From Candidatus Marinacidobacterales bacterium (GTDB taxonomy: Bacteria > Acidobacteriota > Vicinamibacteria > Marinacidobacterales > DATDRI01): a DNA stretch of 64,000 bases. The DNA is taken from the NCBI GenBank assembly GCA_965226495.1, contig OZ245365.1, positions 3,072,001 to 3,136,000 on the forward strand. The letters run 5' to 3'. The position numbers and the translations under genes were made by a program. Below, one piece after another: positions 1 through 64,000 of the stretch (the stretch's first letter is position 1; the number at the start of each line of letters is the position of its first letter). The notes beneath the pieces are model-generated. The model ran no database searches. It was not told where the DNA came from and was given only the letters and a program-made list of their open reading frames with translations.

Positions 1-483
1 GGGTATCGCGAACCAGAAGACGGTGAGCACGCCGATGGAAGCGCCGGACGTATAAAACCCCACCGCTCGTCCCAATTCGTGTGGCGGGAACCACTCGGAG
101 ACCGCCTTGGGCATGCCACTCAACAGAAAGGCGTAACCGATTCCAAAGGCGAAAGTGGCAAGACAGAGCCACGCAAATGTAGGAGCTATTCCCCGCCCCA
201 AGGCGAACACGGCCATCAGCAGCAGCGCGAACCCCACCCCGGCGCGAGCTCCGAAGCGATCGACCAGTATGCCGGCCGGGATCGAGAAGAGACCCATGGC
301 CAGCAACGGCAGGTTGATCCAGGTGGCCAACTGTGCAGCGCTTAGCCCGAATTCTTTGGCCACCGAGAGCTGGACCGGGCCACCCGATAGCTGGGTGAGC
401 GCACCGCTGGTGTTGGCGAGCCAGATCAGAAAGATAATGACCCAGCGATAGCCTACGGCGTCCGTCTTTGGCTCCGAGCTCAC
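1..483 (-). CDS. MFS transporter, N-terminal part (runs off the window start)
   Basis: Not in the ORF track. Manual translation from GTG at 483: MSSEPKTDAVGYRWVIIFLIWLAN...SIPAGILVDRFGARAGVG...GMPKAVSEWFPPHELGRAVG. Contains MFS motif A (GxxxDRFGxR), the WFP...GRA motif and several TM helices. Confidence 0.85.
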   Translation of the reverse strand, partial: MSSEPKTDAVGYRWVIIFLIWLANTSGALTQLSGGPVQLSVAKEFGLSAAQLATWINLPLLAMGLFSIPAGILVDRFGARAGVGFALLLMAVFALGRGIAPTFAWLCLATFAFGIGYAFLLSGMPKAVSEWFPPHELGRAVGFYTSGASIGVLTVFWFAIP

Positions 484-539
484 TGCGACGCCCCAGCGGC
501 GGCCAAGTCCTTCAAAAAGAATCTGCGGTGGATTGGCAT
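480..539 (-). CDS. 19-aa upstream mini-ORF (MPIHRRFFLKDLAAAGASQ) coupled to the MFS gene
   Basis: GGAGG RBS upstream of ATG 539; its TGA overlaps the MFS GTG (GTGA). Confidence 0.4.
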   Translation of the reverse strand: MPIHRRFFLKDLAAAGASQ

Positions 540-599
540 GCGACCTCCACGGATGTCTAGTCTCAACCGAGTGTGCTAGTTTGGGCTCGATAGAGCGCA

Positions 600-2006
600 A
601 TGGGCAAGGCATTTTCCCTCATCTGTCTCGTTCTCGCCATCCACGCGAGCATGGGGTGTGAATCGCGGCTCGCGAGCCCTCAACTGTTAGTCGCGAACGC
701 CACGCTGATTGACGGCACAGGCGCCGCTCCACGGATAGGGGTGGATGTCTTGCTTCGGGACGGCGAGATCGTAGCCATTGAAGAAGAGCTGCGGCCGACC
801 GGCCCTTTCGAGGTTCTCGATGCTACCGGTAAGTTTCTCGTACCTGGATTGATCGACGCGCACGTCCACCTGGACGCCCCGATCGTTTACCAGATAACAG
901 AACAAGAACGTTCCCGGATTTTGGAACATACACCGCGAGCGTTTCTCTATAACGGCGTCACGACGGTGCTGGATCTCTCCTCGTACGTGTCCGGGGAACC
1001 GGGTGAGATTTTGGCGAAACGCACCGCTCAGAAAGCCGGGCGTCTATTGTCCCCTCGCATCTACGCCGTGGGGCTGGCCTTCACGCCAAAAAGCGGATGG
1101 GGGCCGGACGGCGAGAGCGCTCTCAGCAGCGCCGATGAGGCTCGAAACCGAGCTCGGCGCTACGCAGCGGACGGGGTGGACGGGTTCAAGATCATGGTGG
1201 TGGATGATGTGCTGGACTCGGGAGCACTTCGGGAGAAGCTGGACCAGATGGTGGGTGCCGTAGTGCAGGAAGCGCGCCGCGCCCACCTCCCGGTCTATGC
1301 TCATGCGGTCAACCTGAGGGAATACCGGCGCGCCCTCGAGCTCACGCCCCGGGCGATCGTTCACGGCCTGGAAGACGAGATCACGGGTGACGATGCCCTC
1401 ATCGGTGAGATAGTCCGAACCGGAACCTACATCGTCCCGACTCTGAGCCTCTTCGAGTCCTTCAACCGATTCGAAGGCAACGAGACGTGGTTCGAGGATG
1501 CAATCCTGAAGGCGAGCGTTCCCTCGTTCTTGCTCGACAAGATGCGCGCCCCCGACTACATCGCAGAGGAACGACGGCGATTTTCGTCCAACGGCTTCCC
1601 CAAGACCGCCCCGGAGAGAAACGACCCCTACGCATGGGTCGTGAAGAAGCTCCCGGTGCTGAAAGAAAATGTGACGAAGATGCATCGAGCGGGCGTCAAG
1701 CTGGCGGTAGGCACCGATGCCGGCGGACGAGTGGGCTACAATTTCCAAGGCTATCAGACGCCCCGAGAGGTGGAGTTGTTGGTTGAGTGCGGACTCACTC
1801 CGATGGAGGCGATCGTCGCCGCGACACGGACCGGCGCCGAAGTGATTGGAGCGAGCGACCGCCTCGGGACCATCGAGCCGGGCAAGGTAGCCGACCTATT
1901 GGTTTTGAGCGCCGACCCCACCGAAGACATCCATCACTTGCGACAGATCGAGCTCGTCATCCAGGAAGGTCAGGTTCGGGAGAGATCGGAGCTCTCCTAC
2001 CATTAG
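600..2006 (+). CDS. Amidohydrolase-family metallohydrolase, exported (possible lipoprotein)
   Basis: PGLIDAHVH metal motif, GVTTV, GTDAG, GTIEPGKVADL; N-terminal hydrophobic signal ending in SMGC. Confidence 0.9.
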   Translation: MGKAFSLICLVLAIHASMGCESRLASPQLLVANATLIDGTGAAPRIGVDVLLRDGEIVAIEEELRPTGPFEVLDATGKFLVPGLIDAHVHLDAPIVYQITEQERSRILEHTPRAFLYNGVTTVLDLSSYVSGEPGEILAKRTAQKAGRLLSPRIYAVGLAFTPKSGWGPDGESALSSADEARNRARRYAADGVDGFKIMVVDDVLDSGALREKLDQMVGAVVQEARRAHLPVYAHAVNLREYRRALELTPRAIVHGLEDEITGDDALIGEIVRTGTYIVPTLSLFESFNRFEGNETWFEDAILKASVPSFLLDKMRAPDYIAEERRRFSSNGFPKTAPERNDPYAWVVKKLPVLKENVTKMHRAGVKLAVGTDAGGRVGYNFQGYQTPREVELLVECGLTPMEAIVAATRTGAEVIGASDRLGTIEPGKVADLLVLSADPTEDIHHLRQIELVIQEGQVRERSELSYH

Positions 2007-2084
2007 TGGAGACTATTGAGATCCGCTGGCTCGGGCGAGTGGCCGGTCGAAGGGAGGCGAATGCAGGCCAAAGCCTGTAGAGAG

Positions 2085-2117
2085 AAAAAGGCCGGCTGCG
2101 GTTTCCCGCAGCCGGCC
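2085..2117 (-). terminator. Rho-independent terminator of the TBDR gene
   Basis: Perfect 12-bp stem GGCCGGCTGCGG-TTTC-CCGCAGCCGGCC with an A5 run on its left, i.e. a U-tract on the minus strand; lies between convergent genes. Confidence 0.8.
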
Positions 2118-2141
2118 TGCAAGTGATCAGAGCTGAGCTAC

Positions 2142-5100
2142 CTAGAAGTCGACCTTAAAGCCGATCTGGACCTCACGACCCGGGAAGGGCTCGACGGTGC
2201 TGCCGAAGACATTACCCGTACAGCCGCCCGGATCGGGCAGACCGTTGCCGGTCGAGTCTTGACAGGTCGAGTTCAGCACGAACGGGTTCGCACGGTTCGT
2301 CAGGTTGAAGAACTCGATGAGCGCCGTGAAGTTGTTCCCTTCTCCGAACGGCAGGTTCCACGCCAGCCGGAAATCGATGTTGAAGAAGTCCGGTCCAAAG
2401 AACTCACCCTTCTCCGTTCCGATGAGACGATTGTCGAAGATGTCGTCTCCGTCGGTGTCGAACGGAAGCCCCGCCGCATTGAACGGGCGACCCGACTGCC
2501 AGTCCGCCCGACCCGAGATGTCAAAGCCGGCAGGTAGTCGATACAAACCGCTGAAGACCATCACATGCTTCGGTGTGTTCAAGCTGACGCCAATGTCACG
2601 CTCTGGAAAGTTGTTCCACAGGAAGCTGATCTCGGCGCCGCGCGGCGGCACTCTCAGCGTCGAGAAGTTGTCGGTAGCGTCGGTGAACGTATAGCTCAGC
2701 AAGAAGTTGTAGTTATTGCGGAATCGCTTCTGCAACGCAAGGGTCAACGCATTGGTATCCAGGAAACCGAGGTTTTCGATCTCGCCGAGACACGGCCCTG
2801 GGCCGTCCACCGTATTCGCGGTGCAGCTGCCAGCGATAGGCTCCAGAAGCAGGTTGACGATGCGACGCGACAGAAGATCCTTCGAACGTCGGATGTGAAA
2901 CTCGGCGTCAATGGTGAAGTCGTCGGTCAGCGCCTGCTCCACTCCGAAGTTCAGCGCATCGGTGTAAGGCAACGAATGGTCGTCCGATAGAGTCGTGATC
3001 CGGGTCACCTCAACGTCGAGCTGACGGAACAAGAAAGCCAACGGACGGTTGTTGACGATACTCGCGTCACCTCGCTGCTCGAGATACGTGAACTGCTCAC
3101 CTGCCCCGAACGGATGGGGAAAGGCGTCATTGAGGATCGCCACCGCTGCTTCCGGCGAGAGCCTTCCTCCGGTTAGCTCCGGAATGCTGTCGTAGGTCAG
3201 CACCGGCGGCAGCGTCGGATCGTCCACCTTGATGCCCAGAAGGTCGTAGATGACGTAGGGATTACCCTGTCCGGTGATCACAGAGTCTTCTACAGTTTTG
3301 CCGTCGCGGTTGATCAGGAACGTACCCGGTGAGGTCAGCGTAAAGCCCTCCGGCATGATTTGCTCGAAGAGCGACGGGTTCGTCAGCACACGGCTGTTCG
3401 ACGCCTGCAGGGGGCCGAACGCTCCCAGCGCAGGATTGTTGTAGAAGGAAGCGCCTCGAGGAATGGTCTGCACCGACTGTCCCGCGGTCTGGATACCGCC
3501 CAACTCCGGTGTGAACGCGATCACCTCGGCAACGCTTACATCGTAGAACCGACCCCAGCCGGCGCGGAGGATCGTCCGTCCTTCCTGCTTCAAGTCATAG
3601 GCAATTCCGGTGCGCCATGCCACGCCACCGCTGCTGAACAAGCTGGCGTAGTCCCAACGGACTCCGAGATTCAGAGTGATCCCGGGTTTCGGCTCCCAAG
3701 AATCCTGACCGTAAGCGGCCCAGTTGTTCGTGCTACCGATCGCCCGGTTGTTGTCCGGCCCGGAGCCCTCCACGATGACGGTGTTCCCTATCTGCGCGCT
3801 GATGTCGTAGCCGAGTGCCTCGAAGTTGGTATCCAGAGCCGAGTTGCCGATGATGATGCTTTGCGGCGGTTGGAAGAAATGATCGATCGCCACGTGATCG
3901 AGGTCGATGCCGAACTTGAAGGCATGACTGCCCGTGCTCTCCGAGTCCATGAAGTACGACAAATGCTCCTGCCATTGCCACCGCTCTTGAGAACGATCGA
4001 TCTGACCCACTCCGGATGAATTGGACACGAAGATTTGGAAATTGGGTTGGAAGATCAGCGGGAACAGCTGCTCCGCAGTTGCCGGTTTGTCGGCGTTCTC
4101 TAGGTAGCTGCTATCCCAATACCGGATAGACGACTCCAAGAACGACGTGTCGCTGAAGAATCCCGTGTGACGAGCGTTGAGGCTGTTGGTGTTCCGGTCG
4201 ATGTCCGATGCCGTCGAGGGCAGCGTGATCGTCCCCGGCGGCGGTGAACCGAATAACGCCGTCGCAGGCGGCTGGAAGTCATTCTGCGACCCGCGGTTCA
4301 GGTTCCACGTCACGAACACCTGATTCTTCGCGTTGAACCGGTGATCGAACTTGAACAAGTTCGTGATCCTCGAGTCCTCGGGAACCGCATCCAGAGGCTC
4401 ACCACCCGTGGCCGGCGAAAAATAGCCCGCCTGCAAAATCGGCGTCAGGACCGACTGGTCCAAATTGGACCCACGGCTTTCCTTCACGTACTGGAACGCA
4501 TCGAAGAAAAACGTGCTGTCCGTCTTAATCGGACCACCGATCGTCCCGCCAACCTCGTATCGCTCGAGCGCTGGGACGTCCTGACCGTCGACGTTCGACG
4601 AGTTCAGCGAATCGTCCCGGATGAAAAAGAACCCCCGCGCGTCGACCTGGTTCGTTCCAGAGCGCGTCACGATGTTCGTCACCGCACCCGACGCCCGGCC
4701 GTACTCTGCCGGATACCCTGCCAGGTAGACCTTGAACTCCTGAATCGCGTCCTGCACGAAAAACTCCGCCGCACCACGCGTCCACAGGTCGTTGGCATCG
4801 TTTCCGTCGATCAGGAACGAGTTCGAGATCGCTCGCTCACCGAAGACGGTGAACGTCGTCCCCTGGTCTGAGGCCGAAGGCCGTTTCGCCACACCCGGAA
4901 CCAACTCGACGAGATCGATGAACTCCCGACCCTTCAACGGAATGTTGTCGATCGTCCTGTTGTCGATAGGAACGCCGAGACCTGATTCCTTCACTCGAAC
5001 AGGGGCGGAGTCGGCCATGACCGTAATCGTCTCTTCCACTCCCGCGAGTTGAAGCGAGACCGAGACACGGACCGTCGTCCCGACCGGCACAGTAATGCTG

Positions 5101-5384
5101 GTCACCGTTTCCGTCGCAAAACCCGACAACTCTACTTTGACCTGATACGTACCGGCCTGGAGAGCCGGTATGAAGTACCCGCCCGAACCATCCGTCGTCA
5201 CCGTCACCGTGCCGCGAATCAGCGCCGGGCTGCTCGCGGTCACGGTCGCTCCAGGCAATACCGCTCCGCCTTGGTCGCTGACCGTCCCTTCGATGGTACC
5301 GGTAATGCCCTGCGCCGTAACCACGGATGCCGTGGCGACAGCCATCAAGGCTAAGAGGAAGATACGTAGAAACAATGACTTCAT
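2142..5384 (-). CDS. TonB-dependent receptor, Oar-like, with carboxypeptidase-regulatory-like N-terminal domain
   Basis: Signal peptide; GTIEGTVSDQGGAVLPGATVT; plug motifs DAIQEFKV...AEYGRASGAVTNIVTRSGTN; YGQDSW...TLNLGVRWDY; C-terminal GREVQIGFKVDF. Confidence 0.93.
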   Translation of the reverse strand: MKSLFLRIFLLALMAVATASVVTAQGITGTIEGTVSDQGGAVLPGATVTASSPALIRGTVTVTTDGSGGYFIPALQAGTYQVKVELSGFATETVTSITVPVGTTVRVSVSLQLAGVEETITVMADSAPVRVKESGLGVPIDNRTIDNIPLKGREFIDLVELVPGVAKRPSASDQGTTFTVFGERAISNSFLIDGNDANDLWTRGAAEFFVQDAIQEFKVYLAGYPAEYGRASGAVTNIVTRSGTNQVDARGFFFIRDDSLNSSNVDGQDVPALERYEVGGTIGGPIKTDSTFFFDAFQYVKESRGSNLDQSVLTPILQAGYFSPATGGEPLDAVPEDSRITNLFKFDHRFNAKNQVFVTWNLNRGSQNDFQPPATALFGSPPPGTITLPSTASDIDRNTNSLNARHTGFFSDTSFLESSIRYWDSSYLENADKPATAEQLFPLIFQPNFQIFVSNSSGVGQIDRSQERWQWQEHLSYFMDSESTGSHAFKFGIDLDHVAIDHFFQPPQSIIIGNSALDTNFEALGYDISAQIGNTVIVEGSGPDNNRAIGSTNNWAAYGQDSWEPKPGITLNLGVRWDYASLFSSGGVAWRTGIAYDLKQEGRTILRAGWGRFYDVSVAEVIAFTPELGGIQTAGQSVQTIPRGASFYNNPALGAFGPLQASNSRVLTNPSLFEQIMPEGFTLTSPGTFLINRDGKTVEDSVITGQGNPYVIYDLLGIKVDDPTLPPVLTYDSIPELTGGRLSPEAAVAILNDAFPHPFGAGEQFTYLEQRGDASIVNNRPLAFLFRQLDVEVTRITTLSDDHSLPYTDALNFGVEQALTDDFTIDAEFHIRRSKDLLSRRIVNLLLEPIAGSCTANTVDGPGPCLGEIENLGFLDTNALTLALQKRFRNNYNFLLSYTFTDATDNFSTLRVPPRGAEISFLWNNFPERDIGVSLNTPKHVMVFSGLYRLPAGFDISGRADWQSGRPFNAAGLPFDTDGDDIFDNRLIGTEKGEFFGPDFFNIDFRLAWNLPFGEGNNFTALIEFFNLTNRANPFVLNSTCQDSTGNGLPDPGGCTGNVFGSTVEPFPGREVQIGFKVDF

Positions 5385-5608
5385 CGGTGATTCTCCTATT
5401 GAGGGTGTTTGAGGATAGCCCCGATACGCGCTCGGGAAGACCCCTGGTGTGGCGAAAAAAACAGTGCTGGCGAATCCTGACCCAATATATTGGCGCTCTC
5501 AGCCGGCGGCATGGAGTCCCAGCTTCGAACCCCACCACGGGCATATCTGCCGGATCCTAAGCGGTTCATCCACGCCAGTCAAGTGGTTTATGGCTGGACG
5601 GGCGCCCC

Positions 5609-6322
5609 TTATTTCACCTGGAAAATCGCCCCATCGGACAAGGTGAGTCGCTTGCCATCGAAGGTGGCGTTCATCGTCTCATCGCGGCGGTAGGCAACTT
5701 TGGTGCCTTTGGCCTCTGCCCACCGCAGCACCTGGAGGGTGTAGGATTCCCCCCGGCGCTCAAAGGCGCCACAGCCCGTGACCACGCCGTCGTCCTGAGC
5801 CGCGACCAGCAGGAAGCGACCGTCGACGAATGCCAGCATCCCACCCACCAGCTCGTGGATCTCGCCGACGCCATCACCGAGTCGTTTGAAGGTCTGCACG
5901 GTCCCGCTCCCAAAAGTAAGCGTCATCTTGTCGCCGGTGCGCTCCACCGCCAGCTGATGCTCCGTCCTCCCCCGCTCCGAGAAAGGTGGTGCTTTCTTCG
6001 GCGAGACGCTGACGGTTTGCTCGGCCACCATCTCGATGCCGTCCGGACCGTGCCGGTAGGTCCCCGCGTGTGCCATCGCTCCTTGGGTCTCGAAGGGCTC
6101 TCCGTCATTGATGGACTGCTGGACGAATTTCCCATCCTTGAAGACGAACATGCCCGTCAGAGCAAACTCCTCTTGCCCCGGCGGCGTGAGGCCGGTGTAG
6201 GCCCACAGTCCTTCCGCCGCTTCGCTTCCGGACTCCGGGGCTTCGGCCGTCGCGACCGCGTCCAGCGCGCTCGACACGGCTAGCACATACAACAACAGGA
6301 CAGTCATGATTACGGTTCTCAT
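5609..6322 (-). CDS. Exported hypothetical protein with two internally repeated beta-rich (lipocalin-like) units
   Basis: Signal peptide; halves similar (GMFVFKDGKF...AGTY versus GMLAFVDGRF...CGAF); GAGGGG RBS. Confidence 0.7.
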   Translation of the reverse strand: MRTVIMTVLLLYVLAVSSALDAVATAEAPESGSEAAEGLWAYTGLTPPGQEEFALTGMFVFKDGKFVQQSINDGEPFETQGAMAHAGTYRHGPDGIEMVAEQTVSVSPKKAPPFSERGRTEHQLAVERTGDKMTLTFGSGTVQTFKRLGDGVGEIHELVGGMLAFVDGRFLLVAAQDDGVVTGCGAFERRGESYTLQVLRWAEAKGTKVAYRRDETMNATFDGKRLTLSDGAIFQVK

Positions 6323-6387
6323 TGATTCCCCTCTCGAGTTCGACTTGACGGAAACAGGTTCATCAGCTATTGAAACACGAGGTTAAC

Positions 6388-7290
6388 ATGCACAAGACGA
6401 CTTTGCTGATAATGGCTCTCGCTTGTTTTCACTTAAGCAATGCGGCCGCGCAAGACCGATCCACGTACGCCACGCACCTGAACGCGTCGAGTTCCGGGAT
6501 CGACTGGGTCGCCTTCTACGACAAGATCGACGCGCTGACGGCAGAAACGCGAAAAGAGCTCCCGCATCACCTCGATCTCTCATACGGCGAGGACCCTAAG
6601 CAGAAGCTCGACCTGTATCTTCCTCGGAACGAAGCCGCCGGCCCGGTCTACATCTTCATTCACGGCGGAGGATTCGTCGAAGGCGACCGAGTGCACTATG
6701 GCTACGTGGCTCAGCCGCTCGCGGCTCATGGGATCGTGACCGTGGTGATGAGCTACCGGCTTTCCCCCGCCCACTACCCCGCCCAGGTCCAGGATGTCCA
6801 GGCGGTATTGGCCTGGGTGTATCGCCACATCAAAGAGTATGGTGGCGACCCTTCACAAATTTACATCGGCGGTCACTCGGCCGGCGCCATTCTGTCGGCG
6901 TTTGTGTCGGTCAACAGTACCTGGCTTTCCTCTATGTCTCTTCCCGACGATCTCATCAAGGGCTACGTTCCAATCAGCGGTCCCTATGATCTTCGCAAGC
7001 CGGGCGGTTTCGTCGACAACTATTTGCCCGATGACGCCAAACGCACCGAGGCGAGCCCGGTTCTCAATATCCAGAACGTTGCTCCGAAGGCCGTTGTGGC
7101 AGTCGGTACGCTGGAGAAACCGTACCTCGAATCATCGAAGGTGTTCGTGGCAGCGCTTCGCGAGGCAGGTGGCGATGCAAAACTCATCGTGCTCGACGGC
7201 ATGGCTCATGACGCTACTGCTTTGACCGCGGGAGATGAGGACGGCCCTCTCGTCCAAGCCTTGATCGAGCTGATCGAGTCCAACCGTTAG
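6388..7290 (+). CDS. Alpha/beta hydrolase (HSL / arylformamidase-like), exported
   Basis: LDLYLP, HGGG oxyanion hole, GHSAG nucleophile, late His (MAHD); signal peptide; GAGG RBS before ATG 6388. Confidence 0.9.
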   Translation: MHKTTLLIMALACFHLSNAAAQDRSTYATHLNASSSGIDWVAFYDKIDALTAETRKELPHHLDLSYGEDPKQKLDLYLPRNEAAGPVYIFIHGGGFVEGDRVHYGYVAQPLAAHGIVTVVMSYRLSPAHYPAQVQDVQAVLAWVYRHIKEYGGDPSQIYIGGHSAGAILSAFVSVNSTWLSSMSLPDDLIKGYVPISGPYDLRKPGGFVDNYLPDDAKRTEASPVLNIQNVAPKAVVAVGTLEKPYLESSKVFVAALREAGGDAKLIVLDGMAHDATALTAGDEDGPLVQALIELIESNR

Positions 7291-7316
7291 AATTAGTGCC
7301 GTTCCAATTAACGCTG

Positions 7317-7406
7317 CCCCTCACCCTACCCTCTCCCCAAACGGGGAGAGGGAAAAAGGAACCCCCTCACCTTACCCTCTCCCCAAAACGGGGAGAGGGA
7401 AAAAAA
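7317..7406. repeat. Two tandem REP-like palindromic units CCCTCACC(C/T)TACCCTCTCCCC-loop-GGGGAGAGGG
   Basis: Near-identical ~42-bp units at 7317 and 7362, each with a CCCTCTCCCC/GGGGAGAGGG stem followed by an A-run. Confidence 0.8.
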
Positions 7407-7505
7407 CAAGACTTGTGCCTCCCAGCGAGACCCATATAGAATCGGAACCAAGACAAAGGCCGAGTCCTTCTGGCAGGGGCCGAGCCTGAACTCACGGAGC
7501 CACAC

Positions 7506-7895
7506 ATGTCCGCAAACAAAGACCTCACGAAATCCATGTTCGAACGATTCAACGCTACGGATGCCGACGGCCTTTCGCCATTGGTCAGTGATGGCGTGAA
7601 ACACAGCGCACCGGGGACCCAGTTCGGCGTCGATCTTGAGGGGAAAACGGTGTTTATCGCCTATTTTCGCGAAAAAGTGTTCCCGAAGTTCGAGAAGATC
7701 CACTTCATGCTGGACAACGTGTTCGAAGATGCCGAAGCGGGTGTCGTCGTCACAGAATGGCACGGAGATTTTCTCACCAAGGCTGGCAAGCCGTTCTCGA
7801 GCAAGGGCGTCTTCGTCGTGACGATCGCCGACGGAAAGATCGACTGGGTGCGCGAGTACTTCGACACCGAGAAAACCAAGCAAGCCATGAGCTAA
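7506..7895 (+). CDS. SnoaL/NTF2-like protein
   Basis: 129 aa; VVTEWHG...GKPFSSKGVFVVTIADGKIDWVREYFDT is a typical SnoaL-like C-terminus. Confidence 0.85.
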   Translation: MSANKDLTKSMFERFNATDADGLSPLVSDGVKHSAPGTQFGVDLEGKTVFIAYFREKVFPKFEKIHFMLDNVFEDAEAGVVVTEWHGDFLTKAGKPFSSKGVFVVTIADGKIDWVREYFDTEKTKQAMS

Positions 7896-7924
7896 GACCC
7901 ATAGGTCGAGGGAGGGCTGGGGAG

Positions 7925-9715
7925 ATGTCAAGCCAGGGCAAAGAAAAGCGCCAGGTAGATCCGATTACGCTGGCGGTGGTCAGGGGCGCGCTCGAAACGA
8001 CCCAACGTCAGATGACTCTGACCATGGAGAGAACCGGACGCTCGAGCGTCGTAGCCGTTTCGCGCGACTTCTCCAACGCCATCTTCAACTGGACTCCCGA
8101 GATGATCGTGCAAGGGCAGGACCTGCCGATTCACTTGGGCTCTCTGATCTTGGCGACCCAAACCATATCCAAATATTTCGAGGACGACATCGAGCCTGGC
8201 GACGTGATCATCCACAACGATCCTGTCTACGACGGAAGTCACACGTTGGACTGGTGCCAATACAAGCCCGTCTACTACGAGAACGAAATCGTCTTCTGGC
8301 TGGTCAGCAAGGGACACATGGCGGATGGAGGCGGACCCGTTCCGGGCGGCTACAACCCGGACGCGACCGAGATCTACGCGGAAAGTTTGCGCATCCCACC
8401 GATCAAGATCATCGAAGCCGGAAAGCTGAAGAAAGATCTCTTCAACCTCCTAGTGACGAACGTCCGCACGCGGGAGAACATATCCGGCGACCTGAGAGCA
8501 CAGCTCGGAGCGCTCCGGGTGGGCGAGCGAAATTTGCTCGCGCTTCTGAAGAAGTATGGAAAAGAAGAGGTCAAGGCATGCGTCTCGGAACTCTTGAATC
8601 TCTCCGAACGCCACATGCGTGAGCTGATCCAGGAGCTCCCCGACGGCGTCCACCGCGGACAAGCCATGGTGGAAGACATCGGACACGGTTTGGGAGACAA
8701 GCCGGTCGATGTCGAGGTCGAGGTCGCGGGAGACGGAATGAAGATCCGTTTGGAGGCGCCACCTCAGATTCCCTTCTACACGAACTCCTATCGAGCCAAC
8801 ACCACGAGTGCGGTCTACCTCGGGCTCGTCATGTTCATGAAGCCGGAGCCGCCTTACAACGAAGGGATGTACCGACCCATCGAGCTCGACTACGGCCCAC
8901 ATGGAACCATGGTCAACGCGAAGGAGCCGGCTCCTCATGTCGCAAGTACCACCTGCCCGGCGGAGACGGTTACCGATGCGGTCCGGAACACACTGGCGGC
9001 AGCCTACCCCGGCAGAGCCTCCGCAGGCTGGGGGCATTGCTCCTGCATCAACGTGTCCGGTATCGATCCCAGGAGCCAAGCCGAATACGTCCACATGATG
9101 GTCTCGACGCTCGCCTGTGGCGCCGGTGCGGTCGAGGGATTGGACGGATGGCACGGGGTCGGCCCGCAAGCAGGGTTGGGAGGGGCCACCTGCGGTGAAC
9201 AGGAACAGCTCGAGTATGGCTATCCGCTCATCGTTCACGATTACTCGATCACGAAAGACTCGGCGGCGGCCGGTCAATTCCGTGGTGGTTGCGGCGTGAC
9301 CTGCGAAGTGGAACCGGTCGGACACGAGATGACCGTGGTGGTGTGGGGTGAAGGTCGCAAGTATCCCGCATCCAATACGGAGGGAGCGAAGTCGGTTTGG
9401 ATCGACAACAAGATCTGCCAGGTCGAGCTGATCAAGGAAGACGGCTCGGTGGAGACGATCCGCGAGAACAAGGTGCTCAAGATCAGACCGGGCGAGCGCA
9501 TCCGCACCACTAGCGCCGGAGGTGGCGCAGTCGGTCCGCCGTTGGCGCGCGATCCCAAGGCGGTGGCCGGCGACGTCCTCAACGAAAAGGTATCCGTCGA
9601 GGGCGCCCGCGTCGAATACGGCGTGGTGATCGATCCCAAATCACACCAAGTCGACGAGGCAGCAACCACGAAACTGCGTGCGGAATCACGAGACAAAGTG
9701 CACCATGGGGTATAA
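7925..9715 (+). CDS. Hydantoinase B/oxoprolinase family subunit
   Basis: DPITLAVV, RDFS, NDPVYDGSHTLD, HMADGGG, TEIYAE.LRIPP, GQFRGG, GGG..G.P..RDP; start reassigned to ATG 7925. Confidence 0.92.
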   Translation: MSSQGKEKRQVDPITLAVVRGALETTQRQMTLTMERTGRSSVVAVSRDFSNAIFNWTPEMIVQGQDLPIHLGSLILATQTISKYFEDDIEPGDVIIHNDPVYDGSHTLDWCQYKPVYYENEIVFWLVSKGHMADGGGPVPGGYNPDATEIYAESLRIPPIKIIEAGKLKKDLFNLLVTNVRTRENISGDLRAQLGALRVGERNLLALLKKYGKEEVKACVSELLNLSERHMRELIQELPDGVHRGQAMVEDIGHGLGDKPVDVEVEVAGDGMKIRLEAPPQIPFYTNSYRANTTSAVYLGLVMFMKPEPPYNEGMYRPIELDYGPHGTMVNAKEPAPHVASTTCPAETVTDAVRNTLAAAYPGRASAGWGHCSCINVSGIDPRSQAEYVHMMVSTLACGAGAVEGLDGWHGVGPQAGLGGATCGEQEQLEYGYPLIVHDYSITKDSAAAGQFRGGCGVTCEVEPVGHEMTVVVWGEGRKYPASNTEGAKSVWIDNKICQVELIKEDGSVETIRENKVLKIRPGERIRTTSAGGGAVGPPLARDPKAVAGDVLNEKVSVEGARVEYGVVIDPKSHQVDEAATTKLRAESRDKVHHGV

Positions 9716-11774
9716 GCTCGGAATCGACACCGGCGGCACGTTTACCGACTTCGTGGTTTTTCGCGAAGATGGCACCTGGGAGCTGTCGAAAACTGCTTCC
9801 ACTCCGGAGCACCCCCCGAAGGCGATCCGTGAAGGGCTTCTCCAAATCTGCGACGGCCTGAAAGTCGATCAGAAAGAGTTCCTCGCCAACTGCGACTACA
9901 TCATCTATGGAACGACGGTCGGCCTGAACTCCTTGATTCAGCACAAAGGGGCGAAGCTCGGTCTCTTCTGCACCAAAGGCCATCAAGATTCTCTCGAGCT
10001 CCGCTTGGCGCACAAGGAAGACGGACATCGTTACGACTTCTACTACCCACCGGCGGAGATGCTGGTGCCTCGCTGGCTCCGGATCCCGGTGGAAGAACGG
10101 GTCAACGCCGCCGGCGAGGTGTTGACGCCCCTCAAAGAAGAAGATGTCCGCGCCGGAATCCAGAAATTCAAAGAGGCGGGAGTGGACTCGGTGGGGGTCT
10201 GCTTTCTGTGGTCTTTCCTGAATCCGACACATGAGAAACGAGTAGGTGAAATCATCCGTGAAGAGCTTCCCGACGTTTACTTGACACTCTCGGTCGATCT
10301 GTTACCTCAGATCCGGGAGTACACCCGGGTCAGCACAACCGCGGTGAACGGTTTCGTGGGGCCGGTGCTCCGAAACTCGATCCAAGAGATCGAGAGCATG
10401 TTGCACGATATGGGCTATCGCAACCCCATTCGTTACATGCAATGTAACGGTGGGATCTCTTCGGGCGACTTCATTTCCCGCAAGGCGGTCTACGCCATCA
10501 ACTCCGGGCCGGCGGCCGGCCCGACCGCGAGCCTCTTCTTCGGAGAGCGAGCCAAGCTGAGCAATCTTTTGACGCTCGACATGGGAGGTACCAGCACCGA
10601 CATCAGCATCGTTCAAGACGGCCAGGTGGACATCGTCAAGAACTTGGAAGTCGAAAGGTATTTGTTGGGTATTCCCTTGGTGAACGTCGTCAATATCGGC
10701 GCCGGCGGCGGGAGCATTGCGTGGCTCGATGCCCAGCGGATTCTGAGAGTGGGACCGCAAAGCGCCGAGGCCATCCCTGGACCGGCTTGTTACGGCCAGG
10801 GTGGTACCGAGGCGACGGTCACCGATGCACTCAACGTCCTAGGCTATCTCAACCCCGACTACCTACTGGGAGGCGCGTTCAAGCTCGATCGGGATGCCGC
10901 CCACCGTGCGGTGCGCGAGAAAGTCGCGGAACCTTTGGGTCTCACGATGGAACGAGCAGCGCTTGGTGTCTTCGACGTGGTCAACTCCAACATGATCGGG
11001 GGCATTCGGGCTGTCTCGGTCGAGAGAGGCTACGATCCTCGCGATTTCGTCTTCGTGGCAGGTGGCGGCGCGACCAGCGCGTTTCTCGGTCGGCTCGCCG
11101 CCGACCTGGACGTCGAGCGCGTCCTGATTCCGAAAGTGGCATCGGGCTTGTGCGCCTTCGGAGAAGCGATCGCCGACGTCAAACACAGCCACATGGCAAC
11201 TTACATCACCCACTTCTCGAAACTGGATCTCGGGCGCCTCAACGGCATTCTTTCCGACCTCGAGTCCACGGGCCGGAAGGATCTCGAGGAAGAGGGGTTC
11301 GCCCCCGAGGACATCGCGACCCAACGTTCCATGGAGATCCGATACGCCGACCAAATACATGAATGCACGGTGCCGATACCGTTCCAGGGCGAGCTCTCCG
11401 AAGAATACGTCGGAAAGGTGAAAGGGCTTTTTCACCGCCGGCACGAAGAAATCTATACCTACTGCGAGCCCGACAATGAACCGGAGCTGGTCAACGTAGA
11501 AGTGAACGCGATCGGACTAACGCGCGCGTCCAGCCGAGCGGTTGGGCAAGCGGAAGAAAACGGCGCGGGGGAAGGCGTCGCCGCGAAGCGTCGGGCCTAT
11601 TTCCACGAGAACAAAGACTATGTGGAAGTTCCCGTGTATGACGGGCGACACATCAAGGTCGGACAGAGCATCACTGGCCCCGCGATCATCGAAGAACCGA
11701 CGACCACCATCGTCGTCTTCCCCGATTGGAAGATCGAGCTGAAGCCGGCCAGTTACTATTTGATGACGCGCTGA
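9705..11774 (+). CDS. Hydantoinase A/oxoprolinase family ATP-dependent subunit
   Basis: GIDTGGTFTD, SGPAAG, DMGGTSTD, IGAGGGSIA, GPQSA...PGPACY, GPAIIEEPTTT; overlaps the end of subunit B. Confidence 0.93.
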   Translation: MGYKLGIDTGGTFTDFVVFREDGTWELSKTASTPEHPPKAIREGLLQICDGLKVDQKEFLANCDYIIYGTTVGLNSLIQHKGAKLGLFCTKGHQDSLELRLAHKEDGHRYDFYYPPAEMLVPRWLRIPVEERVNAAGEVLTPLKEEDVRAGIQKFKEAGVDSVGVCFLWSFLNPTHEKRVGEIIREELPDVYLTLSVDLLPQIREYTRVSTTAVNGFVGPVLRNSIQEIESMLHDMGYRNPIRYMQCNGGISSGDFISRKAVYAINSGPAAGPTASLFFGERAKLSNLLTLDMGGTSTDISIVQDGQVDIVKNLEVERYLLGIPLVNVVNIGAGGGSIAWLDAQRILRVGPQSAEAIPGPACYGQGGTEATVTDALNVLGYLNPDYLLGGAFKLDRDAAHRAVREKVAEPLGLTMERAALGVFDVVNSNMIGGIRAVSVERGYDPRDFVFVAGGGATSAFLGRLAADLDVERVLIPKVASGLCAFGEAIADVKHSHMATYITHFSKLDLGRLNGILSDLESTGRKDLEEEGFAPEDIATQRSMEIRYADQIHECTVPIPFQGELSEEYVGKVKGLFHRRHEEIYTYCEPDNEPELVNVEVNAIGLTRASSRAVGQAEENGAGEGVAAKRRAYFHENKDYVEVPVYDGRHIKVGQSITGPAIIEEPTTTIVVFPDWKIELKPASYYLMTR

Positions 11775-11805
11775 GCCTTCCGTCGGCATTTCTCAGGCGG
11801 GCGGC

Positions 11806-12380
11806 TTAGAAGGCCGTCGGTGGAAGCTGTAGGAACTCCGTTTCCACGGTTCGGAAGTGATCGTCCATTCGCGCTTGCTGGTCGCGATCGAACATCTGTC
11901 TGGCCCCCAGATATCTCTTCAGCAAGATTTCGGACGCTAACTCCGCGTGGTCACAAACATCCCGAACGTCCTCACGATCCTTAGGGCCAAACCGTTTCGG
12001 ACCAAGCTTGCTGATCACCAAGTCGTAAGGATCAAGAACGTGTACGCGCAGCACCTTGAGACCCGGAATGTCGACCTGTCGACACCGCTCCCTCCATCCC
12101 TGCTCGAACGGAAACATGGCTGGCGGAACGATGTCAAAGTAGTAGCCTGTCAGCCGCTGAATCTCCGAATCCCGACCGGCCAACTCCCCCAGCTCTCTGA
12201 GAACCGCTGAGGACTCACCGATCGCGTCGACATCGTCGGTGGCCTCTCGCCCGCCGTACGCGACTGGACCGCGGCACCGCCCCCAAGGTAGAGGTCGATC
12301 TTGCTGGTCGAACTCAGCGAGCCTTCAAGCGTCTTCAGGAAAGCAACGACGAGCTCGCTAGTTGGTTTGATAGGTGTCAT
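11806..12380 (-). pseudogene. Nucleotidyltransferase (DUF6036/AbiEii-like toxin) with a single frameshift near 12263 (may be a sequencing error)
   Basis: Adding one base after LYLGGGAAVQ gives LAYGGREATDDVDAIG (GG...R.T.DxD NTase motif), continuing into the 125-aa ORF (DPYDLVISKL...KDREDV). Confidence 0.75.
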
Positions 12381-13204
12381 CGGGCACGCAAGATAGATCG
12401 CGCCCGCCGCGCGAAGTCATCGAGTGAGAGGTCGAAGGCTATGCCCCAACGCCGGGTGACCGGTGGGCTCTCATGCCATTCGCGACCGGGCAAGTCCGTC
12501 TCACCGGCCCGCCCAGAGGAACCACCGGGTGAAGCAGGCGAGATGTATTCCGGCTGGGCAGCATCCTCCACAAGGATGGTTTCGACTAAGAACGCTTCTC
12601 CTCGTGGTGCAACCTTTTTCAACTCGTTCCACGCCGATTTCCAAGCCCGTCGAAGGTTCACTGCCGCATCCGGGTGGATCCATCGGAGTTCTATTTTCCC
12701 GGAGATCCGCTCGGCAACTTCGCTGAGCCAGCCTACGCGGCGCAATGTGCCGTATCGTCGCGCTGACGCCACCAAGTCGTCAGGAGCAAAGTCATTTCGT
12801 AGGAGCAGAGCGGGCACCGCTTCGATGACTCTTGCGCTTGCACCGTCCCGAACACCTTCCGTGAGTACCTCCTCAAATGCTCGAACTTCTCCTAGCACCG
12901 GCCGTCGCGAAACGTGCAGGTCTCTCAGACCCCAATAGTAGAGCTGCGCCGCCAGGGCTCGGGCGTCGGTCCCTGTTCGAAGGCGCCCTGCTGCAAAGTA
13001 AAGAAGAGGCCACCCGAGCTTTTCAGCGATGAGACATACGTTATCGAAGCTTGGCTGCGATTGATTCGACTCGAAACGCGACAAGCTGGCAGCAGAAATG
13101 CCGGTCAATCCGGCAATTTCTTTAAGGGTGAGCCCGAGGTCGTTGCGAGCTTCTCGGATGCGTTGCCCAATCGGCTCACGTTTGCTTGGGCTTCGGCGCG
13201 GCAT
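12377..13204 (-). CDS. XRE helix-turn-helix protein with AbiEi-like C-terminal region (putative antitoxin/regulator)
   Basis: IGQRIREARNDLGLTLKEIAGLTGISAASLSRFESN HTH; RRVGWL motif; ATGA overlap with the NTase gene. Confidence 0.75.
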   Translation of the reverse strand: MPRRSPSKREPIGQRIREARNDLGLTLKEIAGLTGISAASLSRFESNQSQPSFDNVCLIAEKLGWPLLYFAAGRLRTGTDARALAAQLYYWGLRDLHVSRRPVLGEVRAFEEVLTEGVRDGASARVIEAVPALLLRNDFAPDDLVASARRYGTLRRVGWLSEVAERISGKIELRWIHPDAAVNLRRAWKSAWNELKKVAPRGEAFLVETILVEDAAQPEYISPASPGGSSGRAGETDLPGREWHESPPVTRRWGIAFDLSLDDFARRARSILRAR

Positions 13205-13216
13205 TCGTATGATCTC

Positions 13217-13292
13217 TATTCCTCTATAGCATGTTTATTCCTATAAAGCAATAATATTCCCTTAAGACAATTATCCTTACTGTATAGGAATA
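13217..13292. promoter_or_regulatory. AT-rich operator array upstream of the XRE gene
   Basis: TATTCC at 13217, 13236 and 13255 (19-bp period); TATAGGAATA at 13283-13292 is the exact inverse of TATTCCTATA at 13236-13245. Confidence 0.6.
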
Positions 13293-13355
13293 ACACTTGG
13301 GATCACGTTGATAAACCATTTGAAAATGGTTGGTTACGGGATGTGGTATTTTTTG

Positions 13356-14633
13356 TCAAACGGGTCGGCGGGACCAACGCATTCCCGCCACGTAGACGGC
13401 CCCTGTCACGACCATCGAGACGACGGGCTGGATCATTTCCGGAGGCGTCCATCGCCCCGCCACCACTCCGAGCGCAATCGCCATCAACGCCGGCCCATTA
13501 ACACCCCTCGCCTTTCCGTTCAGCCGCTCGGCATCGGGCACGCCGGACGCCGGCAGCTCGCGACGGCGGACAAAGAAATGATCCGTGAGCACGATGGCCA
13601 GCAAGGGAGCGAACACGACACCGAGCAGCATCAGCCACTCGGAGAAGTATTGCGTCAGGCGCATACAGGCCACTGTCGTGCCAACCGCCCCGAGCACCAA
13701 GGTGTGAATCCAGCGCGCCTTCCCTGGAAACAGATTCGTAAGGGCCAGTCCACCGGAGTAGAGATTCTTGTCGTTGGTGGTCCAGGTCGCGAAGATGATC
13801 AAGAACAGCGAGCCCATTCCTAAACCCAGGGTCTGAACGCCCAGCACCGGGTTCCACTCTCCAGTCGCCAGAGCAGACAGGGCTCCCAATGCGATCATAA
13901 ACGCGGCTACCGGGGTCACGCCCCCGAAGATACCTATCCACACCGACCGATGGCTTTTGGCGTAACGAGAGATGTCGGACGCGGTGAAACTTCCGGCGAC
14001 CTGCGCCGATATCATGAGGTTCATGCCGGCGAGGAAACTCATCGTTCCGTCGCCGGGCCGGTTCACGAGCTCCCAAAAAGGAACTTCCCGAACGAGCTTG
14101 ATGAAGAGCCAAGCGGTGAGAACCAGCATGGCCGGCACCGCATAGCCGGCGAGCTTCCGCATCCAGCCGTAGCCCATGACCGCGAAGAAGACGTTCGCCG
14201 CCCCCATGAGCGCGATCATCGCTAGCGGCGATGACACGCCGACCAGCTGCACCATCATTCCGTCGGCGGCAAGTCCCGCCAGCTCCGCTTGAACCGCGAA
14301 CCAACCGGTCAAGGACATCAACACCGCGAGCGAAGGGATCCACGTTCCCCAGGGATAACCGAGCGACATCCGAGTCAGCACCAACGTGGGCAAGCCATGA
14401 TCGATCCCCGGATAGGCCGATAACGCCGTAAACGAGAACCCGATGCCGTTGGCCAGGAAGGCAACGACCACCGCGTCGCGAAATGACATTCCGGGCACAA
14501 AGAGCCCGCCGACCATCATCATGGGGAGACAGATGTTGATGCCCGCGTACATCGCGAACATTCCGAACCAACCTTGGGTGCGCGAAGAACGCGGGACGGC
14601 GTCGATGCCGCGGCGTTCTAGCTGGAGTGCCAC
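13356..14633 (-). CDS. NCS1 purine-cytosine permease family transporter
   Basis: Likely GTG start at 14633 (MALQLERRGIDAVP); about 12 TM segments; GWFAVQ, SDISRY, WTTNDKNLYSG. Confidence 0.88.
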   Translation of the reverse strand: MALQLERRGIDAVPRSSRTQGWFGMFAMYAGINICLPMMMVGGLFVPGMSFRDAVVVAFLANGIGFSFTALSAYPGIDHGLPTLVLTRMSLGYPWGTWIPSLAVLMSLTGWFAVQAELAGLAADGMMVQLVGVSSPLAMIALMGAANVFFAVMGYGWMRKLAGYAVPAMLVLTAWLFIKLVREVPFWELVNRPGDGTMSFLAGMNLMISAQVAGSFTASDISRYAKSHRSVWIGIFGGVTPVAAFMIALGALSALATGEWNPVLGVQTLGLGMGSLFLIIFATWTTNDKNLYSGGLALTNLFPGKARWIHTLVLGAVGTTVACMRLTQYFSEWLMLLGVVFAPLLAIVLTDHFFVRRRELPASGVPDAERLNGKARGVNGPALMAIALGVVAGRWTPPEMIQPVVSMVVTGAVYVAGMRWSRRPV

Positions 14634-14658
14634 TGTGTAACGGGTCCCTACTACTCGG

Positions 14659-15573
14659 TCAGTCGCCTCGAGGAAGGTCGAACACCATGGCGTCTTCTCC
14701 GATGACGATCGGGCCATCGAACTCGGACTTGGCGTCGGCGAGAATCTTCGACCAAATCTCCGGACCCCGTCGCTCTCCGTAGTACATGGACGCCATCTTC
14801 ACCGCCGCCGGATGCGAGTCGTAGGGTCCAAGGTGCGTCAAGACGAGTTTCTTGGCACCGGCACGCCGCGCGACACTCCCCGCGCCGCGGGGACCGCTAT
14901 GGCCGCGCATCTCGCGGTACTCCATCACCTCTTCCAGAAAGGTGCACTCATGGACCAGGATGTCGACATCTCGAGCAAGCTCCACCATCGCGTCACAGGG
15001 TCCGGTATCTCCGCTGATCGCCGCCGATCCGTATTCAGTGTCGACGCGGAACCCGTAGGAAGATTTCTCGAACCCCAAGATCTGAATGTGCTCGACCTCG
15101 CGAGCCGTCACTTTGAACTTGTCGGTCTCTAAGACGGTACCTTCGCGAATCTCTTTGACCCCGATAGAGGGCTCGGGGGTGGGGCGATCGGTGATGTGAT
15201 CGGGAAGGCTCGCGACGAACCGCTTCACAAACTCCACGTCGAGATGGTGCATCTCCAACATCCCCGCCACCATGCGCTCGGTGCCTACCGGGCCGTAGAT
15301 GTTCAGAGAAGTCTTCCCACAATTCCACGTACTGAAAAAGAGATAGTTGCAGTCCACCATGTGATCCCAATGGAGATGAGTAAGGAACACGTGGTCGACG
15401 TCCATCGGACTGAACCCGGCGCGGATCAGATTGACGGTGGCTCGCTCGCCGCAATCGAAGAGCAGCACTTCCCCATCGACGACCACCGCTTGGGATGGAT
15501 TGCCGCGGGACGGATCGGGGAGTGCCGAGCCAGACCCCACCACGACGACTTTCATGCCTCGCGCACTAGCCAT
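14659..15573 (-). CDS. MBL-fold metallohydrolase (RNase Z/AtsA-like), cytoplasmic
   Basis: GSGSALP...RGNPS, FDCG, THLHWDH, SGDT, HEC, GHS, LTHL. Confidence 0.88.
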   Translation of the reverse strand: MASARGMKVVVVGSGSALPDPSRGNPSQAVVVDGEVLLFDCGERATVNLIRAGFSPMDVDHVFLTHLHWDHMVDCNYLFFSTWNCGKTSLNIYGPVGTERMVAGMLEMHHLDVEFVKRFVASLPDHITDRPTPEPSIGVKEIREGTVLETDKFKVTAREVEHIQILGFEKSSYGFRVDTEYGSAAISGDTGPCDAMVELARDVDILVHECTFLEEVMEYREMRGHSGPRGAGSVARRAGAKKLVLTHLGPYDSHPAAVKMASMYYGERRGPEIWSKILADAKSEFDGPIVIGEDAMVFDLPRGD

Positions 15574-15649
15574 AGTGGCACGCAGTATACACTGTCACTG
15601 AACTGCCCTATACTCCTCAACAAATTTGCCGGGGATGAAGGAGAACGAG

Positions 15650-16735
15650 ATGAAGAAGAAAGTCGAGACCGAAGCGAGTCATGGATTCAGCCGTCGAAAC
15701 CTCTTTCGTGCGGTTCTCGGAGGGACAATGGCTTCCGCCGTCTCGTCGGGCGCGTCGGGCGTCGAAGCGGCTCCGCCGACCGCGGAGGTTGGCGATCAAG
15801 GTATGTACGCGGTGATCACAGGGTCCGGCTCCGCGATGGCCGATCCCGAGCGAGGCAATGCCAGTGCCGCGGTGGTCGTGGACGGAACCGTTTTGCAGTT
15901 CGACTTCGGCCGGAAAACGATGGACAACTTGATGCGCGTCGGAATCAACCCGATCAACCTCGACTATATTTTCTTCACTCACCTCCATTTCGACCACATC
16001 GCCACCTACGACTATTTCATCATCTCGTCTTGGATCGCAGGGCGTAGGGACCCCTACAAGGTGTTCGGACCTCCGGGTACGGTCGCGATGTCGAACGGGG
16101 CGCTCCATCACATGCACGAAATGGACGTCCGGTTCGTGAAATATATCGTCGACACCTGGCCCAACATTGCCGAGGAGTCTCCGGTCGCGGAGCCTCCCGT
16201 CGAAGTCACGGACGCCGAACCAGGCCTGGTGGTAGAGACCGATGATTTCACGGTCACCTCGACCGCAACCCCGCACCTCAGTCCCCCCAACATGTACAGC
16301 AGGGGATATCGAGTCGATTCCAAGTACGGCTCGGTCGTCATCAGCGGAGACACCGCGCCTTCGGAAAATATGGTGGGTCTCGCCAAGGACGCCGACATCC
16401 TCATTCATGAGTGCGTGATTCCCGACTACGGCATGACAACCGCCGGCAAGTTTAGCCGCAAGGAATTCCACGTGAAGGAGACGAAGAATCAGCGCACCGG
16501 TCACACCTCGCCGACCGGCCTAGGGAAACTAGCGGAGCAGGCCGGGGTCAAGAAACTGGTGGCCTACCATCTCGCTCCGTACACCAGCGTGCCGGCCGCG
16601 GTGGAAATGTCCGAGAAGTACACCGGTCCGAACCCCGGTCCGGAGATCTGGTCAAAGTACATCCACGCCATGAAGAATCAGTACTCGGGCCCGGTCATCC
16701 TGGCGGAAGACGCGATGGTTCTCAAGGTTTCGTAA
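15650..16735 (+). CDS. MBL-fold metallohydrolase (RNase Z/AtsA-like) with Tat signal
   Basis: FSRRNLF twin-arginine signal; THLHFDH, SGDT, HEC, GHT; AAGGAG RBS before ATG 15650. Confidence 0.88.
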   Translation: MKKKVETEASHGFSRRNLFRAVLGGTMASAVSSGASGVEAAPPTAEVGDQGMYAVITGSGSAMADPERGNASAAVVVDGTVLQFDFGRKTMDNLMRVGINPINLDYIFFTHLHFDHIATYDYFIISSWIAGRRDPYKVFGPPGTVAMSNGALHHMHEMDVRFVKYIVDTWPNIAEESPVAEPPVEVTDAEPGLVVETDDFTVTSTATPHLSPPNMYSRGYRVDSKYGSVVISGDTAPSENMVGLAKDADILIHECVIPDYGMTTAGKFSRKEFHVKETKNQRTGHTSPTGLGKLAEQAGVKKLVAYHLAPYTSVPAAVEMSEKYTGPNPGPEIWSKYIHAMKNQYSGPVILAEDAMVLKVS

Positions 16736-16747
16736 GTGGGTTCCGAC

Positions 16748-17776
16748 ATGAACGGCTTTACTCGAAGAGGATTTTTCGGCGGCCTCTTGGTGGCGCCCGC
16801 CGCCTTCGGTCTCCAAAGCGCAAAAGCGGCGAAGAATATCGACTTGGAACGCCCCGGCATGCGGGCGTTGATCACCGGTTCGGGGTCGGCTCTCATCGAT
16901 CCGCTACGTGGCAACGCGAGCGTGGCGGTGATCGTCGACGGGACGGTCCTTCAGTTCGACTTCGGCCGTCGCGCCATGGACAACCTCGCGCTGGCGGGGA
17001 TCAATCCGGTGAACGTGGATTACATCTTTTTCACGCACCTCCACTTCGACCACATCGCGACTTACGACTACCACGTCATCTCTAGCTGGATCGCGGGACG
17101 TCAGACGCCCATTGAGGTTTTTGGCCCCACCGGCACGATCGATATGTCGGACAAGGCCATCTATGGAATGCACGCGGTGGACATCGTTTTCGTCGAGAAG
17201 CTCTTGGCCGGGTGGCCCAAGCGGCTCGCTCGCAGGCCACAGGATAAGCCACCGATCGATGTGCACGAAGTCGGAGCCGGAGTAGCGGTAGAGACGGATG
17301 CTTTCAAAATCACGGCGGTGGAAACGCCGCACTATCGATCGATGGGCGTTCTAAGCCTCGGCTATCGAATCGACTCCGAGCACGGATCGATCGTGGTGAG
17401 CGGAGACACCGCGCCCTCGGACGAGCTCGCCGAGCTCGCCAAAGGAGCAGATCTCCTCATTCATGAATGTGTGATTCCCGATCCCGGCATGACGAAGTCG
17501 GGCAAGTTCGCGGAGAAGCCTCCCGACGACGAACCGCCCGAGGGACACACGTCTCCCACCGAGCTCGCTCAGTTGGCTCAGCGGGCAGGGGTCAAGAAAC
17601 TGGTTGCCACTCACCTCGCACCGTATACGAGCGTCGACGCGGCAGTAGAAATGTCCAGCATGTACCTCGGCCCTCGTCTAGGCGAGGAAATCTGGGGAGA
17701 ATTCGCCCACGCGATGAGCCAGCAATACGATGGCCCAGTCGTTCTGGCCGAGGACGGGATGGTTTTCGAAATCTAG
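16748..17776 (+). CDS. MBL-fold metallohydrolase (RNase Z/AtsA-like) with Tat signal, paralogue
   Basis: FTRRGFF twin-arginine signal; THLHFDH, SGDT, HEC, GHT. Confidence 0.88.
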   Translation: MNGFTRRGFFGGLLVAPAAFGLQSAKAAKNIDLERPGMRALITGSGSALIDPLRGNASVAVIVDGTVLQFDFGRRAMDNLALAGINPVNVDYIFFTHLHFDHIATYDYHVISSWIAGRQTPIEVFGPTGTIDMSDKAIYGMHAVDIVFVEKLLAGWPKRLARRPQDKPPIDVHEVGAGVAVETDAFKITAVETPHYRSMGVLSLGYRIDSEHGSIVVSGDTAPSDELAELAKGADLLIHECVIPDPGMTKSGKFAEKPPDDEPPEGHTSPTELAQLAQRAGVKKLVATHLAPYTSVDAAVEMSSMYLGPRLGEEIWGEFAHAMSQQYDGPVVLAEDGMVFEI

Positions 17777-17786
17777 CGAGGTCGTC

Positions 17787-18521
17787 ATGAGCGCGAGCGA
17801 AGTCGGGACCGCCGTTGTCACCGGAGGCAGCAAAGGCATTGGAGCAGACATCGCGGAGCGGCTTCTGGAGCGAGGCTACCGCGTCGTCAATCTTTCCCAC
17901 ATACCGTCGACTTGGAATCACGATCGGCTCGAAACGATCGAGGTCGATCTATCGAACCTCAAGGCGACGCGCGAGACTGCCGCCGCGATCGCCGCGGAGA
18001 ATGACGTCACCGTCTTCGTGCACAACGCGGGAGTGATTCGGCCGGCGCTCCTCGAGAACGTCAAGCAAGAAGACCTCGATCACTTGGTGAGCTTGCACCT
18101 CGGTTCCGCGATAGCCCTTGCGCAGCAATTCCTGCCATCCATGCGAGCGAAGGAGTTCGGCCGCATCGTGCTCATTTCCTCTCGCGCCGCTCTCGGTTTG
18201 CCGACCCGGACCGCTTACTCTGCCACCAAGGCCGGTATGATCGGCTTGACCAGAACGTGGGCCCTGGAGCTCGCCAAGGACGGCATCACCGTGAACGCGA
18301 TCGCCCCAGGCCCGATCGAGACCGATCAGTTCCATGAGCTCATCCCACCCGACAGTCCGAAGAAACCTCAGATCGCCGCGAGCGTCCCGGTGGGGCGTCT
18401 CGGAACACCGGCCGACATTGGAAGGGTCGTCGACTTCCTTGTCGAACGGGAAAGTAGCTTTATCACCGGCCAGACGCTCTACGTCTGTGGCGGTGTGAGT
18501 CTAGGGGGCCTGACGCTCTAG
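17787..18521 (+). CDS. Short-chain dehydrogenase/reductase
   Basis: TGGSKGIG, HNAG, YSATK, VNAIAPGPIET, ITGQTL. Confidence 0.92.
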   Translation: MSASEVGTAVVTGGSKGIGADIAERLLERGYRVVNLSHIPSTWNHDRLETIEVDLSNLKATRETAAAIAAENDVTVFVHNAGVIRPALLENVKQEDLDHLVSLHLGSAIALAQQFLPSMRAKEFGRIVLISSRAALGLPTRTAYSATKAGMIGLTRTWALELAKDGITVNAIAPGPIETDQFHELIPPDSPKKPQIAASVPVGRLGTPADIGRVVDFLVERESSFITGQTLYVCGGVSLGGLTL

Positions 18522-18563
18522 AATGACCCTCTAGGTGCTATAACCTCAGAAAGAGGGGTTGCC

Positions 18564-19919
18564 ATGAAGAAGTGCCTGCCTGTTTTTCTCTTTTTCGTTT
18601 TCTGCGCACACCCAGCCGGGAGTCAACAAGAAGCGCTGGTTATCGAGGATGTGACTCTCATCGATGGAACTGGGAAGCCTCCAGTGCAAAACGTCACCAT
18701 CGTCGTCGAAGGCGATCGGATTCGGTCCGTCGGGCGGGACGCCCCGGAAGTTCCTGCCGGCGCCCGCCGCATCAACGGCAAGGGCAAGTACGTCATCCCG
18801 GGTCTCATGGACACTCATATCCATCTCAAGGGAGGCCGATTGGGGCCCCACATGGAAGCCGACGAGGACGCTCCTCCCAACCAGCAGCACGCGCTGAGCG
18901 CTCTTCACGGTTACCTCAATGCGGGAGTCACTGCCATCTACGACGCCGGCAGCGATCCCGAATTCTTCTTCCCGTTCAGGGAGAAGGAGCGCTCAGGAGA
19001 GATCACTTCCCCCCGCATCTTCGGATCCGGGTTTGCCATATCGGCCCCCGGCGGTCACGCCGCACCGGTTCCCGTCACCGTCGAGAACTGGGCAACCGAT
19101 CGCAAGAAAGTCGATGAGGTCCTGGCCTGGAAGCCCGACCTCGTCAAGATCACTCAAGACGAGCACGGTTGGAACATGCGGCCGTATGGAAACTACATGC
19201 CGATCGACCTACTCGAGACGGTGATCCGCTACGTGAATGAGCATGGCATCCGTACCTGCATTCACACTTCCAACGAGCTCCGCACGTGGGAAGCCATCTA
19301 TGCCGGTGTGGATACGCTCGCCCATCCCGTCATTCAGGCCCCGGTAAGCGAGAAGTACCTGAACATGATGAAGGTCAAGAAAGTACCTCAAGTCTCGACA
19401 CTCACCATCGGCGATGGGTACCGGCGTCTGCTCGATGAGCCCGAGTTTCTCGATCAGCCTCTCTATCGAGCCACACTCGAGCCGCAAGAAATCGACCGGC
19501 TAAGGAACGAAGAAGCCAAGAAGCAAGCCGATCGACGTTGGGTGAAATGGATGCGCGTGATGAATCCCGTGGCCCAGGAAAACCTAAGAAGGCTCAACGA
19601 AACCGGCGGCATCGTTTCACTCGGAACCGATCAGGATATGGGGCCCGCGGTCCATAGGGAGCTCGAGCTTCTTGTCGAGGGCGGGATATCCCCTCTCGAC
19701 GCCATCAAGATCGGCACTTTGAACAACGCCATCTTCTTGGGCATGGAAGACGATCTGGGCACCATCGAGGCGGGGAAGCTCGCCGATCTCGTGATCCTGA
19801 ACGCCGATCCGACCAAAGACATCAATAACACCAAGCTCATCGATACGGTGATCAAGAATGGGCGGGTGATCGATCGGACCGCGCTACAGATTCCCGGTAA
19901 CGCAAAGGGAACCCGCTAA
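18564..19919 (+). CDS. Amidohydrolase-family metallohydrolase, exported
   Basis: Signal peptide; PGLMDTHIH, GVT, LGTD, GTIEAGKLADL. Confidence 0.9.
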   Translation: MKKCLPVFLFFVFCAHPAGSQQEALVIEDVTLIDGTGKPPVQNVTIVVEGDRIRSVGRDAPEVPAGARRINGKGKYVIPGLMDTHIHLKGGRLGPHMEADEDAPPNQQHALSALHGYLNAGVTAIYDAGSDPEFFFPFREKERSGEITSPRIFGSGFAISAPGGHAAPVPVTVENWATDRKKVDEVLAWKPDLVKITQDEHGWNMRPYGNYMPIDLLETVIRYVNEHGIRTCIHTSNELRTWEAIYAGVDTLAHPVIQAPVSEKYLNMMKVKKVPQVSTLTIGDGYRRLLDEPEFLDQPLYRATLEPQEIDRLRNEEAKKQADRRWVKWMRVMNPVAQENLRRLNETGGIVSLGTDQDMGPAVHRELELLVEGGISPLDAIKIGTLNNAIFLGMEDDLGTIEAGKLADLVILNADPTKDINNTKLIDTVIKNGRVIDRTALQIPGNAKGTR

Positions 19920-19989
19920 CCTCCCAAGGATTATAGAGATCGAAGCAGGTAAACAGGCGGATCTGCTGATTCTGGACGCCGATCCGATC

Positions 19990-20013
19990 GTCGACAGTAA
20001 TGTCGACAGTAAT
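19990..20013. promoter_or_regulatory. Tandem 12-bp direct repeat (GTCGACAGTAAT x2), candidate operator
   Basis: Exact tandem repeat containing the TGTCGACA palindrome, about 95 bp upstream of the Mo-enzyme operon. Confidence 0.4.
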
Positions 20014-20107
20014 AATGTTAAGCTTGCACATCGGCCAACGCCAGCGGTACACAGTAGACAAGATCGATAATCGGATATGATTACGCTTTAGACGGTTAGG
20101 AATCCGT

Positions 20108-22864
20108 GTGCCGAAGAAAAAAAACCTCAGCTTTAAAGTGAATGGTCAGACCGAGACGCTCGAAGTCTCTTCACGCACCCGACTCCTCGACGCTCTGCGG
20201 CTAGGACTCGGACTCACCGGCACCAAGGAAGGGTGCGGCACCGGAGACTGTGGCACCTGCACCGTTCTCCTCGACGGGCGTCCCGTCAATTCCTGCTTGG
20301 TCATGGCGCTCCAATCCGAGGGTCGCGAAGTCACCACCGTCGAAGGCCTGGGAACGCGCGGCCGGCTCGATCCGATTCAAGACGCGATGGTGCAGTGCGG
20401 CGGTATCCAATGCGGTTTCTGTACTCCCGGCATGGTGATGTCGCTGAAAGGGTTGATGGCGAGAAACCCCCAACCGACCGAGGAAGAAGTTCGCGTCGCC
20501 ATCTCGGGGAATCTCTGTCGTTGTACCGGCTACAGCAAGATTCTCGAGGCCGCCCAAAGCGTGGTCGACGGCGTGAGGCCCGACAAGCCCGATGGCACTA
20601 TCGGGTCGCGTTTCGTTCGCACCGACACGGTAGAGAAAGTCACCGGCCGGGCCGTCTACGCCGAAGATATCCAACTTCCGAAAATGATCTACGGCGTGGT
20701 GGTGCGGAGCCCTTATCCCCACGCGCGTATCCTTTCCATCGACACGTCCGAAGCGAAAGAGATTCCCGGAGTCAAAGCGGTCGTCACCGGCCGCGATTTC
20801 GAGATGGGTTTTTACGGCATCGACCTACAAGACCAGCAGATCTTCGCGCTGGACAAAGCGCGATTCCTCGGCGAACCGGTGGCGGCGGTAGCGGCGTCGA
20901 CACTAGATCTCGCGCGCGAGGCTGCGGACAAGGTCCAAATCGAGTACGAAGAGCTCCCCGCGGTTTTCGATACGGAAGAAGCGATTGCCGCAGAGGCCCC
21001 TCTGGTTCATCTCGACGTGAACGAATACGAGCACAATTGGAAATCGGAACGGACCGGGAATCTCTGCTACCAAACGTGGATCGGTCACGGCGATGTCGAC
21101 AAAGGGTTTGCGGAGTCGGACTTCGTCGTAGAGGGAACGTACCGCACCCCGGTCGCTCACCCCGGTGCCATCGAACCGCATAGCGCGACCGCCGAGGTGG
21201 ATCCTTCCGGTCGGGTCACCGTTTGGACCACGACGCAGAAGCCGTTTGCGGTTCGGGCCTACCTCGCTCGTGCGTTCAAACGGCCGGTGAACGATTTCAA
21301 GGTCGTACAAACCCATATCGGCGGCGGCTTCGGTGGCAAAGTCGTCCTTTGTCTCGAGCCTTACGCGGTCACCCTGGCCGAGCGGGCCGGCGTTCCGGTG
21401 CAGATGACATTGACGCGCGAAGAAGAGATGTCGACCACGACGCTCCGGCACCCGGCAAGAGTTCGTCTCGAGACCGGCGTTAAGCGCGATGGCACGTTGG
21501 TGGCGCATCGGGCGCGGATCCTATTCGATACCGGCGCCTACTCCGGCGACGGCCCGACGGCGGGGGCGCTTGCGACGCTGATGGCCACCGGCCCCTATCG
21601 ATTCGAGCACGTCGACGTGACCGCGCTGGTTACATACACCAACAACATTCCCTGCGGTTCTTGCCGATGCCCAGCCGGACCGCAAATGGCGTTCGCGGTC
21701 GAGACCCACTTGGAAAAGATCGCTCGGCGGCTAGGCATGGACAGTCTAGAGTTTCGTCTCAAGAATGCCTGGGTAGACGGAGACTACACGCACACCGGCC
21801 AGGAGCTCACGTCGGTGAGCGTCAAGGAGTGCCTCGAGAAGGCCGCTGGGGCAATCGACTGGGGCACACCTCGAGCGCCGGGAGTCGGTCGAGGCTTGGC
21901 CTGTAATTGGTGGGTCAGTGGAACCTGGGCGACATCGACCCTGATGGAGACCAACGAGGACGGCACCTTTCGTCTTGTCTCAGGTGGTGTCGACATGGGA
22001 ACGGGCGCCATGGGAACGAGCGTGTTGCAGATGGCGGCCGCAGGGCTCGGCGTGTCTCCCGAATCTATCCAACTCGTTCGCGGCGACACCGACACGCTTC
22101 CCTGGGATCACGGACACGGAGGGAGCCGAATGGCCTTCACGGTAGGGCGTTCGGCATACGAAGCGGCTCTGGACCTCAGGAAACAGCTGCTGGATGAAGC
22201 GGCGGGTGTGCTAGAAGCACACGCGGACGCGCTCGAGATTGAGGGTGACAACATCCGAGTCCGAGAGGAGCCAGAGCGTTCGGTTTCATTGGCCCGCATC
22301 TGCTATCGACGGCACAAGAAACATGGAGGCCCTTTAATCGGGAAATCTTCGTTGCTACTCGAGCCTCCCCCGACCGAGCGGACCCGACACCGCGATCATC
22401 CGTATCCCGCGTTTCCCGCGCCCAGCTTCTGCGCGCATGCCGTCGAGCTCGTGGTGGACGACGAGACCGGCGAAATCACCGTGAAGCGCTATTCGGCGGC
22501 ACACGACGTGGGGAGAGCGATCAACCCCACTGCGTGCGAAGGCCAGATCGAGGGTGGCGTGTCCATGGGGCTCGGGTTGGCGCTATCGGAAGAGATTCGA
22601 GAAGAGAACGGGAAGGTGCTCAATCCGAATTTCGCGGACTACCTACTTGTGACCGCGGAGGACATGCCGCCCACGCAAACGTTCTTGGTGGAAAAACCCG
22701 CCGTCGAAGGCCCGTTCGGAGCCAAGGGTGTTGGCGAGCCGCCCGCCGCTCCACCGACCGGAGCGGTCGCCAACGCGCTCACCGATGCGTTGGGCGTCGA
22801 TGTCGTTCGGCTTCCTCTTCATTCCGAAGAGGTCGTGTCTCTCATTAGGACGCGCCGTTCCTGA
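20108..22864 (+). CDS. Xanthine-oxidase-family molybdoenzyme, fused [2Fe-2S] + Mo-binding subunit (paralogue 1)
   Basis: GTKEGCGTGDCGTC, QCGFCTPG, NLCRCTGY, GGGFGGK, GQIEGG, GAKGVGEPP. Confidence 0.93.
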   Translation: MPKKKNLSFKVNGQTETLEVSSRTRLLDALRLGLGLTGTKEGCGTGDCGTCTVLLDGRPVNSCLVMALQSEGREVTTVEGLGTRGRLDPIQDAMVQCGGIQCGFCTPGMVMSLKGLMARNPQPTEEEVRVAISGNLCRCTGYSKILEAAQSVVDGVRPDKPDGTIGSRFVRTDTVEKVTGRAVYAEDIQLPKMIYGVVVRSPYPHARILSIDTSEAKEIPGVKAVVTGRDFEMGFYGIDLQDQQIFALDKARFLGEPVAAVAASTLDLAREAADKVQIEYEELPAVFDTEEAIAAEAPLVHLDVNEYEHNWKSERTGNLCYQTWIGHGDVDKGFAESDFVVEGTYRTPVAHPGAIEPHSATAEVDPSGRVTVWTTTQKPFAVRAYLARAFKRPVNDFKVVQTHIGGGFGGKVVLCLEPYAVTLAERAGVPVQMTLTREEEMSTTTLRHPARVRLETGVKRDGTLVAHRARILFDTGAYSGDGPTAGALATLMATGPYRFEHVDVTALVTYTNNIPCGSCRCPAGPQMAFAVETHLEKIARRLGMDSLEFRLKNAWVDGDYTHTGQELTSVSVKECLEKAAGAIDWGTPRAPGVGRGLACNWWVSGTWATSTLMETNEDGTFRLVSGGVDMGTGAMGTSVLQMAAAGLGVSPESIQLVRGDTDTLPWDHGHGGSRMAFTVGRSAYEAALDLRKQLLDEAAGVLEAHADALEIEGDNIRVREEPERSVSLARICYRRHKKHGGPLIGKSSLLLEPPPTERTRHRDHPYPAFPAPSFCAHAVELVVDDETGEITVKRYSAAHDVGRAINPTACEGQIEGGVSMGLGLALSEEIREENGKVLNPNFADYLLVTAEDMPPTQTFLVEKPAVEGPFGAKGVGEPPAAPPTGAVANALTDALGVDVVRLPLHSEEVVSLIRTRRS

Positions 22865-22923
22865 GCCCGCGGCAGCATCATTTGGGGTTGCCCCGCGTCT
22901 GACATAGTAGAATAATTCCAACC

Positions 22924-25707
22924 ATGAAAAAGACTCTGAACTTCACGGTCAACGATCAACCCGAAACGATTGACGTCACTCCCCGGACCCGTCTGCTCGA
23001 TGCACTCCGAGTCGACATGGGCCTGACCGGCACGAAAGAAGGATGCGGCACCGGCGACTGCGGGAGCTGTACGGTGCTCTTGGATGGCAAGGCCGTGAAT
23101 TCATGCATGGTTTTGGCGCTCCAAGCCGAAGGAAGAAACATCACCACCATCGAGGACTTGGGAAAACCGGGTACTCTCCACCCGATCCAGCAAGCCATGG
23201 TGCAGTGCGGCGGCATCCAGTGTGGGTTTTGCACCCCAGGGATGGTGCTTTCGCTGAAGGCGCTTCTTGATGAGAATCCCCGCCCGGACGAGAAAGAGAT
23301 CCGCGTCGCCATCTCGAGCAACCTTTGCCGGTGCACCGGCTATAGCAAGATCCTCGATGCCGCGAAGGCGGTGGTCGACCGAGCGGCAACCCCGGGAGCC
23401 GCATCCTCTGGCAACGGCAATGCCAAACCTGAGGATGGCTCGATTGGATCGCGCATGGTGCGAACCGACGCCGCGGAGAAAGTGACCGGACGCGCGGTCT
23501 ATGCCGAAGACATTCGGCTCCCGCGCATGATTTACGGTGTGCTGGTTCGCAGCCCCCACGCGCACGCGGAGATCCTCTCCATCGATACCTCCGAGGCGGA
23601 GAAGTTGCCAGGGGTCAAGGCGGTGGTCACCGGCCACGATGTCGAGATGGGTTACTACGGAATCGATCTTCAGGATCAGCAAATATTTGCGTTGGAGAAA
23701 GCGCGTTTTCTGGGCGAGCCCGTAGCCGCTGTTGCGGCGACGACGCCCGACATCGCGCGGGAAGCGGCTTCGAAGGTGAAGGTAGAATACCAGGAGCTGC
23801 CGGGGGTCTTCGACGCAGAGGAAGCGATCGCCTCGGACGCGCCACTCGTGCACGACGACGTCAACACCTATGAGCACAATTGGGAGTCGGACCGGAAGGG
23901 AAACCTTTGCTTCCAAGCGTGGGTCGGAGAGGGTGACGTCGAAAAAGGATTCGCCGAGTCAGATCACGTGATCGAAGGCACCTACTACTCACCGGTGGCG
24001 CACCCCGGCTCTATCGAACCGCACAGCTCGACGGCCATGGTGGATCCCTCAGGACGGATCACGGTGTGGACCACCAACCAAAAGCCCTTCGCGGTCCGAA
24101 GTTATCTGGCCCGTGCGTTCAAGCGACCGGTGAATTCGTTCAAGATCGTTCCGACCCACATCGGCGGAGGCTTCGGCGGCAAATTGGTCCTTTGTCTCGA
24201 GCCCTACGCGGTGATACTCGCGGAGCGGTCCGGACTTCCGGTGCAAATGACCTTGACACGCGAGGAGGAGATGGCGACCACGACGCTTCGCCATTCGGCC
24301 AAGGTCGAGCTCAAGACCGGCGTCAAGAAGGACGGCACCTTGGTGGCTCATCGGGCGCGCCTTTTGTTCAATACCGGCGCTTACTCCGGTGACGGCCCTA
24401 CCGCAACGGCGCTCGCAACTTTGATGGCCACTGGCCCCTATCGATTCCCGAACTTGGACATCACGGGCCTCGTGTCGTACACGAACAATGTTCCCTGTGG
24501 TTCCTGCCGGTGTCCGGCCGGGCCGCAGATGGCCTTCGCGGTAGAAACGCACCTCGAGAAGGTGGCACGCGCCATCGATATGGACAGCCTGAAGTTCCGC
24601 CTCAAAAACGCGTGGGAAGACGGTGACACGACGTGCACCGGACAGGCCCTGGACTCGGTCAGCGTGAAGGAGTGCCTGCAAAAAGCGGCGGATGGCGTGG
24701 AGTGGGACAAGCCGCGTGCGCCCGGCGTCGGAAAAGGACTGGCTTGCAACTGGTGGGTCAGCGGAACTTGGGGTACTTCCACGCTAGTAGAAACGAACGA
24801 AGACGGCACCTTCCGTCTCCTCTCGGGTGGTGTCGACATGGGCACCGGTGCTATGACCACGAGTGTGCTGCAAATGGCGGCAGCCGGTCTCGGCGTGCCC
24901 CCCGAGTCGATTCAGCTCGTTCGGGGTGATACCGACACGCTCCCCTGGGATCATGGGCACGGCGGCAGCCGTATGGCGTTCACCGTCGCGCGGTCGGCCT
25001 ATGAAGCCGCTGAAGATCTCAAAGATCAGTTGCTCCAAGAGGGTGCGCACCAGCTCGAGGCTTCGATCGACGAGCTGGCCCTCGAGGGCGATCGTATTTT
25101 CGTCCGCGAGGATCCGTCGCGCTCGGTGCCTCTGTCGAAGATTTGCTACTACCGTCACAAGAAACACGGGGGGCCGTTGATCGGTCGCTCGTCGATCCTG
25201 GACGACCCCCCTCCGACGCCAAAGGGACGACACCGTTTCCATCCTTATCCGGCCATGCCGGCACCGAGCTTCTGCGCCCATGCGGTGGAGCTCGCGGTGG
25301 ACGACGAGACCGGCGAGGTTTCCGTGACGCGCTACGCGGCCGCTCACGATGTGGGCAAAGCCATCAACCCCACGAGTTGTGAAGGGCAGATCGAAGGCGG
25401 CGTCGCCATGGGACTCGGGCTCGCGTTGATGGAGGAACTGCGCGAAGTAAACGGGAAGGTCCTGAATCCAACCCTCGCCGACTATCTTCTTCTGACCGCC
25501 GAGGATATGCCTCCCATGAAAACAATTTTGGTCGAGAAACCCGCGACCGAGGGACCGGTCGGGGCCAAAGGAGTCGGTGAGCCACCCATTGCGCCGCCCA
25601 CCGGTGCGGTTGCCAACGCACTGACGGAGGTGCTGGATGTCAACGTCGATCGCCTTCCGCTGACTCCTGAAGAGGTCTCGACACTCATCGGAGCACGAAA
25701 ATCATGA
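22924..25707 (+). CDS. Xanthine-oxidase-family molybdoenzyme, fused [2Fe-2S] + Mo-binding subunit (paralogue 2)
   Basis: Same motif set as paralogue 1; colinear and highly similar protein. Confidence 0.93.
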   Translation: MKKTLNFTVNDQPETIDVTPRTRLLDALRVDMGLTGTKEGCGTGDCGSCTVLLDGKAVNSCMVLALQAEGRNITTIEDLGKPGTLHPIQQAMVQCGGIQCGFCTPGMVLSLKALLDENPRPDEKEIRVAISSNLCRCTGYSKILDAAKAVVDRAATPGAASSGNGNAKPEDGSIGSRMVRTDAAEKVTGRAVYAEDIRLPRMIYGVLVRSPHAHAEILSIDTSEAEKLPGVKAVVTGHDVEMGYYGIDLQDQQIFALEKARFLGEPVAAVAATTPDIAREAASKVKVEYQELPGVFDAEEAIASDAPLVHDDVNTYEHNWESDRKGNLCFQAWVGEGDVEKGFAESDHVIEGTYYSPVAHPGSIEPHSSTAMVDPSGRITVWTTNQKPFAVRSYLARAFKRPVNSFKIVPTHIGGGFGGKLVLCLEPYAVILAERSGLPVQMTLTREEEMATTTLRHSAKVELKTGVKKDGTLVAHRARLLFNTGAYSGDGPTATALATLMATGPYRFPNLDITGLVSYTNNVPCGSCRCPAGPQMAFAVETHLEKVARAIDMDSLKFRLKNAWEDGDTTCTGQALDSVSVKECLQKAADGVEWDKPRAPGVGKGLACNWWVSGTWGTSTLVETNEDGTFRLLSGGVDMGTGAMTTSVLQMAAAGLGVPPESIQLVRGDTDTLPWDHGHGGSRMAFTVARSAYEAAEDLKDQLLQEGAHQLEASIDELALEGDRIFVREDPSRSVPLSKICYYRHKKHGGPLIGRSSILDDPPPTPKGRHRFHPYPAMPAPSFCAHAVELAVDDETGEVSVTRYAAAHDVGKAINPTSCEGQIEGGVAMGLGLALMEELREVNGKVLNPTLADYLLLTAEDMPPMKTILVEKPATEGPVGAKGVGEPPIAPPTGAVANALTEVLDVNVDRLPLTPEEVSTLIGARKS

Positions 25708-26567
25708 TCAACGACTTCGAGTTCACGCAGCCGCGGGATGTTCCAGAAGCCCTCAAGGCCTTGACCGAAAAAGGTCGGATCGTGCCGGTTGCCGGCGGTA
25801 CCAACGTTTTGGTCAACATGAAACGCGCCCCCTTGGAGGCCGACCTCGTCGTTGATTTGACCCGGCTCGAAGCCTTGCAACCGATTTCGAGTGACAACGG
25901 AACCATCCGTCTCGGAGCGGGTGTCTCGTTCGCTCGCCTCCTCGAATGGAGCCCGGGTGGTGCGATCGAAGGGCTGATGCGACCGATGTGCGTCGCATTC
26001 GCTGGCCCGCTCATCCGCAACCTGGCGACGGTGGGCGGAAACATCTGCGACGCGTCTCCGGCCGCCGACGTGTCTCCTCCCCTTCTCGCGCTCGATGCCA
26101 GCGTAAATTTGGAAAGCGCTTCAGGCGGATCACGCTCGCTCGCCCTGCCGGAATTCTTCCAAGGGGTCCGCAAGACGGGACGACGCGCCGATGAGTTGGT
26201 CACGAGCATCGAGTTCACGAAACCCGATGACGATGAGCACTGGTTCTACTACAAGCTCGGCAAGCGCAAGGCCGATGCGATCTCGATCGTCAGCATCGCT
26301 ATGACGGTGAAGCTCTCACGAGGTAAAGTAGAGAGGGCACGGATCGCCTTGGGTGCGGTGGCGCCGGTGGCCGTGCGCTCTCCCGAGGCCGAAGGGGTTC
26401 TTCGCGGCGAGGCATTGAGCGATACCATCATCGCCGCCGCAGCGGCAGCTGCTGCTAAGGAATCGCGGCCGATCGACGATTTCCGGGCGAGCGGTAACTA
26501 CCGGCGGCAGATGGTAGAGGTTCTGGTGAAAAGAGGCCTCAAGGCAATCGCGCGGCGGGACAAATGA
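25704..26567 (+). CDS. FAD-binding (CoxM/XdhB-like) subunit
   Basis: AGGTN, IRNLATVGGNI..ASPAAD, PIDDFRAS..YR; ATGA overlap with the upstream gene. Confidence 0.92.
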   Translation: MINDFEFTQPRDVPEALKALTEKGRIVPVAGGTNVLVNMKRAPLEADLVVDLTRLEALQPISSDNGTIRLGAGVSFARLLEWSPGGAIEGLMRPMCVAFAGPLIRNLATVGGNICDASPAADVSPPLLALDASVNLESASGGSRSLALPEFFQGVRKTGRRADELVTSIEFTKPDDDEHWFYYKLGKRKADAISIVSIAMTVKLSRGKVERARIALGAVAPVAVRSPEAEGVLRGEALSDTIIAAAAAAAAKESRPIDDFRASGNYRRQMVEVLVKRGLKAIARRDK

Positions 26568-26575
26568 CCCCATAA

Positions 26576-28582
26576 GTGGGAGTTAGTTTTTCCATGCTCA
26601 CATCGCACTTGAGTAAAATCATCTTTGGATCGGCAGCGGCATTGGGTGCTTGGCTCCTATTCGCGCCTCCCTCGACGGGACAAAGCGCCACCCCGCTCGC
26701 CGAAAAGTACAAACGGTTTCTCGAGGGGTCGGCCTCCTACCTCATGACCGACCAAGAGGAAGAGGTCTTCGAAATACTCAAGACCGATGGGGAACGCGAT
26801 CGGTTCATCGCTTCCTTTTGGGAGGTGCGGGATCCCACGCCGGACACGACCCGCAACGAGTTCCGCGACGAGTACGAGGAAAGGACCAAGGAGACCAACA
26901 AGCTCTTCCGCGGCTACGGGCGGGAAGGGTGGAGAACGGAGCGGGGTCGTACCTACCTTCTGCTAGGGCCGCCCCACGAGCGAAGGGCCTTCGACCAGGC
27001 CCGAGATCTTTATCCGATGGACCTATGGTTTTATCAGACGTCGGACCCCGCTCTGCCAGACTTCTTCTACCTCTTGTTCTACCGAAAGGGCGGTGCCGGT
27101 CACTATCGCCTCTGGAACATGATCAATGACGGCCCGCAAGCCTTGCTCGCGGCGACCTGGGCCCCGGGCGCCGTCCGAGGTCAATTAGATCCCTATTTCC
27201 AGAAGGTCGACACCGATCTCTACCAGGCCGTGGTCGCACCGATCCCAGGTGAGCCGCGTTCCTCCCAGGCCTTTTCGCAACAGGAGATTCTCGCCGTCAT
27301 CGAAGACTATCCCAACCAAAGCATGAACCCCGAGTTCCGAGGCCGCTACGAGCCGGGAAGCGCCATCGTCGACGTGGACTACATGTTCCGTAAGATGGAT
27401 TTGGCTACCCTCGTCGCTCTGCTGCCTTCCGAAAACGGACCCTTCATTCATTACGCACTCGAGATGCCCGCCGAGGACGGCAGATTCAATCAATATGAAT
27501 CGACGTACTACACGGTTTACGACGTCGAGGTCATCGTCGAGACACCGGACGGCAAAACGGTCTATCAAATCCAGGACAAACGAGAAATCGAAGTCGGGGA
27601 AAGTGCTTGGGAGGACGCCAGGATGCGGCCGATAAGCCTCCACGGACGCCTACCCATTGTGCCGGGCGAGTTCGTGCTCCGCTTCCTGGTACGCAGCCGC
27701 ACCGGGCATATCTTCGATACCTTTGAGACATCGATTCGCGTACCCGAAGAGATCGATGTGTCCCACATTGTTCCGGCGGGCTTCTTTCAGCGGCGAGAAC
27801 AATTCGGGAGCCAGCTCGCGTTCCATTTCCGTGACGCCATTCCGGTACCCCATCCGACCGCGATCTACCGTCCGGGCGGCTCTCTGCGCGCTTTCCTTGT
27901 GGTGATACCCTCCGAAGCGAAAGAACTGCTGCAAGTTAAGGGCGAAATCATGTACGGCGAGGAAGTCCTCCACATAGTGAACCAGGAATTCCCGGGAGGG
28001 ACACCTGGTCGACCGGCTCTCATGGCACTCGAGATCGGCCTCCGAAGCTCCCTCATGCCTGGCGACCATCGTTTGGAGCTCGAGCTGAGCTCGGGGCAAA
28101 AGCGCACCCTACCGTTTACCGTCGAGCTTGGCCCGGAGCTGGTACCGCCTTTGGTCAACAGTCCTGCCGAAACACCGAATGCCAGTGGTCTGTGGAATGT
28201 GGAGCGAGCCAAACAACACATCGCTCTGGGACAAAACCTCGCCGCGCTCGAATCTCTCGAGAACGCCGTCGAACGGACGCCGGACTTGGAGTCGGCCCGA
28301 CTCCAACTGGGCGTCCTGGCGTTGGGCCTCGGTCAACCCGAACGGGCACTGGACGGTATCGTGCCGGGCTTGATGAATGATCCGTTCCACTACGACATGC
28401 TCGTCCTCGCCGGCTATGCATCCGACCAACTCCGGCAGCTCGACCAGGCAGTGAAATACTACGAGCGCGCTCGCGCTGCAGAGCAACCGGACGAAAGGCT
28501 CCTTCAGGCTCTCGCATCCTTGTACGAAAAGCTCGGCGAATTAGAGAAGGCAGCAGCGGTGCGGCAAGAGATATCTGACTAG
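26576..28582 (+). CDS. GWxTD domain protein with C-terminal TPR repeats
   Basis: YLMTDQE...FW..RDPTPDT..NEF, GWRTERGRTYLLLGPP; C-terminal TPR-like helices; signal peptide. Confidence 0.85.
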   Translation: MGVSFSMLTSHLSKIIFGSAAALGAWLLFAPPSTGQSATPLAEKYKRFLEGSASYLMTDQEEEVFEILKTDGERDRFIASFWEVRDPTPDTTRNEFRDEYEERTKETNKLFRGYGREGWRTERGRTYLLLGPPHERRAFDQARDLYPMDLWFYQTSDPALPDFFYLLFYRKGGAGHYRLWNMINDGPQALLAATWAPGAVRGQLDPYFQKVDTDLYQAVVAPIPGEPRSSQAFSQQEILAVIEDYPNQSMNPEFRGRYEPGSAIVDVDYMFRKMDLATLVALLPSENGPFIHYALEMPAEDGRFNQYESTYYTVYDVEVIVETPDGKTVYQIQDKREIEVGESAWEDARMRPISLHGRLPIVPGEFVLRFLVRSRTGHIFDTFETSIRVPEEIDVSHIVPAGFFQRREQFGSQLAFHFRDAIPVPHPTAIYRPGGSLRAFLVVIPSEAKELLQVKGEIMYGEEVLHIVNQEFPGGTPGRPALMALEIGLRSSLMPGDHRLELELSSGQKRTLPFTVELGPELVPPLVNSPAETPNASGLWNVERAKQHIALGQNLAALESLENAVERTPDLESARLQLGVLALGLGQPERALDGIVPGLMNDPFHYDMLVLAGYASDQLRQLDQAVKYYERARAAEQPDERLLQALASLYEKLGELEKAAAVRQEISD

Positions 28583-28585
28583 CCT

Positions 28586-28762
28586 ATGAAGTCAACGCAA
28601 CAACCCATTGTTCCGCTTGTGGTGGACGACTCCCTGTGGACGCGACTTTGGCATTTCCTGCCGCCGGCCTTTCTATACGCCGTGCGCCACCTCACCACCG
28701 GCACCGCGATTCGATTCCGTCGACGCTACCTGAAGTGGAAGGGAAAAAAATACTACATATGA
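28586..28762 (+). CDS. Small 58-aa basic/amphipathic protein, below the ORF-track cutoff
   Basis: MKSTQQPIVPLVVDDSLWTRLWHFLPPAFLYAVRHLTTGTAIRFRRRYLKWKGKKYYI; fills the gap, 3 bp after the upstream stop and 10 bp before the next start. Confidence 0.55.
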   Translation: MKSTQQPIVPLVVDDSLWTRLWHFLPPAFLYAVRHLTTGTAIRFRRRYLKWKGKKYYI

Positions 28763-28772
28763 GGGCGATGCC

Positions 28773-29753
28773 GTGAAACTGAAGTCAAAGCCTCCAGCCG
28801 AGTCGGATTTCGTGTATCGAAGTTTGCCTCCCTCGGGCAATAAGCTCAACGGCCTGGGCGAGACGGTACCTCGACGAGCGAGCTACGTCTTTCACTCCAA
28901 CGCCAAAACCGGTCCGCTTCCCTGGGACATCATGCAAGCCCATTTTCGCTACACCTATCCGGGGTGGATGCTGCCGGAGCTTCTGACGAGCATGTGGTTG
29001 GCGTTTCGCCCCCAAGGTAAGGTTGCTAGCCAGCGGCGGGAGGTCAACGATCCCGCGGCGATGGCGGCCGAGATCAAAGCGAAGGCAAAAGAGTTGGGGG
29101 CAGGTATCGTCGGAATCTGCAAGATGCGCGATGAGTTCCTGATCGAGGGGACTAGCTCGCCCTATCGCTACGTCATCGCGATGGGTCTACCGATGGACCG
29201 CGAGATCATGTTGGAGGCACCGCGCCTCAAAGCGGGGCGAGAAGTGTTGAGAGTGTACCGTCGCTGCTCGAGACTCACGGTGGACCTGGCGCGCCACATC
29301 CGCTCGATGGGATGGCCGGCGCAGGGGCTGCCCATCAACAGCAGCGGTGAGTACCTACATATCCCCATGGCGACCGCGGCCGGCCTCGGTGAGCTAGGCA
29401 AGCATGGCTCGCTAATATCGAAGGAGTATGGCTCGAATTTCCGGCTCACGTCGGTCGTCACCGACCTACCGATGGCGCTGGATGAACCCGTCGATATCGG
29501 CGTCGAGGACTTGTGCACCCGGTGTCGGGCCTGCACGGTCGAATGCCCGCCGGACGCTCTCTCCGATGAGAAGCAATGGGTACGGGGCACCCAGAAATGG
29601 TACGTGGACTTCGATCGCTGCGTGCCGTACTTCAGCGACAACTACGGCTGCTCGATTTGTCTCGAGGTTTGTCCGTGGTCGGAACCGGACCGGGGACCGG
29701 GCCTCTCGGAAAAGCTTCTTTCCCTGCGCTCCAAGACTGCTCAAACAGCCTGA
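28773..29753 (+). CDS. Reductive dehalogenase/epoxyqueuosine-reductase-like cobalamin and 2x[4Fe-4S] protein
   Basis: AKELGA..VGI, AGLGELGKHG.LI..EYG...RL..V.TDLP, CTRCRACTVECP, VDFDRC...CSICLEVCPW. Confidence 0.8.
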   Translation: MKLKSKPPAESDFVYRSLPPSGNKLNGLGETVPRRASYVFHSNAKTGPLPWDIMQAHFRYTYPGWMLPELLTSMWLAFRPQGKVASQRREVNDPAAMAAEIKAKAKELGAGIVGICKMRDEFLIEGTSSPYRYVIAMGLPMDREIMLEAPRLKAGREVLRVYRRCSRLTVDLARHIRSMGWPAQGLPINSSGEYLHIPMATAAGLGELGKHGSLISKEYGSNFRLTSVVTDLPMALDEPVDIGVEDLCTRCRACTVECPPDALSDEKQWVRGTQKWYVDFDRCVPYFSDNYGCSICLEVCPWSEPDRGPGLSEKLLSLRSKTAQTA

Positions 29754-29760
29754 AACAGAA

Positions 29761-29847
29761 AAACGGGGACAGGAGATCGATTCTTCATCCTTTACTCCCT
29801 CTCCCTCTGGGAGAGGGCCGGTCGGATTCGATCCCCCGTCCCCGTTT
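29761..29847. terminator. Long hairpin with REP-like core between convergent genes
   Basis: Outer stem AAACGGGGAC/GTCCCCGTTT, inner GATCGA/TCGATC, core CCCTCTCCC-TCT-GGGAGAGGG matching the 7317 repeats. Confidence 0.6.
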
Positions 29848-29849
29848 CG

Positions 29850-30464
29850 CTATTTCTGCAAAGCTTCGTGGACTCGGCCTACCAATTCGGGGCCCGGAGT
29901 CAATGTTTGATCTCCTTCGTCCTTCCATTTGGAAGGACAAGCCTCGGCCTGTTTCTTCGCGAGGTACAGATTGGCCTTGAATTTCCTCATCAGCTCGTCG
30001 ATGTTTCGTCCCATGTTGAAGAAATTCACCTCTGAGTTGAGAAGGGTGCCCTCGGGGTTGATGATGAAGGTTCCCCGGAGAGCCAATCCCGCGCCTTCCT
30101 CGTAAACACCGAACATCCGGGACACCTTGCCCGTCGGGTCGGCGCCCATCGGATATTTGACGTTCACCAATTCTTTTTCGTGCCGTTGCCACGCCAGATG
30201 CACGAACTGCGTGTCGCAGCTAACCGTGACGAGCTCCGCACCCATCTTCTTGAAGCGATCGTACTGCTCTGCCAGAGCAGCAAATTCGGTCGCTCAGACG
30301 AATGTGAAGTCGGCGGGATAGAAGAACAGGATAGTCCATTTATTTTGTGACTTGAGACCGTCGAGACTGATGGTCCCGAAATCTCCCTTCACTGGATCGA
30401 ACGTGGCGAGCTCGAAATTGGGCACCGGATGCCCAACTAGTAGCCCGTTTCCGGATTCACTCAT
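29850..30464 (-). CDS. prxU: Selenocysteine-containing peroxiredoxin (AhpC/Prx1-type, PrxU), 204 aa
   Basis: AAGGAGG RBS, ATG 30464, ...WTILFFYPADFTFV[TGA at 30296-30294]ATEF... The TGA occupies the peroxidatic Cys position; the resolving motif EACPSKW is present. Confidence 0.9.
30262..30282 (-). promoter_or_regulatory. Bacterial SECIS-like hairpin
   Basis: TGCTGCTCT-GGC-AGAGCAGTA stem-loop starting 12 nt 3' of the in-frame UGA, with G in the apical loop. Confidence 0.7.
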
Positions 30465-30588
30465 TCCATTTCCTCCTTGAGTTACCTCTCGAGTTCAGCC
30501 TCGTATCATAACTCAATTGAACAGTCCTCCTACGCCCAAAGTGAGCGCTTCGTCATACCTGGCAGGCATCGAGAAAATCCCTGACCTG

Positions 30589-31660
30589 TCAAGAAGTAAA
30601 GGGCCTAATTCGTGAGCACAGGTAGCCCACGAAATACGTCGTAATGGCCCCCAACCGCGACGTTCCACGTCCAGGCCAAAGGCGTCAGAAGGCCGATCAG
30701 CGTGGGCGCAATGAAACCCGCCAACATTCCAACCAGGGGTCCCTGCCGAGGTAGCCCGACGGCTCGAGACGCCGAGCAAGAAAGCACCCACCGTGGGACC
30801 CGACGCGTAGGACAAAGCCGCGAGTCCGGCCTCGAGTGCAGACGAAGCCCGTTGCGCCAACAAGGCGACAATCGCTTGCGCCACCCCCCAGAAGACGGTG
30901 AACATCCGACCCAGGCGTATCTGCTGTGCTTCCCCTGCCCCAGGGTTCAGGTACGGGATGTAGAAATCCTTGAGCGTCGTCGAGGCGAGGCTGTTCAAAG
31001 AGGGAGACAAGGCCGCCGCCACCACCGCCGCCAAGATGAAGCCAGTCCAGGCTCCCGGGAGCTCGTTGGCAATGAACGTCGGAAGGACTTCGTCCCCTCT
31101 TACGAACGACTTCCCCCCATAGAAGGACCAAAGGAGAGCCCCGATCAAAAGGAACAGCGCGAATTGACCGAAGACCACGAACCCGGAAAGAACGAGCCCC
31201 CGCCCAGCTTCTCGCGCGCTCCGCGCGGCCAGGAGTCGCTGAACCAGATACTGGTCCGTCCCATGCGTGGCGAGTGTCAAGAACATCCCTCCGATAACTC
31301 CGGACCACAACGTATACGTTTTCCCGGAGTCGAGGGACAGATCGAGGAATTGGGTCTTGCCCGCCTGCGCCGCGGAAGCAACCGACTCCGAGATCCCACC
31401 CGGCAAGGCATGAGCCACCGCGACCAGGACTGCCAAAGCCCCGGCTAGATAAACGAACATCTGAACGACGTCGGTCCAGATAGTGGCCTTTACCCCGCCT
31501 TCTTCTGTGTAGAACACCATCGCCGCCGCTAGCACCAGAATGAAGTAGGGCTCGGGCGCGCCGACCACCACCGCCACCACCAATGCCGCGGTGTGGAGCC
31601 GAATACCGTCGGCCAAGGTTCGATAGACGAGGAAGACGGTTGCCGCCACGTTGCGGACCG
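30589..31660 (-). pseudogene. Sodium:solute symporter, 5'-truncated, with two homopolymer frameshifts near the C-terminus
   Basis: YT..GGVKATIWTDVVQ, GTDQYLVQRLLAA, LNSLAS; N-terminal TMs missing; extra C (~30738) and G (~30650) disrupt the tail LVGMLAG...VGAITTYFVGYL. Confidence 0.75.
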
Positions 31661-32716
31661 ATGGACGCCTCGGCGGGTGGCGAGAACCGGATGGGTTTTT
31701 ACATCCGTACCCCGGTCGGCGTGGTCAGCGCAATCTCCCCGTTCAATTTCCCGCTCAACCTGGTCGGACACAAGGTAGCGCCCGCTCTTGCCGCGGGAAA
31801 TACTCTCGTACTCAAACCAGCGACCACCACTCCCCTGACCGCAGTGCGACTCGGCGAGATCCTCATGGAAGCAGGCCTTCCCGACGGTGTCTTCAATCTC
31901 GTCTTCGGCAACGGGGCCACGGTGGGCGATTGGCTGGTCACCGACCCCCGCATCGCTAAGATCACGTTCACGGGAAGTCCCCCGGTTGGTCGGCAGATCA
32001 TGAGCCGCGCCGGTTTAAAAAAGGTCACCCTCGAACTCGGGAACAACTCCGGTACCATCATCGAAGATGATGCGGATATCGATCAGGCGGTGCCTCGGTG
32101 CGTGGTTTCCTCTTTTGCCAACTCCGGACAAATCTGCATTAGTCTCCAGCGGCTCTACCTCCACGAGAAGATCGCCGAGGAGTTCACCGATAAATTTCTC
32201 GCCGCCACCGAGAAACTGAAGGTGGGAAACCCTCTCGATCGAGACTGCGATGTGGGACCCATGATCACCGAGTCCGAGGCGGAGCGGGCCGAGGCTTGGA
32301 TGCACGAGGCGTTGCCCAAGGGGCGAAGATCCTGATCGGCGACAGACGGGAAGGCCGGATGCTCTGGCCCACCGTCATGACCGACGTGAAGCCAAACATG
32401 AAAGTGGTTTGCGATGAGACCTTCGCTCCTCAGGTGTCTTTGGTGACCTATCGATCGTTCGACGAGGCTCTCGACCTCTTGGCGGACTCGGCCTACGGCC
32501 TACAAGCCGGCATCTACATCGAGCGACATCAAGAAAGCCTTCCAGGCCATCAAGCGAGTGGACGTAGGCGGAATGATGGTGAACGACACGTCGATCTTCC
32601 GCGTCGATCAGATGCCCTACGGCGGGAACAAGATGAGTGGGATCGGCCGGGAAGGCGTTCGCTTCGCCATCGAGGAGATGACGAATATCCGGATGGTGTG
32701 CTTCAACCTCGCCTAG
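31658..32716 (+). pseudogene. Aldehyde dehydrogenase, 5'-truncated, with frameshifts near 32310 and 32519
   Basis: PVGVVSAISPFNFP, LKPA, FTGS, TLELG, GQICIS, ETFAP, PYGGNKMSGIGREG across three frames. Confidence 0.8.
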
Positions 32717-32803
32717 CGAATCACCTTGCCTTTCGAACAAACGCGGTAAGCTAGGGGAGGCTGCATCGACCGGGTTCCGAAAACCCTGGAGGTCTCACCC
32801 CCA

Positions 32804-33097
32804 TTGAGGCAGCACAGGCTCACTCACGACGAGCTGGCCATCAAGCTCGGCATCAACCAGACCGTCGTCTCGCAATACGAGCGCGGGAAGCTTCGCATGC
32901 ACAGCACTCTCATCGCCGCCTTCGCCAACGCCTTGAAAATTTCCTCCGACGAGATCCTCGGCCTCCAGCGAATCCGAGGAAACGGTTTTATCCAAGACCG
33001 CCGTTTGCTCAGGCGCCTCGAGAAGATGGACTCGCTTTCGAGATCCCAGAAGCCGGCTCTGCTAGCGACTACCGACGCTTTCATCTCGGCCGCCTAG
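32804..33097 (+). CDS. XRE-family transcriptional regulator (start uncertain, possibly degenerate)
   Basis: LTHDELAIKLGINQTVVSQYERG HTH, LKISSDEILG, RRLLRRLEKMDSL. Confidence 0.7.
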   Translation: MRQHRLTHDELAIKLGINQTVVSQYERGKLRMHSTLIAAFANALKISSDEILGLQRIRGNGFIQDRRLLRRLEKMDSLSRSQKPALLATTDAFISAA

Positions 33098-33144
33098 CGG
33101 TACAGGGCCTCGTTTTCCGGCATCGCGCAGGCTACAATAAGGTC

Positions 33145-33369
33145 ATGAAGGTTGTTACGGGCATTGTCGTCGATGGAAAGATCGTGGTCGAGGGCGAACC
33201 TCTGACAGACGGTTCCAAGGTCACGGTCCTAGCTCCCGAAGGTGAGGGCGACACCTTCGAGCTGCCCCCAGAGCAAGAGGCACTTCTCCTCGAAGCCATT
33301 GGTGAGATCGAGCGCGGAGAGGGGATCGACGCCCGGAAGTTCATGAAACAGGTCGGCCAGCGAGATTGA
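33145..33369 (+). CDS. Putative type II antitoxin
   Basis: 74 aa, acidic C-terminus (EALLLEAIGEIERGEGIDA); overlaps the toxin start. Confidence 0.75.
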   Translation: MKVVTGIVVDGKIVVEGEPLTDGSKVTVLAPEGEGDTFELPPEQEALLLEAIGEIERGEGIDARKFMKQVGQRD

Positions 33370-33677
33370 GCGCCCCGCGCGCGATTATCCTCGCACCCAG
33401 AGCCGTGCGCGCCATCGAAAAAGCCTCTGCCTGGTGGGCGGAACACCGCCCCGCAGCTCCCCAAGCCTTTAATGAAGAGCTCGAGCGAGCCTTGGACCTC
33501 ATTTCCACTCACCCTTGGGCTGGCGTGAAAGCGACTAACGTTAAGCTTCTCGGTGTCCGAAGGATCCATCTAATCCTGATTCACTACTACCTCTACTACC
33601 GTTTGAGCCAAGACGGTAAGACCGTGGAAGTGCTCGCACTTTGGCACGCTAGCCGAGGTCCCGGTCCGTCTTTATAG
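33366..33677 (+). CDS. RelE/ParE-family toxin
   Basis: APRA...I.....WW...RP.A...F..EL..AL..I...P..G, VRRI, YYLYYR, VEVLALWHASR. Confidence 0.85.
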   Translation: MSAPRAIILAPRAVRAIEKASAWWAEHRPAAPQAFNEELERALDLISTHPWAGVKATNVKLLGVRRIHLILIHYYLYYRLSQDGKTVEVLALWHASRGPGPSL

Positions 33678-33684
33678 TCCTGAC

Positions 33685-33792
33685 CTCGGGCTCCGGCCGG
33701 CCGACGAGATGCGCCCAATGAGCACCGGCCGTCCTCCGCTCCCTGAGCGCAGAGCCCGTCTTCAAGAACGGGCCTCGGTCATGGTGCTTGCA
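33685..33792 (+). repeat. Conserved ~110-bp element, copy A (inverted partner of 36193-36311)
   Basis: First 15 nt (CTCGGGCTCCGGCCG) identical to copy B; colinear ATGAGC.CC.GCCGTCCT.CGC..CCTG.GCGC.GAGCC.GTC; ends in TCGGTCA.G...CTTGCA. Confidence 0.8.
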
Positions 33793-33976
33793 GTTGAGTG
33801 GGAAAGCGCTGCGCAATCACCTTGCCCTTCGGCCTCCGTTGAGCGCTTCTTCTAACAGGAAGAGACTCCTCGGCCAGGAAGTACCGAGCTTCCCGTCCTC
33901 GGAGCCTCGACATCAAAGCCGTAATCGGCTGACTCAGTCACCCCCGCCCACCCGGGATGGCCGGCCACGCTCGCAT

Positions 33977-34047
33977 GAGCTGCGGCTCTAGCTCATGAGT
34001 CGCGGCCGTGGATGGCTAAGCTGCGGTTCTAGCTCACAAGCTGCGGC
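33977..34047. repeat. ~20-bp iteron-like direct repeats (RAGCTGCGGYTCTAGCTCAY)
   Basis: Full units at 33977 and 34018, degenerate unit at 33997, partial unit at 34038. Confidence 0.6.
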
Positions 34048-34185
34048 AGATGACGCCCGCCCCGCCCCAAGCTCCGGAGGGAGTTGGCCTCGCTTCGCGA
34101 CCGGGCAAGGCTTACGCAGCGGAGCAAGGCCCGCGCCCTCCGCTGGAATGCAATCAACTAAGCTTCGGTCACGTCCCTTGCATCG

Positions 34186-34286
34186 TTGTCCGATAAGGGC
34201 GCCCTTATCGGACCTTGCCCTGCCCAACTCCCTCCTACGGGTCGCCCTACCGGGCGACCTTTACGTAATCGAGGATTACGTACAAG
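34186..34286. other. Two dif/Xer-like dyads (candidate tyrosine-recombinase sites)
   Basis: GTCCGATAA-GGGCGCCC-TTATCGGAC (perfect 26-bp palindrome, 34188-34213) and TACGTAA-TCGAGGA-TTACGTA (34262-34282). Confidence 0.5.
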
Positions 34287-34351
34287 CCCTCGCTGACGCT
34301 CGGGAATTTGGGGCGGGCGAGTGAGAAGATGCGTGCATGAGCCGGCGCCGC

Positions 34352-35791
34352 TCCCGTCTGCCCCCTCCAGGGGGCTCCCACTTGCTTGTCCGCACGTGAA
34401 AAACTTCGCATACTGGTGACATGAGTATTCACGACTGTCGCTTCTTGATCGAGGTGCAGGGCGACTACAAAAAGGTCTGCCGCATTGTCTTCGGAAAAAA
34501 AGACGCGAGCCTTTACCTCCTACCGTACGGACGTCAAAAACGTTACCTCTGGGGTGAAGGCACCATTCCTGAAGGCACCACAACAGCAACGTTCCCCCAT
34601 GCCAATCCCGCAGGCGAAGTGCACAGACCAAAGCTATCTATCCATGAGTCTGGCCAAGTGCACGTGAAACTGGGCGAGGCGTACAAGGCCGGTCCGCTCA
34701 TATCCGTCCCCGTCGGACAAGAACCTCTTTGGGAGTTTCGGGGCGAGCACCAGTTGCAGGGTTAACGATCGACAGCATCGAGTCCTTACCAAGCGCGCAG
34801 AGGTCGTTGGGTCAAGCCCAAACCAAAACCGAACCGTCGCCGGATCTAGTTCTTGGTGCTGCCGAGACATCCAACAGCTACGAACCCGACTCGAGAAAAA
34901 AGGTTTGCGAGCGGCACGTGTCTTCGAAGTCGCTGGTGAGCCTTGTTTCGGAGGAAAAAAAGCTCTCGCAACGCGAACGGAGGAAAGAGCCCAAAACAAA
35001 TGGCGGGACGTGAGGATCGGATACCTCTTCGCCGCTAGGCAAGTCGAAGAGCATCGCTACGAGAACTTGTCCCGAAGGGCGACTACAAAAAGGTCTGCCG
35101 CATTGTCTTCGGAAAAAAAGACGCGAGCCTTTACCTCCTACCGTACGGACGTCAAAAACGTTACCTCGCACCATTCCTGAAGGCACCACAACAGCAACGT
35201 TCCCCCATGCCAATCCCGCAGGCGAAGTGCACAGACCAAAGCTATCTATCCATGAGTCTGGCCAAGTGCACGTGAAACTGGGCGAGGCGTACAAGGCCGG
35301 TCCGCTACGGACAAAACCTCTTTGGGAGTTTCGGGGCGAGCACCTTGCAGGGTTAACGATCGACAGCATCGAGTCCTTACCAAGCGCAGGCAAGCCCAAA
35401 CCAAAACCGAAGTCGCCGGATCTAGTTCTTGGTGCTCGAGACATCCAACAAACCCGACGGTTTGCGATTTACGCCAACGGGGCAGAGCCTAGCTTCGATT
35501 CCCCAGTTAAAGCAAAGATCACAATGAACCGCGCAGGACTCCCTTCTCCATTGCACATCGGGATTACAACTTTTCAGCAGGCTTCCCTGACATCGGACGA
35601 AGAAGGTGGAGTGACAATCATCTGTGGATGGAATCCCGATGACGACGAACTTGCTGAACTACGGATCCTCTGGGTTCGCGCGATCTGAGCATCATCGGTT
35701 CCTGAAGTGTCACGGTAATAGAAAAGGGGCAACACGAATCAAGCTCGTCAGCTTTCTAGCGCAGGGAGCCCCCTTGAGGGGGCGGACGGGA
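34352..35791. mobile_element. Cassette bounded by 28-bp inverted repeats, carrying one orphan gene
   Basis: 34352-34379 TCCCGTCTGCCCCCTCCAGGGGGCTCCC versus 35764-35791 GGGAGCCCCCTTGAGGGGGCGGACGGGA (26/28 complementary); no transposase inside. Confidence 0.55.
34421..35688 (+). pseudogene. Hypothetical ~220-aa beta-rich protein split by an imperfect internal tandem duplication
   Basis: 34458-34877 recurs at 35076-35449 with indels. Joining MSIHDCRFLIEV...YKAGPL to RTKPLWEF...LRILWVRAI gives one ORF. Confidence 0.65.
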
Positions 35792-36192
35792 CCACTGGGG
35801 TGGATCTGCAAAGGGCGTGACCCGAAGGGCGACCCGGGGACCGTGGGTCGCGCGATCCTCCCCCAAGGCCACGACCGCGACGAGCGCAGCGAGGCATCCA
35901 TTACCGGGCGTGGCCGGGATGGGTGTCCCCCCTTGGGGATTCCTTGTTCTGGTGGGGGCGCCTCGGAAGGGGGGATCCAAGGGGGGAAACCAAGGCGGGG
36001 GAGGCGCGGCACGCCCTTTGCCCACCCCGCACCTAAGGGTGGGCGGGGGTGACTGATCCACCGATCACGGATCCAACGTTGAGGCGATGCGTGTGGGAAG
36101 TCCGGTACAGTCTTCCGAACCGCATCGCCTCCTCCTTATTCGAAAGCAACAAGCCGAGAGGGCGCGCCGCTTGCCGCACCGAATCACGCCCT

Positions 36193-36311
36193 TGCAAGTG
36201 GCGTGACCGAAGGCTTCATCAAGAAACCAAGAATGACCGGCTCCGCGCGCAGGCTGCGAAGGACGGCTGGCGCTCATGAAGATCCACCGCGCCAGTCGGC
36301 CGGAGCCCGAG
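36193..36311 (-). repeat. Conserved ~120-bp element, copy B
   Basis: Reverse complement aligns with 33685-33792; internal stems GGCTCCG/CGGAGCC and CTGGCGC/GCGCCAG. Confidence 0.8.
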
Positions 36312-36379
36312 CACGGAGCCGATCCTTTAGAAACGACAGGATTTCAAAGTTCAACTCTCCAAGTAATCCTCCCCGCCTT

Positions 36380-36715
36380 CTATTCGACTCGGTCGCCATC
36401 AACAAAACGCTGCTCTTCTTCAATCTCCCCGTAATCGTTCCAGAAACGCCACAAGCCGTCTTTCTTGCCCTCTTTGTAGTGCCCCCCCGACGCGAGCTGA
36501 CCATTCTCGTGATAGTCTTTCCAAAGTTCCGTTTCTACGCCATGCTCGTAGAGACCCTCCGACGCCAACTGACCGTTGCGATGATGCGCCTGAAACAGCC
36601 CGTGGCGAATCCATCTGTCACCCTCAGGCGATAAATATCGACTGTATCGGAGATGCAATTCCCCAGTGTCGTAGGGAATCTCCGCTACTTCCAAAACTTT
36701 CTTCTGATCCTTCAT
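36380..36715 (-). CDS. Putative immunity protein, YwqK/MORN-variant repeats
   Basis: HG.F...H.NGQLASEG.Y..G....W..YHENGQL...G.Y..GKKDG.W; starts 18 bp after the Rhs stop. Confidence 0.8.
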   Translation of the reverse strand: MKDQKKVLEVAEIPYDTGELHLRYSRYLSPEGDRWIRHGLFQAHHRNGQLASEGLYEHGVETELWKDYHENGQLASGGHYKEGKKDGLWRFWNDYGEIEEEQRFVDGDRVE

Positions 36716-36733
36716 CTGCTATCTCAAGCCTTA

Positions 36734-39700
36734 CTATTTCTTCGGCAAGAAATCACTAGGCTTAAACAGATCTGTTCGTACCGGAAGTCTGGTTTTTGGA
36801 TCATACCGCGTAATTGCAATGGTATCAGGCAAAGCCCCCTCTCGAGCTTCGAAAGCCTTGATGAAGCGGATAATCTCTTGCCGATCTTTTGTGATGTTCC
36901 GGCCAAGCGGTTTGTCATCTATGATGAGACGCCTCCCAAAACTCACCGCGTCCGGTTGAACGGTTTGGGTGCCCTTGCTTGCTTTGGGTTCGCCTGACTT
37001 CAGATCCACCCGCTTGGGAACTCGGATGGGGTTACCCTCGGTGTCCCTGAGTCTCTGATTAACGACATCGAACTCCTTGGACGCACGGCGTTCTGCCGCT
37101 AGCTGGGCATGTACCGTTGTACCTCTTCGTGCAGACTCCGTGTTGCCGCTGTTCTTGGCCCCTTGAGACTGGGTGGCCGCTTTCGGCTGCGTGTTACCAT
37201 TTCTCCCCTCAGCCCGTACGTGTGGTTGAGACTCAGTGTCGCCAGCGTTGCTGGCTGCACTGGAGAGCAGTATTCCAGCAGGCAGTGAGGAACCGGGGCC
37301 TGTAATAGTGACTGAAACGCTGGGGACGCCACCAAGTCGAAGCGCCGCAGCTCCACCTGCGTTGACTACGGTAGCGGGTGCTGGAGTGGCGTTAAAGTTG
37401 ATCTTCGGGAGATTCTGTATGGCCTTGTACGCAAAGAATAACTGGCCGCCTAGCTCACCGGCTCCTGTCGCTGCGCCAAAAACATCACCACGCTCCAAGG
37501 CCTCATCAATATTCCGGATCGGCGCAAGCGCCACTTCCTTCGCAAACTCGCCCGGGTTTTCAAGCGCGAAGGCAGCAGTATTCAGCGCCTGCTCAACTGC
37601 CAATGCCTCCGGCCGAAAAATTGGTAAGCCGCCGGATGCCTTGAAAGCTAAGGCTCCTGTCAAGTTGAACGAGGCCTTAAAGGTTAGGACGAAGGGAGAA
37701 GCAAGTACCTTTCCAAACCCTACAACTGCTCCCCCAAAGGCAATTGCTTGCTGCCTGAGTAACTCTAATTGTGCGGACTCCTCCTGGGAGGATCGTTCGC
37801 ACGATAGGCAGATAGGTAATCGACCGCTTGGATCAACGAACCGGAATGGACTCTGCATTACATAGCTGTAGCGATGCAGGGTCGGTGGACGGTTCACATC
37901 CCCAAGCAAGTTATCCTGGGTCAGGAACCTGCCAATGTCCGGATCATAAAACCTCGCTCTAGCGTAGATAAGACCAGTCTCGTCATCCTTCTCAAGACCA
38001 GTAAAAGTGAACTTATTCGTTGAAGATCCGATGCGCTCACGCTCGTTGCCCCACGCGTCATAGAAGATCGACTCGCGCGCACTCCCAGACCCATCAGTCA
38101 AACTGACAGTCGAACCTAGGATGTCGAGGTGGAAGAAGCTCCGCCCTTCATTCCGGTTGTCCAAGCTTACGAGCTGGTCCAGGCCATAGTCGTACTTGGA
38201 GACCGTGATGCCGTCTTCGTCGGCCTCCGTGATGACGCTGAGCTGGTCGTAGGTGTAATGCCTCCGACCGTCCGCACCGATCTTGAGGATTCGGCGCCCA
38301 TCGAAGTCGTAGCCGTAACGGCCGAGAATGCTCGCTCCTTGCTGCACTTCCCCAAGCTGGTCGCGGATGCTGTACAGGAACCGCGTCTCGACTCCAGCCT
38401 TGGTTTTCGATAGCGTGTTACCGTTTGCATCGTATTCATAGAGGACGTTTTGGGTAGTATCGAGATTATCGGTGATGGTCTCGAGGCGGTTGATGGCGCC
38501 GTAATCGTAGGTGAGGTCCTTGAGAGTCGCGGTTGTGACGGGATCGGTGTCCGTCTCTGTTTTCCGATTACCGACTGGGTCATAGGTGTATGTGACCAGT
38601 CGTCCGTTGCGGAAAGTAGTATCGACAGGATAGTTAACCGTTTCGAGACGGTTGACGGGGTCATACGTGTAGGTCGTGGTCTCGTTGCGGCCGGCGTTGG
38701 TTTCGATCTGGGAGAGTCGGTTCCCGTTGGGTGTGTACTCGTAGGTGTACGCCGAGACGGTGCCACCGGGGCCCTCGTGGTCTATCGAGGTCAGCCGGTC
38801 GGCGGCGTCGTAGTCGAAGGTGGAGACCGTGGCATTCGGGTTGGTAACGGTTTCCTTGAGACCATCGGGGAAGTACGTGTAGACGGTCTGCCCGCCTTCC
38901 GTGGTCAACGTCTCGAGGCGGTTCAAAACGTCGTAAGTATAGACGGTTTCCTTGTTGTCGGGGTCTCTCAGGAGGGTGCGGTTACCCTGGTCGTCGTAAT
39001 CGTAAGTCAGCGTCTTGCCGAAAGTGTCGGTCTCGGTCTCTAGGCGGTCTAAATCGTCGTAGGTCTTGTTATGGATGAAGACCGTAGGCGGGTCGGTGCC
39101 CGAGCTGCGGAGCTCGTCAACTCGAATGAGGTTGTCGTTCGGATCGTACCCAAAATCGATCCGATGCGTTCTCGTGAACAACTCAAAATCCTCCGGAGTT
39201 AAGCTGTAGATCTTCGCCTCCATCCGGTTGAGCTCATCGTATTCGAAATCAATCACTTGCCCCTTGGGATCGGTGAGCTTCGTTTCGTTCCCGTTCGGGT
39301 CGTAGTCGTGGTCGGTGATGAGGTTGAATCCGCTGGGATCCTGAATCATCCGCTCCAGCCGGTTGAGATTGTCGTATCTGAATTCAACGCCGTTGTCCTC
39401 AGCGTCGACCTGGCGGATGCGGTTTCGGTTCTCGTCATAGTCGTACCGGAAGACCCCGGTGTCGGCCATACGGACTTCCATGAGCTCGTTGAGCTCCCCA
39501 TAGTCAAATTCTGTCCTCTGGCCTTCCGGCTCAATCTGCGCCTTACGGTTGCCTTCGCCGTCGTATTCGAACTCGGTGATATTGTTCTCCCCGTCTTCCA
39601 CGAAGCGCAGCCGGTTCAGCTCGTCGTAGGTGTTCTTGATGTCGAAGGGAGAGCCGGTGACGCGGCCGTCCTTCTCCGTGAAGAGGTTACCGACCCTGTC

Positions 39701-42700
39701 GTACGTGAAGCTCGTCGCGGTCTCGACTAGCGAACCCAGGCCGTCCGTCCGGTCAATCAGACGATTGGCTCCGTCGTAGCCGAACTGGGTCTGGTTGCCG
39801 TTGGCGTCGGTGCTGAGAGTACGGTTGTTGTTGCCGTCGTATTCATGCTGCTCGAGCGTGATACCCGCCCGAGTGACCGAGACTAGCCTTCCCAGAGCAT
39901 CAAGCTGGGTCGTATTCACGATCCCTCGCTTGTCGGTTTCAATGACCTGACGATCCGCGTCCTCGTAAACGGTGTTGAGCTCCCGATCCAAGGCATCCGT
40001 CACCTTGGTGAGTCGATTGAGGCCATCGTATTCAAACTTGGTGACGAACTTTCGCTTATCCGTCTCTTCCCGCTTGTTCACACCGTCGTAGACGAAAACC
40101 TGCTCGTTCCCATCCGGGTCCTCGATCCGCGTGACTCTCTCCTGGCCGTCCATCTCGAAGGTAGTCACAAAGCCACGGGCATCCCGCTCGAGTCTCTTTA
40201 CGTTGACGTCATCGTAGGTAATAACGGTCGTCGAGGGCACCCCGGTGAGGCTCGGCACCACCTCGCTCCCGGTGAGGCGGCCCAGGTTGTCGTAGGAGAA
40301 GTTCATCACCACGTCCCGGCGGTCTTTCTCGAACGTCTTGTTCCCTTCCCCGTCGTAGTCGAACTCCGTCACCAAACTGAGGGGATGCTCGATCCGCTTC
40401 AAGCGATTGAGGCCGTCGTAGACGAAATCCGTGACCCGGCCTTCCGCATCCCGGGTTTGTCTCAGGTTCCCGGTTCCGTCGTAAAAGTTTGTAGTGATGA
40501 GGTCTTCCGTTCCCGTCTCCCGAGTGACCTGGTGCACACGGTCGAATCCATCCATCCCCGTCGTGGTCTGGAATCCGCGCGGATCGGTCGCGGTTACCCT
40601 GTGAGCCGGGTCCTCGTACTCGAAGACGCTCACGTTGCTGAAATCATCTATGGCGGAGCCGACCGTACGTAGCGTCGGTCGATTGAGGAAGTCGTACTCC
40701 ATCTCCGTCTTGAGTCCACGCGTCAGATCCTCTTCGAGCGTCTGGTTGCCGCTTTCGTCATAGTCGAACTGGACTTGGTTGCCCTCGGGATCGGTAAGGA
40801 GCTTTAATCGATTCAGGTCATCGTACTCAAATACCCCCACTCTCTCGTTCGCATCGGACTCCGTCAGCTTATTCCCCACCCGGTCGTAGGTGAACGTCTC
40901 CTCATGCTCTGTGGAAAGACGCCTGGTTCTCAACCGGTAGAGCTCGTCATAGATGAACTCCGTCTCGTGACCATGCACGTCGGTCTCGAACCGCTTGTTC
41001 CCGACGTCGTCATAGGCGAACTCGGATACCACCTGAGGCGGACTGAAAGGACCTTCCACCTCGACCGTCTCCAGGCGATTGAGGTCATCGTAGGTGTTGA
41101 TGGTCCTGACCCCGCGGCGGTCTGTCATGCCAGTGAGATTGCCGTTCCCGTCGTAGAACATCTCGGTGACGAAGCCCAATGCATCTTCAGTACGTTCGAC
41201 ACGGTTCAGATCATCCAGGAAGAACTCGGTCGTGAGGTTGAGCCCATTGGTCTCGGTGCGAACTTGGCCACCGGGGTGGTAGGTCCGCTTAATAACCTCC
41301 TCGGCCGAAGACCCCTTGCCGTCCGTCCTTCGCATCGTCTCCACCCGGTCCAGCTCATCGAAATCCTGGGTCATGCTGCGACCGAAGGTGTCGGAGCTCG
41401 ATCGGAGGCGGCTTCGCTCGTCGTAGACGTTGGTGGTCACGTTGCTCAGCGGATCCGTGACCGTCTCCGGATTCCCAAAAGGATCGTAGACAAACTCAGT
41501 GACCATCCCGTCGCGAGGACCTTGCTGCAACTCGAGGTCGCCGGTATCGGGGACGTACTCGAACGTCGTGACGTTGAGCTCGGCGTCGGTGACCGTGAGC
41601 AAGTTGCCATTCGCAGGGTCAATCTCGAAAAGGGTTTCTCGGCCTTCGGCATCCACCTTGCGGGTCATCTTGTTGAAGATGGGGTCGTAGTTGAACTCGG
41701 TGATCACCTCCCCGAGCTCGGCGGTCTCGATAATCTCCTTGATGAGATTAGCATTGGTGTCGTACTCGAAGCGGGTGACGCGGCCGTTGGCATCGGTCTC
41801 CTTGAGCTTGGTGATGTCGTCGACGGCCCATTCCATCTTGGTAATAATGTCGCCCGGCTCATTAATCTCGAGCGGTGAACCGTTGCCGTTCAAGGTGTAT
41901 GTCGTCACGTTGCCGCGGGCGTCGGTGCCTCTGCTAATGAACTCCTGGTCGGTGACGACTCGGGTCCGGTCATAGACGAAGGACGTGGTGACGCCCTCTG
42001 GCTCGCGGACCTCTTTGACCCACTCGAACTTGTCTTGGACGAACAGCCCCTCCCCGCTCTCACCCGGAAAGACATCGTCATCCTCGAAATGGATGTAGAG
42101 AGTCCTGTTGCCGTTGGGATCGGTGGCCGCCGTCAGATTGTGGCGGTCCCGAACGTTTCCGATCGAGTACTCGTACTCCTCGACCCGCTCGTCTCGGGTG
42201 ACCTTGATGAGGTTGGCGAAGCTGTCGTATTCGTAAGTGACCTCGAGACCCAGGGGACCGGTGATCCGCCTCACTCGTGGCACACCGCGTACGTTTTCGT
42301 AGTCGAAGGTGAGCACGCGGCCCTCGCTGCCATCGGCAAACACCTCGCGAGCTTCCTCGAGGATGCGCTCGGAGTCATAGCTGAGCTGAATGCGGTTGCC
42401 ATTCGGGTCCTCGATAAAATCCAGAGTCGGCTTACCATCGAAGAGCGGATCGCCCTCGAAGAGCTCGATGTCCACGTAGTGGAAGCGGACACGGCCCTTG
42501 GTGAAGAAGTCGAAACTGCCGTCAGGATTTCGGCGGAGCTCGGTGTGGTAGCCCTTCTGCGGAATGAACTCATCGCCCACTTGGGTAAAGCGCTGACCGG
42601 AGCCGTCCCCTCCTCGGATGGTCCAAAAGCAATCCGTGATGACTAGGGTTGAAAAATAGTTGAGATTCCAACCGGCACCAAGGACGCCTTCGTCGGAGAC

Positions 42701-45700
42701 TCCAGAGCTCGAGTACGTGCGGACCACTTCGAGAGCGGGACCGCGCCCGGGGATGCGTACGTCGGTGGAAGAAGTCACAAGGTGACCGTCCAACAAGCCC
42801 ACGCCCTTCACGAAAGTCTGTCCGACAGGAAGCACATTGTCCGAGGATACTCGCACCGACAGTTTTCCCTGGACTTCCTCCGCTAATTCGGGCTCCGCGA
42901 CGGCCACAGCGGCGATTCGGAACTTGTGCGTGTCTGGCTTCGGTTCGAATACTCCGCTTTGATCGAAGCGGAACTCGAACCGCTCAAAGGGCACGGTTGC
43001 AGGGTCTTGTATTCCTCGGAACAGGACGTGCTCCACTTCGTCTATGGTGACCGTGATAAGAACGTCGGCCTCCTCGGTGAGGTGGTAGACGAGAAGCCCA
43101 GGCAGGAAGCAAGTCTGTTGGTTGATAGGGTCGACCTGGAACTCGAGATTACGTTGATGGACGACGTTGTACAGGAGCTTGCCGAAGGGATCTCGAAACG
43201 GCGTGGACCGCCTTTGGCCGGCGAGCCTCTCCACGACAAGCTCGGCCCGGTAGTCCTTGTTCAAGATGTCAGCTTCGAATCCGGTGTCGAGAACCGCCAG
43301 GCCTGCACCTTCCAAGCTGCTACCGTCGAGTCTGGCAACCTCTGTTTCGGCTTCCGTCTGTTTGTCGGTCTCGAAGAGGAGAATCTCAGCCTTTGTCCAG
43401 TCGATCTCGGTCGGTTGGATGAAGTACGCGAAGGCGGTGGGTCCGGACGTCGCGAATCGACCTTCTTGGACGGTTAGCAGGGGGGAAGGAGCTGGGATCG
43501 CACTATCAATGAACAGATTGAAGAGATTGAGGCGCTCTCTTTCCGAGCTCAGCTCGAACGAGGTGTCGGGGAGGAGCGCGATCTCGGCCTGATAGACCTT
43601 GCTGGGATCGAAGAAGATGTTGGGGCTGATCTCGACCGGCCCATCGGGAAGCTCGCTGAACACGTAGAGCGAGCCGTCCTGGAAGACACGGAGTTGCCGT
43701 CCTGGATTGAAAGAGCGGAGCATCGTGTCGACTTCGGTCGGAAGGATCTCGAAGGTGAGTTTGGGCTCGTCCTCCACGTGACCGTTGGCGTCGACGAATA
43801 TGGGATCGGGCTCTTGCGCCCGGAGCCTGACGGTGGCGCCCCAGACCGAGAATCCCGGCTCCTGAGGTGGGGAGGCACGGGTGAAGTCCACGAAACTAAC
43901 TTCTTCCGTGTCGGGGTCGACGACGGGGCGCGTGAGCTTCGCCGCTAGGACCCGGCTGCTGATCCTCCGCTCACCCGGCTCCGGCCCAAGAAAGAGCTTG
44001 GATTGGTAGGTCCCGTCCGGGCTGTCCGTGATCGCGCCCGGCTCAAAGTTCCCGGACCCATCGAGTAGCACGGGCTCGACGGTCGCTTCGGTGACCACGC
44101 GCTCCTTGAACCGACCCGTTCCGCGGAGCTCGGCCTTGCCTTGGGCGTTGGTGATGACCTCCCATTGTTCTTGGAAAGCTCGAAGTGTGTAAAAAATGTT
44201 GCTGGGAAGCTGAGAGCCGGCCTCGCCCATCCAAAGATGCTCGCCATTCGGCAGGTTCACACCGCGTTTCGCGAAGAAAACCTCAAGCCGTTCCCCAACC
44301 GGAAACGAAACGAGACCCGATCCGAAGTCTTTAGTATCCCGCACGAACTCCACTCGGGACTGGCCGAGCTTCGTGTCTTCGAGAAGCGCATTCGCGAAGT
44401 ATCGTGTAGCGTCGACATCGCCCACTTTGACGAACGTGAAAATGCCACCCGCTGCGGTCAGACCGCTCACCGCATCTGCGAATCCGTCGCCGAGCTGGAA
44501 CTGCGCGTTGGTGAACTCCGCGGGAAGCGGCCCGGCGCTGAAGCGCTCCGCGTCCCCCACGGTATAGGTGACTTCGATGTTCGATATCGGATTCCCAAAC
44601 TGATCCACCGCTTCTGCCCACAGTGGGACCGCAGAAACGGTGAGCGGTGGGCGCGGGGCGTCGCTCGTACCGGAGACCAGTCGCAGCCGCGCGTGACGGC
44701 CGTCGGCATCTTCTTCGGCATCGGGGAAAGCGAAAGCAACGAGGGGCTCTTCGAGCGCTACATCCCCGCTTTCGGCCGTCACCGAGTACAAACCGACCTG
44801 GGTCATAAAGGTGTCCGACGGCTTGCCCAGGACGAACCGTGGTCTCAGGCGCGTACTCGGGCCGAGGACGAACCGTGCTCGTGCGAAGCCTCCCTGCGTG
44901 GGAACGGTAATGAGTTGGCCCTGTTCGGTCGCATCGAGAGACGCCAGGACACTCCCCGGCTCGAGTGCCCGAAACGTGATGGACGCACCGTCCGCAACCG
45001 GGTTGCCATCGATGTCGGTGACAAAGACCTCGAGCGGGAACTCGAGCTCTTGTGCCACAATCCCTTCCTGAAAGTCCCCTTCGGAGACCTTGACGATGGC
45101 GGCGACCTTCTCGCTCGGGTCTTCCTGAGACTCTTCCGGATCGGTGAGCGCGTCGGCGGTGTCGGGCGGGAAGTCTTCCGGAGGCACCGCGGAGGAACCT
45201 CCTGCGATGACGCCCGAGAGAAGATAAGCACTTTCGCCGCTCACCGGATCCCGGGCCACGAAACCGCCTCCCGTCCACGCCAGCAGCGTGACATCGGTGG
45301 CGGGCGCGGTGACCAGCCGGCCGAGATGAACTTGGGTGCGAATGGCGTCTTCGAGAGCCGGTTCGAGCGTGATCTCGGCCAGCGCGTCGTCGACGTTGCT
45401 GGCGTCGATGTCTTTGACCTCGATGCCGGTGGCGTTCGCCAGACGAATGAGCTTCAAGGTTGAGATGGAAGTGACACCGAGATCGTCTTCGAGAACGCGA
45501 CTTTCGAGATCGGAGCCGACGAGCCCGGACAAGAGGAAGAAGTCGCGCGTCGCGTCATCGTCCTCCTCGGCCGCCACGGGAGCGCTCGGTCGCAGATCGG
45601 CGTCGACATCCACGCCCTTCCACTCGAAGGTGAGCGCAATCAGACTCTCATCGGTCGCGTAGTCGACCTCGATGTGGTTTTTCACCATGACATGGCTAGG

Positions 45701-47524
45701 AAGAGGACGCAGGTTGATGACTCGGGTGAGCCCGGCGAGATGGTCATCGGCTTCATTCCAGCGCTTCAGGTAGTTGAGCGCCCGTTGGCTCAGAATCTCG
45801 CCGGCGCGGGCTTCTGCGGCTTCTTGGAAGGTCGGGGCGCGGCCGGATAATGCGATGGCCGCGTAAGCGCCGGCGATCATCTCGTTTTCGAAATCGAGGC
45901 TCCCTGCTGGGGCCTGGAACTCCACGGTCAAGTCGAACGGCAGGCCCATGCCGATGGGATTGCCGGAAGCGACGACCAAGCCGGCCGAGCGGATGACGGG
46001 CCGTACTTCGATGAGATAAGGCGGCGTGAGGTAGATACTTCCGAAGGCGTTCGAGGTTTCACGATCCTCTGGGGTCGCCGCCACATACGAGAGTGTCAGG
46101 CGCCGACCAAGAAGCCGCGAGGCGGGGAAGCTGGCATCCAGGATGACGTCGCCTTGTCGGTTTCTCGCCAGAAACTGAATGCGATGCTCGAGATCAAACG
46201 GGGCTTCAAACGAGACACCGTTCACGGAGACGATGTCGTACGGGAGGCTGGCCGGGAGCAGGCCGTAAACCTCGGGTTGCGGGTCGACGCGTCTCAGAGC
46301 GTCCTCGAAGCCCGTGCCGGGAAGATTGGCATCGAGGTAGTCGCTCACTTGAGAGCCAAGAGCCTCGAGCGGATCCTCCAACGGATCGGCGACGAACGAC
46401 TCGTCGACAAACGCGCCGGCGTCGAAGCCCATCCCCTCGAGCACCCGGATCCCTTCGTCGATATCATGGAACTTGAAGCTGGCATCGAGCGGGATCCAAC
46501 GTTTTCCTTGATCGTCGAGTCCGGCTCCACGGTAGTTGGAGTAGGGCACGTAGGCTTCGGCCCAGATGTGCTCCATCTCGATGCCCGAGAGTACGCCGCC
46601 AGCCAGGACCGGCTCATAGGGAACCGCGGCGGCGGCGAGGGCTTGTTCCACCCTCTCCCGCTGTTCGACACCAAAGAGGTTCATGGCGGTGTCGATGGGA
46701 AGCTGGATGACGCCACGAACGAAACGAGCGGGGACACCTTCGGCCCGCAGGAGATCCACCAGGAACGCATTGATGTCGGCATCGTTGCCGCGGCCTTCGA
46801 GAAACGTCTGCTCGGAGCCTTTCATCGCGCCAAAGTAGAGCTCGTAACGCGTGTTGTTCTTGACGAACTCGTAGGCGGCGATGGGTCCGTCTAAAGATTC
46901 GGCAAGCTCTTGGATGCTATCGGGCACGCTCCCGATAAGCGAAGCCTCGGGTTTGTCGTCGGCGGCGATGGCGGCCGTCTCCGTCACGCCCGACTTGATC
47001 AGGGGCGGCGCTCTGAACTTGGGGGCACGGAGCGAAAGCTCTTGGGCGCTTAGGATGTCTTCGCGGGTAGCTCGCGCCAAGGGCTCGAGCATAGTCAAGC
47101 AGGCCTCGAGCTCGGCCTGGGTGGGTTGGCTTTGAAGCCGGTCGAGCCCTTCGAGAAGGGCTCCATGGCTGGCCTCGAAGGCGGCGCGGGCTCGCGCCAT
47201 CCTCTCGGAGGCGACACCGGTCAGACCGAGCCGAACGAGCCGTCGCTCAGTGTCGTCGAGGCGGGAGAGGAGGCGTCGGTAATGCCCATCGTACTGTGTG
47301 CGGAGACGTCCGAGCTCGGACCTGACGCGAGGCGACACGCCTTCGGCATCGAGCTGTTGGGAAATAGCCTCGAGACTCTCTTTCAAGCGATGAAGGTCCG
47401 GTCTTGTTTGGGCCCAGGCTTGGGTCCAGGCGGTGGAGCCTACGAGAAGCGTCGCCAGCATCACCGAGAGTACCGGCCCGCGCCTGACGTGCTTGCCCGG
47501 CTTGACCTGTTTCACAGGCATCAC
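36734..47524 (-). CDS. Giant Rhs/YD-repeat polymorphic toxin (3596 aa): signal peptide, transglutaminase-like domain, Ig-like stalk, Rhs cage, PD-(D/E)xK-like nuclease tip
   Basis: Signal ...AWTQAWA|Q; LLRAEGVPARFVRG...HIWAEAY...WIPLDASFK; DUF6531-like GHLV.S.TD..IPGRG..L.V.RTYSS; many YD repeats; FTG.EKD.ETGLIY..AR.YDP..GRFLTQD...PFRFVDPSG; tip RG..VH...PDAV...IIDDKP. Confidence 0.92.
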   Translation of the reverse strand: MMPVKQVKPGKHVRRGPVLSVMLATLLVGSTAWTQAWAQTRPDLHRLKESLEAISQQLDAEGVSPRVRSELGRLRTQYDGHYRRLLSRLDDTERRLVRLGLTGVASERMARARAAFEASHGALLEGLDRLQSQPTQAELEACLTMLEPLARATREDILSAQELSLRAPKFRAPPLIKSGVTETAAIAADDKPEASLIGSVPDSIQELAESLDGPIAAYEFVKNNTRYELYFGAMKGSEQTFLEGRGNDADINAFLVDLLRAEGVPARFVRGVIQLPIDTAMNLFGVEQRERVEQALAAAAVPYEPVLAGGVLSGIEMEHIWAEAYVPYSNYRGAGLDDQGKRWIPLDASFKFHDIDEGIRVLEGMGFDAGAFVDESFVADPLEDPLEALGSQVSDYLDANLPGTGFEDALRRVDPQPEVYGLLPASLPYDIVSVNGVSFEAPFDLEHRIQFLARNRQGDVILDASFPASRLLGRRLTLSYVAATPEDRETSNAFGSIYLTPPYLIEVRPVIRSAGLVVASGNPIGMGLPFDLTVEFQAPAGSLDFENEMIAGAYAAIALSGRAPTFQEAAEARAGEILSQRALNYLKRWNEADDHLAGLTRVINLRPLPSHVMVKNHIEVDYATDESLIALTFEWKGVDVDADLRPSAPVAAEEDDDATRDFFLLSGLVGSDLESRVLEDDLGVTSISTLKLIRLANATGIEVKDIDASNVDDALAEITLEPALEDAIRTQVHLGRLVTAPATDVTLLAWTGGGFVARDPVSGESAYLLSGVIAGGSSAVPPEDFPPDTADALTDPEESQEDPSEKVAAIVKVSEGDFQEGIVAQELEFPLEVFVTDIDGNPVADGASITFRALEPGSVLASLDATEQGQLITVPTQGGFARARFVLGPSTRLRPRFVLGKPSDTFMTQVGLYSVTAESGDVALEEPLVAFAFPDAEEDADGRHARLRLVSGTSDAPRPPLTVSAVPLWAEAVDQFGNPISNIEVTYTVGDAERFSAGPLPAEFTNAQFQLGDGFADAVSGLTAAGGIFTFVKVGDVDATRYFANALLEDTKLGQSRVEFVRDTKDFGSGLVSFPVGERLEVFFAKRGVNLPNGEHLWMGEAGSQLPSNIFYTLRAFQEQWEVITNAQGKAELRGTGRFKERVVTEATVEPVLLDGSGNFEPGAITDSPDGTYQSKLFLGPEPGERRISSRVLAAKLTRPVVDPDTEEVSFVDFTRASPPQEPGFSVWGATVRLRAQEPDPIFVDANGHVEDEPKLTFEILPTEVDTMLRSFNPGRQLRVFQDGSLYVFSELPDGPVEISPNIFFDPSKVYQAEIALLPDTSFELSSERERLNLFNLFIDSAIPAPSPLLTVQEGRFATSGPTAFAYFIQPTEIDWTKAEILLFETDKQTEAETEVARLDGSSLEGAGLAVLDTGFEADILNKDYRAELVVERLAGQRRSTPFRDPFGKLLYNVVHQRNLEFQVDPINQQTCFLPGLLVYHLTEEADVLITVTIDEVEHVLFRGIQDPATVPFERFEFRFDQSGVFEPKPDTHKFRIAAVAVAEPELAEEVQGKLSVRVSSDNVLPVGQTFVKGVGLLDGHLVTSSTDVRIPGRGPALEVVRTYSSSGVSDEGVLGAGWNLNYFSTLVITDCFWTIRGGDGSGQRFTQVGDEFIPQKGYHTELRRNPDGSFDFFTKGRVRFHYVDIELFEGDPLFDGKPTLDFIEDPNGNRIQLSYDSERILEEAREVFADGSEGRVLTFDYENVRGVPRVRRITGPLGLEVTYEYDSFANLIKVTRDERVEEYEYSIGNVRDRHNLTAATDPNGNRTLYIHFEDDDVFPGESGEGLFVQDKFEWVKEVREPEGVTTSFVYDRTRVVTDQEFISRGTDARGNVTTYTLNGNGSPLEINEPGDIITKMEWAVDDITKLKETDANGRVTRFEYDTNANLIKEIIETAELGEVITEFNYDPIFNKMTRKVDAEGRETLFEIDPANGNLLTVTDAELNVTTFEYVPDTGDLELQQGPRDGMVTEFVYDPFGNPETVTDPLSNVTTNVYDERSRLRSSSDTFGRSMTQDFDELDRVETMRRTDGKGSSAEEVIKRTYHPGGQVRTETNGLNLTTEFFLDDLNRVERTEDALGFVTEMFYDGNGNLTGMTDRRGVRTINTYDDLNRLETVEVEGPFSPPQVVSEFAYDDVGNKRFETDVHGHETEFIYDELYRLRTRRLSTEHEETFTYDRVGNKLTESDANERVGVFEYDDLNRLKLLTDPEGNQVQFDYDESGNQTLEEDLTRGLKTEMEYDFLNRPTLRTVGSAIDDFSNVSVFEYEDPAHRVTATDPRGFQTTTGMDGFDRVHQVTRETGTEDLITTNFYDGTGNLRQTRDAEGRVTDFVYDGLNRLKRIEHPLSLVTEFDYDGEGNKTFEKDRRDVVMNFSYDNLGRLTGSEVVPSLTGVPSTTVITYDDVNVKRLERDARGFVTTFEMDGQERVTRIEDPDGNEQVFVYDGVNKREETDKRKFVTKFEYDGLNRLTKVTDALDRELNTVYEDADRQVIETDKRGIVNTTQLDALGRLVSVTRAGITLEQHEYDGNNNRTLSTDANGNQTQFGYDGANRLIDRTDGLGSLVETATSFTYDRVGNLFTEKDGRVTGSPFDIKNTYDELNRLRFVEDGENNITEFEYDGEGNRKAQIEPEGQRTEFDYGELNELMEVRMADTGVFRYDYDENRNRIRQVDAEDNGVEFRYDNLNRLERMIQDPSGFNLITDHDYDPNGNETKLTDPKGQVIDFEYDELNRMEAKIYSLTPEDFELFTRTHRIDFGYDPNDNLIRVDELRSSGTDPPTVFIHNKTYDDLDRLETETDTFGKTLTYDYDDQGNRTLLRDPDNKETVYTYDVLNRLETLTTEGGQTVYTYFPDGLKETVTNPNATVSTFDYDAADRLTSIDHEGPGGTVSAYTYEYTPNGNRLSQIETNAGRNETTTYTYDPVNRLETVNYPVDTTFRNGRLVTYTYDPVGNRKTETDTDPVTTATLKDLTYDYGAINRLETITDNLDTTQNVLYEYDANGNTLSKTKAGVETRFLYSIRDQLGEVQQGASILGRYGYDFDGRRILKIGADGRRHYTYDQLSVITEADEDGITVSKYDYGLDQLVSLDNRNEGRSFFHLDILGSTVSLTDGSGSARESIFYDAWGNERERIGSSTNKFTFTGLEKDDETGLIYARARFYDPDIGRFLTQDNLLGDVNRPPTLHRYSYVMQSPFRFVDPSGRLPICLSCERSSQEESAQLELLRQQAIAFGGAVVGFGKVLASPFVLTFKASFNLTGALAFKASGGLPIFRPEALAVEQALNTAAFALENPGEFAKEVALAPIRNIDEALERGDVFGAATGAGELGGQLFFAYKAIQNLPKINFNATPAPATVVNAGGAAALRLGGVPSVSVTITGPGSSLPAGILLSSAASNAGDTESQPHVRAEGRNGNTQPKAATQSQGAKNSGNTESARRGTTVHAQLAAERRASKEFDVVNQRLRDTEGNPIRVPKRVDLKSGEPKASKGTQTVQPDAVSFGRRLIIDDKPLGRNITKDRQEIIRFIKAFEAREGALPDTIAITRYDPKTRLPVRTDLFKPSDFLPKK

Positions 47525-50500
47525 TCACACACCTGCTGCAGTCGGAAACCCTCGACATGAACTTTCGGATTTCCAATGGAAACGATCCCGAAGCTCCTCA
47601 CTCCGGCATCCAAAACGACGCGCACCGGCACCGTCCACTCGAAAGGACCTTGCCCGTTGACTGGATCGGCAAAGTCGAACTCTTGTCCGTTCTCGAAAAC
47701 CACTCTCAGGTTGGGCTGATTGGAACCGTTCGTGCCGCGCTGGAGTAGGAGCTGGAATTCATACATGCCCGCTTCGAGGAAAGGTGTTTGAACCACCAAG
47801 ACGCCGTCATTTTTCTTCACCCAATAGGAGTGCTTGGCGCCGCACGCACCGGGCCCCGAATGACCCACGTGCCCGTGCCGGGCCACGATCCACTTACTGA
47901 GCCCGGTCTTCTTGTGGAAGCCATCGTCCAGACAGAACTGTGAGACATCGGGGCAGGTCTCTTCGACGTCGCAGACGCCGTCTCCGTTCTCATCCCCGGA
48001 GATGCCGCTGTCGTGTCCGGAGAGCTCACCGACATGGAAGTTGTCCCACGCGGCGCGCGAGTGGTCGACAAACGCACCGATGGTCCCCCCGACAAAAGGA
48101 TGGTGACTATCCACCGCGTCGAGCCACCACTCGTTGAGCACCGTGCGCTCGGCGTCCACGAGCCTCAGGTGAGCGCGGATCGACGTCTCGCCCGATTGAT
48201 GCACGGTTTCGATCTCGAACTCGAAGAACTGTCCGTCCATGTCAGGCATGTCAGGCATGTCGGGGCGTTCGACCGAGGTCGAGGTCAAGGTGCTAGCCTT
48301 GCCTTTCTTGAACTTGACCAGCCTTGCCCGAGGATTATTGCAACCGGTGATCTCGAACCGATATTCGGTCTGGGCTTCCGGATCGGCGTAGAACGCGACG
48401 CCCGCGCCGAAGCAGGACTTTTTCTTCTTGTCCGTCCCGCCAAGGTTGCCCAGGTGGGCGAGCGTCAGGTCACCGCCGAACGCGTAATTCTGCCACGTGA
48501 GAGCCTCGCCCGAACCGACAAACAGGAGCGCTCCTTCACCGGGACGCCGGCTCTGCAGCACCTGGGACTCTGCGCCGCGGTCGACGGCGAAAAGAACGCC
48601 TTCGCGTCGGTGCCCATTGTCACTAGAATCGTCGTCGCTGGAATCGGCGTCACTCGAGTCGTCATCGGAACTGCTGTCATCGGAACTGCTGTCGTCGGAA
48701 CTGCTGTCGTCGTCCTTGTCCTTGTCGATGCGAAGCCACCAATCCGCTGGAGTGCTCCCGAGCAAGAAGCCCTCGAAGTCCTCGCGCCACTCCGGCGGAC
48801 ACACGCCTCCGATGAGGACCACGGTGAACTGGAAGGTATCGCTCCAAGGTCCTGGTAGACCGAGCTCGTCGATCGCTCGGGCCCGCCAGTAGTACGTGAC
48901 GTCCGGCGTGAGCTCGACGGGGACATCCCAACCCGTGGTGTCGTCGCCTTCTGTGACGTTCTCGACGTTCTCATCTTGGGCGATCAGGTCTTGGAATGCC
49001 GGGTCGGTGGCGATTTGGAAATGATAGTGAAGCGCCAAAAGATCGGGGCTGGTTGCGTTCTCCACCTCGAGCCGCACGGCGGTGCTCGCCACTTCGCTCT
49101 CATTGGCTGGCGCGATCGGTCTGGGGGCGGTTGGCTCATCACGGACTGCGTTGATGCGGAAACGGAAGAGGTCGCTCGGGTCGCTCTGGAGGAGTCCGTC
49201 GGTAGCGATGGCGTGCCAGTAGAAGACCCCGTTCTCGTTGAGGTCCTCGGTAACTTGCCACGTGGTTCGCGGATCGCCCTCGTCGATTTCCGGACTCTCG
49301 ATGACCAAGCTATTCCGATCGACATCCGAGAAGATCTGGAAGATGTAGCGGAGCACGTCGCCATCGGGATCGCCCGCGTTCTCCACTTCGAGCACCGGCG
49401 CGGCGATGTTCACTTCGGCGCCGTCGGCCGGGCTGACGGAAGTGGGACTCGCAGGGTTTTCATTGATGGCCGAAACGCGGAAGCTCGCCGTCGGCGTGAA
49501 CGGCCCGTCGAAGACACCGTCATTGGCTCGAGCGCGCCAGTAGTAAACGACGTTCTCATCCAGCGGCACGGGAATCTGCCATGAGGTCTTGTCGGGCTCT
49601 TCCACAATCTCCGGCGAGGCGACCACCAGGTCGGCCAGAAGCTCGTCGCGGTAAAGCTCAAAGCGGTAGGTCAACGGGTCCCCGTTGGGATCGGTGGCAT
49701 TGACGACCGTCAGAATGGGCTGGGGATCCGCGACTCGGCCACCGTCGGGTGGCGAATCAATAGACGGGGCCGTCGGCGTCTCGTTCATCGTGTTGACGCG
49801 GAAGGGCTCGGCCAGCGACCAGTCGCTCGCCGTCTCGTCGTCGTTGGCGCGGCAGCGCCAGAAGTACGAACGGCCGTTTTCGAGCTGAGGTGAAACCGCC
49901 CACCGCGTCTGGTCTTCGCCCTCGCGGATCCGATCGACGACCGCCACTCGTTCGGTCAATGCCTCGTCGGAATAAACCTCGAAATCATAGGTGAGTGTGT
50001 CGTCTTCTGGATCGGTGCTGTTCATGGCGGCCAGCGGTGGCGTGACGGTCTCTACGATGACGCCATCGGTAGGACTCTGAGGCGTGGGGCTCGAGGGACC
50101 TTGGTTGGCCTCATCGACCCGGAAGCTCACGATGTCGGACCAATCACCCACCGCCAGCCCGTCGGTGGCCCGAGCTCGCCAGAAGTAAACCACGTTCTCT
50201 GCCAGCGCTTCGGGCACCGGCCACCGAACTTTGTCTAGGTCGGGGTCCACGTCGGGCCCGCTAGGCCCGCTAGGCCCGCTAGGGAAGACGCCTTCGGCTC
50301 TCCGAACCGCCGGCGAGTCGAAGCGATCGGTGGTGTCGATCTCGAACGTATAGGTGAGCGGGTCCCCTTCGGGATCGTTAGATGGGCCGATAACCAGATC
50401 CGGCGACACCGTGGGTGACGTGCCGATCGGCGAGAGCGGCGTCGGTGCGGTCGGGGCCTGGTTGCCGGTATTGATCCGGAAAGAGGCTCTGGTCATCCAT

Positions 50501-53500
50501 TCGCCGTCGAGCTCACCGTCATTCGCCCGGGAGCGCCAGAAGTAGGTCTGATCCTCGTCGAGCGGCTGAGGAACTTGAACAAAGGTTGTACCCGTGCCGG
50601 ACCCGCCAGAAGTTACAGAGTCGATCGAAGTGACGAGCTCGGTCAGATCGACGTCGGTATAGATCTCGAACGTATAGGTCAGGATATCGTCTTCGGGGTC
50701 GACCGCGTTCGTTATCTCGAGGTTCGGTTGAAGCTCACTGACTTCGGATCCTTCGGCCGGAGCGGATAGACCCGGGGCGCCCGGTGCCTCGTTCAGCGAG
50801 TCGATGAAGAAGCTGGCCGGACTCATGAAGTCGCTCATGGTGAAACGATCCTCGGCTCGGGCCCTCCAGTGATACGTCTGGTTCTCCGCCAGCGTGATCG
50901 GAACCGGCCACATCGTGGTGTTGGTTCCTTCGGGAATGCCGGAGGCGGCGGCGACGCGAACCTGGAGCGCCGGATCGAGGTAGATCTCGAAGGTATAGGT
51001 CAGCGCTTCTCCGTTGGGGTTCGAGGCGTTGTTGACCGAAAGCTCGAGCGGCTGGGGCGCACTCTCCCCTTCTCCCGGGGCATTGAGCGAAGGCGGCGAG
51101 GGAATGGCGAAGAGAGTCAATGAGTCGCTAGCGAGCGGCTCGAGAGAGCCGGGGAGACCTGCGGACAGTAGCACTTCGTGGGCGCCCAGCGGCAGCCCGA
51201 CGGTGGAAAGCGCGATCTCACCAGAAAGCTCATCCCCCGCCGCGATGTCCGCCGTCAGCTCGTCAGCCAGGGTCCGATCACCGGTGGCCGGATCGAGGAG
51301 CTCGAAGCGAATGACTCCGCCCAAGAGATCGACAGGACTCGAATTGTCGACCGCCCACCGGGCCAGAGATTCTGCACCCAGGGGCACCGCGGACTCGTCG
51401 AGCTCCAGGCTTCCGGTCAGGAGCGCGCCGTCGACAGCGACGATCTCCACCGTGGAGGTCGCCGCGCCGAGAAGCTCAGCCCCTTCGAAGACATCGAGCC
51501 CGATGGTGTAGACCCCCGGAGCCAACGTGGAGTCGGTCCACATGGTCGAGAGCGAGACCGGGACCTCCCGTGCCAGTTGCGGTAGTGTCTGCGATTCTTC
51601 GAACAGCACGGCGGAAGCGCCATCGAGCACCCGGAAACGGGCGGTCACGTTCTCGAACGCCACGTTGCTCACGGTGTTGGTCACCGTCCCCAGGAGATCG
51701 ACCGCCTCGCCCTCTCGATATGAGGGTCGACCTGTGGTCACACCGGTCTCGAGGAAGAAAGAACGGATGAGGGAGAAGTCCGTGGCGACAGTGGCGAGCA
51801 GCCGATCACCCTCCAAAGCGTTAACCCGGGCTCGATAGTCGCCGGCAAGTGTGGTTCCGGTATTCCAAAAGACGGAGTAGGACTCGGTGTCCGCGTACGA
51901 CAAGAACGTCGAACGCACATCGACGCCTGCCACCGGCTGACCGCCGGCGTCTTCGATGAGGGTCTCGAGCATCACATTCTGATCGGGACCGCCGTTGATG
52001 GCCTGGACCGTGACCTGGACGTCTTGACCCACGCCGTATGATGGGAGTCCGGTGGCGATCGTGAGCTCAACGCCGGCCGTTCCCACGACCGTGACCTCCG
52101 TGGCGACGGCGTTGTTCTGCTCATCGAGCTCTTCGATGGCTTGAAGCGGGTCGACCGCGATGGTGACCTCTTGAGAACCGAGTCGATCCGTCGTGTCCCA
52201 ACCGATATGGACCGCGACCGACTCGCCGGGCTCGATGGCAGGTGTAGTCGCATTGCCGATGAGGTAGACGTTTTCCGCTAGGTCGCGGCCGGTGGCCTGG
52301 ACGAGCGCCGATTCGACCTCGGTCGCGCCGTCATTCCTCACGTTCACCGAAAGGCTGGCGCTCTGACCGGTCGTTGGCACACCAGGCACAACCAGAATGT
52401 CGCCTTCAGGTGTCAGATCGGGCAGGCGGCTCCGATCGAACGTGACCAGGGCCGGCGCTGATTCGTCACTGAGATTCCCGAACGCATCACGAGCCGTGCC
52501 CGTGAACGCGTTCTCGCCGACGTTCAGCGAGACACCTAGCAGCTCGAACCGTCCCGGCGGTGTGTGGATGAACAAGACGTCGGGCGTTGCCGACCAACTC
52601 ACGACGAGCCGCAGATCGTTCGTCCAACGGCTTGTGGATAGGAAACCCCGGGACTCAACGAGACCGACGTCGTGAATGGCTCCATCGACGTCTCGCAGGA
52701 AGAGGGAGTAGTCGTCCCCTTCCGACGTCAGAAACGAAACCCGACCCTCAGGGGAGAGTGCCAACGCCGGGCGAGGCGTGCGTCCCAGATCAAAGAACGG
52801 CGCCCCCGTCTCCGATGTCGTATTGAATAGAAAGAGAGACTCATCATCGAAATAGACAACGTTGTTATCTGAAGTCCACGCATAGTCGATGACGAAATCC
52901 AAAGCTGTCGAGATCGTCACGGCATCACCGCCGGTAACAGGGACGTATCGTAACGTCCTAACCGACTCGGCAAACGCGAGCAGGGACGCGTCCGGAGAGA
53001 GCCGAAACACCGAAGGCAAAACAAACTGGGCCGGAGAGGTATAGAGGGTCGAGAGTGTGCCGGTCGTTCTGTCGACGACGCGAATTTCATTCCCGACCCG
53101 GACGGCGATCTCAGTACCCGAGATCCATATGGGACCAAAAGCATCACCGCCAGCGTCGACGACCTCGACCGCGCCCGTGGCGAGATCGATGACGCGTAGC
53201 TCGGTCTGAGAGCTCTCGGTGTTGAATTGTGTGAGGGCCAGCGACTCTCCATCGGGCGAGAAAGCCGGGGCAGACAAGCCGTTACCACCGGGCAGAGTCT
53301 GAACTTCACCCGAGCCTAGGTGGTGAAGCTCCAGCTTGTCGAACAGATCGATGGCCAGGAAAGGCTCGGTGGGAGAGAGCGTGAAGCCGTTGATGGCATC
53401 CATAGCGATAGTGCGTTGCTCGGTCGTTTCGAGCTCAGCGACAACGGAGCCCACGTCTTCTCCATCGTGCTTCACGGTCACCAGAGAGCCCGGCTCCGCC

Positions 53501-56500
53501 GCGCCGACGATATCTGCGAGCCCCGAGAACACGGTGGCGGGTCTCTCCGGTGTTGCCGGGTGTAGAAGGAGAGGCGGCGCAGGTGGCGCGACATCTTGCG
53601 GGATTCCGCTGGCCTCGTCGGGGTCCAAGGACTCGTTCCCAAAGTCATTGAAGGACCGCACCACGTAGAAGTACTCGGTGCCGTTTTGCAGACCTTCATC
53701 ATGGAACGCGGTCTCCGGCACGCGAGCGATCTCTTGGTAGGGGCCGCCCGATGTCAGCGCTCGGAGAACCACGTACCCGGCGACTGGACCGGTGGAGGCG
53801 TCCCAGGTGAGATCGAGCGCCTCGCCCTCGGGAACCGGTATGACCATCAGATTCTGAGGTACCGATGGAGGAGCCGTGCCCGCGACGACGAGCTCGATCG
53901 GCCCCGAGGGTATGCTCGCCCCACCGAAGATGTCGAGCGCGGAAACCGTGTAGTTATAGGTTCCTGGCCGCGGCAGCGTGTCGGTGAATGCGGTGTCGGA
54001 TATCGGCTCCAGTCCGGTCAGCTCGACTTCACCAATTACCGCGCGTCCAGCCTCGGACTGCAGCGCGGTGATCTCAATCCGAATCCGAGGAGTCTTGAAG
54101 GCTAAGGGGAAGCTATGCGTGCTCTCAAGTTGGGTGTTCGCCCTTGCGTCTGCCACGACAAGCATTTGCCCCGATATCTCGGCCAAGATCCGGTAGTCCC
54201 GGGGGCTTTGGGTCCAGTTAACCGCTATTTTGTTGAGATGGCGCTCAGGCACGAGTCCAATCTCCACCGCCGCTGAGACGAACGGGTTTTGGAAGGAGGA
54301 GAGCCAAAGGCTGAAGGGACTCCCGTCGATGATACGTCCGGCAATCGAAGCGTTCGAGTCCGCGGTGGCGGTGAGCGTGGTCGGTATGTCGCCATCCGGC
54401 CGAATCGACCCCGTAGGTGTTACCGGTTCTCCGTCGCGGTCGATGAGGTAACCCGAGATGTCCGTCTCGATGTTCGGAGTCCAGTTCAACGTCGCCGTCG
54501 TCTCCTGGGCTTCGCCACTCAGGGCGGCCGGCGGATCGGGCGGCCGGTGGTGAATGAGCTGGAAAGACTCGGAGGCGCGGCTCTCATTGCCTTCTGGATC
54601 CGTCGCCCGCACCTCGACTAGGTTCTCGCCCAACGGGAGCGACAAGCCGCCGAACGAGAATGCGCCCTCCCCGTCGGCCGTCGTTTCTGCAATCACGTCG
54701 GGAGAGCCCACCGAGTTGAGCCGTACCAGGGAGTCTGGTTCGGCGTTCTCGCCCGCCACGTCCACCGTGTCTATGAATATCGGGAAGGGTAAAATCGGTA
54801 ATGGCGCATAGACACGTGCCGTTTCCGAATCGCTCCGGTCGCTCTCGTTGCCGTCCGCATCCAGGGCCGTGACTTCGTAACCGTACAGCCCGTCACCGAG
54901 ATCGAGATCGTCCGCCGTCGTCAGAGACGCGTCGATCGCCGCGACGAGCGTGTCATCGCGATAGAGCTGATAAGCCTCTAGATTCGGATCAGACACGGGA
55001 TCCCAGGTGAGGGCCACATCATCCCCCGTCACGCGCGTAACCAAGTTCTCCGGCGCCGCAGGGGGCGTGGCGTCGCCCAGCGTCACACGAATCGTCGCCG
55101 GCGCGTCATCGCTCCTGGACCCGAAGTCCGTCGCCACGGCTCTCAGGAAATAACTGCCGAAATCTAGGCTCGTAATGTCCCAAAGAACTTCAAACGGTGC
55201 TTCGCTGTCCGTCTCGATGTTCATCCATTGATCCGTGGGTGGATCGTCATTGATCTGTAGTTGGTACTGGAAGAGAACGGTCGCCACGTCCTCATCTTCG
55301 GTAATTGCGCGGACTTGTCGCGGCTGGTCGAACCGGGCACCATCCTGCGGATCGAAGATCAGGGCGGAGGGTGGGCGATTATCGAGGACGATGCAGACCT
55401 CGTTGGAATCCGGACCCAGGTTGCCGGCTTCATCCATCGCCGCCACCCGATAGCAGAACTCGCCGTCTGGCATGTCGGGGTCCACGTAGCTCGTACCATC
55501 GATCAGAAACGCACCGAGATCGCCCGCCACCGAACCGGGAGCGTTTGCAATGGAGCCGTTTCTGAAAACCAAGTAGCCGGCCACGGGCTCAGCGAGCGCC
55601 TCCCAGACGACTTCGACGTCGTCCGGCGGCGCGAGGGCCTCGACACTCAACAGAGTCGGGGTTCCGGGGGTTTGGTTATCGATCGTGACGAGTACCTCAT
55701 CAGAAGCTAGATTCCCGACTTCGTCCTCCGCCTCGAGTCTCACAGTGAAGCTTCCATCGAGGAGAATCGTGTTCCACTGAAGCAGTGTCGCGAAGTTCAC
55801 AGGAACGGACGAGCTGGCCAGAAGCGTCGCGTCCAGAGGCGTCTCGGCCGGGGTCACCGTCAGCCGGTACTCCTCGAAGTCATCCGCCGAAAACGCTGTG
55901 CCCACGATGTCCACCAGCCCCCGAACACTAGACTCGTTTTCAGGTTGCTGGAGAACTACATGAGGCGGCGTGATATCGATGACCGCTTCGGCAGGATTCG
56001 ATGGATCGCTCTGGAGGCCTGCCCGATCGACGGCCCGTACCGTATAGACGAAAAAACCGTCGGGCAGATCGAGATCGCGGAGCTCGGTGGCCGAGATGGG
56101 CTCCGCGGTCAGGAGCTCCTCCTTACGGAAAACCAAGTAACCCTCGATATCGGGGTCCGGAGGGGCCTGCCAGTCAAGGCGAACGTCGTCTTGGTTCTCG
56201 ACCGTGGCAGTGAGATTGATGGGCGCGGCGGGCGGATCCGTGTCGACCTCGATCGTACGAAGTAGGGTGCTCTTGTTTCCAGCAATATCGGAAGCCAGCA
56301 ACCTGAGTGTATAGGTGCCGTCTTGAAGCGTGAACCCCTCGTGAAGCTGCGCACTCTCGACCGGTATTGTGGCGCGCGATAGCTCCGTGAACTGAAATGC
56401 TTGGGCCTCGCCCCCGGGTGCCACAGCAAGGGTCCAGATCTCCAAGTGGTCGTCGGTCGCCGTCCCGAGAACTGGCTGAATCTCGGAGACAAAGGTGCCC

Positions 56501-59500
56501 TCGGCCGGAACATCGATCGCGAGGACAGGAGGTGTCCCATCGAGCGTGACGACTCTGGACGTCTCGGATCGATTGCCCGCGAGGTCGATGGCCGAGAGCC
56601 GGAGGGTATAGAGACCATCGGGGAACTCGGACACTTCCCAGTCCGTCAAAAAGTCACGTTGTTCCAGCTCCGAGCCTCCAGCCAGTGGCACGAACACTTC
56701 AGGAGGCGCGCCCAAGCCGAACTCGAGTAAGAAGGTGTCCAGGTTCGTTTCGGCCACCGTGCTAGACACTGAGATTGAGTCTTCCTTTTTGAGGAACGCC
56801 CCCGCCTCCGGTGCATTGATGGACACCTGAGGCGACGTGCTATCCACGGTGAAGGTGAAAGAGACCTCCGTCGTGTTCCCGGCTCGATCGGAGGCCTTTA
56901 TCCTCAGACGGTGGAGGCCGTCGCTCGCCTCGTCGAATCGCGCCAGAACGATCGCAGGTGGCAATACGGCGTCCTCGATCACGGCCAGCTCGCCGGGTTC
57001 CGGGCCGAGCTCGACTCGATAGCCTTCGAAATGTTCCTCCAGGATCGTCCCGGTGAGGTTGTGGGGAACCGAGACAAAAGCGCCGGGGCTCGAACTGGTC
57101 AAGGTCACCACCGGATCGGTGACATCGACGACCACCGGAAGGGTGGCTTCTTCCGTCAACGTAGGGAACTGGGCATCCACGGCGATTAGAACCGCCACGT
57201 AGTCGCCATCCTCGGCGAGGCCGCCCGGTGTCTGACCGTCCCACTCAAAGACGTGATCGCCCGTCGGCCGCAACTCATCAACTATGAGCGTCGTCAGTAC
57301 GGTGCTATCGGTCTTGCGGATTTCGAGGGTGACGCGGGAGTCGGCTTTCAACGTGAAGCGGAACTCTGCGGTGTCTTTGACACCATCTGCGTCCGGCGAG
57401 AACAGCACCGGTGCGACGCTGAAACGCTCGATCAGGTCAGGCGTTTGCACATCTACGGTGACTTCGGTCGAAGCGACATTCCCGGCGCGATCCGCCGCCG
57501 TGAGGCGCACGGTGTGCTCGCCCACCAGCACCCCGGCCTCCCATAGACCGAGAGCGTCATCCTCGACCGGCTTCTCCGAAGGTTCCCCGATCGGAAAGAA
57601 CTCGGCCGGGGACGCGCCCTCTCCAAACTCGAGCACATACTGCACGAACCGCTCGTCAGCAGCCGTGCCGCGGATTTCCACCAGAGTGGTGACCGGTTGT
57701 CCGTCGGCGGGAGAGTCGATCCGGACGGTGGGCGGTGACGTGTCGACGTCGACATCCAACGTTCGCGTCGTCAGCGCACCACAGCCGCTTAGAGCGTCAA
57801 CGATGACGGTGTAACGACCGTCGGCCACCACCTCGGTCGCGTCATCCGTGCCGTCCCAAAGGAGCTCGAGAGTGCCGGGCGCCACATTGGCATCGGTCAG
57901 CAGCTGGCGGACTAACACCTGCGTTTCAGACGTCACGACGCGGGCATCGACTGCCACAGGCTCAAAGACCTCGGTCTGAATCCGCAGCTCATCGAGAACG
58001 GCGTCCGCGTTCGGCGAAAAAGCGGGTGGTAAGACCGATGACGGCGATGCCGGATCGGAAGCGAGCGGCCCTAAGGACTCGGTTCGCGATACCAGCACTC
58101 GACGAACCGCACATCCAAGGATCGAGCCGTTGTTGAGTCGGCTGGGCGAGTTGCGGACTGGTTTTTCGGCGACCTCCTCCTGCAGACGGGGGCTCTCTAC
58201 AACGAGCCGTAGCGTCAGCTCGCCCTCGAAGGCTATCGGGATCGGGACCAGCACCGTTTGCCGAGCCTCAGATACGGGAGCGCTGAACTCTACACGCTCG
58301 ACTCGCTGCCAATTGTCGGGATCGGCGCTGACGAGCCTCTCGACACTCAAGAACTCTACCTCTCGGTCCCGGCCCACCACTTCGATCTCGATGAACTCCT
58401 CGTCATCGATGACGCGGACGCAGGCATTCCCGCCTTCGGGAGGCGATTCGAAGATCGCCTCCGGCCGCGAGTTGTCCAGATAGAATTCCAGGGAGCTTCC
58501 CCGAAACGTGTCATTCACCACCGGTTCGACTGTGTATGAACCTTCGGCGAGGCCCGTGAGGTTCCAAGAAACCCCTATACTAAAAGCACCCTGAAGCCCT
58601 GGCAGAGATTGCCTGGCAACCTCTTGGCTCGGGAGCGTGTCACTTTGCGCCACGAGTGAGACGTTGGTGGCGGTGGACGGAAAGCTGAGAGCTCGAACGT
58701 CGATAAGCGCGTCGACGGGCAGGGCGCTATCGCACGAGACCTGTTGCTGAATCAAGCTGTCCAGCGCCCTGATGTCAACGCACGCCTCCAGCTTGTCGGA
58801 CGCCAGGGCGGCGTCGGGATAAGCTGTCGTCGTCGTTGACAGGTATTCTTTTCCACTCGCCCCGGTCGCGACGACAGAAGCGGAAGCGGTACCTCCGCAG
58901 GCCAGGTCGACCGGGACCAACTCCGTAACGTCGCCTGGGAAGGGTTCGTAGACCTTGAAAGGTCCTCCGATTCCGTTGACTCGCACGATGAGGGTGGCCT
59001 TCACCAGCTCCTCTTCGACGGTGGAGAAAGCCGAGACCACGAGGGTCGTCGGGTCTTGAAGGGTAGCGAAGACAAAGATGGCATCCGGTCCAACAACGAA
59101 GGAAACGTCTTCGGATTGGATGCCATCGGCCACGAAGTGACCCTCGTAGGGTTGTCCCAGCTCGAGCTCGTTCGCATCCAATGAAAAGTCGCCAGCCTCC
59201 GTCGCCCGCTCGGTGAAAGAGGGGTCACCTACTCTCCTGAAGCGGAAGAGGATGGAGCCCGCATCGAACGAAGCTTCCGCCCTCCAGAACACGTGATCGC
59301 CCGGAGGGATCACGAGCTGCCTAGGGGTATCGGGGGGCCCGGGCTTGAGCGGACCCACGACCTCGGCCTCCTGCTGAATAACCCTCACTTCGCGATCGGG
59401 ACCGGAGAGCGGTACGAACGTGACATTCCCTGCGAAGTCCGAGGCTTCGAGCTCCAGACCCTGTTGCGGCGCGAGCGCCTCGATAATGATGACGTCTCTT

Positions 59501-62500
59501 CCTTCCTCACGACCGACTTCCCGGAGGCTCGCTGCCATGACGTTACCCCCGACGTCCTGGAGCGACCATTCGTGGAGGTTCGGATCGAGAATGTGGCCTA
59601 CCAAGTCGACTGCCAGACCTTCTTTGCCCGTATAGAGGTTCGTGTACACGGCCTCCACATCCGGTGGAGTCGCGTCAATCACCACCCGGAACTCGGCCCC
59701 GCGGAGCTCGACCGTGTACATGCCATCCGGAAGGCGCGCTCCAGAGTCATCGGTTCCGTCAAAGGCGAAGGAGGCCGGGCCGATGCTCGCCTCGTCTCGC
59801 AAGATTGTGCGGACCAACACGCCCTGTTCGTTTCTCACCAAGAACTCGAGATTCACCGGCTCTAGCACCGTATAGTTGAAGACGGTTTCGTCCTGAATGC
59901 CGTCCCCGTTGGGCGAGATGTACTCCGGCGACCGGGTGAGGTCTGCGATCGGAAGCGTCTCCTCCCAGAAGATGCGCTCCAATCGTACCGTCTCGTTACC
60001 GGCGAGATCGCGCACGGTGAGCCGCACCAAGTAGTCGCCGGGCGCCGGGGGCAGCCAGGTCGTCAGGACGTCATCGGCTACTGGGAAAATCGACGGGGGT
60101 TGGATCGGAGTGAATGCGTCGGGAGCCGACAACGGCGCAAACTCGAGGGTGTAGTTGGCGAGATTCAGATCGGCTGCGCTACCCCTGACCCGTACTCCGA
60201 AACCCGACGGAAGCCGAGCTAAACGGAGACTGGCCGCACCGTTCAAGAGCGAGGAGATCGACCAGATGTCGCGCTCGTTGCACTCCGCCGGCGAGGTGCC
60301 TTCAAACGCCTCGAATGTGATCTGCGTGCTTCGAGGCGACCATCTCAGGTTAGAACCGGAGGCCAAGATCGGCCGAGCCTCTCTCCCGTCCAGCCGCCTC
60401 ACGAAGGACCGGCCATCAAAGGTCCAGTTGTATTCAGAGTCCCTCCGATCGCCGATGTCGGGGTTTCTCCGCAGCTCGCCCGTCACTAGATTGAACTCGA
60501 AGAAGACATCTCCGGTCCCGGCTTCGTCTGCATCCCAATCGACATAAATCCTTTGGGAATCACCCGAAAAGGAAAGAAAGTCGAGTTCGACATCAACACC
60601 GAAAGTGCCTGTTAGAAGCACGCGGTCGGTCTCGGGAAGCTCGCGATTGTTCGAGCCGTCCGCGTCCATAATGCGTACAAAGGTCTCGCCCTCGATGTTG
60701 TAGACAATGCGCCGGCCGTCGGGTGACCACTCGGCGAAAAAGACGGCTTCTTCGTCCGTCAACTGGACAACGAACTCTCCCTCAGGCGTGTAGAGAGACA
60801 GACCGTCGAAGCCTGCCCGGAGGATGCGTTGCCCGTCGGGAGACCACCTCGCATTGGCGGATCCCGTGCCGAGGGGAGTCAGCTCTCCGGTGGAGAGATC
60901 CACGACTTGAGCGGTTGATCCAACCGAGATCAGGGCTCGCCGTCCGGCGGGGGACACGGGTTGAACGAACCCGTCGGCTCGCCGCCCTTCGAACGACGCG
61001 AATCGAAACTCCGATCCAGTCTTCACCGCTTCAATCTCGGTACCGTCGGCGCTCACCCGATAGAGCCCCAGCGGAAATTCCGGAACCTGAGAATCTTCGG
61101 CGGCGACTATGAAATAAGCGGCGCTGTCGTCGGGAAGCCAGGCGGGTTCCGATAGCCTGTTCGAACCAGGCAATGGACAGGTCAGGTTCACAAAGGAAGC
61201 AAACGGTGTGCCGAGAGCCTCGACGATGCTGGAACGGTTGGTGTCGAGGACGACTCGTCGGCGGAGGATCTCGCCGCCCGCCGAGGACAAAACAAAGAAG
61301 TAGATCCCGTCTCTGGCGATGCGTCCCTCTGCATCCCGGCCGTCCCAGATGACGCTGTCACTCGCCGAGGCGTCGTCGCCCAAGCCTTGAACTACCGCAG
61401 ACTGGCTGTCCACCACCTCGACCGAGAACGGGCCTTGCCCCCCGACATCAACGACATCAATGACATCAAAGAAGAAGGCTGCTTCGTCCTGCACGCCGTC
61501 GCCATTGGGCGAGAAGTAGATGGGTGTGACAAAAACATCCGCGTCCTGGAGAGCTAGAGGAAAACGGATCACATTGTTGCCTTCACTCTGCTCCCGAACC
61601 AGGTCGGCCACGTCGAGCACCAGAAGAAGCTCATGCTCGCCCTCCACACCGGCCGTATCCCAATCGACAGAGAAGCTGAAGCTCTCGCCGGGGGCAAGCC
61701 CGGACACCGACTGAGACCCGAGAACCGGCCCCGCTTGCGCGTCGTCGAGCCGGATCTCCACCGTGAAGGCGTCTGCATCCTGCTCGCCGACATTGGTAAG
61801 CGATGCTTCGACCGCGATCACCTCTCCCGACCGTGCGAATGGAGGATCGAGTCGGATCTGGGCGCTGCTCGAGAAGAGATCGGGAAGCCCGATGACCTTG
61901 ATCGACTTGAAGGCGGCGTTGTCCCCCTCATCGAACTCACCGATGACCCCACCGACATCCGCCACGGCAAAGAGAAGCTGCTGGCCTCGAATCGTGACAT
62001 CGTCCCAATCGAAATCGACCGCGACTTCTTCGTCGGCGGCCAGAATGGGCACTTCCACCTGACCGATGGGAAGCCCGCCGTCTTCCGGATCTCCGGCGAA
62101 GAAACCAAACGTGAACGCGGAGGCATTCACCGTCCCCACGTTTCGGATGGTAGCCGTGAGGCTTGCTGGCTGCCCTTCCAGTAAGGGGTCTGGGGCGATC
62201 GCGATGTCGGTACTTTGGACGGTCAGGTTCGGCTGGTCGGATGTGACGACGTCGACCGTGGCCAGGGCTTCGTTGTTCGTCTCGTCGAGCTCAGCAAGGA
62301 CGTCAAAGGGATCGGCGCGTACGAGAAGCGGGATCGTTCCCACTCGATTGGCGGCCCAGGAAAGCTGGGCTCGCCTCGTTTCTCCGGCCGCGAGGGAGAG
62401 ACTGACGTTCGACGCCAGAACCAGATCCTCTGGGTTCTCATCCTCGAAGAAGAGGGCCACGGTCACGGCGGCCAGCGATCGGGTCCCGCGATTGGCCGCA

Positions 62501-64000
62501 TCGACTTCGACCAGGAGCGTGTCGCCCGCCGTGATCGAGTCCTGAGAAAGCGTCAGCGAGGAGGCGATGAGCTCAACCTCGATGGTGTCCTCCAGGTCGA
62601 CGAGCGTCACCGAGGCGACGTTGTTCGATTCATCTCGTTCCGCGACGGCCTCTTCGCCATCGACGAGCACGAAGAAAGTCTTTGTCCCCGAGCCGGTGAT
62701 GGAAAACCCGAAAGAGACTCCCGTTTCGGTATCACCCGAGAAACTCACTCGCGACTCATCGAGCTTCAACCCTCCGGAGGTGGGATTCCCCTGGAAGAGC
62801 TCGACCAGGACGTTGTCCACGGGCGTCGAGCCGGTGTTTCTTATGCGCGCGGAAAGCGTCACGTCCTGCGGCAGCCCTTCGAGTCTCGGAGGCACCAATG
62901 TCAGGTCGGCGGCGGTGAGCTCGAAGTCAGGTTCCACCGGCGGGGCGACGCGGACTTCGACCCGGCGCGACAAGCGGTTGTCCGTTTCGACCCGCTCCCG
63001 CACGTCGTCGAGTGCATCCACCACCACGAAGAGATCATGAACCCCTAAGGCTCCAGTCGTATCCCAACGTCCCTCGACGTCGGCCAAGCCACCCGGCGCG
63101 ATGTCCTCGGTCACCACGACCTCGTCGAGCACCAGACCGAGCTCGGGAGCTCCGTCATGGAACTTCACGATGAAGGCAGACGTCGCGACCTCGCTCCCCG
63201 CATTGGCGACGCGGGCGGTCAGCGTGACCTCGCTACCCTCAATGGGTCGATCGGGAGAAACGAGAAGCGATTCGGCCACCAGGTTGGGAAGGGGTGGAAG
63301 GACATCGACCACGCGACTCGCGACGTTGTCCGTTTTGGAGACCTCGACCAAGGCGCTGGCCAGATCCGCCACGGCGAATAGAGTATGCAGGCCATCGAGG
63401 CCGGAAGTGTCCCACGAGAACTGGGCCGTCGTAGACGCGCCTGCCAGAAGTCCTGAGACGTCGACCGGGTCGCCAATCGCTTGTCCGCCTGCTTCGGGAT
63501 CGCCGTCGAAGAGATGGATCGAGAAGGATCCGGCGGCGACACGAGAGCGGTTCCGGACAGTGACCTGCACCGTCACCAGCTCACCCACCTCGGGCGGATC
63601 CGGAGTCAGCGTGATATCGGATCCATCCACCGCAAGATTGGGGACACTTGCAGGGACAAGGGCCGCTAGGACCGACGCGGTTTGAAAGCTGCTTCCAGTC
63701 CAGCTTCCGTTGCTTTCTTGTGTCTGGCGCAAGTAGTCGAGCGCCAGATCGATGACCGGGATCGGGCCACCGCCATCTAACAGCGTCTCGACGGCTCGGG
63801 CAGTGGCGTACGGTGTCGAAGGTCCATCACCGAAACCGCCGTCGGGCTGCTGACGGCCGACCAGCCAAGAAAGCGTGAGCTGCACCGCGGCGATGATATC
63901 GAGATCGACGAACTCTCCCTTCACCGACTGGAGAGCCTCGATGACCTGGCAGGTCGTCACGAGATCGCCGTCTTGTCCCGCGATCGCACTCCAACTCCCC
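47521..64000 (-). CDS. Giant (>5490 aa) extracellular multi-domain protein; 5' end lies beyond the window
   Basis: Frame open to 64000. Q..DG(G/S)(W/F) alpha/alpha-toroid repeats, about 7 CARDB domains (E..E.NN), 4 SPN.DG..D/FlgD-Ig units, two WSPDG beta-propellers, Ig/Fn3 domains, a discoidin-like domain, 7 tandem Fn3-like repeats and a lectin-like C-terminus; stop overlaps the Rhs start. Confidence 0.88.
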   Translation of the reverse strand, partial: GSWSAIAGQDGDLVTTCQVIEALQSVKGEFVDLDIIAAVQLTLSWLVGRQQPDGGFGDGPSTPYATARAVETLLDGGGPIPVIDLALDYLRQTQESNGSWTGSSFQTASVLAALVPASVPNLAVDGSDITLTPDPPEVGELVTVQVTVRNRSRVAAGSFSIHLFDGDPEAGGQAIGDPVDVSGLLAGASTTAQFSWDTSGLDGLHTLFAVADLASALVEVSKTDNVASRVVDVLPPLPNLVAESLLVSPDRPIEGSEVTLTARVANAGSEVATSAFIVKFHDGAPELGLVLDEVVVTEDIAPGGLADVEGRWDTTGALGVHDLFVVVDALDDVRERVETDNRLSRRVEVRVAPPVEPDFELTAADLTLVPPRLEGLPQDVTLSARIRNTGSTPVDNVLVELFQGNPTSGGLKLDESRVSFSGDTETGVSFGFSITGSGTKTFFVLVDGEEAVAERDESNNVASVTLVDLEDTIEVELIASSLTLSQDSITAGDTLLVEVDAANRGTRSLAAVTVALFFEDENPEDLVLASNVSLSLAAGETRRAQLSWAANRVGTIPLLVRADPFDVLAELDETNNEALATVDVVTSDQPNLTVQSTDIAIAPDPLLEGQPASLTATIRNVGTVNASAFTFGFFAGDPEDGGLPIGQVEVPILAADEEVAVDFDWDDVTIRGQQLLFAVADVGGVIGEFDEGDNAAFKSIKVIGLPDLFSSSAQIRLDPPFARSGEVIAVEASLTNVGEQDADAFTVEIRLDDAQAGPVLGSQSVSGLAPGESFSFSVDWDTAGVEGEHELLLVLDVADLVREQSEGNNVIRFPLALQDADVFVTPIYFSPNGDGVQDEAAFFFDVIDVVDVGGQGPFSVEVVDSQSAVVQGLGDDASASDSVIWDGRDAEGRIARDGIYFFVLSSAGGEILRRRVVLDTNRSSIVEALGTPFASFVNLTCPLPGSNRLSEPAWLPDDSAAYFIVAAEDSQVPEFPLGLYRVSADGTEIEAVKTGSEFRFASFEGRRADGFVQPVSPAGRRALISVGSTAQVVDLSTGELTPLGTGSANARWSPDGQRILRAGFDGLSLYTPEGEFVVQLTDEEAVFFAEWSPDGRRIVYNIEGETFVRIMDADGSNNRELPETDRVLLTGTFGVDVELDFLSFSGDSQRIYVDWDADEAGTGDVFFEFNLVTGELRRNPDIGDRRDSEYNWTFDGRSFVRRLDGREARPILASGSNLRWSPRSTQITFEAFEGTSPAECNERDIWSISSLLNGAASLRLARLPSGFGVRVRGSAADLNLANYTLEFAPLSAPDAFTPIQPPSIFPVADDVLTTWLPPAPGDYLVRLTVRDLAGNETVRLERIFWEETLPIADLTRSPEYISPNGDGIQDETVFNYTVLEPVNLEFLVRNEQGVLVRTILRDEASIGPASFAFDGTDDSGARLPDGMYTVELRGAEFRVVIDATPPDVEAVYTNLYTGKEGLAVDLVGHILDPNLHEWSLQDVGGNVMAASLREVGREEGRDVIIIEALAPQQGLELEASDFAGNVTFVPLSGPDREVRVIQQEAEVVGPLKPGPPDTPRQLVIPPGDHVFWRAEASFDAGSILFRFRRVGDPSFTERATEAGDFSLDANELELGQPYEGHFVADGIQSEDVSFVVGPDAIFVFATLQDPTTLVVSAFSTVEEELVKATLIVRVNGIGGPFKVYEPFPGDVTELVPVDLACGGTASASVVATGASGKEYLSTTTTAYPDAALASDKLEACVDIRALDSLIQQQVSCDSALPVDALIDVRALSFPSTATNVSLVAQSDTLPSQEVARQSLPGLQGAFSIGVSWNLTGLAEGSYTVEPVVNDTFRGSSLEFYLDNSRPEAIFESPPEGGNACVRVIDDEEFIEIEVVGRDREVEFLSVERLVSADPDNWQRVERVEFSAPVSEARQTVLVPIPIAFEGELTLRLVVESPRLQEEVAEKPVRNSPSRLNNGSILGCAVRRVLVSRTESLGPLASDPASPSSVLPPAFSPNADAVLDELRIQTEVFEPVAVDARVVTSETQVLVRQLLTDANVAPGTLELLWDGTDDATEVVADGRYTVIVDALSGCGALTTRTLDVDVDTSPPTVRIDSPADGQPVTTLVEIRGTAADERFVQYVLEFGEGASPAEFFPIGEPSEKPVEDDALGLWEAGVLVGEHTVRLTAADRAGNVASTEVTVDVQTPDLIERFSVAPVLFSPDADGVKDTAEFRFTLKADSRVTLEIRKTDSTVLTTLIVDELRPTGDHVFEWDGQTPGGLAEDGDYVAVLIAVDAQFPTLTEEATLPVVVDVTDPVVTLTSSSPGAFVSVPHNLTGTILEEHFEGYRVELGPEPGELAVIEDAVLPPAIVLARFDEASDGLHRLRIKASDRAGNTTEVSFTFTVDSTSPQVSINAPEAGAFLKKEDSISVSSTVAETNLDTFLLEFGLGAPPEVFVPLAGGSELEQRDFLTDWEVSEFPDGLYTLRLSAIDLAGNRSETSRVVTLDGTPPVLAIDVPAEGTFVSEIQPVLGTATDDHLEIWTLAVAPGGEAQAFQFTELSRATIPVESAQLHEGFTLQDGTYTLRLLASDIAGNKSTLLRTIEVDTDPPAAPINLTATVENQDDVRLDWQAPPDPDIEGYLVFRKEELLTAEPISATELRDLDLPDGFFVYTVRAVDRAGLQSDPSNPAEAVIDITPPHVVLQQPENESSVRGLVDIVGTAFSADDFEEYRLTVTPAETPLDATLLASSSVPVNFATLLQWNTILLDGSFTVRLEAEDEVGNLASDEVLVTIDNQTPGTPTLLSVEALAPPDDVEVVWEALAEPVAGYLVFRNGSIANAPGSVAGDLGAFLIDGTSYVDPDMPDGEFCYRVAAMDEAGNLGPDSNEVCIVLDNRPPSALIFDPQDGARFDQPRQVRAITEDEDVATVLFQYQLQINDDPPTDQWMNIETDSEAPFEVLWDITSLDFGSYFLRAVATDFGSRSDDAPATIRVTLGDATPPAAPENLVTRVTGDDVALTWDPVSDPNLEAYQLYRDDTLVAAIDASLTTADDLDLGDGLYGYEVTALDADGNESDRSDSETARVYAPLPILPFPIFIDTVDVAGENAEPDSLVRLNSVGSPDVIAETTADGEGAFSFGGLSLPLGENLVEVRATDPEGNESRASESFQLIHHRPPDPPAALSGEAQETTATLNWTPNIETDISGYLIDRDGEPVTPTGSIRPDGDIPTTLTATADSNASIAGRIIDGSPFSLWLSSFQNPFVSAAVEIGLVPERHLNKIAVNWTQSPRDYRILAEISGQMLVVADARANTQLESTHSFPLAFKTPRIRIEITALQSEAGRAVIGEVELTGLEPISDTAFTDTLPRPGTYNYTVSALDIFGGASIPSGPIELVVAGTAPPSVPQNLMVIPVPEGEALDLTWDASTGPVAGYVVLRALTSGGPYQEIARVPETAFHDEGLQNGTEYFYVVRSFNDFGNESLDPDEASGIPQDVAPPAPPLLLHPATPERPATVFSGLADIVGAAEPGSLVTVKHDGEDVGSVVAELETTEQRTIAMDAINGFTLSPTEPFLAIDLFDKLELHHLGSGEVQTLPGGNGLSAPAFSPDGESLALTQFNTESSQTELRVIDLATGAVEVVDAGGDAFGPIWISGTEIAVRVGNEIRVVDRTTGTLSTLYTSPAQFVLPSVFRLSPDASLLAFAESVRTLRYVPVTGGDAVTISTALDFVIDYAWTSDNNVVYFDDESLFLFNTTSETGAPFFDLGRTPRPALALSPEGRVSFLTSEGDDYSLFLRDVDGAIHDVGLVESRGFLSTSRWTNDLRLVVSWSATPDVLFIHTPPGRFELLGVSLNVGENAFTGTARDAFGNLSDESAPALVTFDRSRLPDLTPEGDILVVPGVPTTGQSASLSVNVRNDGATEVESALVQATGRDLAENVYLIGNATTPAIEPGESVAVHIGWDTTDRLGSQEVTIAVDPLQAIEELDEQNNAVATEVTVVGTAGVELTIATGLPSYGVGQDVQVTVQAINGGPDQNVMLETLIEDAGGQPVAGVDVRSTFLSYADTESYSVFWNTGTTLAGDYRARVNALEGDRLLATVATDFSLIRSFFLETGVTTGRPSYREGEAVDLLGTVTNTVSNVAFENVTARFRVLDGASAVLFEESQTLPQLAREVPVSLSTMWTDSTLAPGVYTIGLDVFEGAELLGAATSTVEIVAVDGALLTGSLELDESAVPLGAESLARWAVDNSSPVDLLGGVIRFELLDPATGDRTLADELTADIAAGDELSGEIALSTVGLPLGAHEVLLSAGLPGSLEPLASDSLTLFAIPSPPSLNAPGEGESAPQPLELSVNNASNPNGEALTYTFEIYLDPALQVRVAAASGIPEGTNTTMWPVPITLAENQTYHWRARAEDRFTMSDFMSPASFFIDSLNEAPGAPGLSAPAEGSEVSELQPNLEITNAVDPEDDILTYTFEIYTDVDLTELVTSIDSVTSGGSGTGTTFVQVPQPLDEDQTYFWRSRANDGELDGEWMTRASFRINTGNQAPTAPTPLSPIGTSPTVSPDLVIGPSNDPEGDPLTYTFEIDTTDRFDSPAVRRAEGVFPSGPSGPSGPDVDPDLDKVRWPVPEALAENVVYFWRARATDGLAVGDWSDIVSFRVDEANQGPSSPTPQSPTDGVIVETVTPPLAAMNSTDPEDDTLTYDFEVYSDEALTERVAVVDRIREGEDQTRWAVSPQLENGRSYFWRCRANDDETASDWSLAEPFRVNTMNETPTAPSIDSPPDGGRVADPQPILTVVNATDPNGDPLTYRFELYRDELLADLVVASPEIVEEPDKTSWQIPVPLDENVVYYWRARANDGVFDGPFTPTASFRVSAINENPASPTSVSPADGAEVNIAAPVLEVENAGDPDGDVLRYIFQIFSDVDRNSLVIESPEIDEGDPRTTWQVTEDLNENGVFYWHAIATDGLLQSDPSDLFRFRINAVRDEPTAPRPIAPANESEVASTAVRLEVENATSPDLLALHYHFQIATDPAFQDLIAQDENVENVTEGDDTTGWDVPVELTPDVTYYWRARAIDELGLPGPWSDTFQFTVVLIGGVCPPEWREDFEGFLLGSTPADWWLRIDKDKDDDSSSDDSSSDDSSSDDDSSDADSSDDDSSDNGHRREGVLFAVDRGAESQVLQSRRPGEGALLFVGSGEALTWQNYAFGGDLTLAHLGNLGGTDKKKKSCFGAGVAFYADPEAQTEYRFEITGCNNPRARLVKFKKGKASTLTSTSVERPDMPDMPDMDGQFFEFEIETVHQSGETSIRAHLRLVDAERTVLNEWWLDAVDSHHPFVGGTIGAFVDHSRAAWDNFHVGELSGHDSGISGDENGDGVCDVEETCPDVSQFCLDDGFHKKTGLSKWIVARHGHVGHSGPGACGAKHSYWVKKNDGVLVVQTPFLEAGMYEFQLLLQRGTNGSNQPNLRVVFENGQEFDFADPVNGQGPFEWTVPVRVVLDAGVRSFGIVSIGNPKVHVEGFRLQQVCE
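48619..48726 (-). repeat. Ser/Asp low-complexity tract built from 15-bp tandem repeats
   Basis: GTC(A/G)TCGGAACTGCT x3 at 48661-48705, within DKDKDDDSSSDDSSSDDSSSDDDSSDADSSDDDSSD. Confidence 0.85.
48815..51110 (-). repeat. Seven tandem ~105-aa Fn3-like repeats within the giant protein
   Basis: Consensus P..P...SP..G......P.L...N..DP.GD.LTY.FE...D......EG...T.W.V...L.EN..Y.WR.RA.DG. Confidence 0.85.

Follow-up and report, generated by a model that had tools for sequence, protein, structure and literature searches.

Two diverged, inward-facing and hairpin-rich non-coding repeats of ~0.6 kb each form an inverted pair in the 64-kb stretch of Candidatus Marinacidobacterales DNA analyzed here in its full length (the window), and these two repeat units fill the spacers between a ParDE pair, a broken passenger gene and an Rhs toxin-immunity pair. 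The reading that we prefer, and to which we tentatively give somewhat less than an even chance, is that the array represents two opposite copies of one modular, hairpin-rich, non-coding and non-autonomous BOX/BIME-like repeat family located at gene 3′ ends. A unit is made up of a ~270-nt head, a short tandem array that may be absent, a multi-branched hairpin body of ~250 nt and a 28-nt GC hairpin tail. The two heads are homologous, the ends are conserved, body L folds strongly, the order of the modules recurs elsewhere, and the modules vary. The family looks to be new, but it looks like an ordinary sort of selfish intergenic repeat and not like an integron-like cassette machine. An initial annotation had taken the array for a possible cassette-recombination platform; non-coding elements with conserved, defined ends, a sense position 3′ of genes and a recurring family are what we find as well, while the integron-like machinery is not.

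Genes flanking the array

The coordinates of the genes and of the modules are collected in Table 1. The putative antitoxin has no match in Pfam, NCBIfam or PADLOC, and its position upstream of ParE suggests its role. The toxin gene had previously been named RelE; its product is a toxin of the ParE family, and its C-terminus ends in the same way as those of the ParE homologues of 101-104 aa among the database matches. On the other side, the MORN-repeat gene is presumed to be the Rhs immunity gene from its position after the rhs gene, and the Rhs tip (the C-terminal 488 aa) has no known domain, with 0 Pfam families.

The left unit starts 7 nt past the ParE stop codon (33675-33677), where 8 bp had been reported, and the right unit starts 68 nt past the immunity stop codon (36380-36382), in agreement with the earlier estimate of about 70 bp, or 33 nt past it if the outer flank held in common with P0035, a match described below, is counted. 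Both units lie just 3′ of a gene and in the sense orientation relative to that upstream gene or operon. The GC content is 64-71% in the arms, 54.5% in the passenger and 60% in the window.

Table 1. Modules of the inverted array, the passenger gene copies and the flanking genes, with positions in the window.
Feature	Position	Strand	Evidence and remarks
Putative antitoxin, 74 aa	33145..33369	+	ORF list; 3′ end overlaps ParE start by 4 nt
ParE-family toxin, 103 aa, complete	33366..33677	+	PF05016, E 4.4e-12
Head A, left unit	33685..33953	+	Outer 15 nt and inner 20 nt identical to head B
Weak tandem array, 3.7 copies of a 20-nt unit	33974-34047		TRF and repeat search; 60% matches
Body L, 265-nt multi-hairpin fold	34054..34319	+	Fold z; translated matches
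Left tail, 28-nt GC hairpin	34352..34379	+	CGTC precedes; 41 nt upstream of copy 1 ATG
Passenger copy 1	34421..34910	+	N-terminal part intact to about codon 93; ORF stop at 34765
Passenger copy 2	35076..35688	+	5′-truncated, 10-nt deletion; otherwise colinear with family to stop codon
Right tail, 28-nt hairpin	35764..35791	-	26/28 nt complementary to left tail; 75 nt past gene stop
Body R, long imperfect hairpin (35797-36028), GC-rich (71%)	35792..36036	-	Fold of 35690-36036, z -2.6
Head B, right unit	36311-36037 (36037..36347 with ~35 nt outer flank)	-	Flank also common to the P0035 contig
MORN-repeat protein, 111 aa	36380..36715	-	PF07661, E 1.7e-9
Rhs-family polymorphic toxin, 3596 aa	36734..47524	-	PF05593, E 2e-93, and PF03527

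Homology of the heads

Head A and the reverse complement of head B are colinear homologues over 269 and 275 nt, respectively, with a local alignment score of 72 compared with a mean of 18.7 and a maximum of 32 in 200 shuffles (z about 22), and they are identical at 65% of the aligned positions (169/260, with 24 gap columns). The two longest identical runs in this alignment, which are also the sole long ones, are its first 15 and its last 20 columns; a 20-nt identical run at 65% identity would be expected about 0.02 times by arithmetic. No further copies of any part of a unit were found in the remainder of the 64 kb. The heads have RNA fold z-scores of -2.2 (A) and -3.1 (B), indicating modest self-complementarity, and of the self-complementary element of ~110-120 bp that had been described as occurring twice and facing inward, the pairing and the orientation therefore stand, whereas the size and the strength of the self-complementarity are revised.

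The exact 20-nt or 15-nt inverted repeats might instead be the sites of a site-specific invertase encoded elsewhere, which would flip 2.1-2.6 kb and attach the passenger to either the ParDE or the Rhs-immunity transcript, an arrangement that would suit the symmetric placement between two convergent operons as well as the exactness and inversion of the repeats, the inner-end 20-mer (33934-33953 and 36037-36056) having 2 occurrences in the window compared with 0.02 expected. We consider such a switch, and flips of this kind, very unlikely, in that the homology extends over 270 nt and is not that of a short site, the scanned ORFs of the window contain no invertase domain, and the junction of head, 20-mer and body recurs colinearly in other contigs, which makes the 20-mer an internal part of the repeat unit.

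Tandem array, bodies and tails

Between head A and body L sits the tandem array, a variable module that had been described as iteron-like repeats; tandem repeats are present, although they are weak. Body L consists of a closing stem, two further stems of 12 and 8 bp and hairpins at 34241-34260 and 34262-34282, and contains a 24-nt perfect palindrome (34189-34212). The closing stem of the 265-nt fold is the 19-nt inverted repeat (34061-34079/34299-34317) already recognized in the initial annotation, which is 84% complementary, while the two dif-like dyads that it was said to enclose are instead three hairpins that differ from one another and occur once each in the window. The fold z of body L is -7.2 as DNA, while as RNA it is -6.6 (+ strand) and -7.7 (- strand), with 0/200 shuffles as good, and on the - strand the minimum-energy and centroid structures nearly coincide.

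The tails form the inverted repeat of 28 bp that had been reported to bracket an orphan gene (34352-34379/35764-35791, 93% complementary), and both copies have the form ..CGTC-(T/C)-GCCCCCT-nn-AGGGGGC..; in the 64 kb, the hairpin core occurs exactly twice, besides 1 chance-level match with two mismatches. Homology between body L and body R is not detectable (score z 1.9; no nhmmer match).

The strength of the predicted folds of body L on both strands raises the question of whether the units are a new large structured RNA of ~0.6 kb, with two diverged paralogues acting as genes or as 3′-UTR domains together with the upstream toxin operon. Both copies are in sense with their upstream operon, they are old (35% divergence) and yet keep exact end motifs, and one head hairpin (alignment columns 189-239) keeps its pairing through 3 consecutive double changes. 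No Rfam family is matched at gathering scores over the 64 kb, and a relaxed scan (E <= 5, 33300-36800) returned as its sole match mir-981, a chance match at 15 bits against a threshold of 51; the Rfam search that had been suggested earlier thus yielded no family. The apparent covariation of the heads is, however, circular, in that the structure was derived from the same two sequences, the only two DNA copies available. When a structure was predicted from A alone, 19/51 changed pairs were kept in B, compared with 17-26 of 52-59 in slid controls, a negative result for the one non-circular test. In addition, the stems of body L are almost all perfect Watson-Crick pairs and fold no worse on one strand than on the other, a trait more usual in DNA palindromes; bodies L and R occupy the same position and are unrelated; and a consensus scan found 0 promoter-like sites. 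Terminator-like sites in the same scan numbered only 2, fewer than the mean of 4.4 in shuffles. We regard a dedicated structured RNA as improbable. That the structure derived from A is kept in B no better than in slid controls, and that the consensus scan found so few promoter-like and terminator-like sites, also counts against an RNA role for the units under our preferred reading of a mobile repeat.

Occurrence of the family in other contigs

Recurrence outside the window was read indirectly, from translated spurious ORFs in public protein sets and not from DNA or flanking genes, a point that weighs against our preferred reading. The open + frame across body L, used as query, gave 2 matches among 46 candidates. 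P0029 is a single ORF extending across an A-type head, the 20-mer and an L-type body, and a phmmer search with it against 1.84 billion representatives gave 8 matches at E <= 1e-3; tblastn places six of these, all short ORFs, on the arms (best E about 6e-9 to 6e-17). The candidates P0033 and P0037 were dropped as family members; they are long repetitive proteins with no tblastn match to the arms. Translated matches to head A are P0029, P0032 and P0036, and those to body L are P0028, P0029, P0030, P0031, P0034 and P0035. The same order of head, body and tail in other contigs is what identifies the units as a repeat family.

In these sequences, the modules vary between copies. The P0029 contig is without 22 codons (66 nt) exactly where the window has the tandem array, and in P0035 an L-type body is attached to a B-type head, with matches to 36252-36094, 36061-36038 and 36347-36225. 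P0034 contains an L-type body followed by the 28-mer (9/9 residues the same) and then by unrelated sequence. Relative to the single frame of P0029, the window copy has at least 5 frame changes, and Pfam has no family in any frame of the arms or in the spurious ORFs. Comparison by blastn with plasmid and phage collections gave no match. The family is large, modular, strongly folded and unannotated, and neither Rfam nor these collections yielded a match to it. Its copies end up as hypothetical proteins through gene calling, with at least 8 such entries in public sets, and recognizing the family removes these false genes; as things stand, it adds modestly to the known interspersed repeats of bacteria.

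Comparison with known repeats and a possible mechanism

The BOX elements of Streptococcus pneumoniae and S. suis are described in the excerpted account of PMC3049150 as a boxA, a variable tandem of boxB and a boxC, 67-637 bp in all and enriched between convergent genes, with large BOX elements creating ORFs, with extensive RNA folding and, in S. suis, with alternative end modules. As far as that excerpt goes, conserved end modules around a variable tandem are matched here by a head, a 20-nt tandem and a body, the A-type and B-type heads resemble the alternative end modules, and P0028-P0036 resemble the ORF-called copies. The likeness is in architecture only and is not homology; no sequence relation is given, boxA, boxB and boxC are compared by description only, and the units here come from a high-GC genome. 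BOX also has terminal inverted repeats (TIRs) and target duplications, neither of which was seen in the repeat units here.

The excerpted survey of REPs (PMC3733652) places them mostly between convergent or co-directional ORFs and often <20 bp from 3′ ends, describes CGTC-tagged palindromes as one REP class that is GC-rich and 20-40 nt long with the tag at one end, and includes REPtrons and TIRtrons, genes flanked by inverted repeats, in Acidobacteria as well. Our units resemble REP/BIME sequences, within the limits of that excerpt, in having GC-rich palindromes near the 3′ ends of convergent genes, often as head-to-head pairs, and in starting 7 nt and 33-68 nt past stop codons, while the 28-mer, with CGTC beside a 7-bp GC stem in both copies, gives a REP likeness to the tail only and not to the whole unit. 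Within the conserved 20-mer, GGGGTGAC agrees with the GGGGWSAS motif given for some TIRs in the same excerpt (PMC3733652), a match expected by arithmetic about once by chance in this region. Unlike REPs, which are 20-40 nt long and number hundreds per genome, the 28-mer is the tail of a 0.55-0.7 kb unit found twice in 64 kb, and unlike in REPtrons and TIRtrons, the flanked gene is not a Y1/HUH transposase, having no Pfam match and an all-beta model. With two copies across the roughly 35 intergenic spacers of the 64 kb, the density is far below that of REP or BOX, and in size the units exceed typical REP, BOX or MITE units by 3-10 times; both of these observations count against the reading of the units as a repeat family of this kind.

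Under our preferred reading, the units would be selfish, non-autonomous mobile DNA of the REP/BIME/BOX kind that settles in tolerant space downstream of genes and is mobilized in trans by an enzyme whose gene lies elsewhere. Within one unit, the 5′ end (CTCGGGCTCCGGCCG) is not an inverted repeat of the 3′ end, as it would be with MITE-type TIRs, and no target-site duplication was found, there being no direct repeat that flanks the units or the pair (flanks ...CCTGAC and CACGGA...). Since hairpins are present and TIRs and target duplications are not, a single-strand HUH/Y1-type transposase would be the likeliest mover. Once co-transcribed, the units might serve as 3′ hairpins that end or stabilize the upstream mRNA and insulate the convergent operons. 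The inward-facing arrangement would then be the outcome of two independent, transcription-sense insertions around a pre-existing gene. The putative mobility has no empty site, target duplication or near-identical copies behind it, which also speaks against this reading.

Recombinase, integron and Xer signatures

The initial annotation had reported no recombinase gene, and we likewise found no Pfam families of recombinases or transposases (tyrosine recombinase, integrase or invertase) in the scanned ORFs of the 64 kb, which comprise 35 of its 37 non-overlapping ORFs of >=60 aa (the other two are short antisense ORFs at 155-451 and 33132-33569). The proposal that the units are att-like ends of a tyrosine-recombinase element finds no such domain in these ORFs to support it.

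Integron attC sites are single imperfect hairpins of 57-141 nt with RYYYAAC and GTTRRRY cores at their ends, found with an integrase nearby or as two or more sites in one orientation, and CALINs present an element 3′ of a cargo-type gene with no recombinase nearby. The units share with them the position of a structured, non-coding site immediately 3′ of a cargo gene, and to that extent the comparison with attC in the initial annotation was apt; however, at 548-695 nt they are 4-10 times longer than attC sites, the copies are inverted and not co-oriented, the scanned ORFs include no integrase, and RYYYAAC...GTTRRRY core pairs 45-145 nt apart number 0 on either strand of 33600-36400. An Xer-dependent platform similar to dif modules would be compatible with one dyad (34186-34215) that has ATAA-N8-TTAT symmetry, and Acinetobacter dif modules, as described in excerpts of two reports (PMC6449649, PMC13141974), are alike in being small, often with TA or orphan genes, with inversely oriented sites and no recombinase inside. 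No repeated 11-6-11 Xer-type site was found, though, the dyads 34189-34212 and 34262-34282 each being unique in the window, and no repeated 28-bp site of the XerC-6-XerD type bounds anything here, on a chromosome and not a Rep_3 plasmid. Dyads of the form 11-N6-8-11 occur at 8.6 per kb here compared with 5.7 per kb window-wide, and the 24 matches in 33600-36400 (overlapping ones included) have no common sequence, no two being alike. As to the shuffling of toxin tips, immunity genes and TA modules that had been proposed, tblastn found no fragments of the Rhs tip, immunity gene or ParE between the arms or in 29700-36379. An integron-like or Xer-dependent platform for such shuffling is therefore disfavored, and we find it scarcely credible.

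The passenger gene between the arms

The gene that had been described as an orphan within the 28-bp inverted repeats is not a single gene but two partial tandem copies of a gene for a conserved ~220-aa all-beta protein. The protein has no Pfam, NCBIfam, PHROG or PADLOC family; its AlphaFold model is all beta-strand (pLDDT 84, pTM 0.85) and has 0 PDB fold matches at E <= 0.001. The family is patchy across phyla, with 8 loci in 7 lineages, and Pfam scans of 19 neighboring ORFs at the 8 loci found no conserved neighbors. One member, P0008, lies on a 2.1-Mb contig and is 100% identical to the passenger over residues 1-141, and for the ParE, the closest match in the whole database reaches only 91%, on contigs no longer than 6.6 kb, from which it follows that the passenger gene occurs without this ParE.

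These features bear on a live rival that we judge unlikely but well worth weighing, namely that the array is one non-autonomous cassette of 2.6 kb inserted between the convergent parE and immunity genes. Mobile insertion cassettes (MICs), in the excerpted description of PMC3913671, have inverted ends that bracket a passenger gene with no transposase inside, and the same is seen here. The arms (33685-34379 and 36311-35764) would then be the long terminal inverted repeats of a transposon family and the 1.38-kb core the passenger, with a transposase or recombinase encoded elsewhere, an interpretation to which we give the same limited likelihood. The outer termini match perfectly as inverted repeats (15/15), the 20-mers and 28-mers further in are inverted too, the passenger has a lower GC content than the arms and the window, its family is patchy and without conserved neighbors and occurs apart from this ParE, and P0034 runs into different sequence after the 28-mer, as expected for arms that abut different cargo. 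The symmetric, tight bracketing of the gene (41 nt and 75 nt) and the identical outer termini count against two independent insertions, and a two-armed cassette fits them at least as well. On the other side, the cassette would lack a target-site duplication and a transposase domain in the scanned ORFs of the 64 kb, no known contig has homologous arms as a pair, the homology of head B with P0035 extends ~35 nt past the supposed terminus, and heads that are 65% identical joined to unrelated bodies would be unusual for two ends of one active element. The length of the arms (0.55-0.7 kb), the divergence of the heads, the unrelated bodies and the absence of a target duplication also set the array apart from MICs and MITEs, a distinction drawn without an IS-library comparison.

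A more speculative possibility, which we consider rather improbable, is that the units are the working ends of an undescribed cargo element without its own recombinase, in which inverted, hairpin-rich arms of 0.55-0.7 kb with three exact sites (the 15-mer, 20-mer and 28-mer) would be moved or inverted by an enzyme acting in trans, possibly a single-strand HUH-type transposase, so as to deliver small cargo genes to the 3′ flanks of toxin operons (ParDE, Rhs-immunity), with the arms doubling as large structured 3′-UTR RNAs. The repeat family marks plastic spots beside toxin loci, and if the arms do move cargo or act as 3′-UTR RNAs, this would bear on the remodeling of TA and Rhs neighborhoods.

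The tandem partial duplication of the passenger looks unnatural, in that the 393 nt that the two copies have in common show 0 substitutions, while the 9 indel blocks all fall on one side, and it is this feature that would speak for the inverted arrangement being an assembly artefact. We hold that to be extremely improbable, as the arms diverge at 35% of positions and their bodies are not the same, which a fold-back misassembly cannot give, and homologous units occur in independent contigs; on these grounds, the question of an artefact is limited to 34458-35467. Within this duplication, passenger copy 1 contains 51 nt that are absent from copy 2, in eight blocks (14, 1, 2, 13, 2, 2, 6 and 11 nt), and it is followed by 165 nt of unmatched sequence (34911-35075).

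Two inward-facing repeat units between convergent toxin loci

The inverted array sits between two convergent toxin loci, a ParE-family toxin module and an Rhs protein with its presumed immunity gene (table below), in a chromosome-like, GC-rich (60%) stretch with metabolic genes that include hydantoinase, xanthine-dehydrogenase-type enzymes and TonB-dependent receptors. Its mix of domains is suggestive of Acidobacteriota. Each arm is a repeat unit of head, body and tail, giving the layout head-(tandem)-body-tail, gene, tail-body-head. The left head (A) and the right head (B) align from end to end (269 and 275 nt, respectively), with a local alignment score of 72, where 200 shuffles averaged 18.7 and never exceeded 32, which places the inverted pair described in the initial annotation far beyond chance. 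The element had been given there as 110-120 bp, whereas the end-to-end alignment makes it about 270 nt. Identity is 169 of 260 aligned positions, with 24 gap columns and indel sizes that are not multiples of three, and this 35% divergence between the arms excludes a fold-back assembly artefact. The two longest stretches free of mismatches cover the first 15 and last 20 alignment columns, that is, the outer and inner ends of the heads, and the inner 20-mer occurs twice in the window where 0.02 occurrences are expected. The heads had also been called self-complementary, and they do fold better than shuffles, but only modestly (z -2.2 for A and -3.1 for B). An inverted pair could also be an inversion switch, a reading to which we attach very little credence. 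On one strand the 20-mer contains GGGGTGAC, which fits the GGGGWSAS motif that occurs in inverted repeats flanking Y1 transposase genes (PMC3733652); since by our own estimate about one chance match is expected in the region, this is only a lead.

Features of the inverted array and of the genes beside it (window positions)
Feature	Position	Strand	Remarks
AhpC/TSA fragment	29850-30245	-	profile positions 59-121 of 124
Sodium:solute symporter	30513-31649	-	without N-terminus
Aldehyde dehydrogenase	31583-32754	+	without either end; frameshift near 32300
HTH gene	32804-33097	+	
Putative antitoxin	33145-33369	+	74 aa
ParE-family toxin	33366-33677	+	PF05016, E 4e-12
Left head, A	33685-33953	+	
Inner identical 20-mer of heads	33934-33953 / 36037-36056		
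Left body, L	34054-34319		multi-branched fold
19-nt inverted repeat	34061-34079 / 34299-34317		closing stem of L
28-nt tail hairpin	34352-34379 / 35764-35791		
Enclosed gene, copy 1	from 34421		intact N-terminus
Enclosed gene, copy 2	35076-35688		first 12 codons missing (begins inside codon 13); 10-nt deletion; otherwise on to stop
Right body, R	35797-36028		long imperfect hairpin
Right head, B	36311-36037	-	
MORN-repeat protein, presumed immunity gene	36380-36715	-	
Rhs protein	36734-47524	-	3596 aa

Besides its closing stem, the left body, L, contains stems of 12 bp (perfect) and 8 bp, a perfect palindrome of 24 nt and two other hairpins, and its fold beats 200 of 200 shuffles, with z -7.2 as DNA and z -6.6 and -7.7 as RNA for the two strands; the 347-nt stretch that holds the right body, R, folds with z -2.6. 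The units might on this account be a structured-RNA gene, and RNAalifold does return nine compensatory pairs; the structure behind them, however, had been fitted to the very two sequences compared, and in a fairer test 19 of 51 changed pairs were kept, compared with 17-26 of 52-59 in slid controls. With circular compensatory pairs and a result no better than controls, the evidence for RNA structure is weak, and we regard this reading as improbable. A promoter and terminator scan was uninformative.

Local alignment and nhmmer detected no homology between L and R, and when A, B, L and R were aligned together there was no convincing case for L and R as diverged heads; against B the scores are z 4.8 and 3.0 on mononucleotide shuffles only, and nhmmer found nothing. 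Both arms are closed by the 28-nt tail, a GC hairpin whose copies are complementary at 26 of 28 nt and lie 41 nt upstream of the ATG of the enclosed gene and 75 nt downstream of its stop. The 19-nt and 28-nt inverted repeats are present where the initial annotation placed them, and apart from the 28-mer the inner arms are not globally palindromic. The iterons that it listed correspond to a tandem array that does exist but is weak, its 20-nt unit being repeated 3.7 times at 60% matches. Searches of the window by blastn (word size 7) and with nhmmer profiles yielded no more copies of A/B, L or R, nor any other copy of any arm part elsewhere in it.

Comparison with integron, dif and toxin-store arrangements

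The inverted array is real and statistically solid, and its reading as an integron-like or dif-like platform is not supported. The likeness to integron attC sites fails in several respects: no integrase was found, a scan for the core motifs gave no attC core pairs, the unit length is 4-10 times too great, and the two copies face each other in inverted orientation. Dyads of the 11-N6-8-11 type number 8.6 per kb in the array as against 5.7 per kb across the window, and no two share a sequence; each of the dif-like dyads is unique, there is no shared Xer-type dyad, and a platform of dif-module kind is rejected. A tblastn search with the Rhs, immunity, ParE and antitoxin proteins against 29700-36379 returned nothing besides the genes themselves; the region holds no orphan Rhs, immunity or ParE fragments and is not a store of toxin tips. 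As previously stated, there is no recombinase gene: no recombinase, integrase or transposase domain was found in any scanned ORF of the 64 kb. Neither a tRNA nor an Rfam family scoring at the gathering threshold lies in the same 64 kb, and the array matches no known RNA family in Rfam.

The enclosed gene

The gene between the two tails, earlier taken to be an orphan, is one of a family that encodes proteins of about 222 aa (of 182 candidates, 18 matched at E <= 0.01, the best of them being 94% identical) and is represented in the window by two partial tandem copies. Where the copies overlap (34458-34910 and 35076-35467), they share 393 nt with no substitutions and differ by nine indel blocks of 10, 14, 1, 2, 13, 2, 2, 6 and 11 nt, the extra sequence always being in copy 1; judged by the protein family, copy 2 has lost the 10-nt block, and the other blocks are insertions in copy 1. 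A single virtual crossover in a 139-nt identical block gives an intact 219-aa frame, which is identical to the family members P0001 at 206 of 219 residues and P0009 at 142 of 142. To judge from the sequence, an indel-only pattern of this kind is not that of ordinary divergence, and the duplicated gene is either a very recent, odd rearrangement or else an assembly error. The start junction of copy 2 (35068-35083, TGTCCCGAAGGGCGAC) matches 35818-35833 within R at 15 of 16 positions, a borderline match relative to chance that may be a microhomology used in rearrangement. At codon 141 (...DIQQ; about 34876 and 35450) the family members P0008 and P0009, 100% identical over residues 1-141, end or diverge right after; P0008, on a 2.1-Mb contig, has a 55-residue tail that is encoded nowhere in the window. 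Close to this point a 6-nt block (34877-34882) interrupts copy 1, which leaves copy 2 about 30 nt farther on, from 34911, and the point may be a hot spot of insertion or recombination.

No Pfam, NCBIfam, PHROG or PADLOC family matches the protein. AlphaFold models it confidently (pLDDT 84, pTM 0.85) as all beta-strand, there is no PDB fold match at E <= 0.001, and the ESM Atlas offers no lead (scores <= 0.83); on these results the protein is not a recognizable recombinase or transposase. Invariant residues of the family include three histidines, two aspartates and one cysteine. Distant relatives with 32-38% identity occur in seven lineages (8 loci confirmed of 37 pattern matches). The family has a scattered distribution that takes in Ignavibacteria, Anaerolineae, Actinomycetota, Wallbacteria and Chitinophagales, and its neighbours vary; Pfam searches of 19 adjacent ORFs at seven loci found none that was conserved.

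The main rival to a repeat family is that the whole region is a single cassette with long inverted arms. Its outer 15-nt termini are perfect, the arms tightly bracket a low-GC gene of patchy distribution, and that gene recurs at 100% over 141 residues on the 2.1-Mb contig, while for ParE the closest database match is at 91%, on contigs of at most 6.6 kb. Against this, there is no target duplication, the heads are 35% diverged, the bodies are unrelated, and the homology of B extends past the supposed terminus. We rate a cassette as less likely than a repeat family.

Copies of the repeat units on other contigs

Our handle on further copies was gene-caller artefacts, that is, spurious ORFs present in databases in translation. 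The open + frame across L, used as query, retrieved two proteins among 46 candidates, one of which (P0029, 179 aa, from a 1270-bp contig) is one uninterrupted ORF across a head of A type, the 20-mer and a body of L type, with 23 of 23 residues identical over the region of the 24-nt palindrome. Relative to this ORF, the window copy changes frame five times or more, as non-coding DNA would, and coding arms were rejected on these frame changes, a biased composition and the lack of a Pfam match. On the contig of P0029, 22 codons are missing exactly at the tandem array of the window. A phmmer search with P0029 against 1.84 billion cluster representatives gave eight hits at E <= 1e-3, six of them short ORFs that can be placed on the arms: P0032 begins at the outer 15-mer of A, P0030 and P0031 span the junction from the 20-mer to L, P0034 passes from an L-type body into the 28-mer (9 of 9 residues) and then into unrelated sequence, and P0035 contains a B-type head, including about 35 nt of the outer flank of B, followed by an L-type start. 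Two long repetitive proteins without a match to the region (P0033 and P0037) were dropped. Read from these translated fragments as they map onto the arms, the order head-body-tail appears conserved across independent contigs, and the modules appear to assort, with an A- or B-type head, the tandem array present or absent, and an L or R body.

An exact scan of the genome-contig collection for the 20-mer gave no matches, indicating that close relatives carrying the motif are absent from that collection, and blastn of 33685-36311 against plasmid and phage collections (distant mode) gave no match either. A literature search, which was not sequence-based, found no published description of the repeat family, and this is weak evidence of its being undescribed.

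A candidate family of modular interspersed repeats

We tentatively favor the reading that the units represent a new family of interspersed repeats, modular and non-autonomous, that belongs with the REP/BIME/BOX repeats but exceeds their usual size and modularity. The units would be mobilized in trans, and the presence of hairpins where terminal inverted repeats and target duplications are lacking suggests that the agent might be a single-strand transposase; once in place, the units might provide the ParDE and Rhs-immunity transcripts with 3' hairpins. By analogy, the published parallels appear close. Most REPs are found between convergent or co-directional genes, often fewer than 20 bp away from a 3' end, and in one REP class a CGTC tag adjoins a GC stem (PMC3733652), as in the 28-mer here; for Acidobacteria, the same source describes genes with inverted repeats on either side as well as families of these repeats. 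BOX elements have a variable tandem module between two end modules, can be up to 637 bp long, occur preferentially between convergent genes, give rise to ORFs when large, and form folds that are thought to affect co-transcribed genes (PMC3049150).

Neighboring genes

Just upstream of the toxin-antitoxin module, 29850-32754 holds a series of gene fragments, and from its sequence this neighborhood looks repeatedly rearranged. On the other side, the C-terminal 488 residues of the Rhs protein past the end of the conserved core (region 36734-38200) match no Pfam family, and this tip may be an uncharacterized toxin domain; GC is 54% in the tip and 52% in the MORN-repeat immunity gene, both below the 60% of the window. 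The gene at 47521-63960, which runs off the window, encodes a protein of more than 5479 aa made of CARDB, Ig-like, fn3 and PKD domains, and it probably forms one operon with rhs, since its stop overlaps the rhs start by 4 nt. Farther away, at 11806-13204, a DUF6036 nucleotidyltransferase-like ORF (11806-12183, - strand) adjoins a small ORF and an HTH_3 protein (12377-13204, - strand), which may be another toxin-antitoxin-like module.
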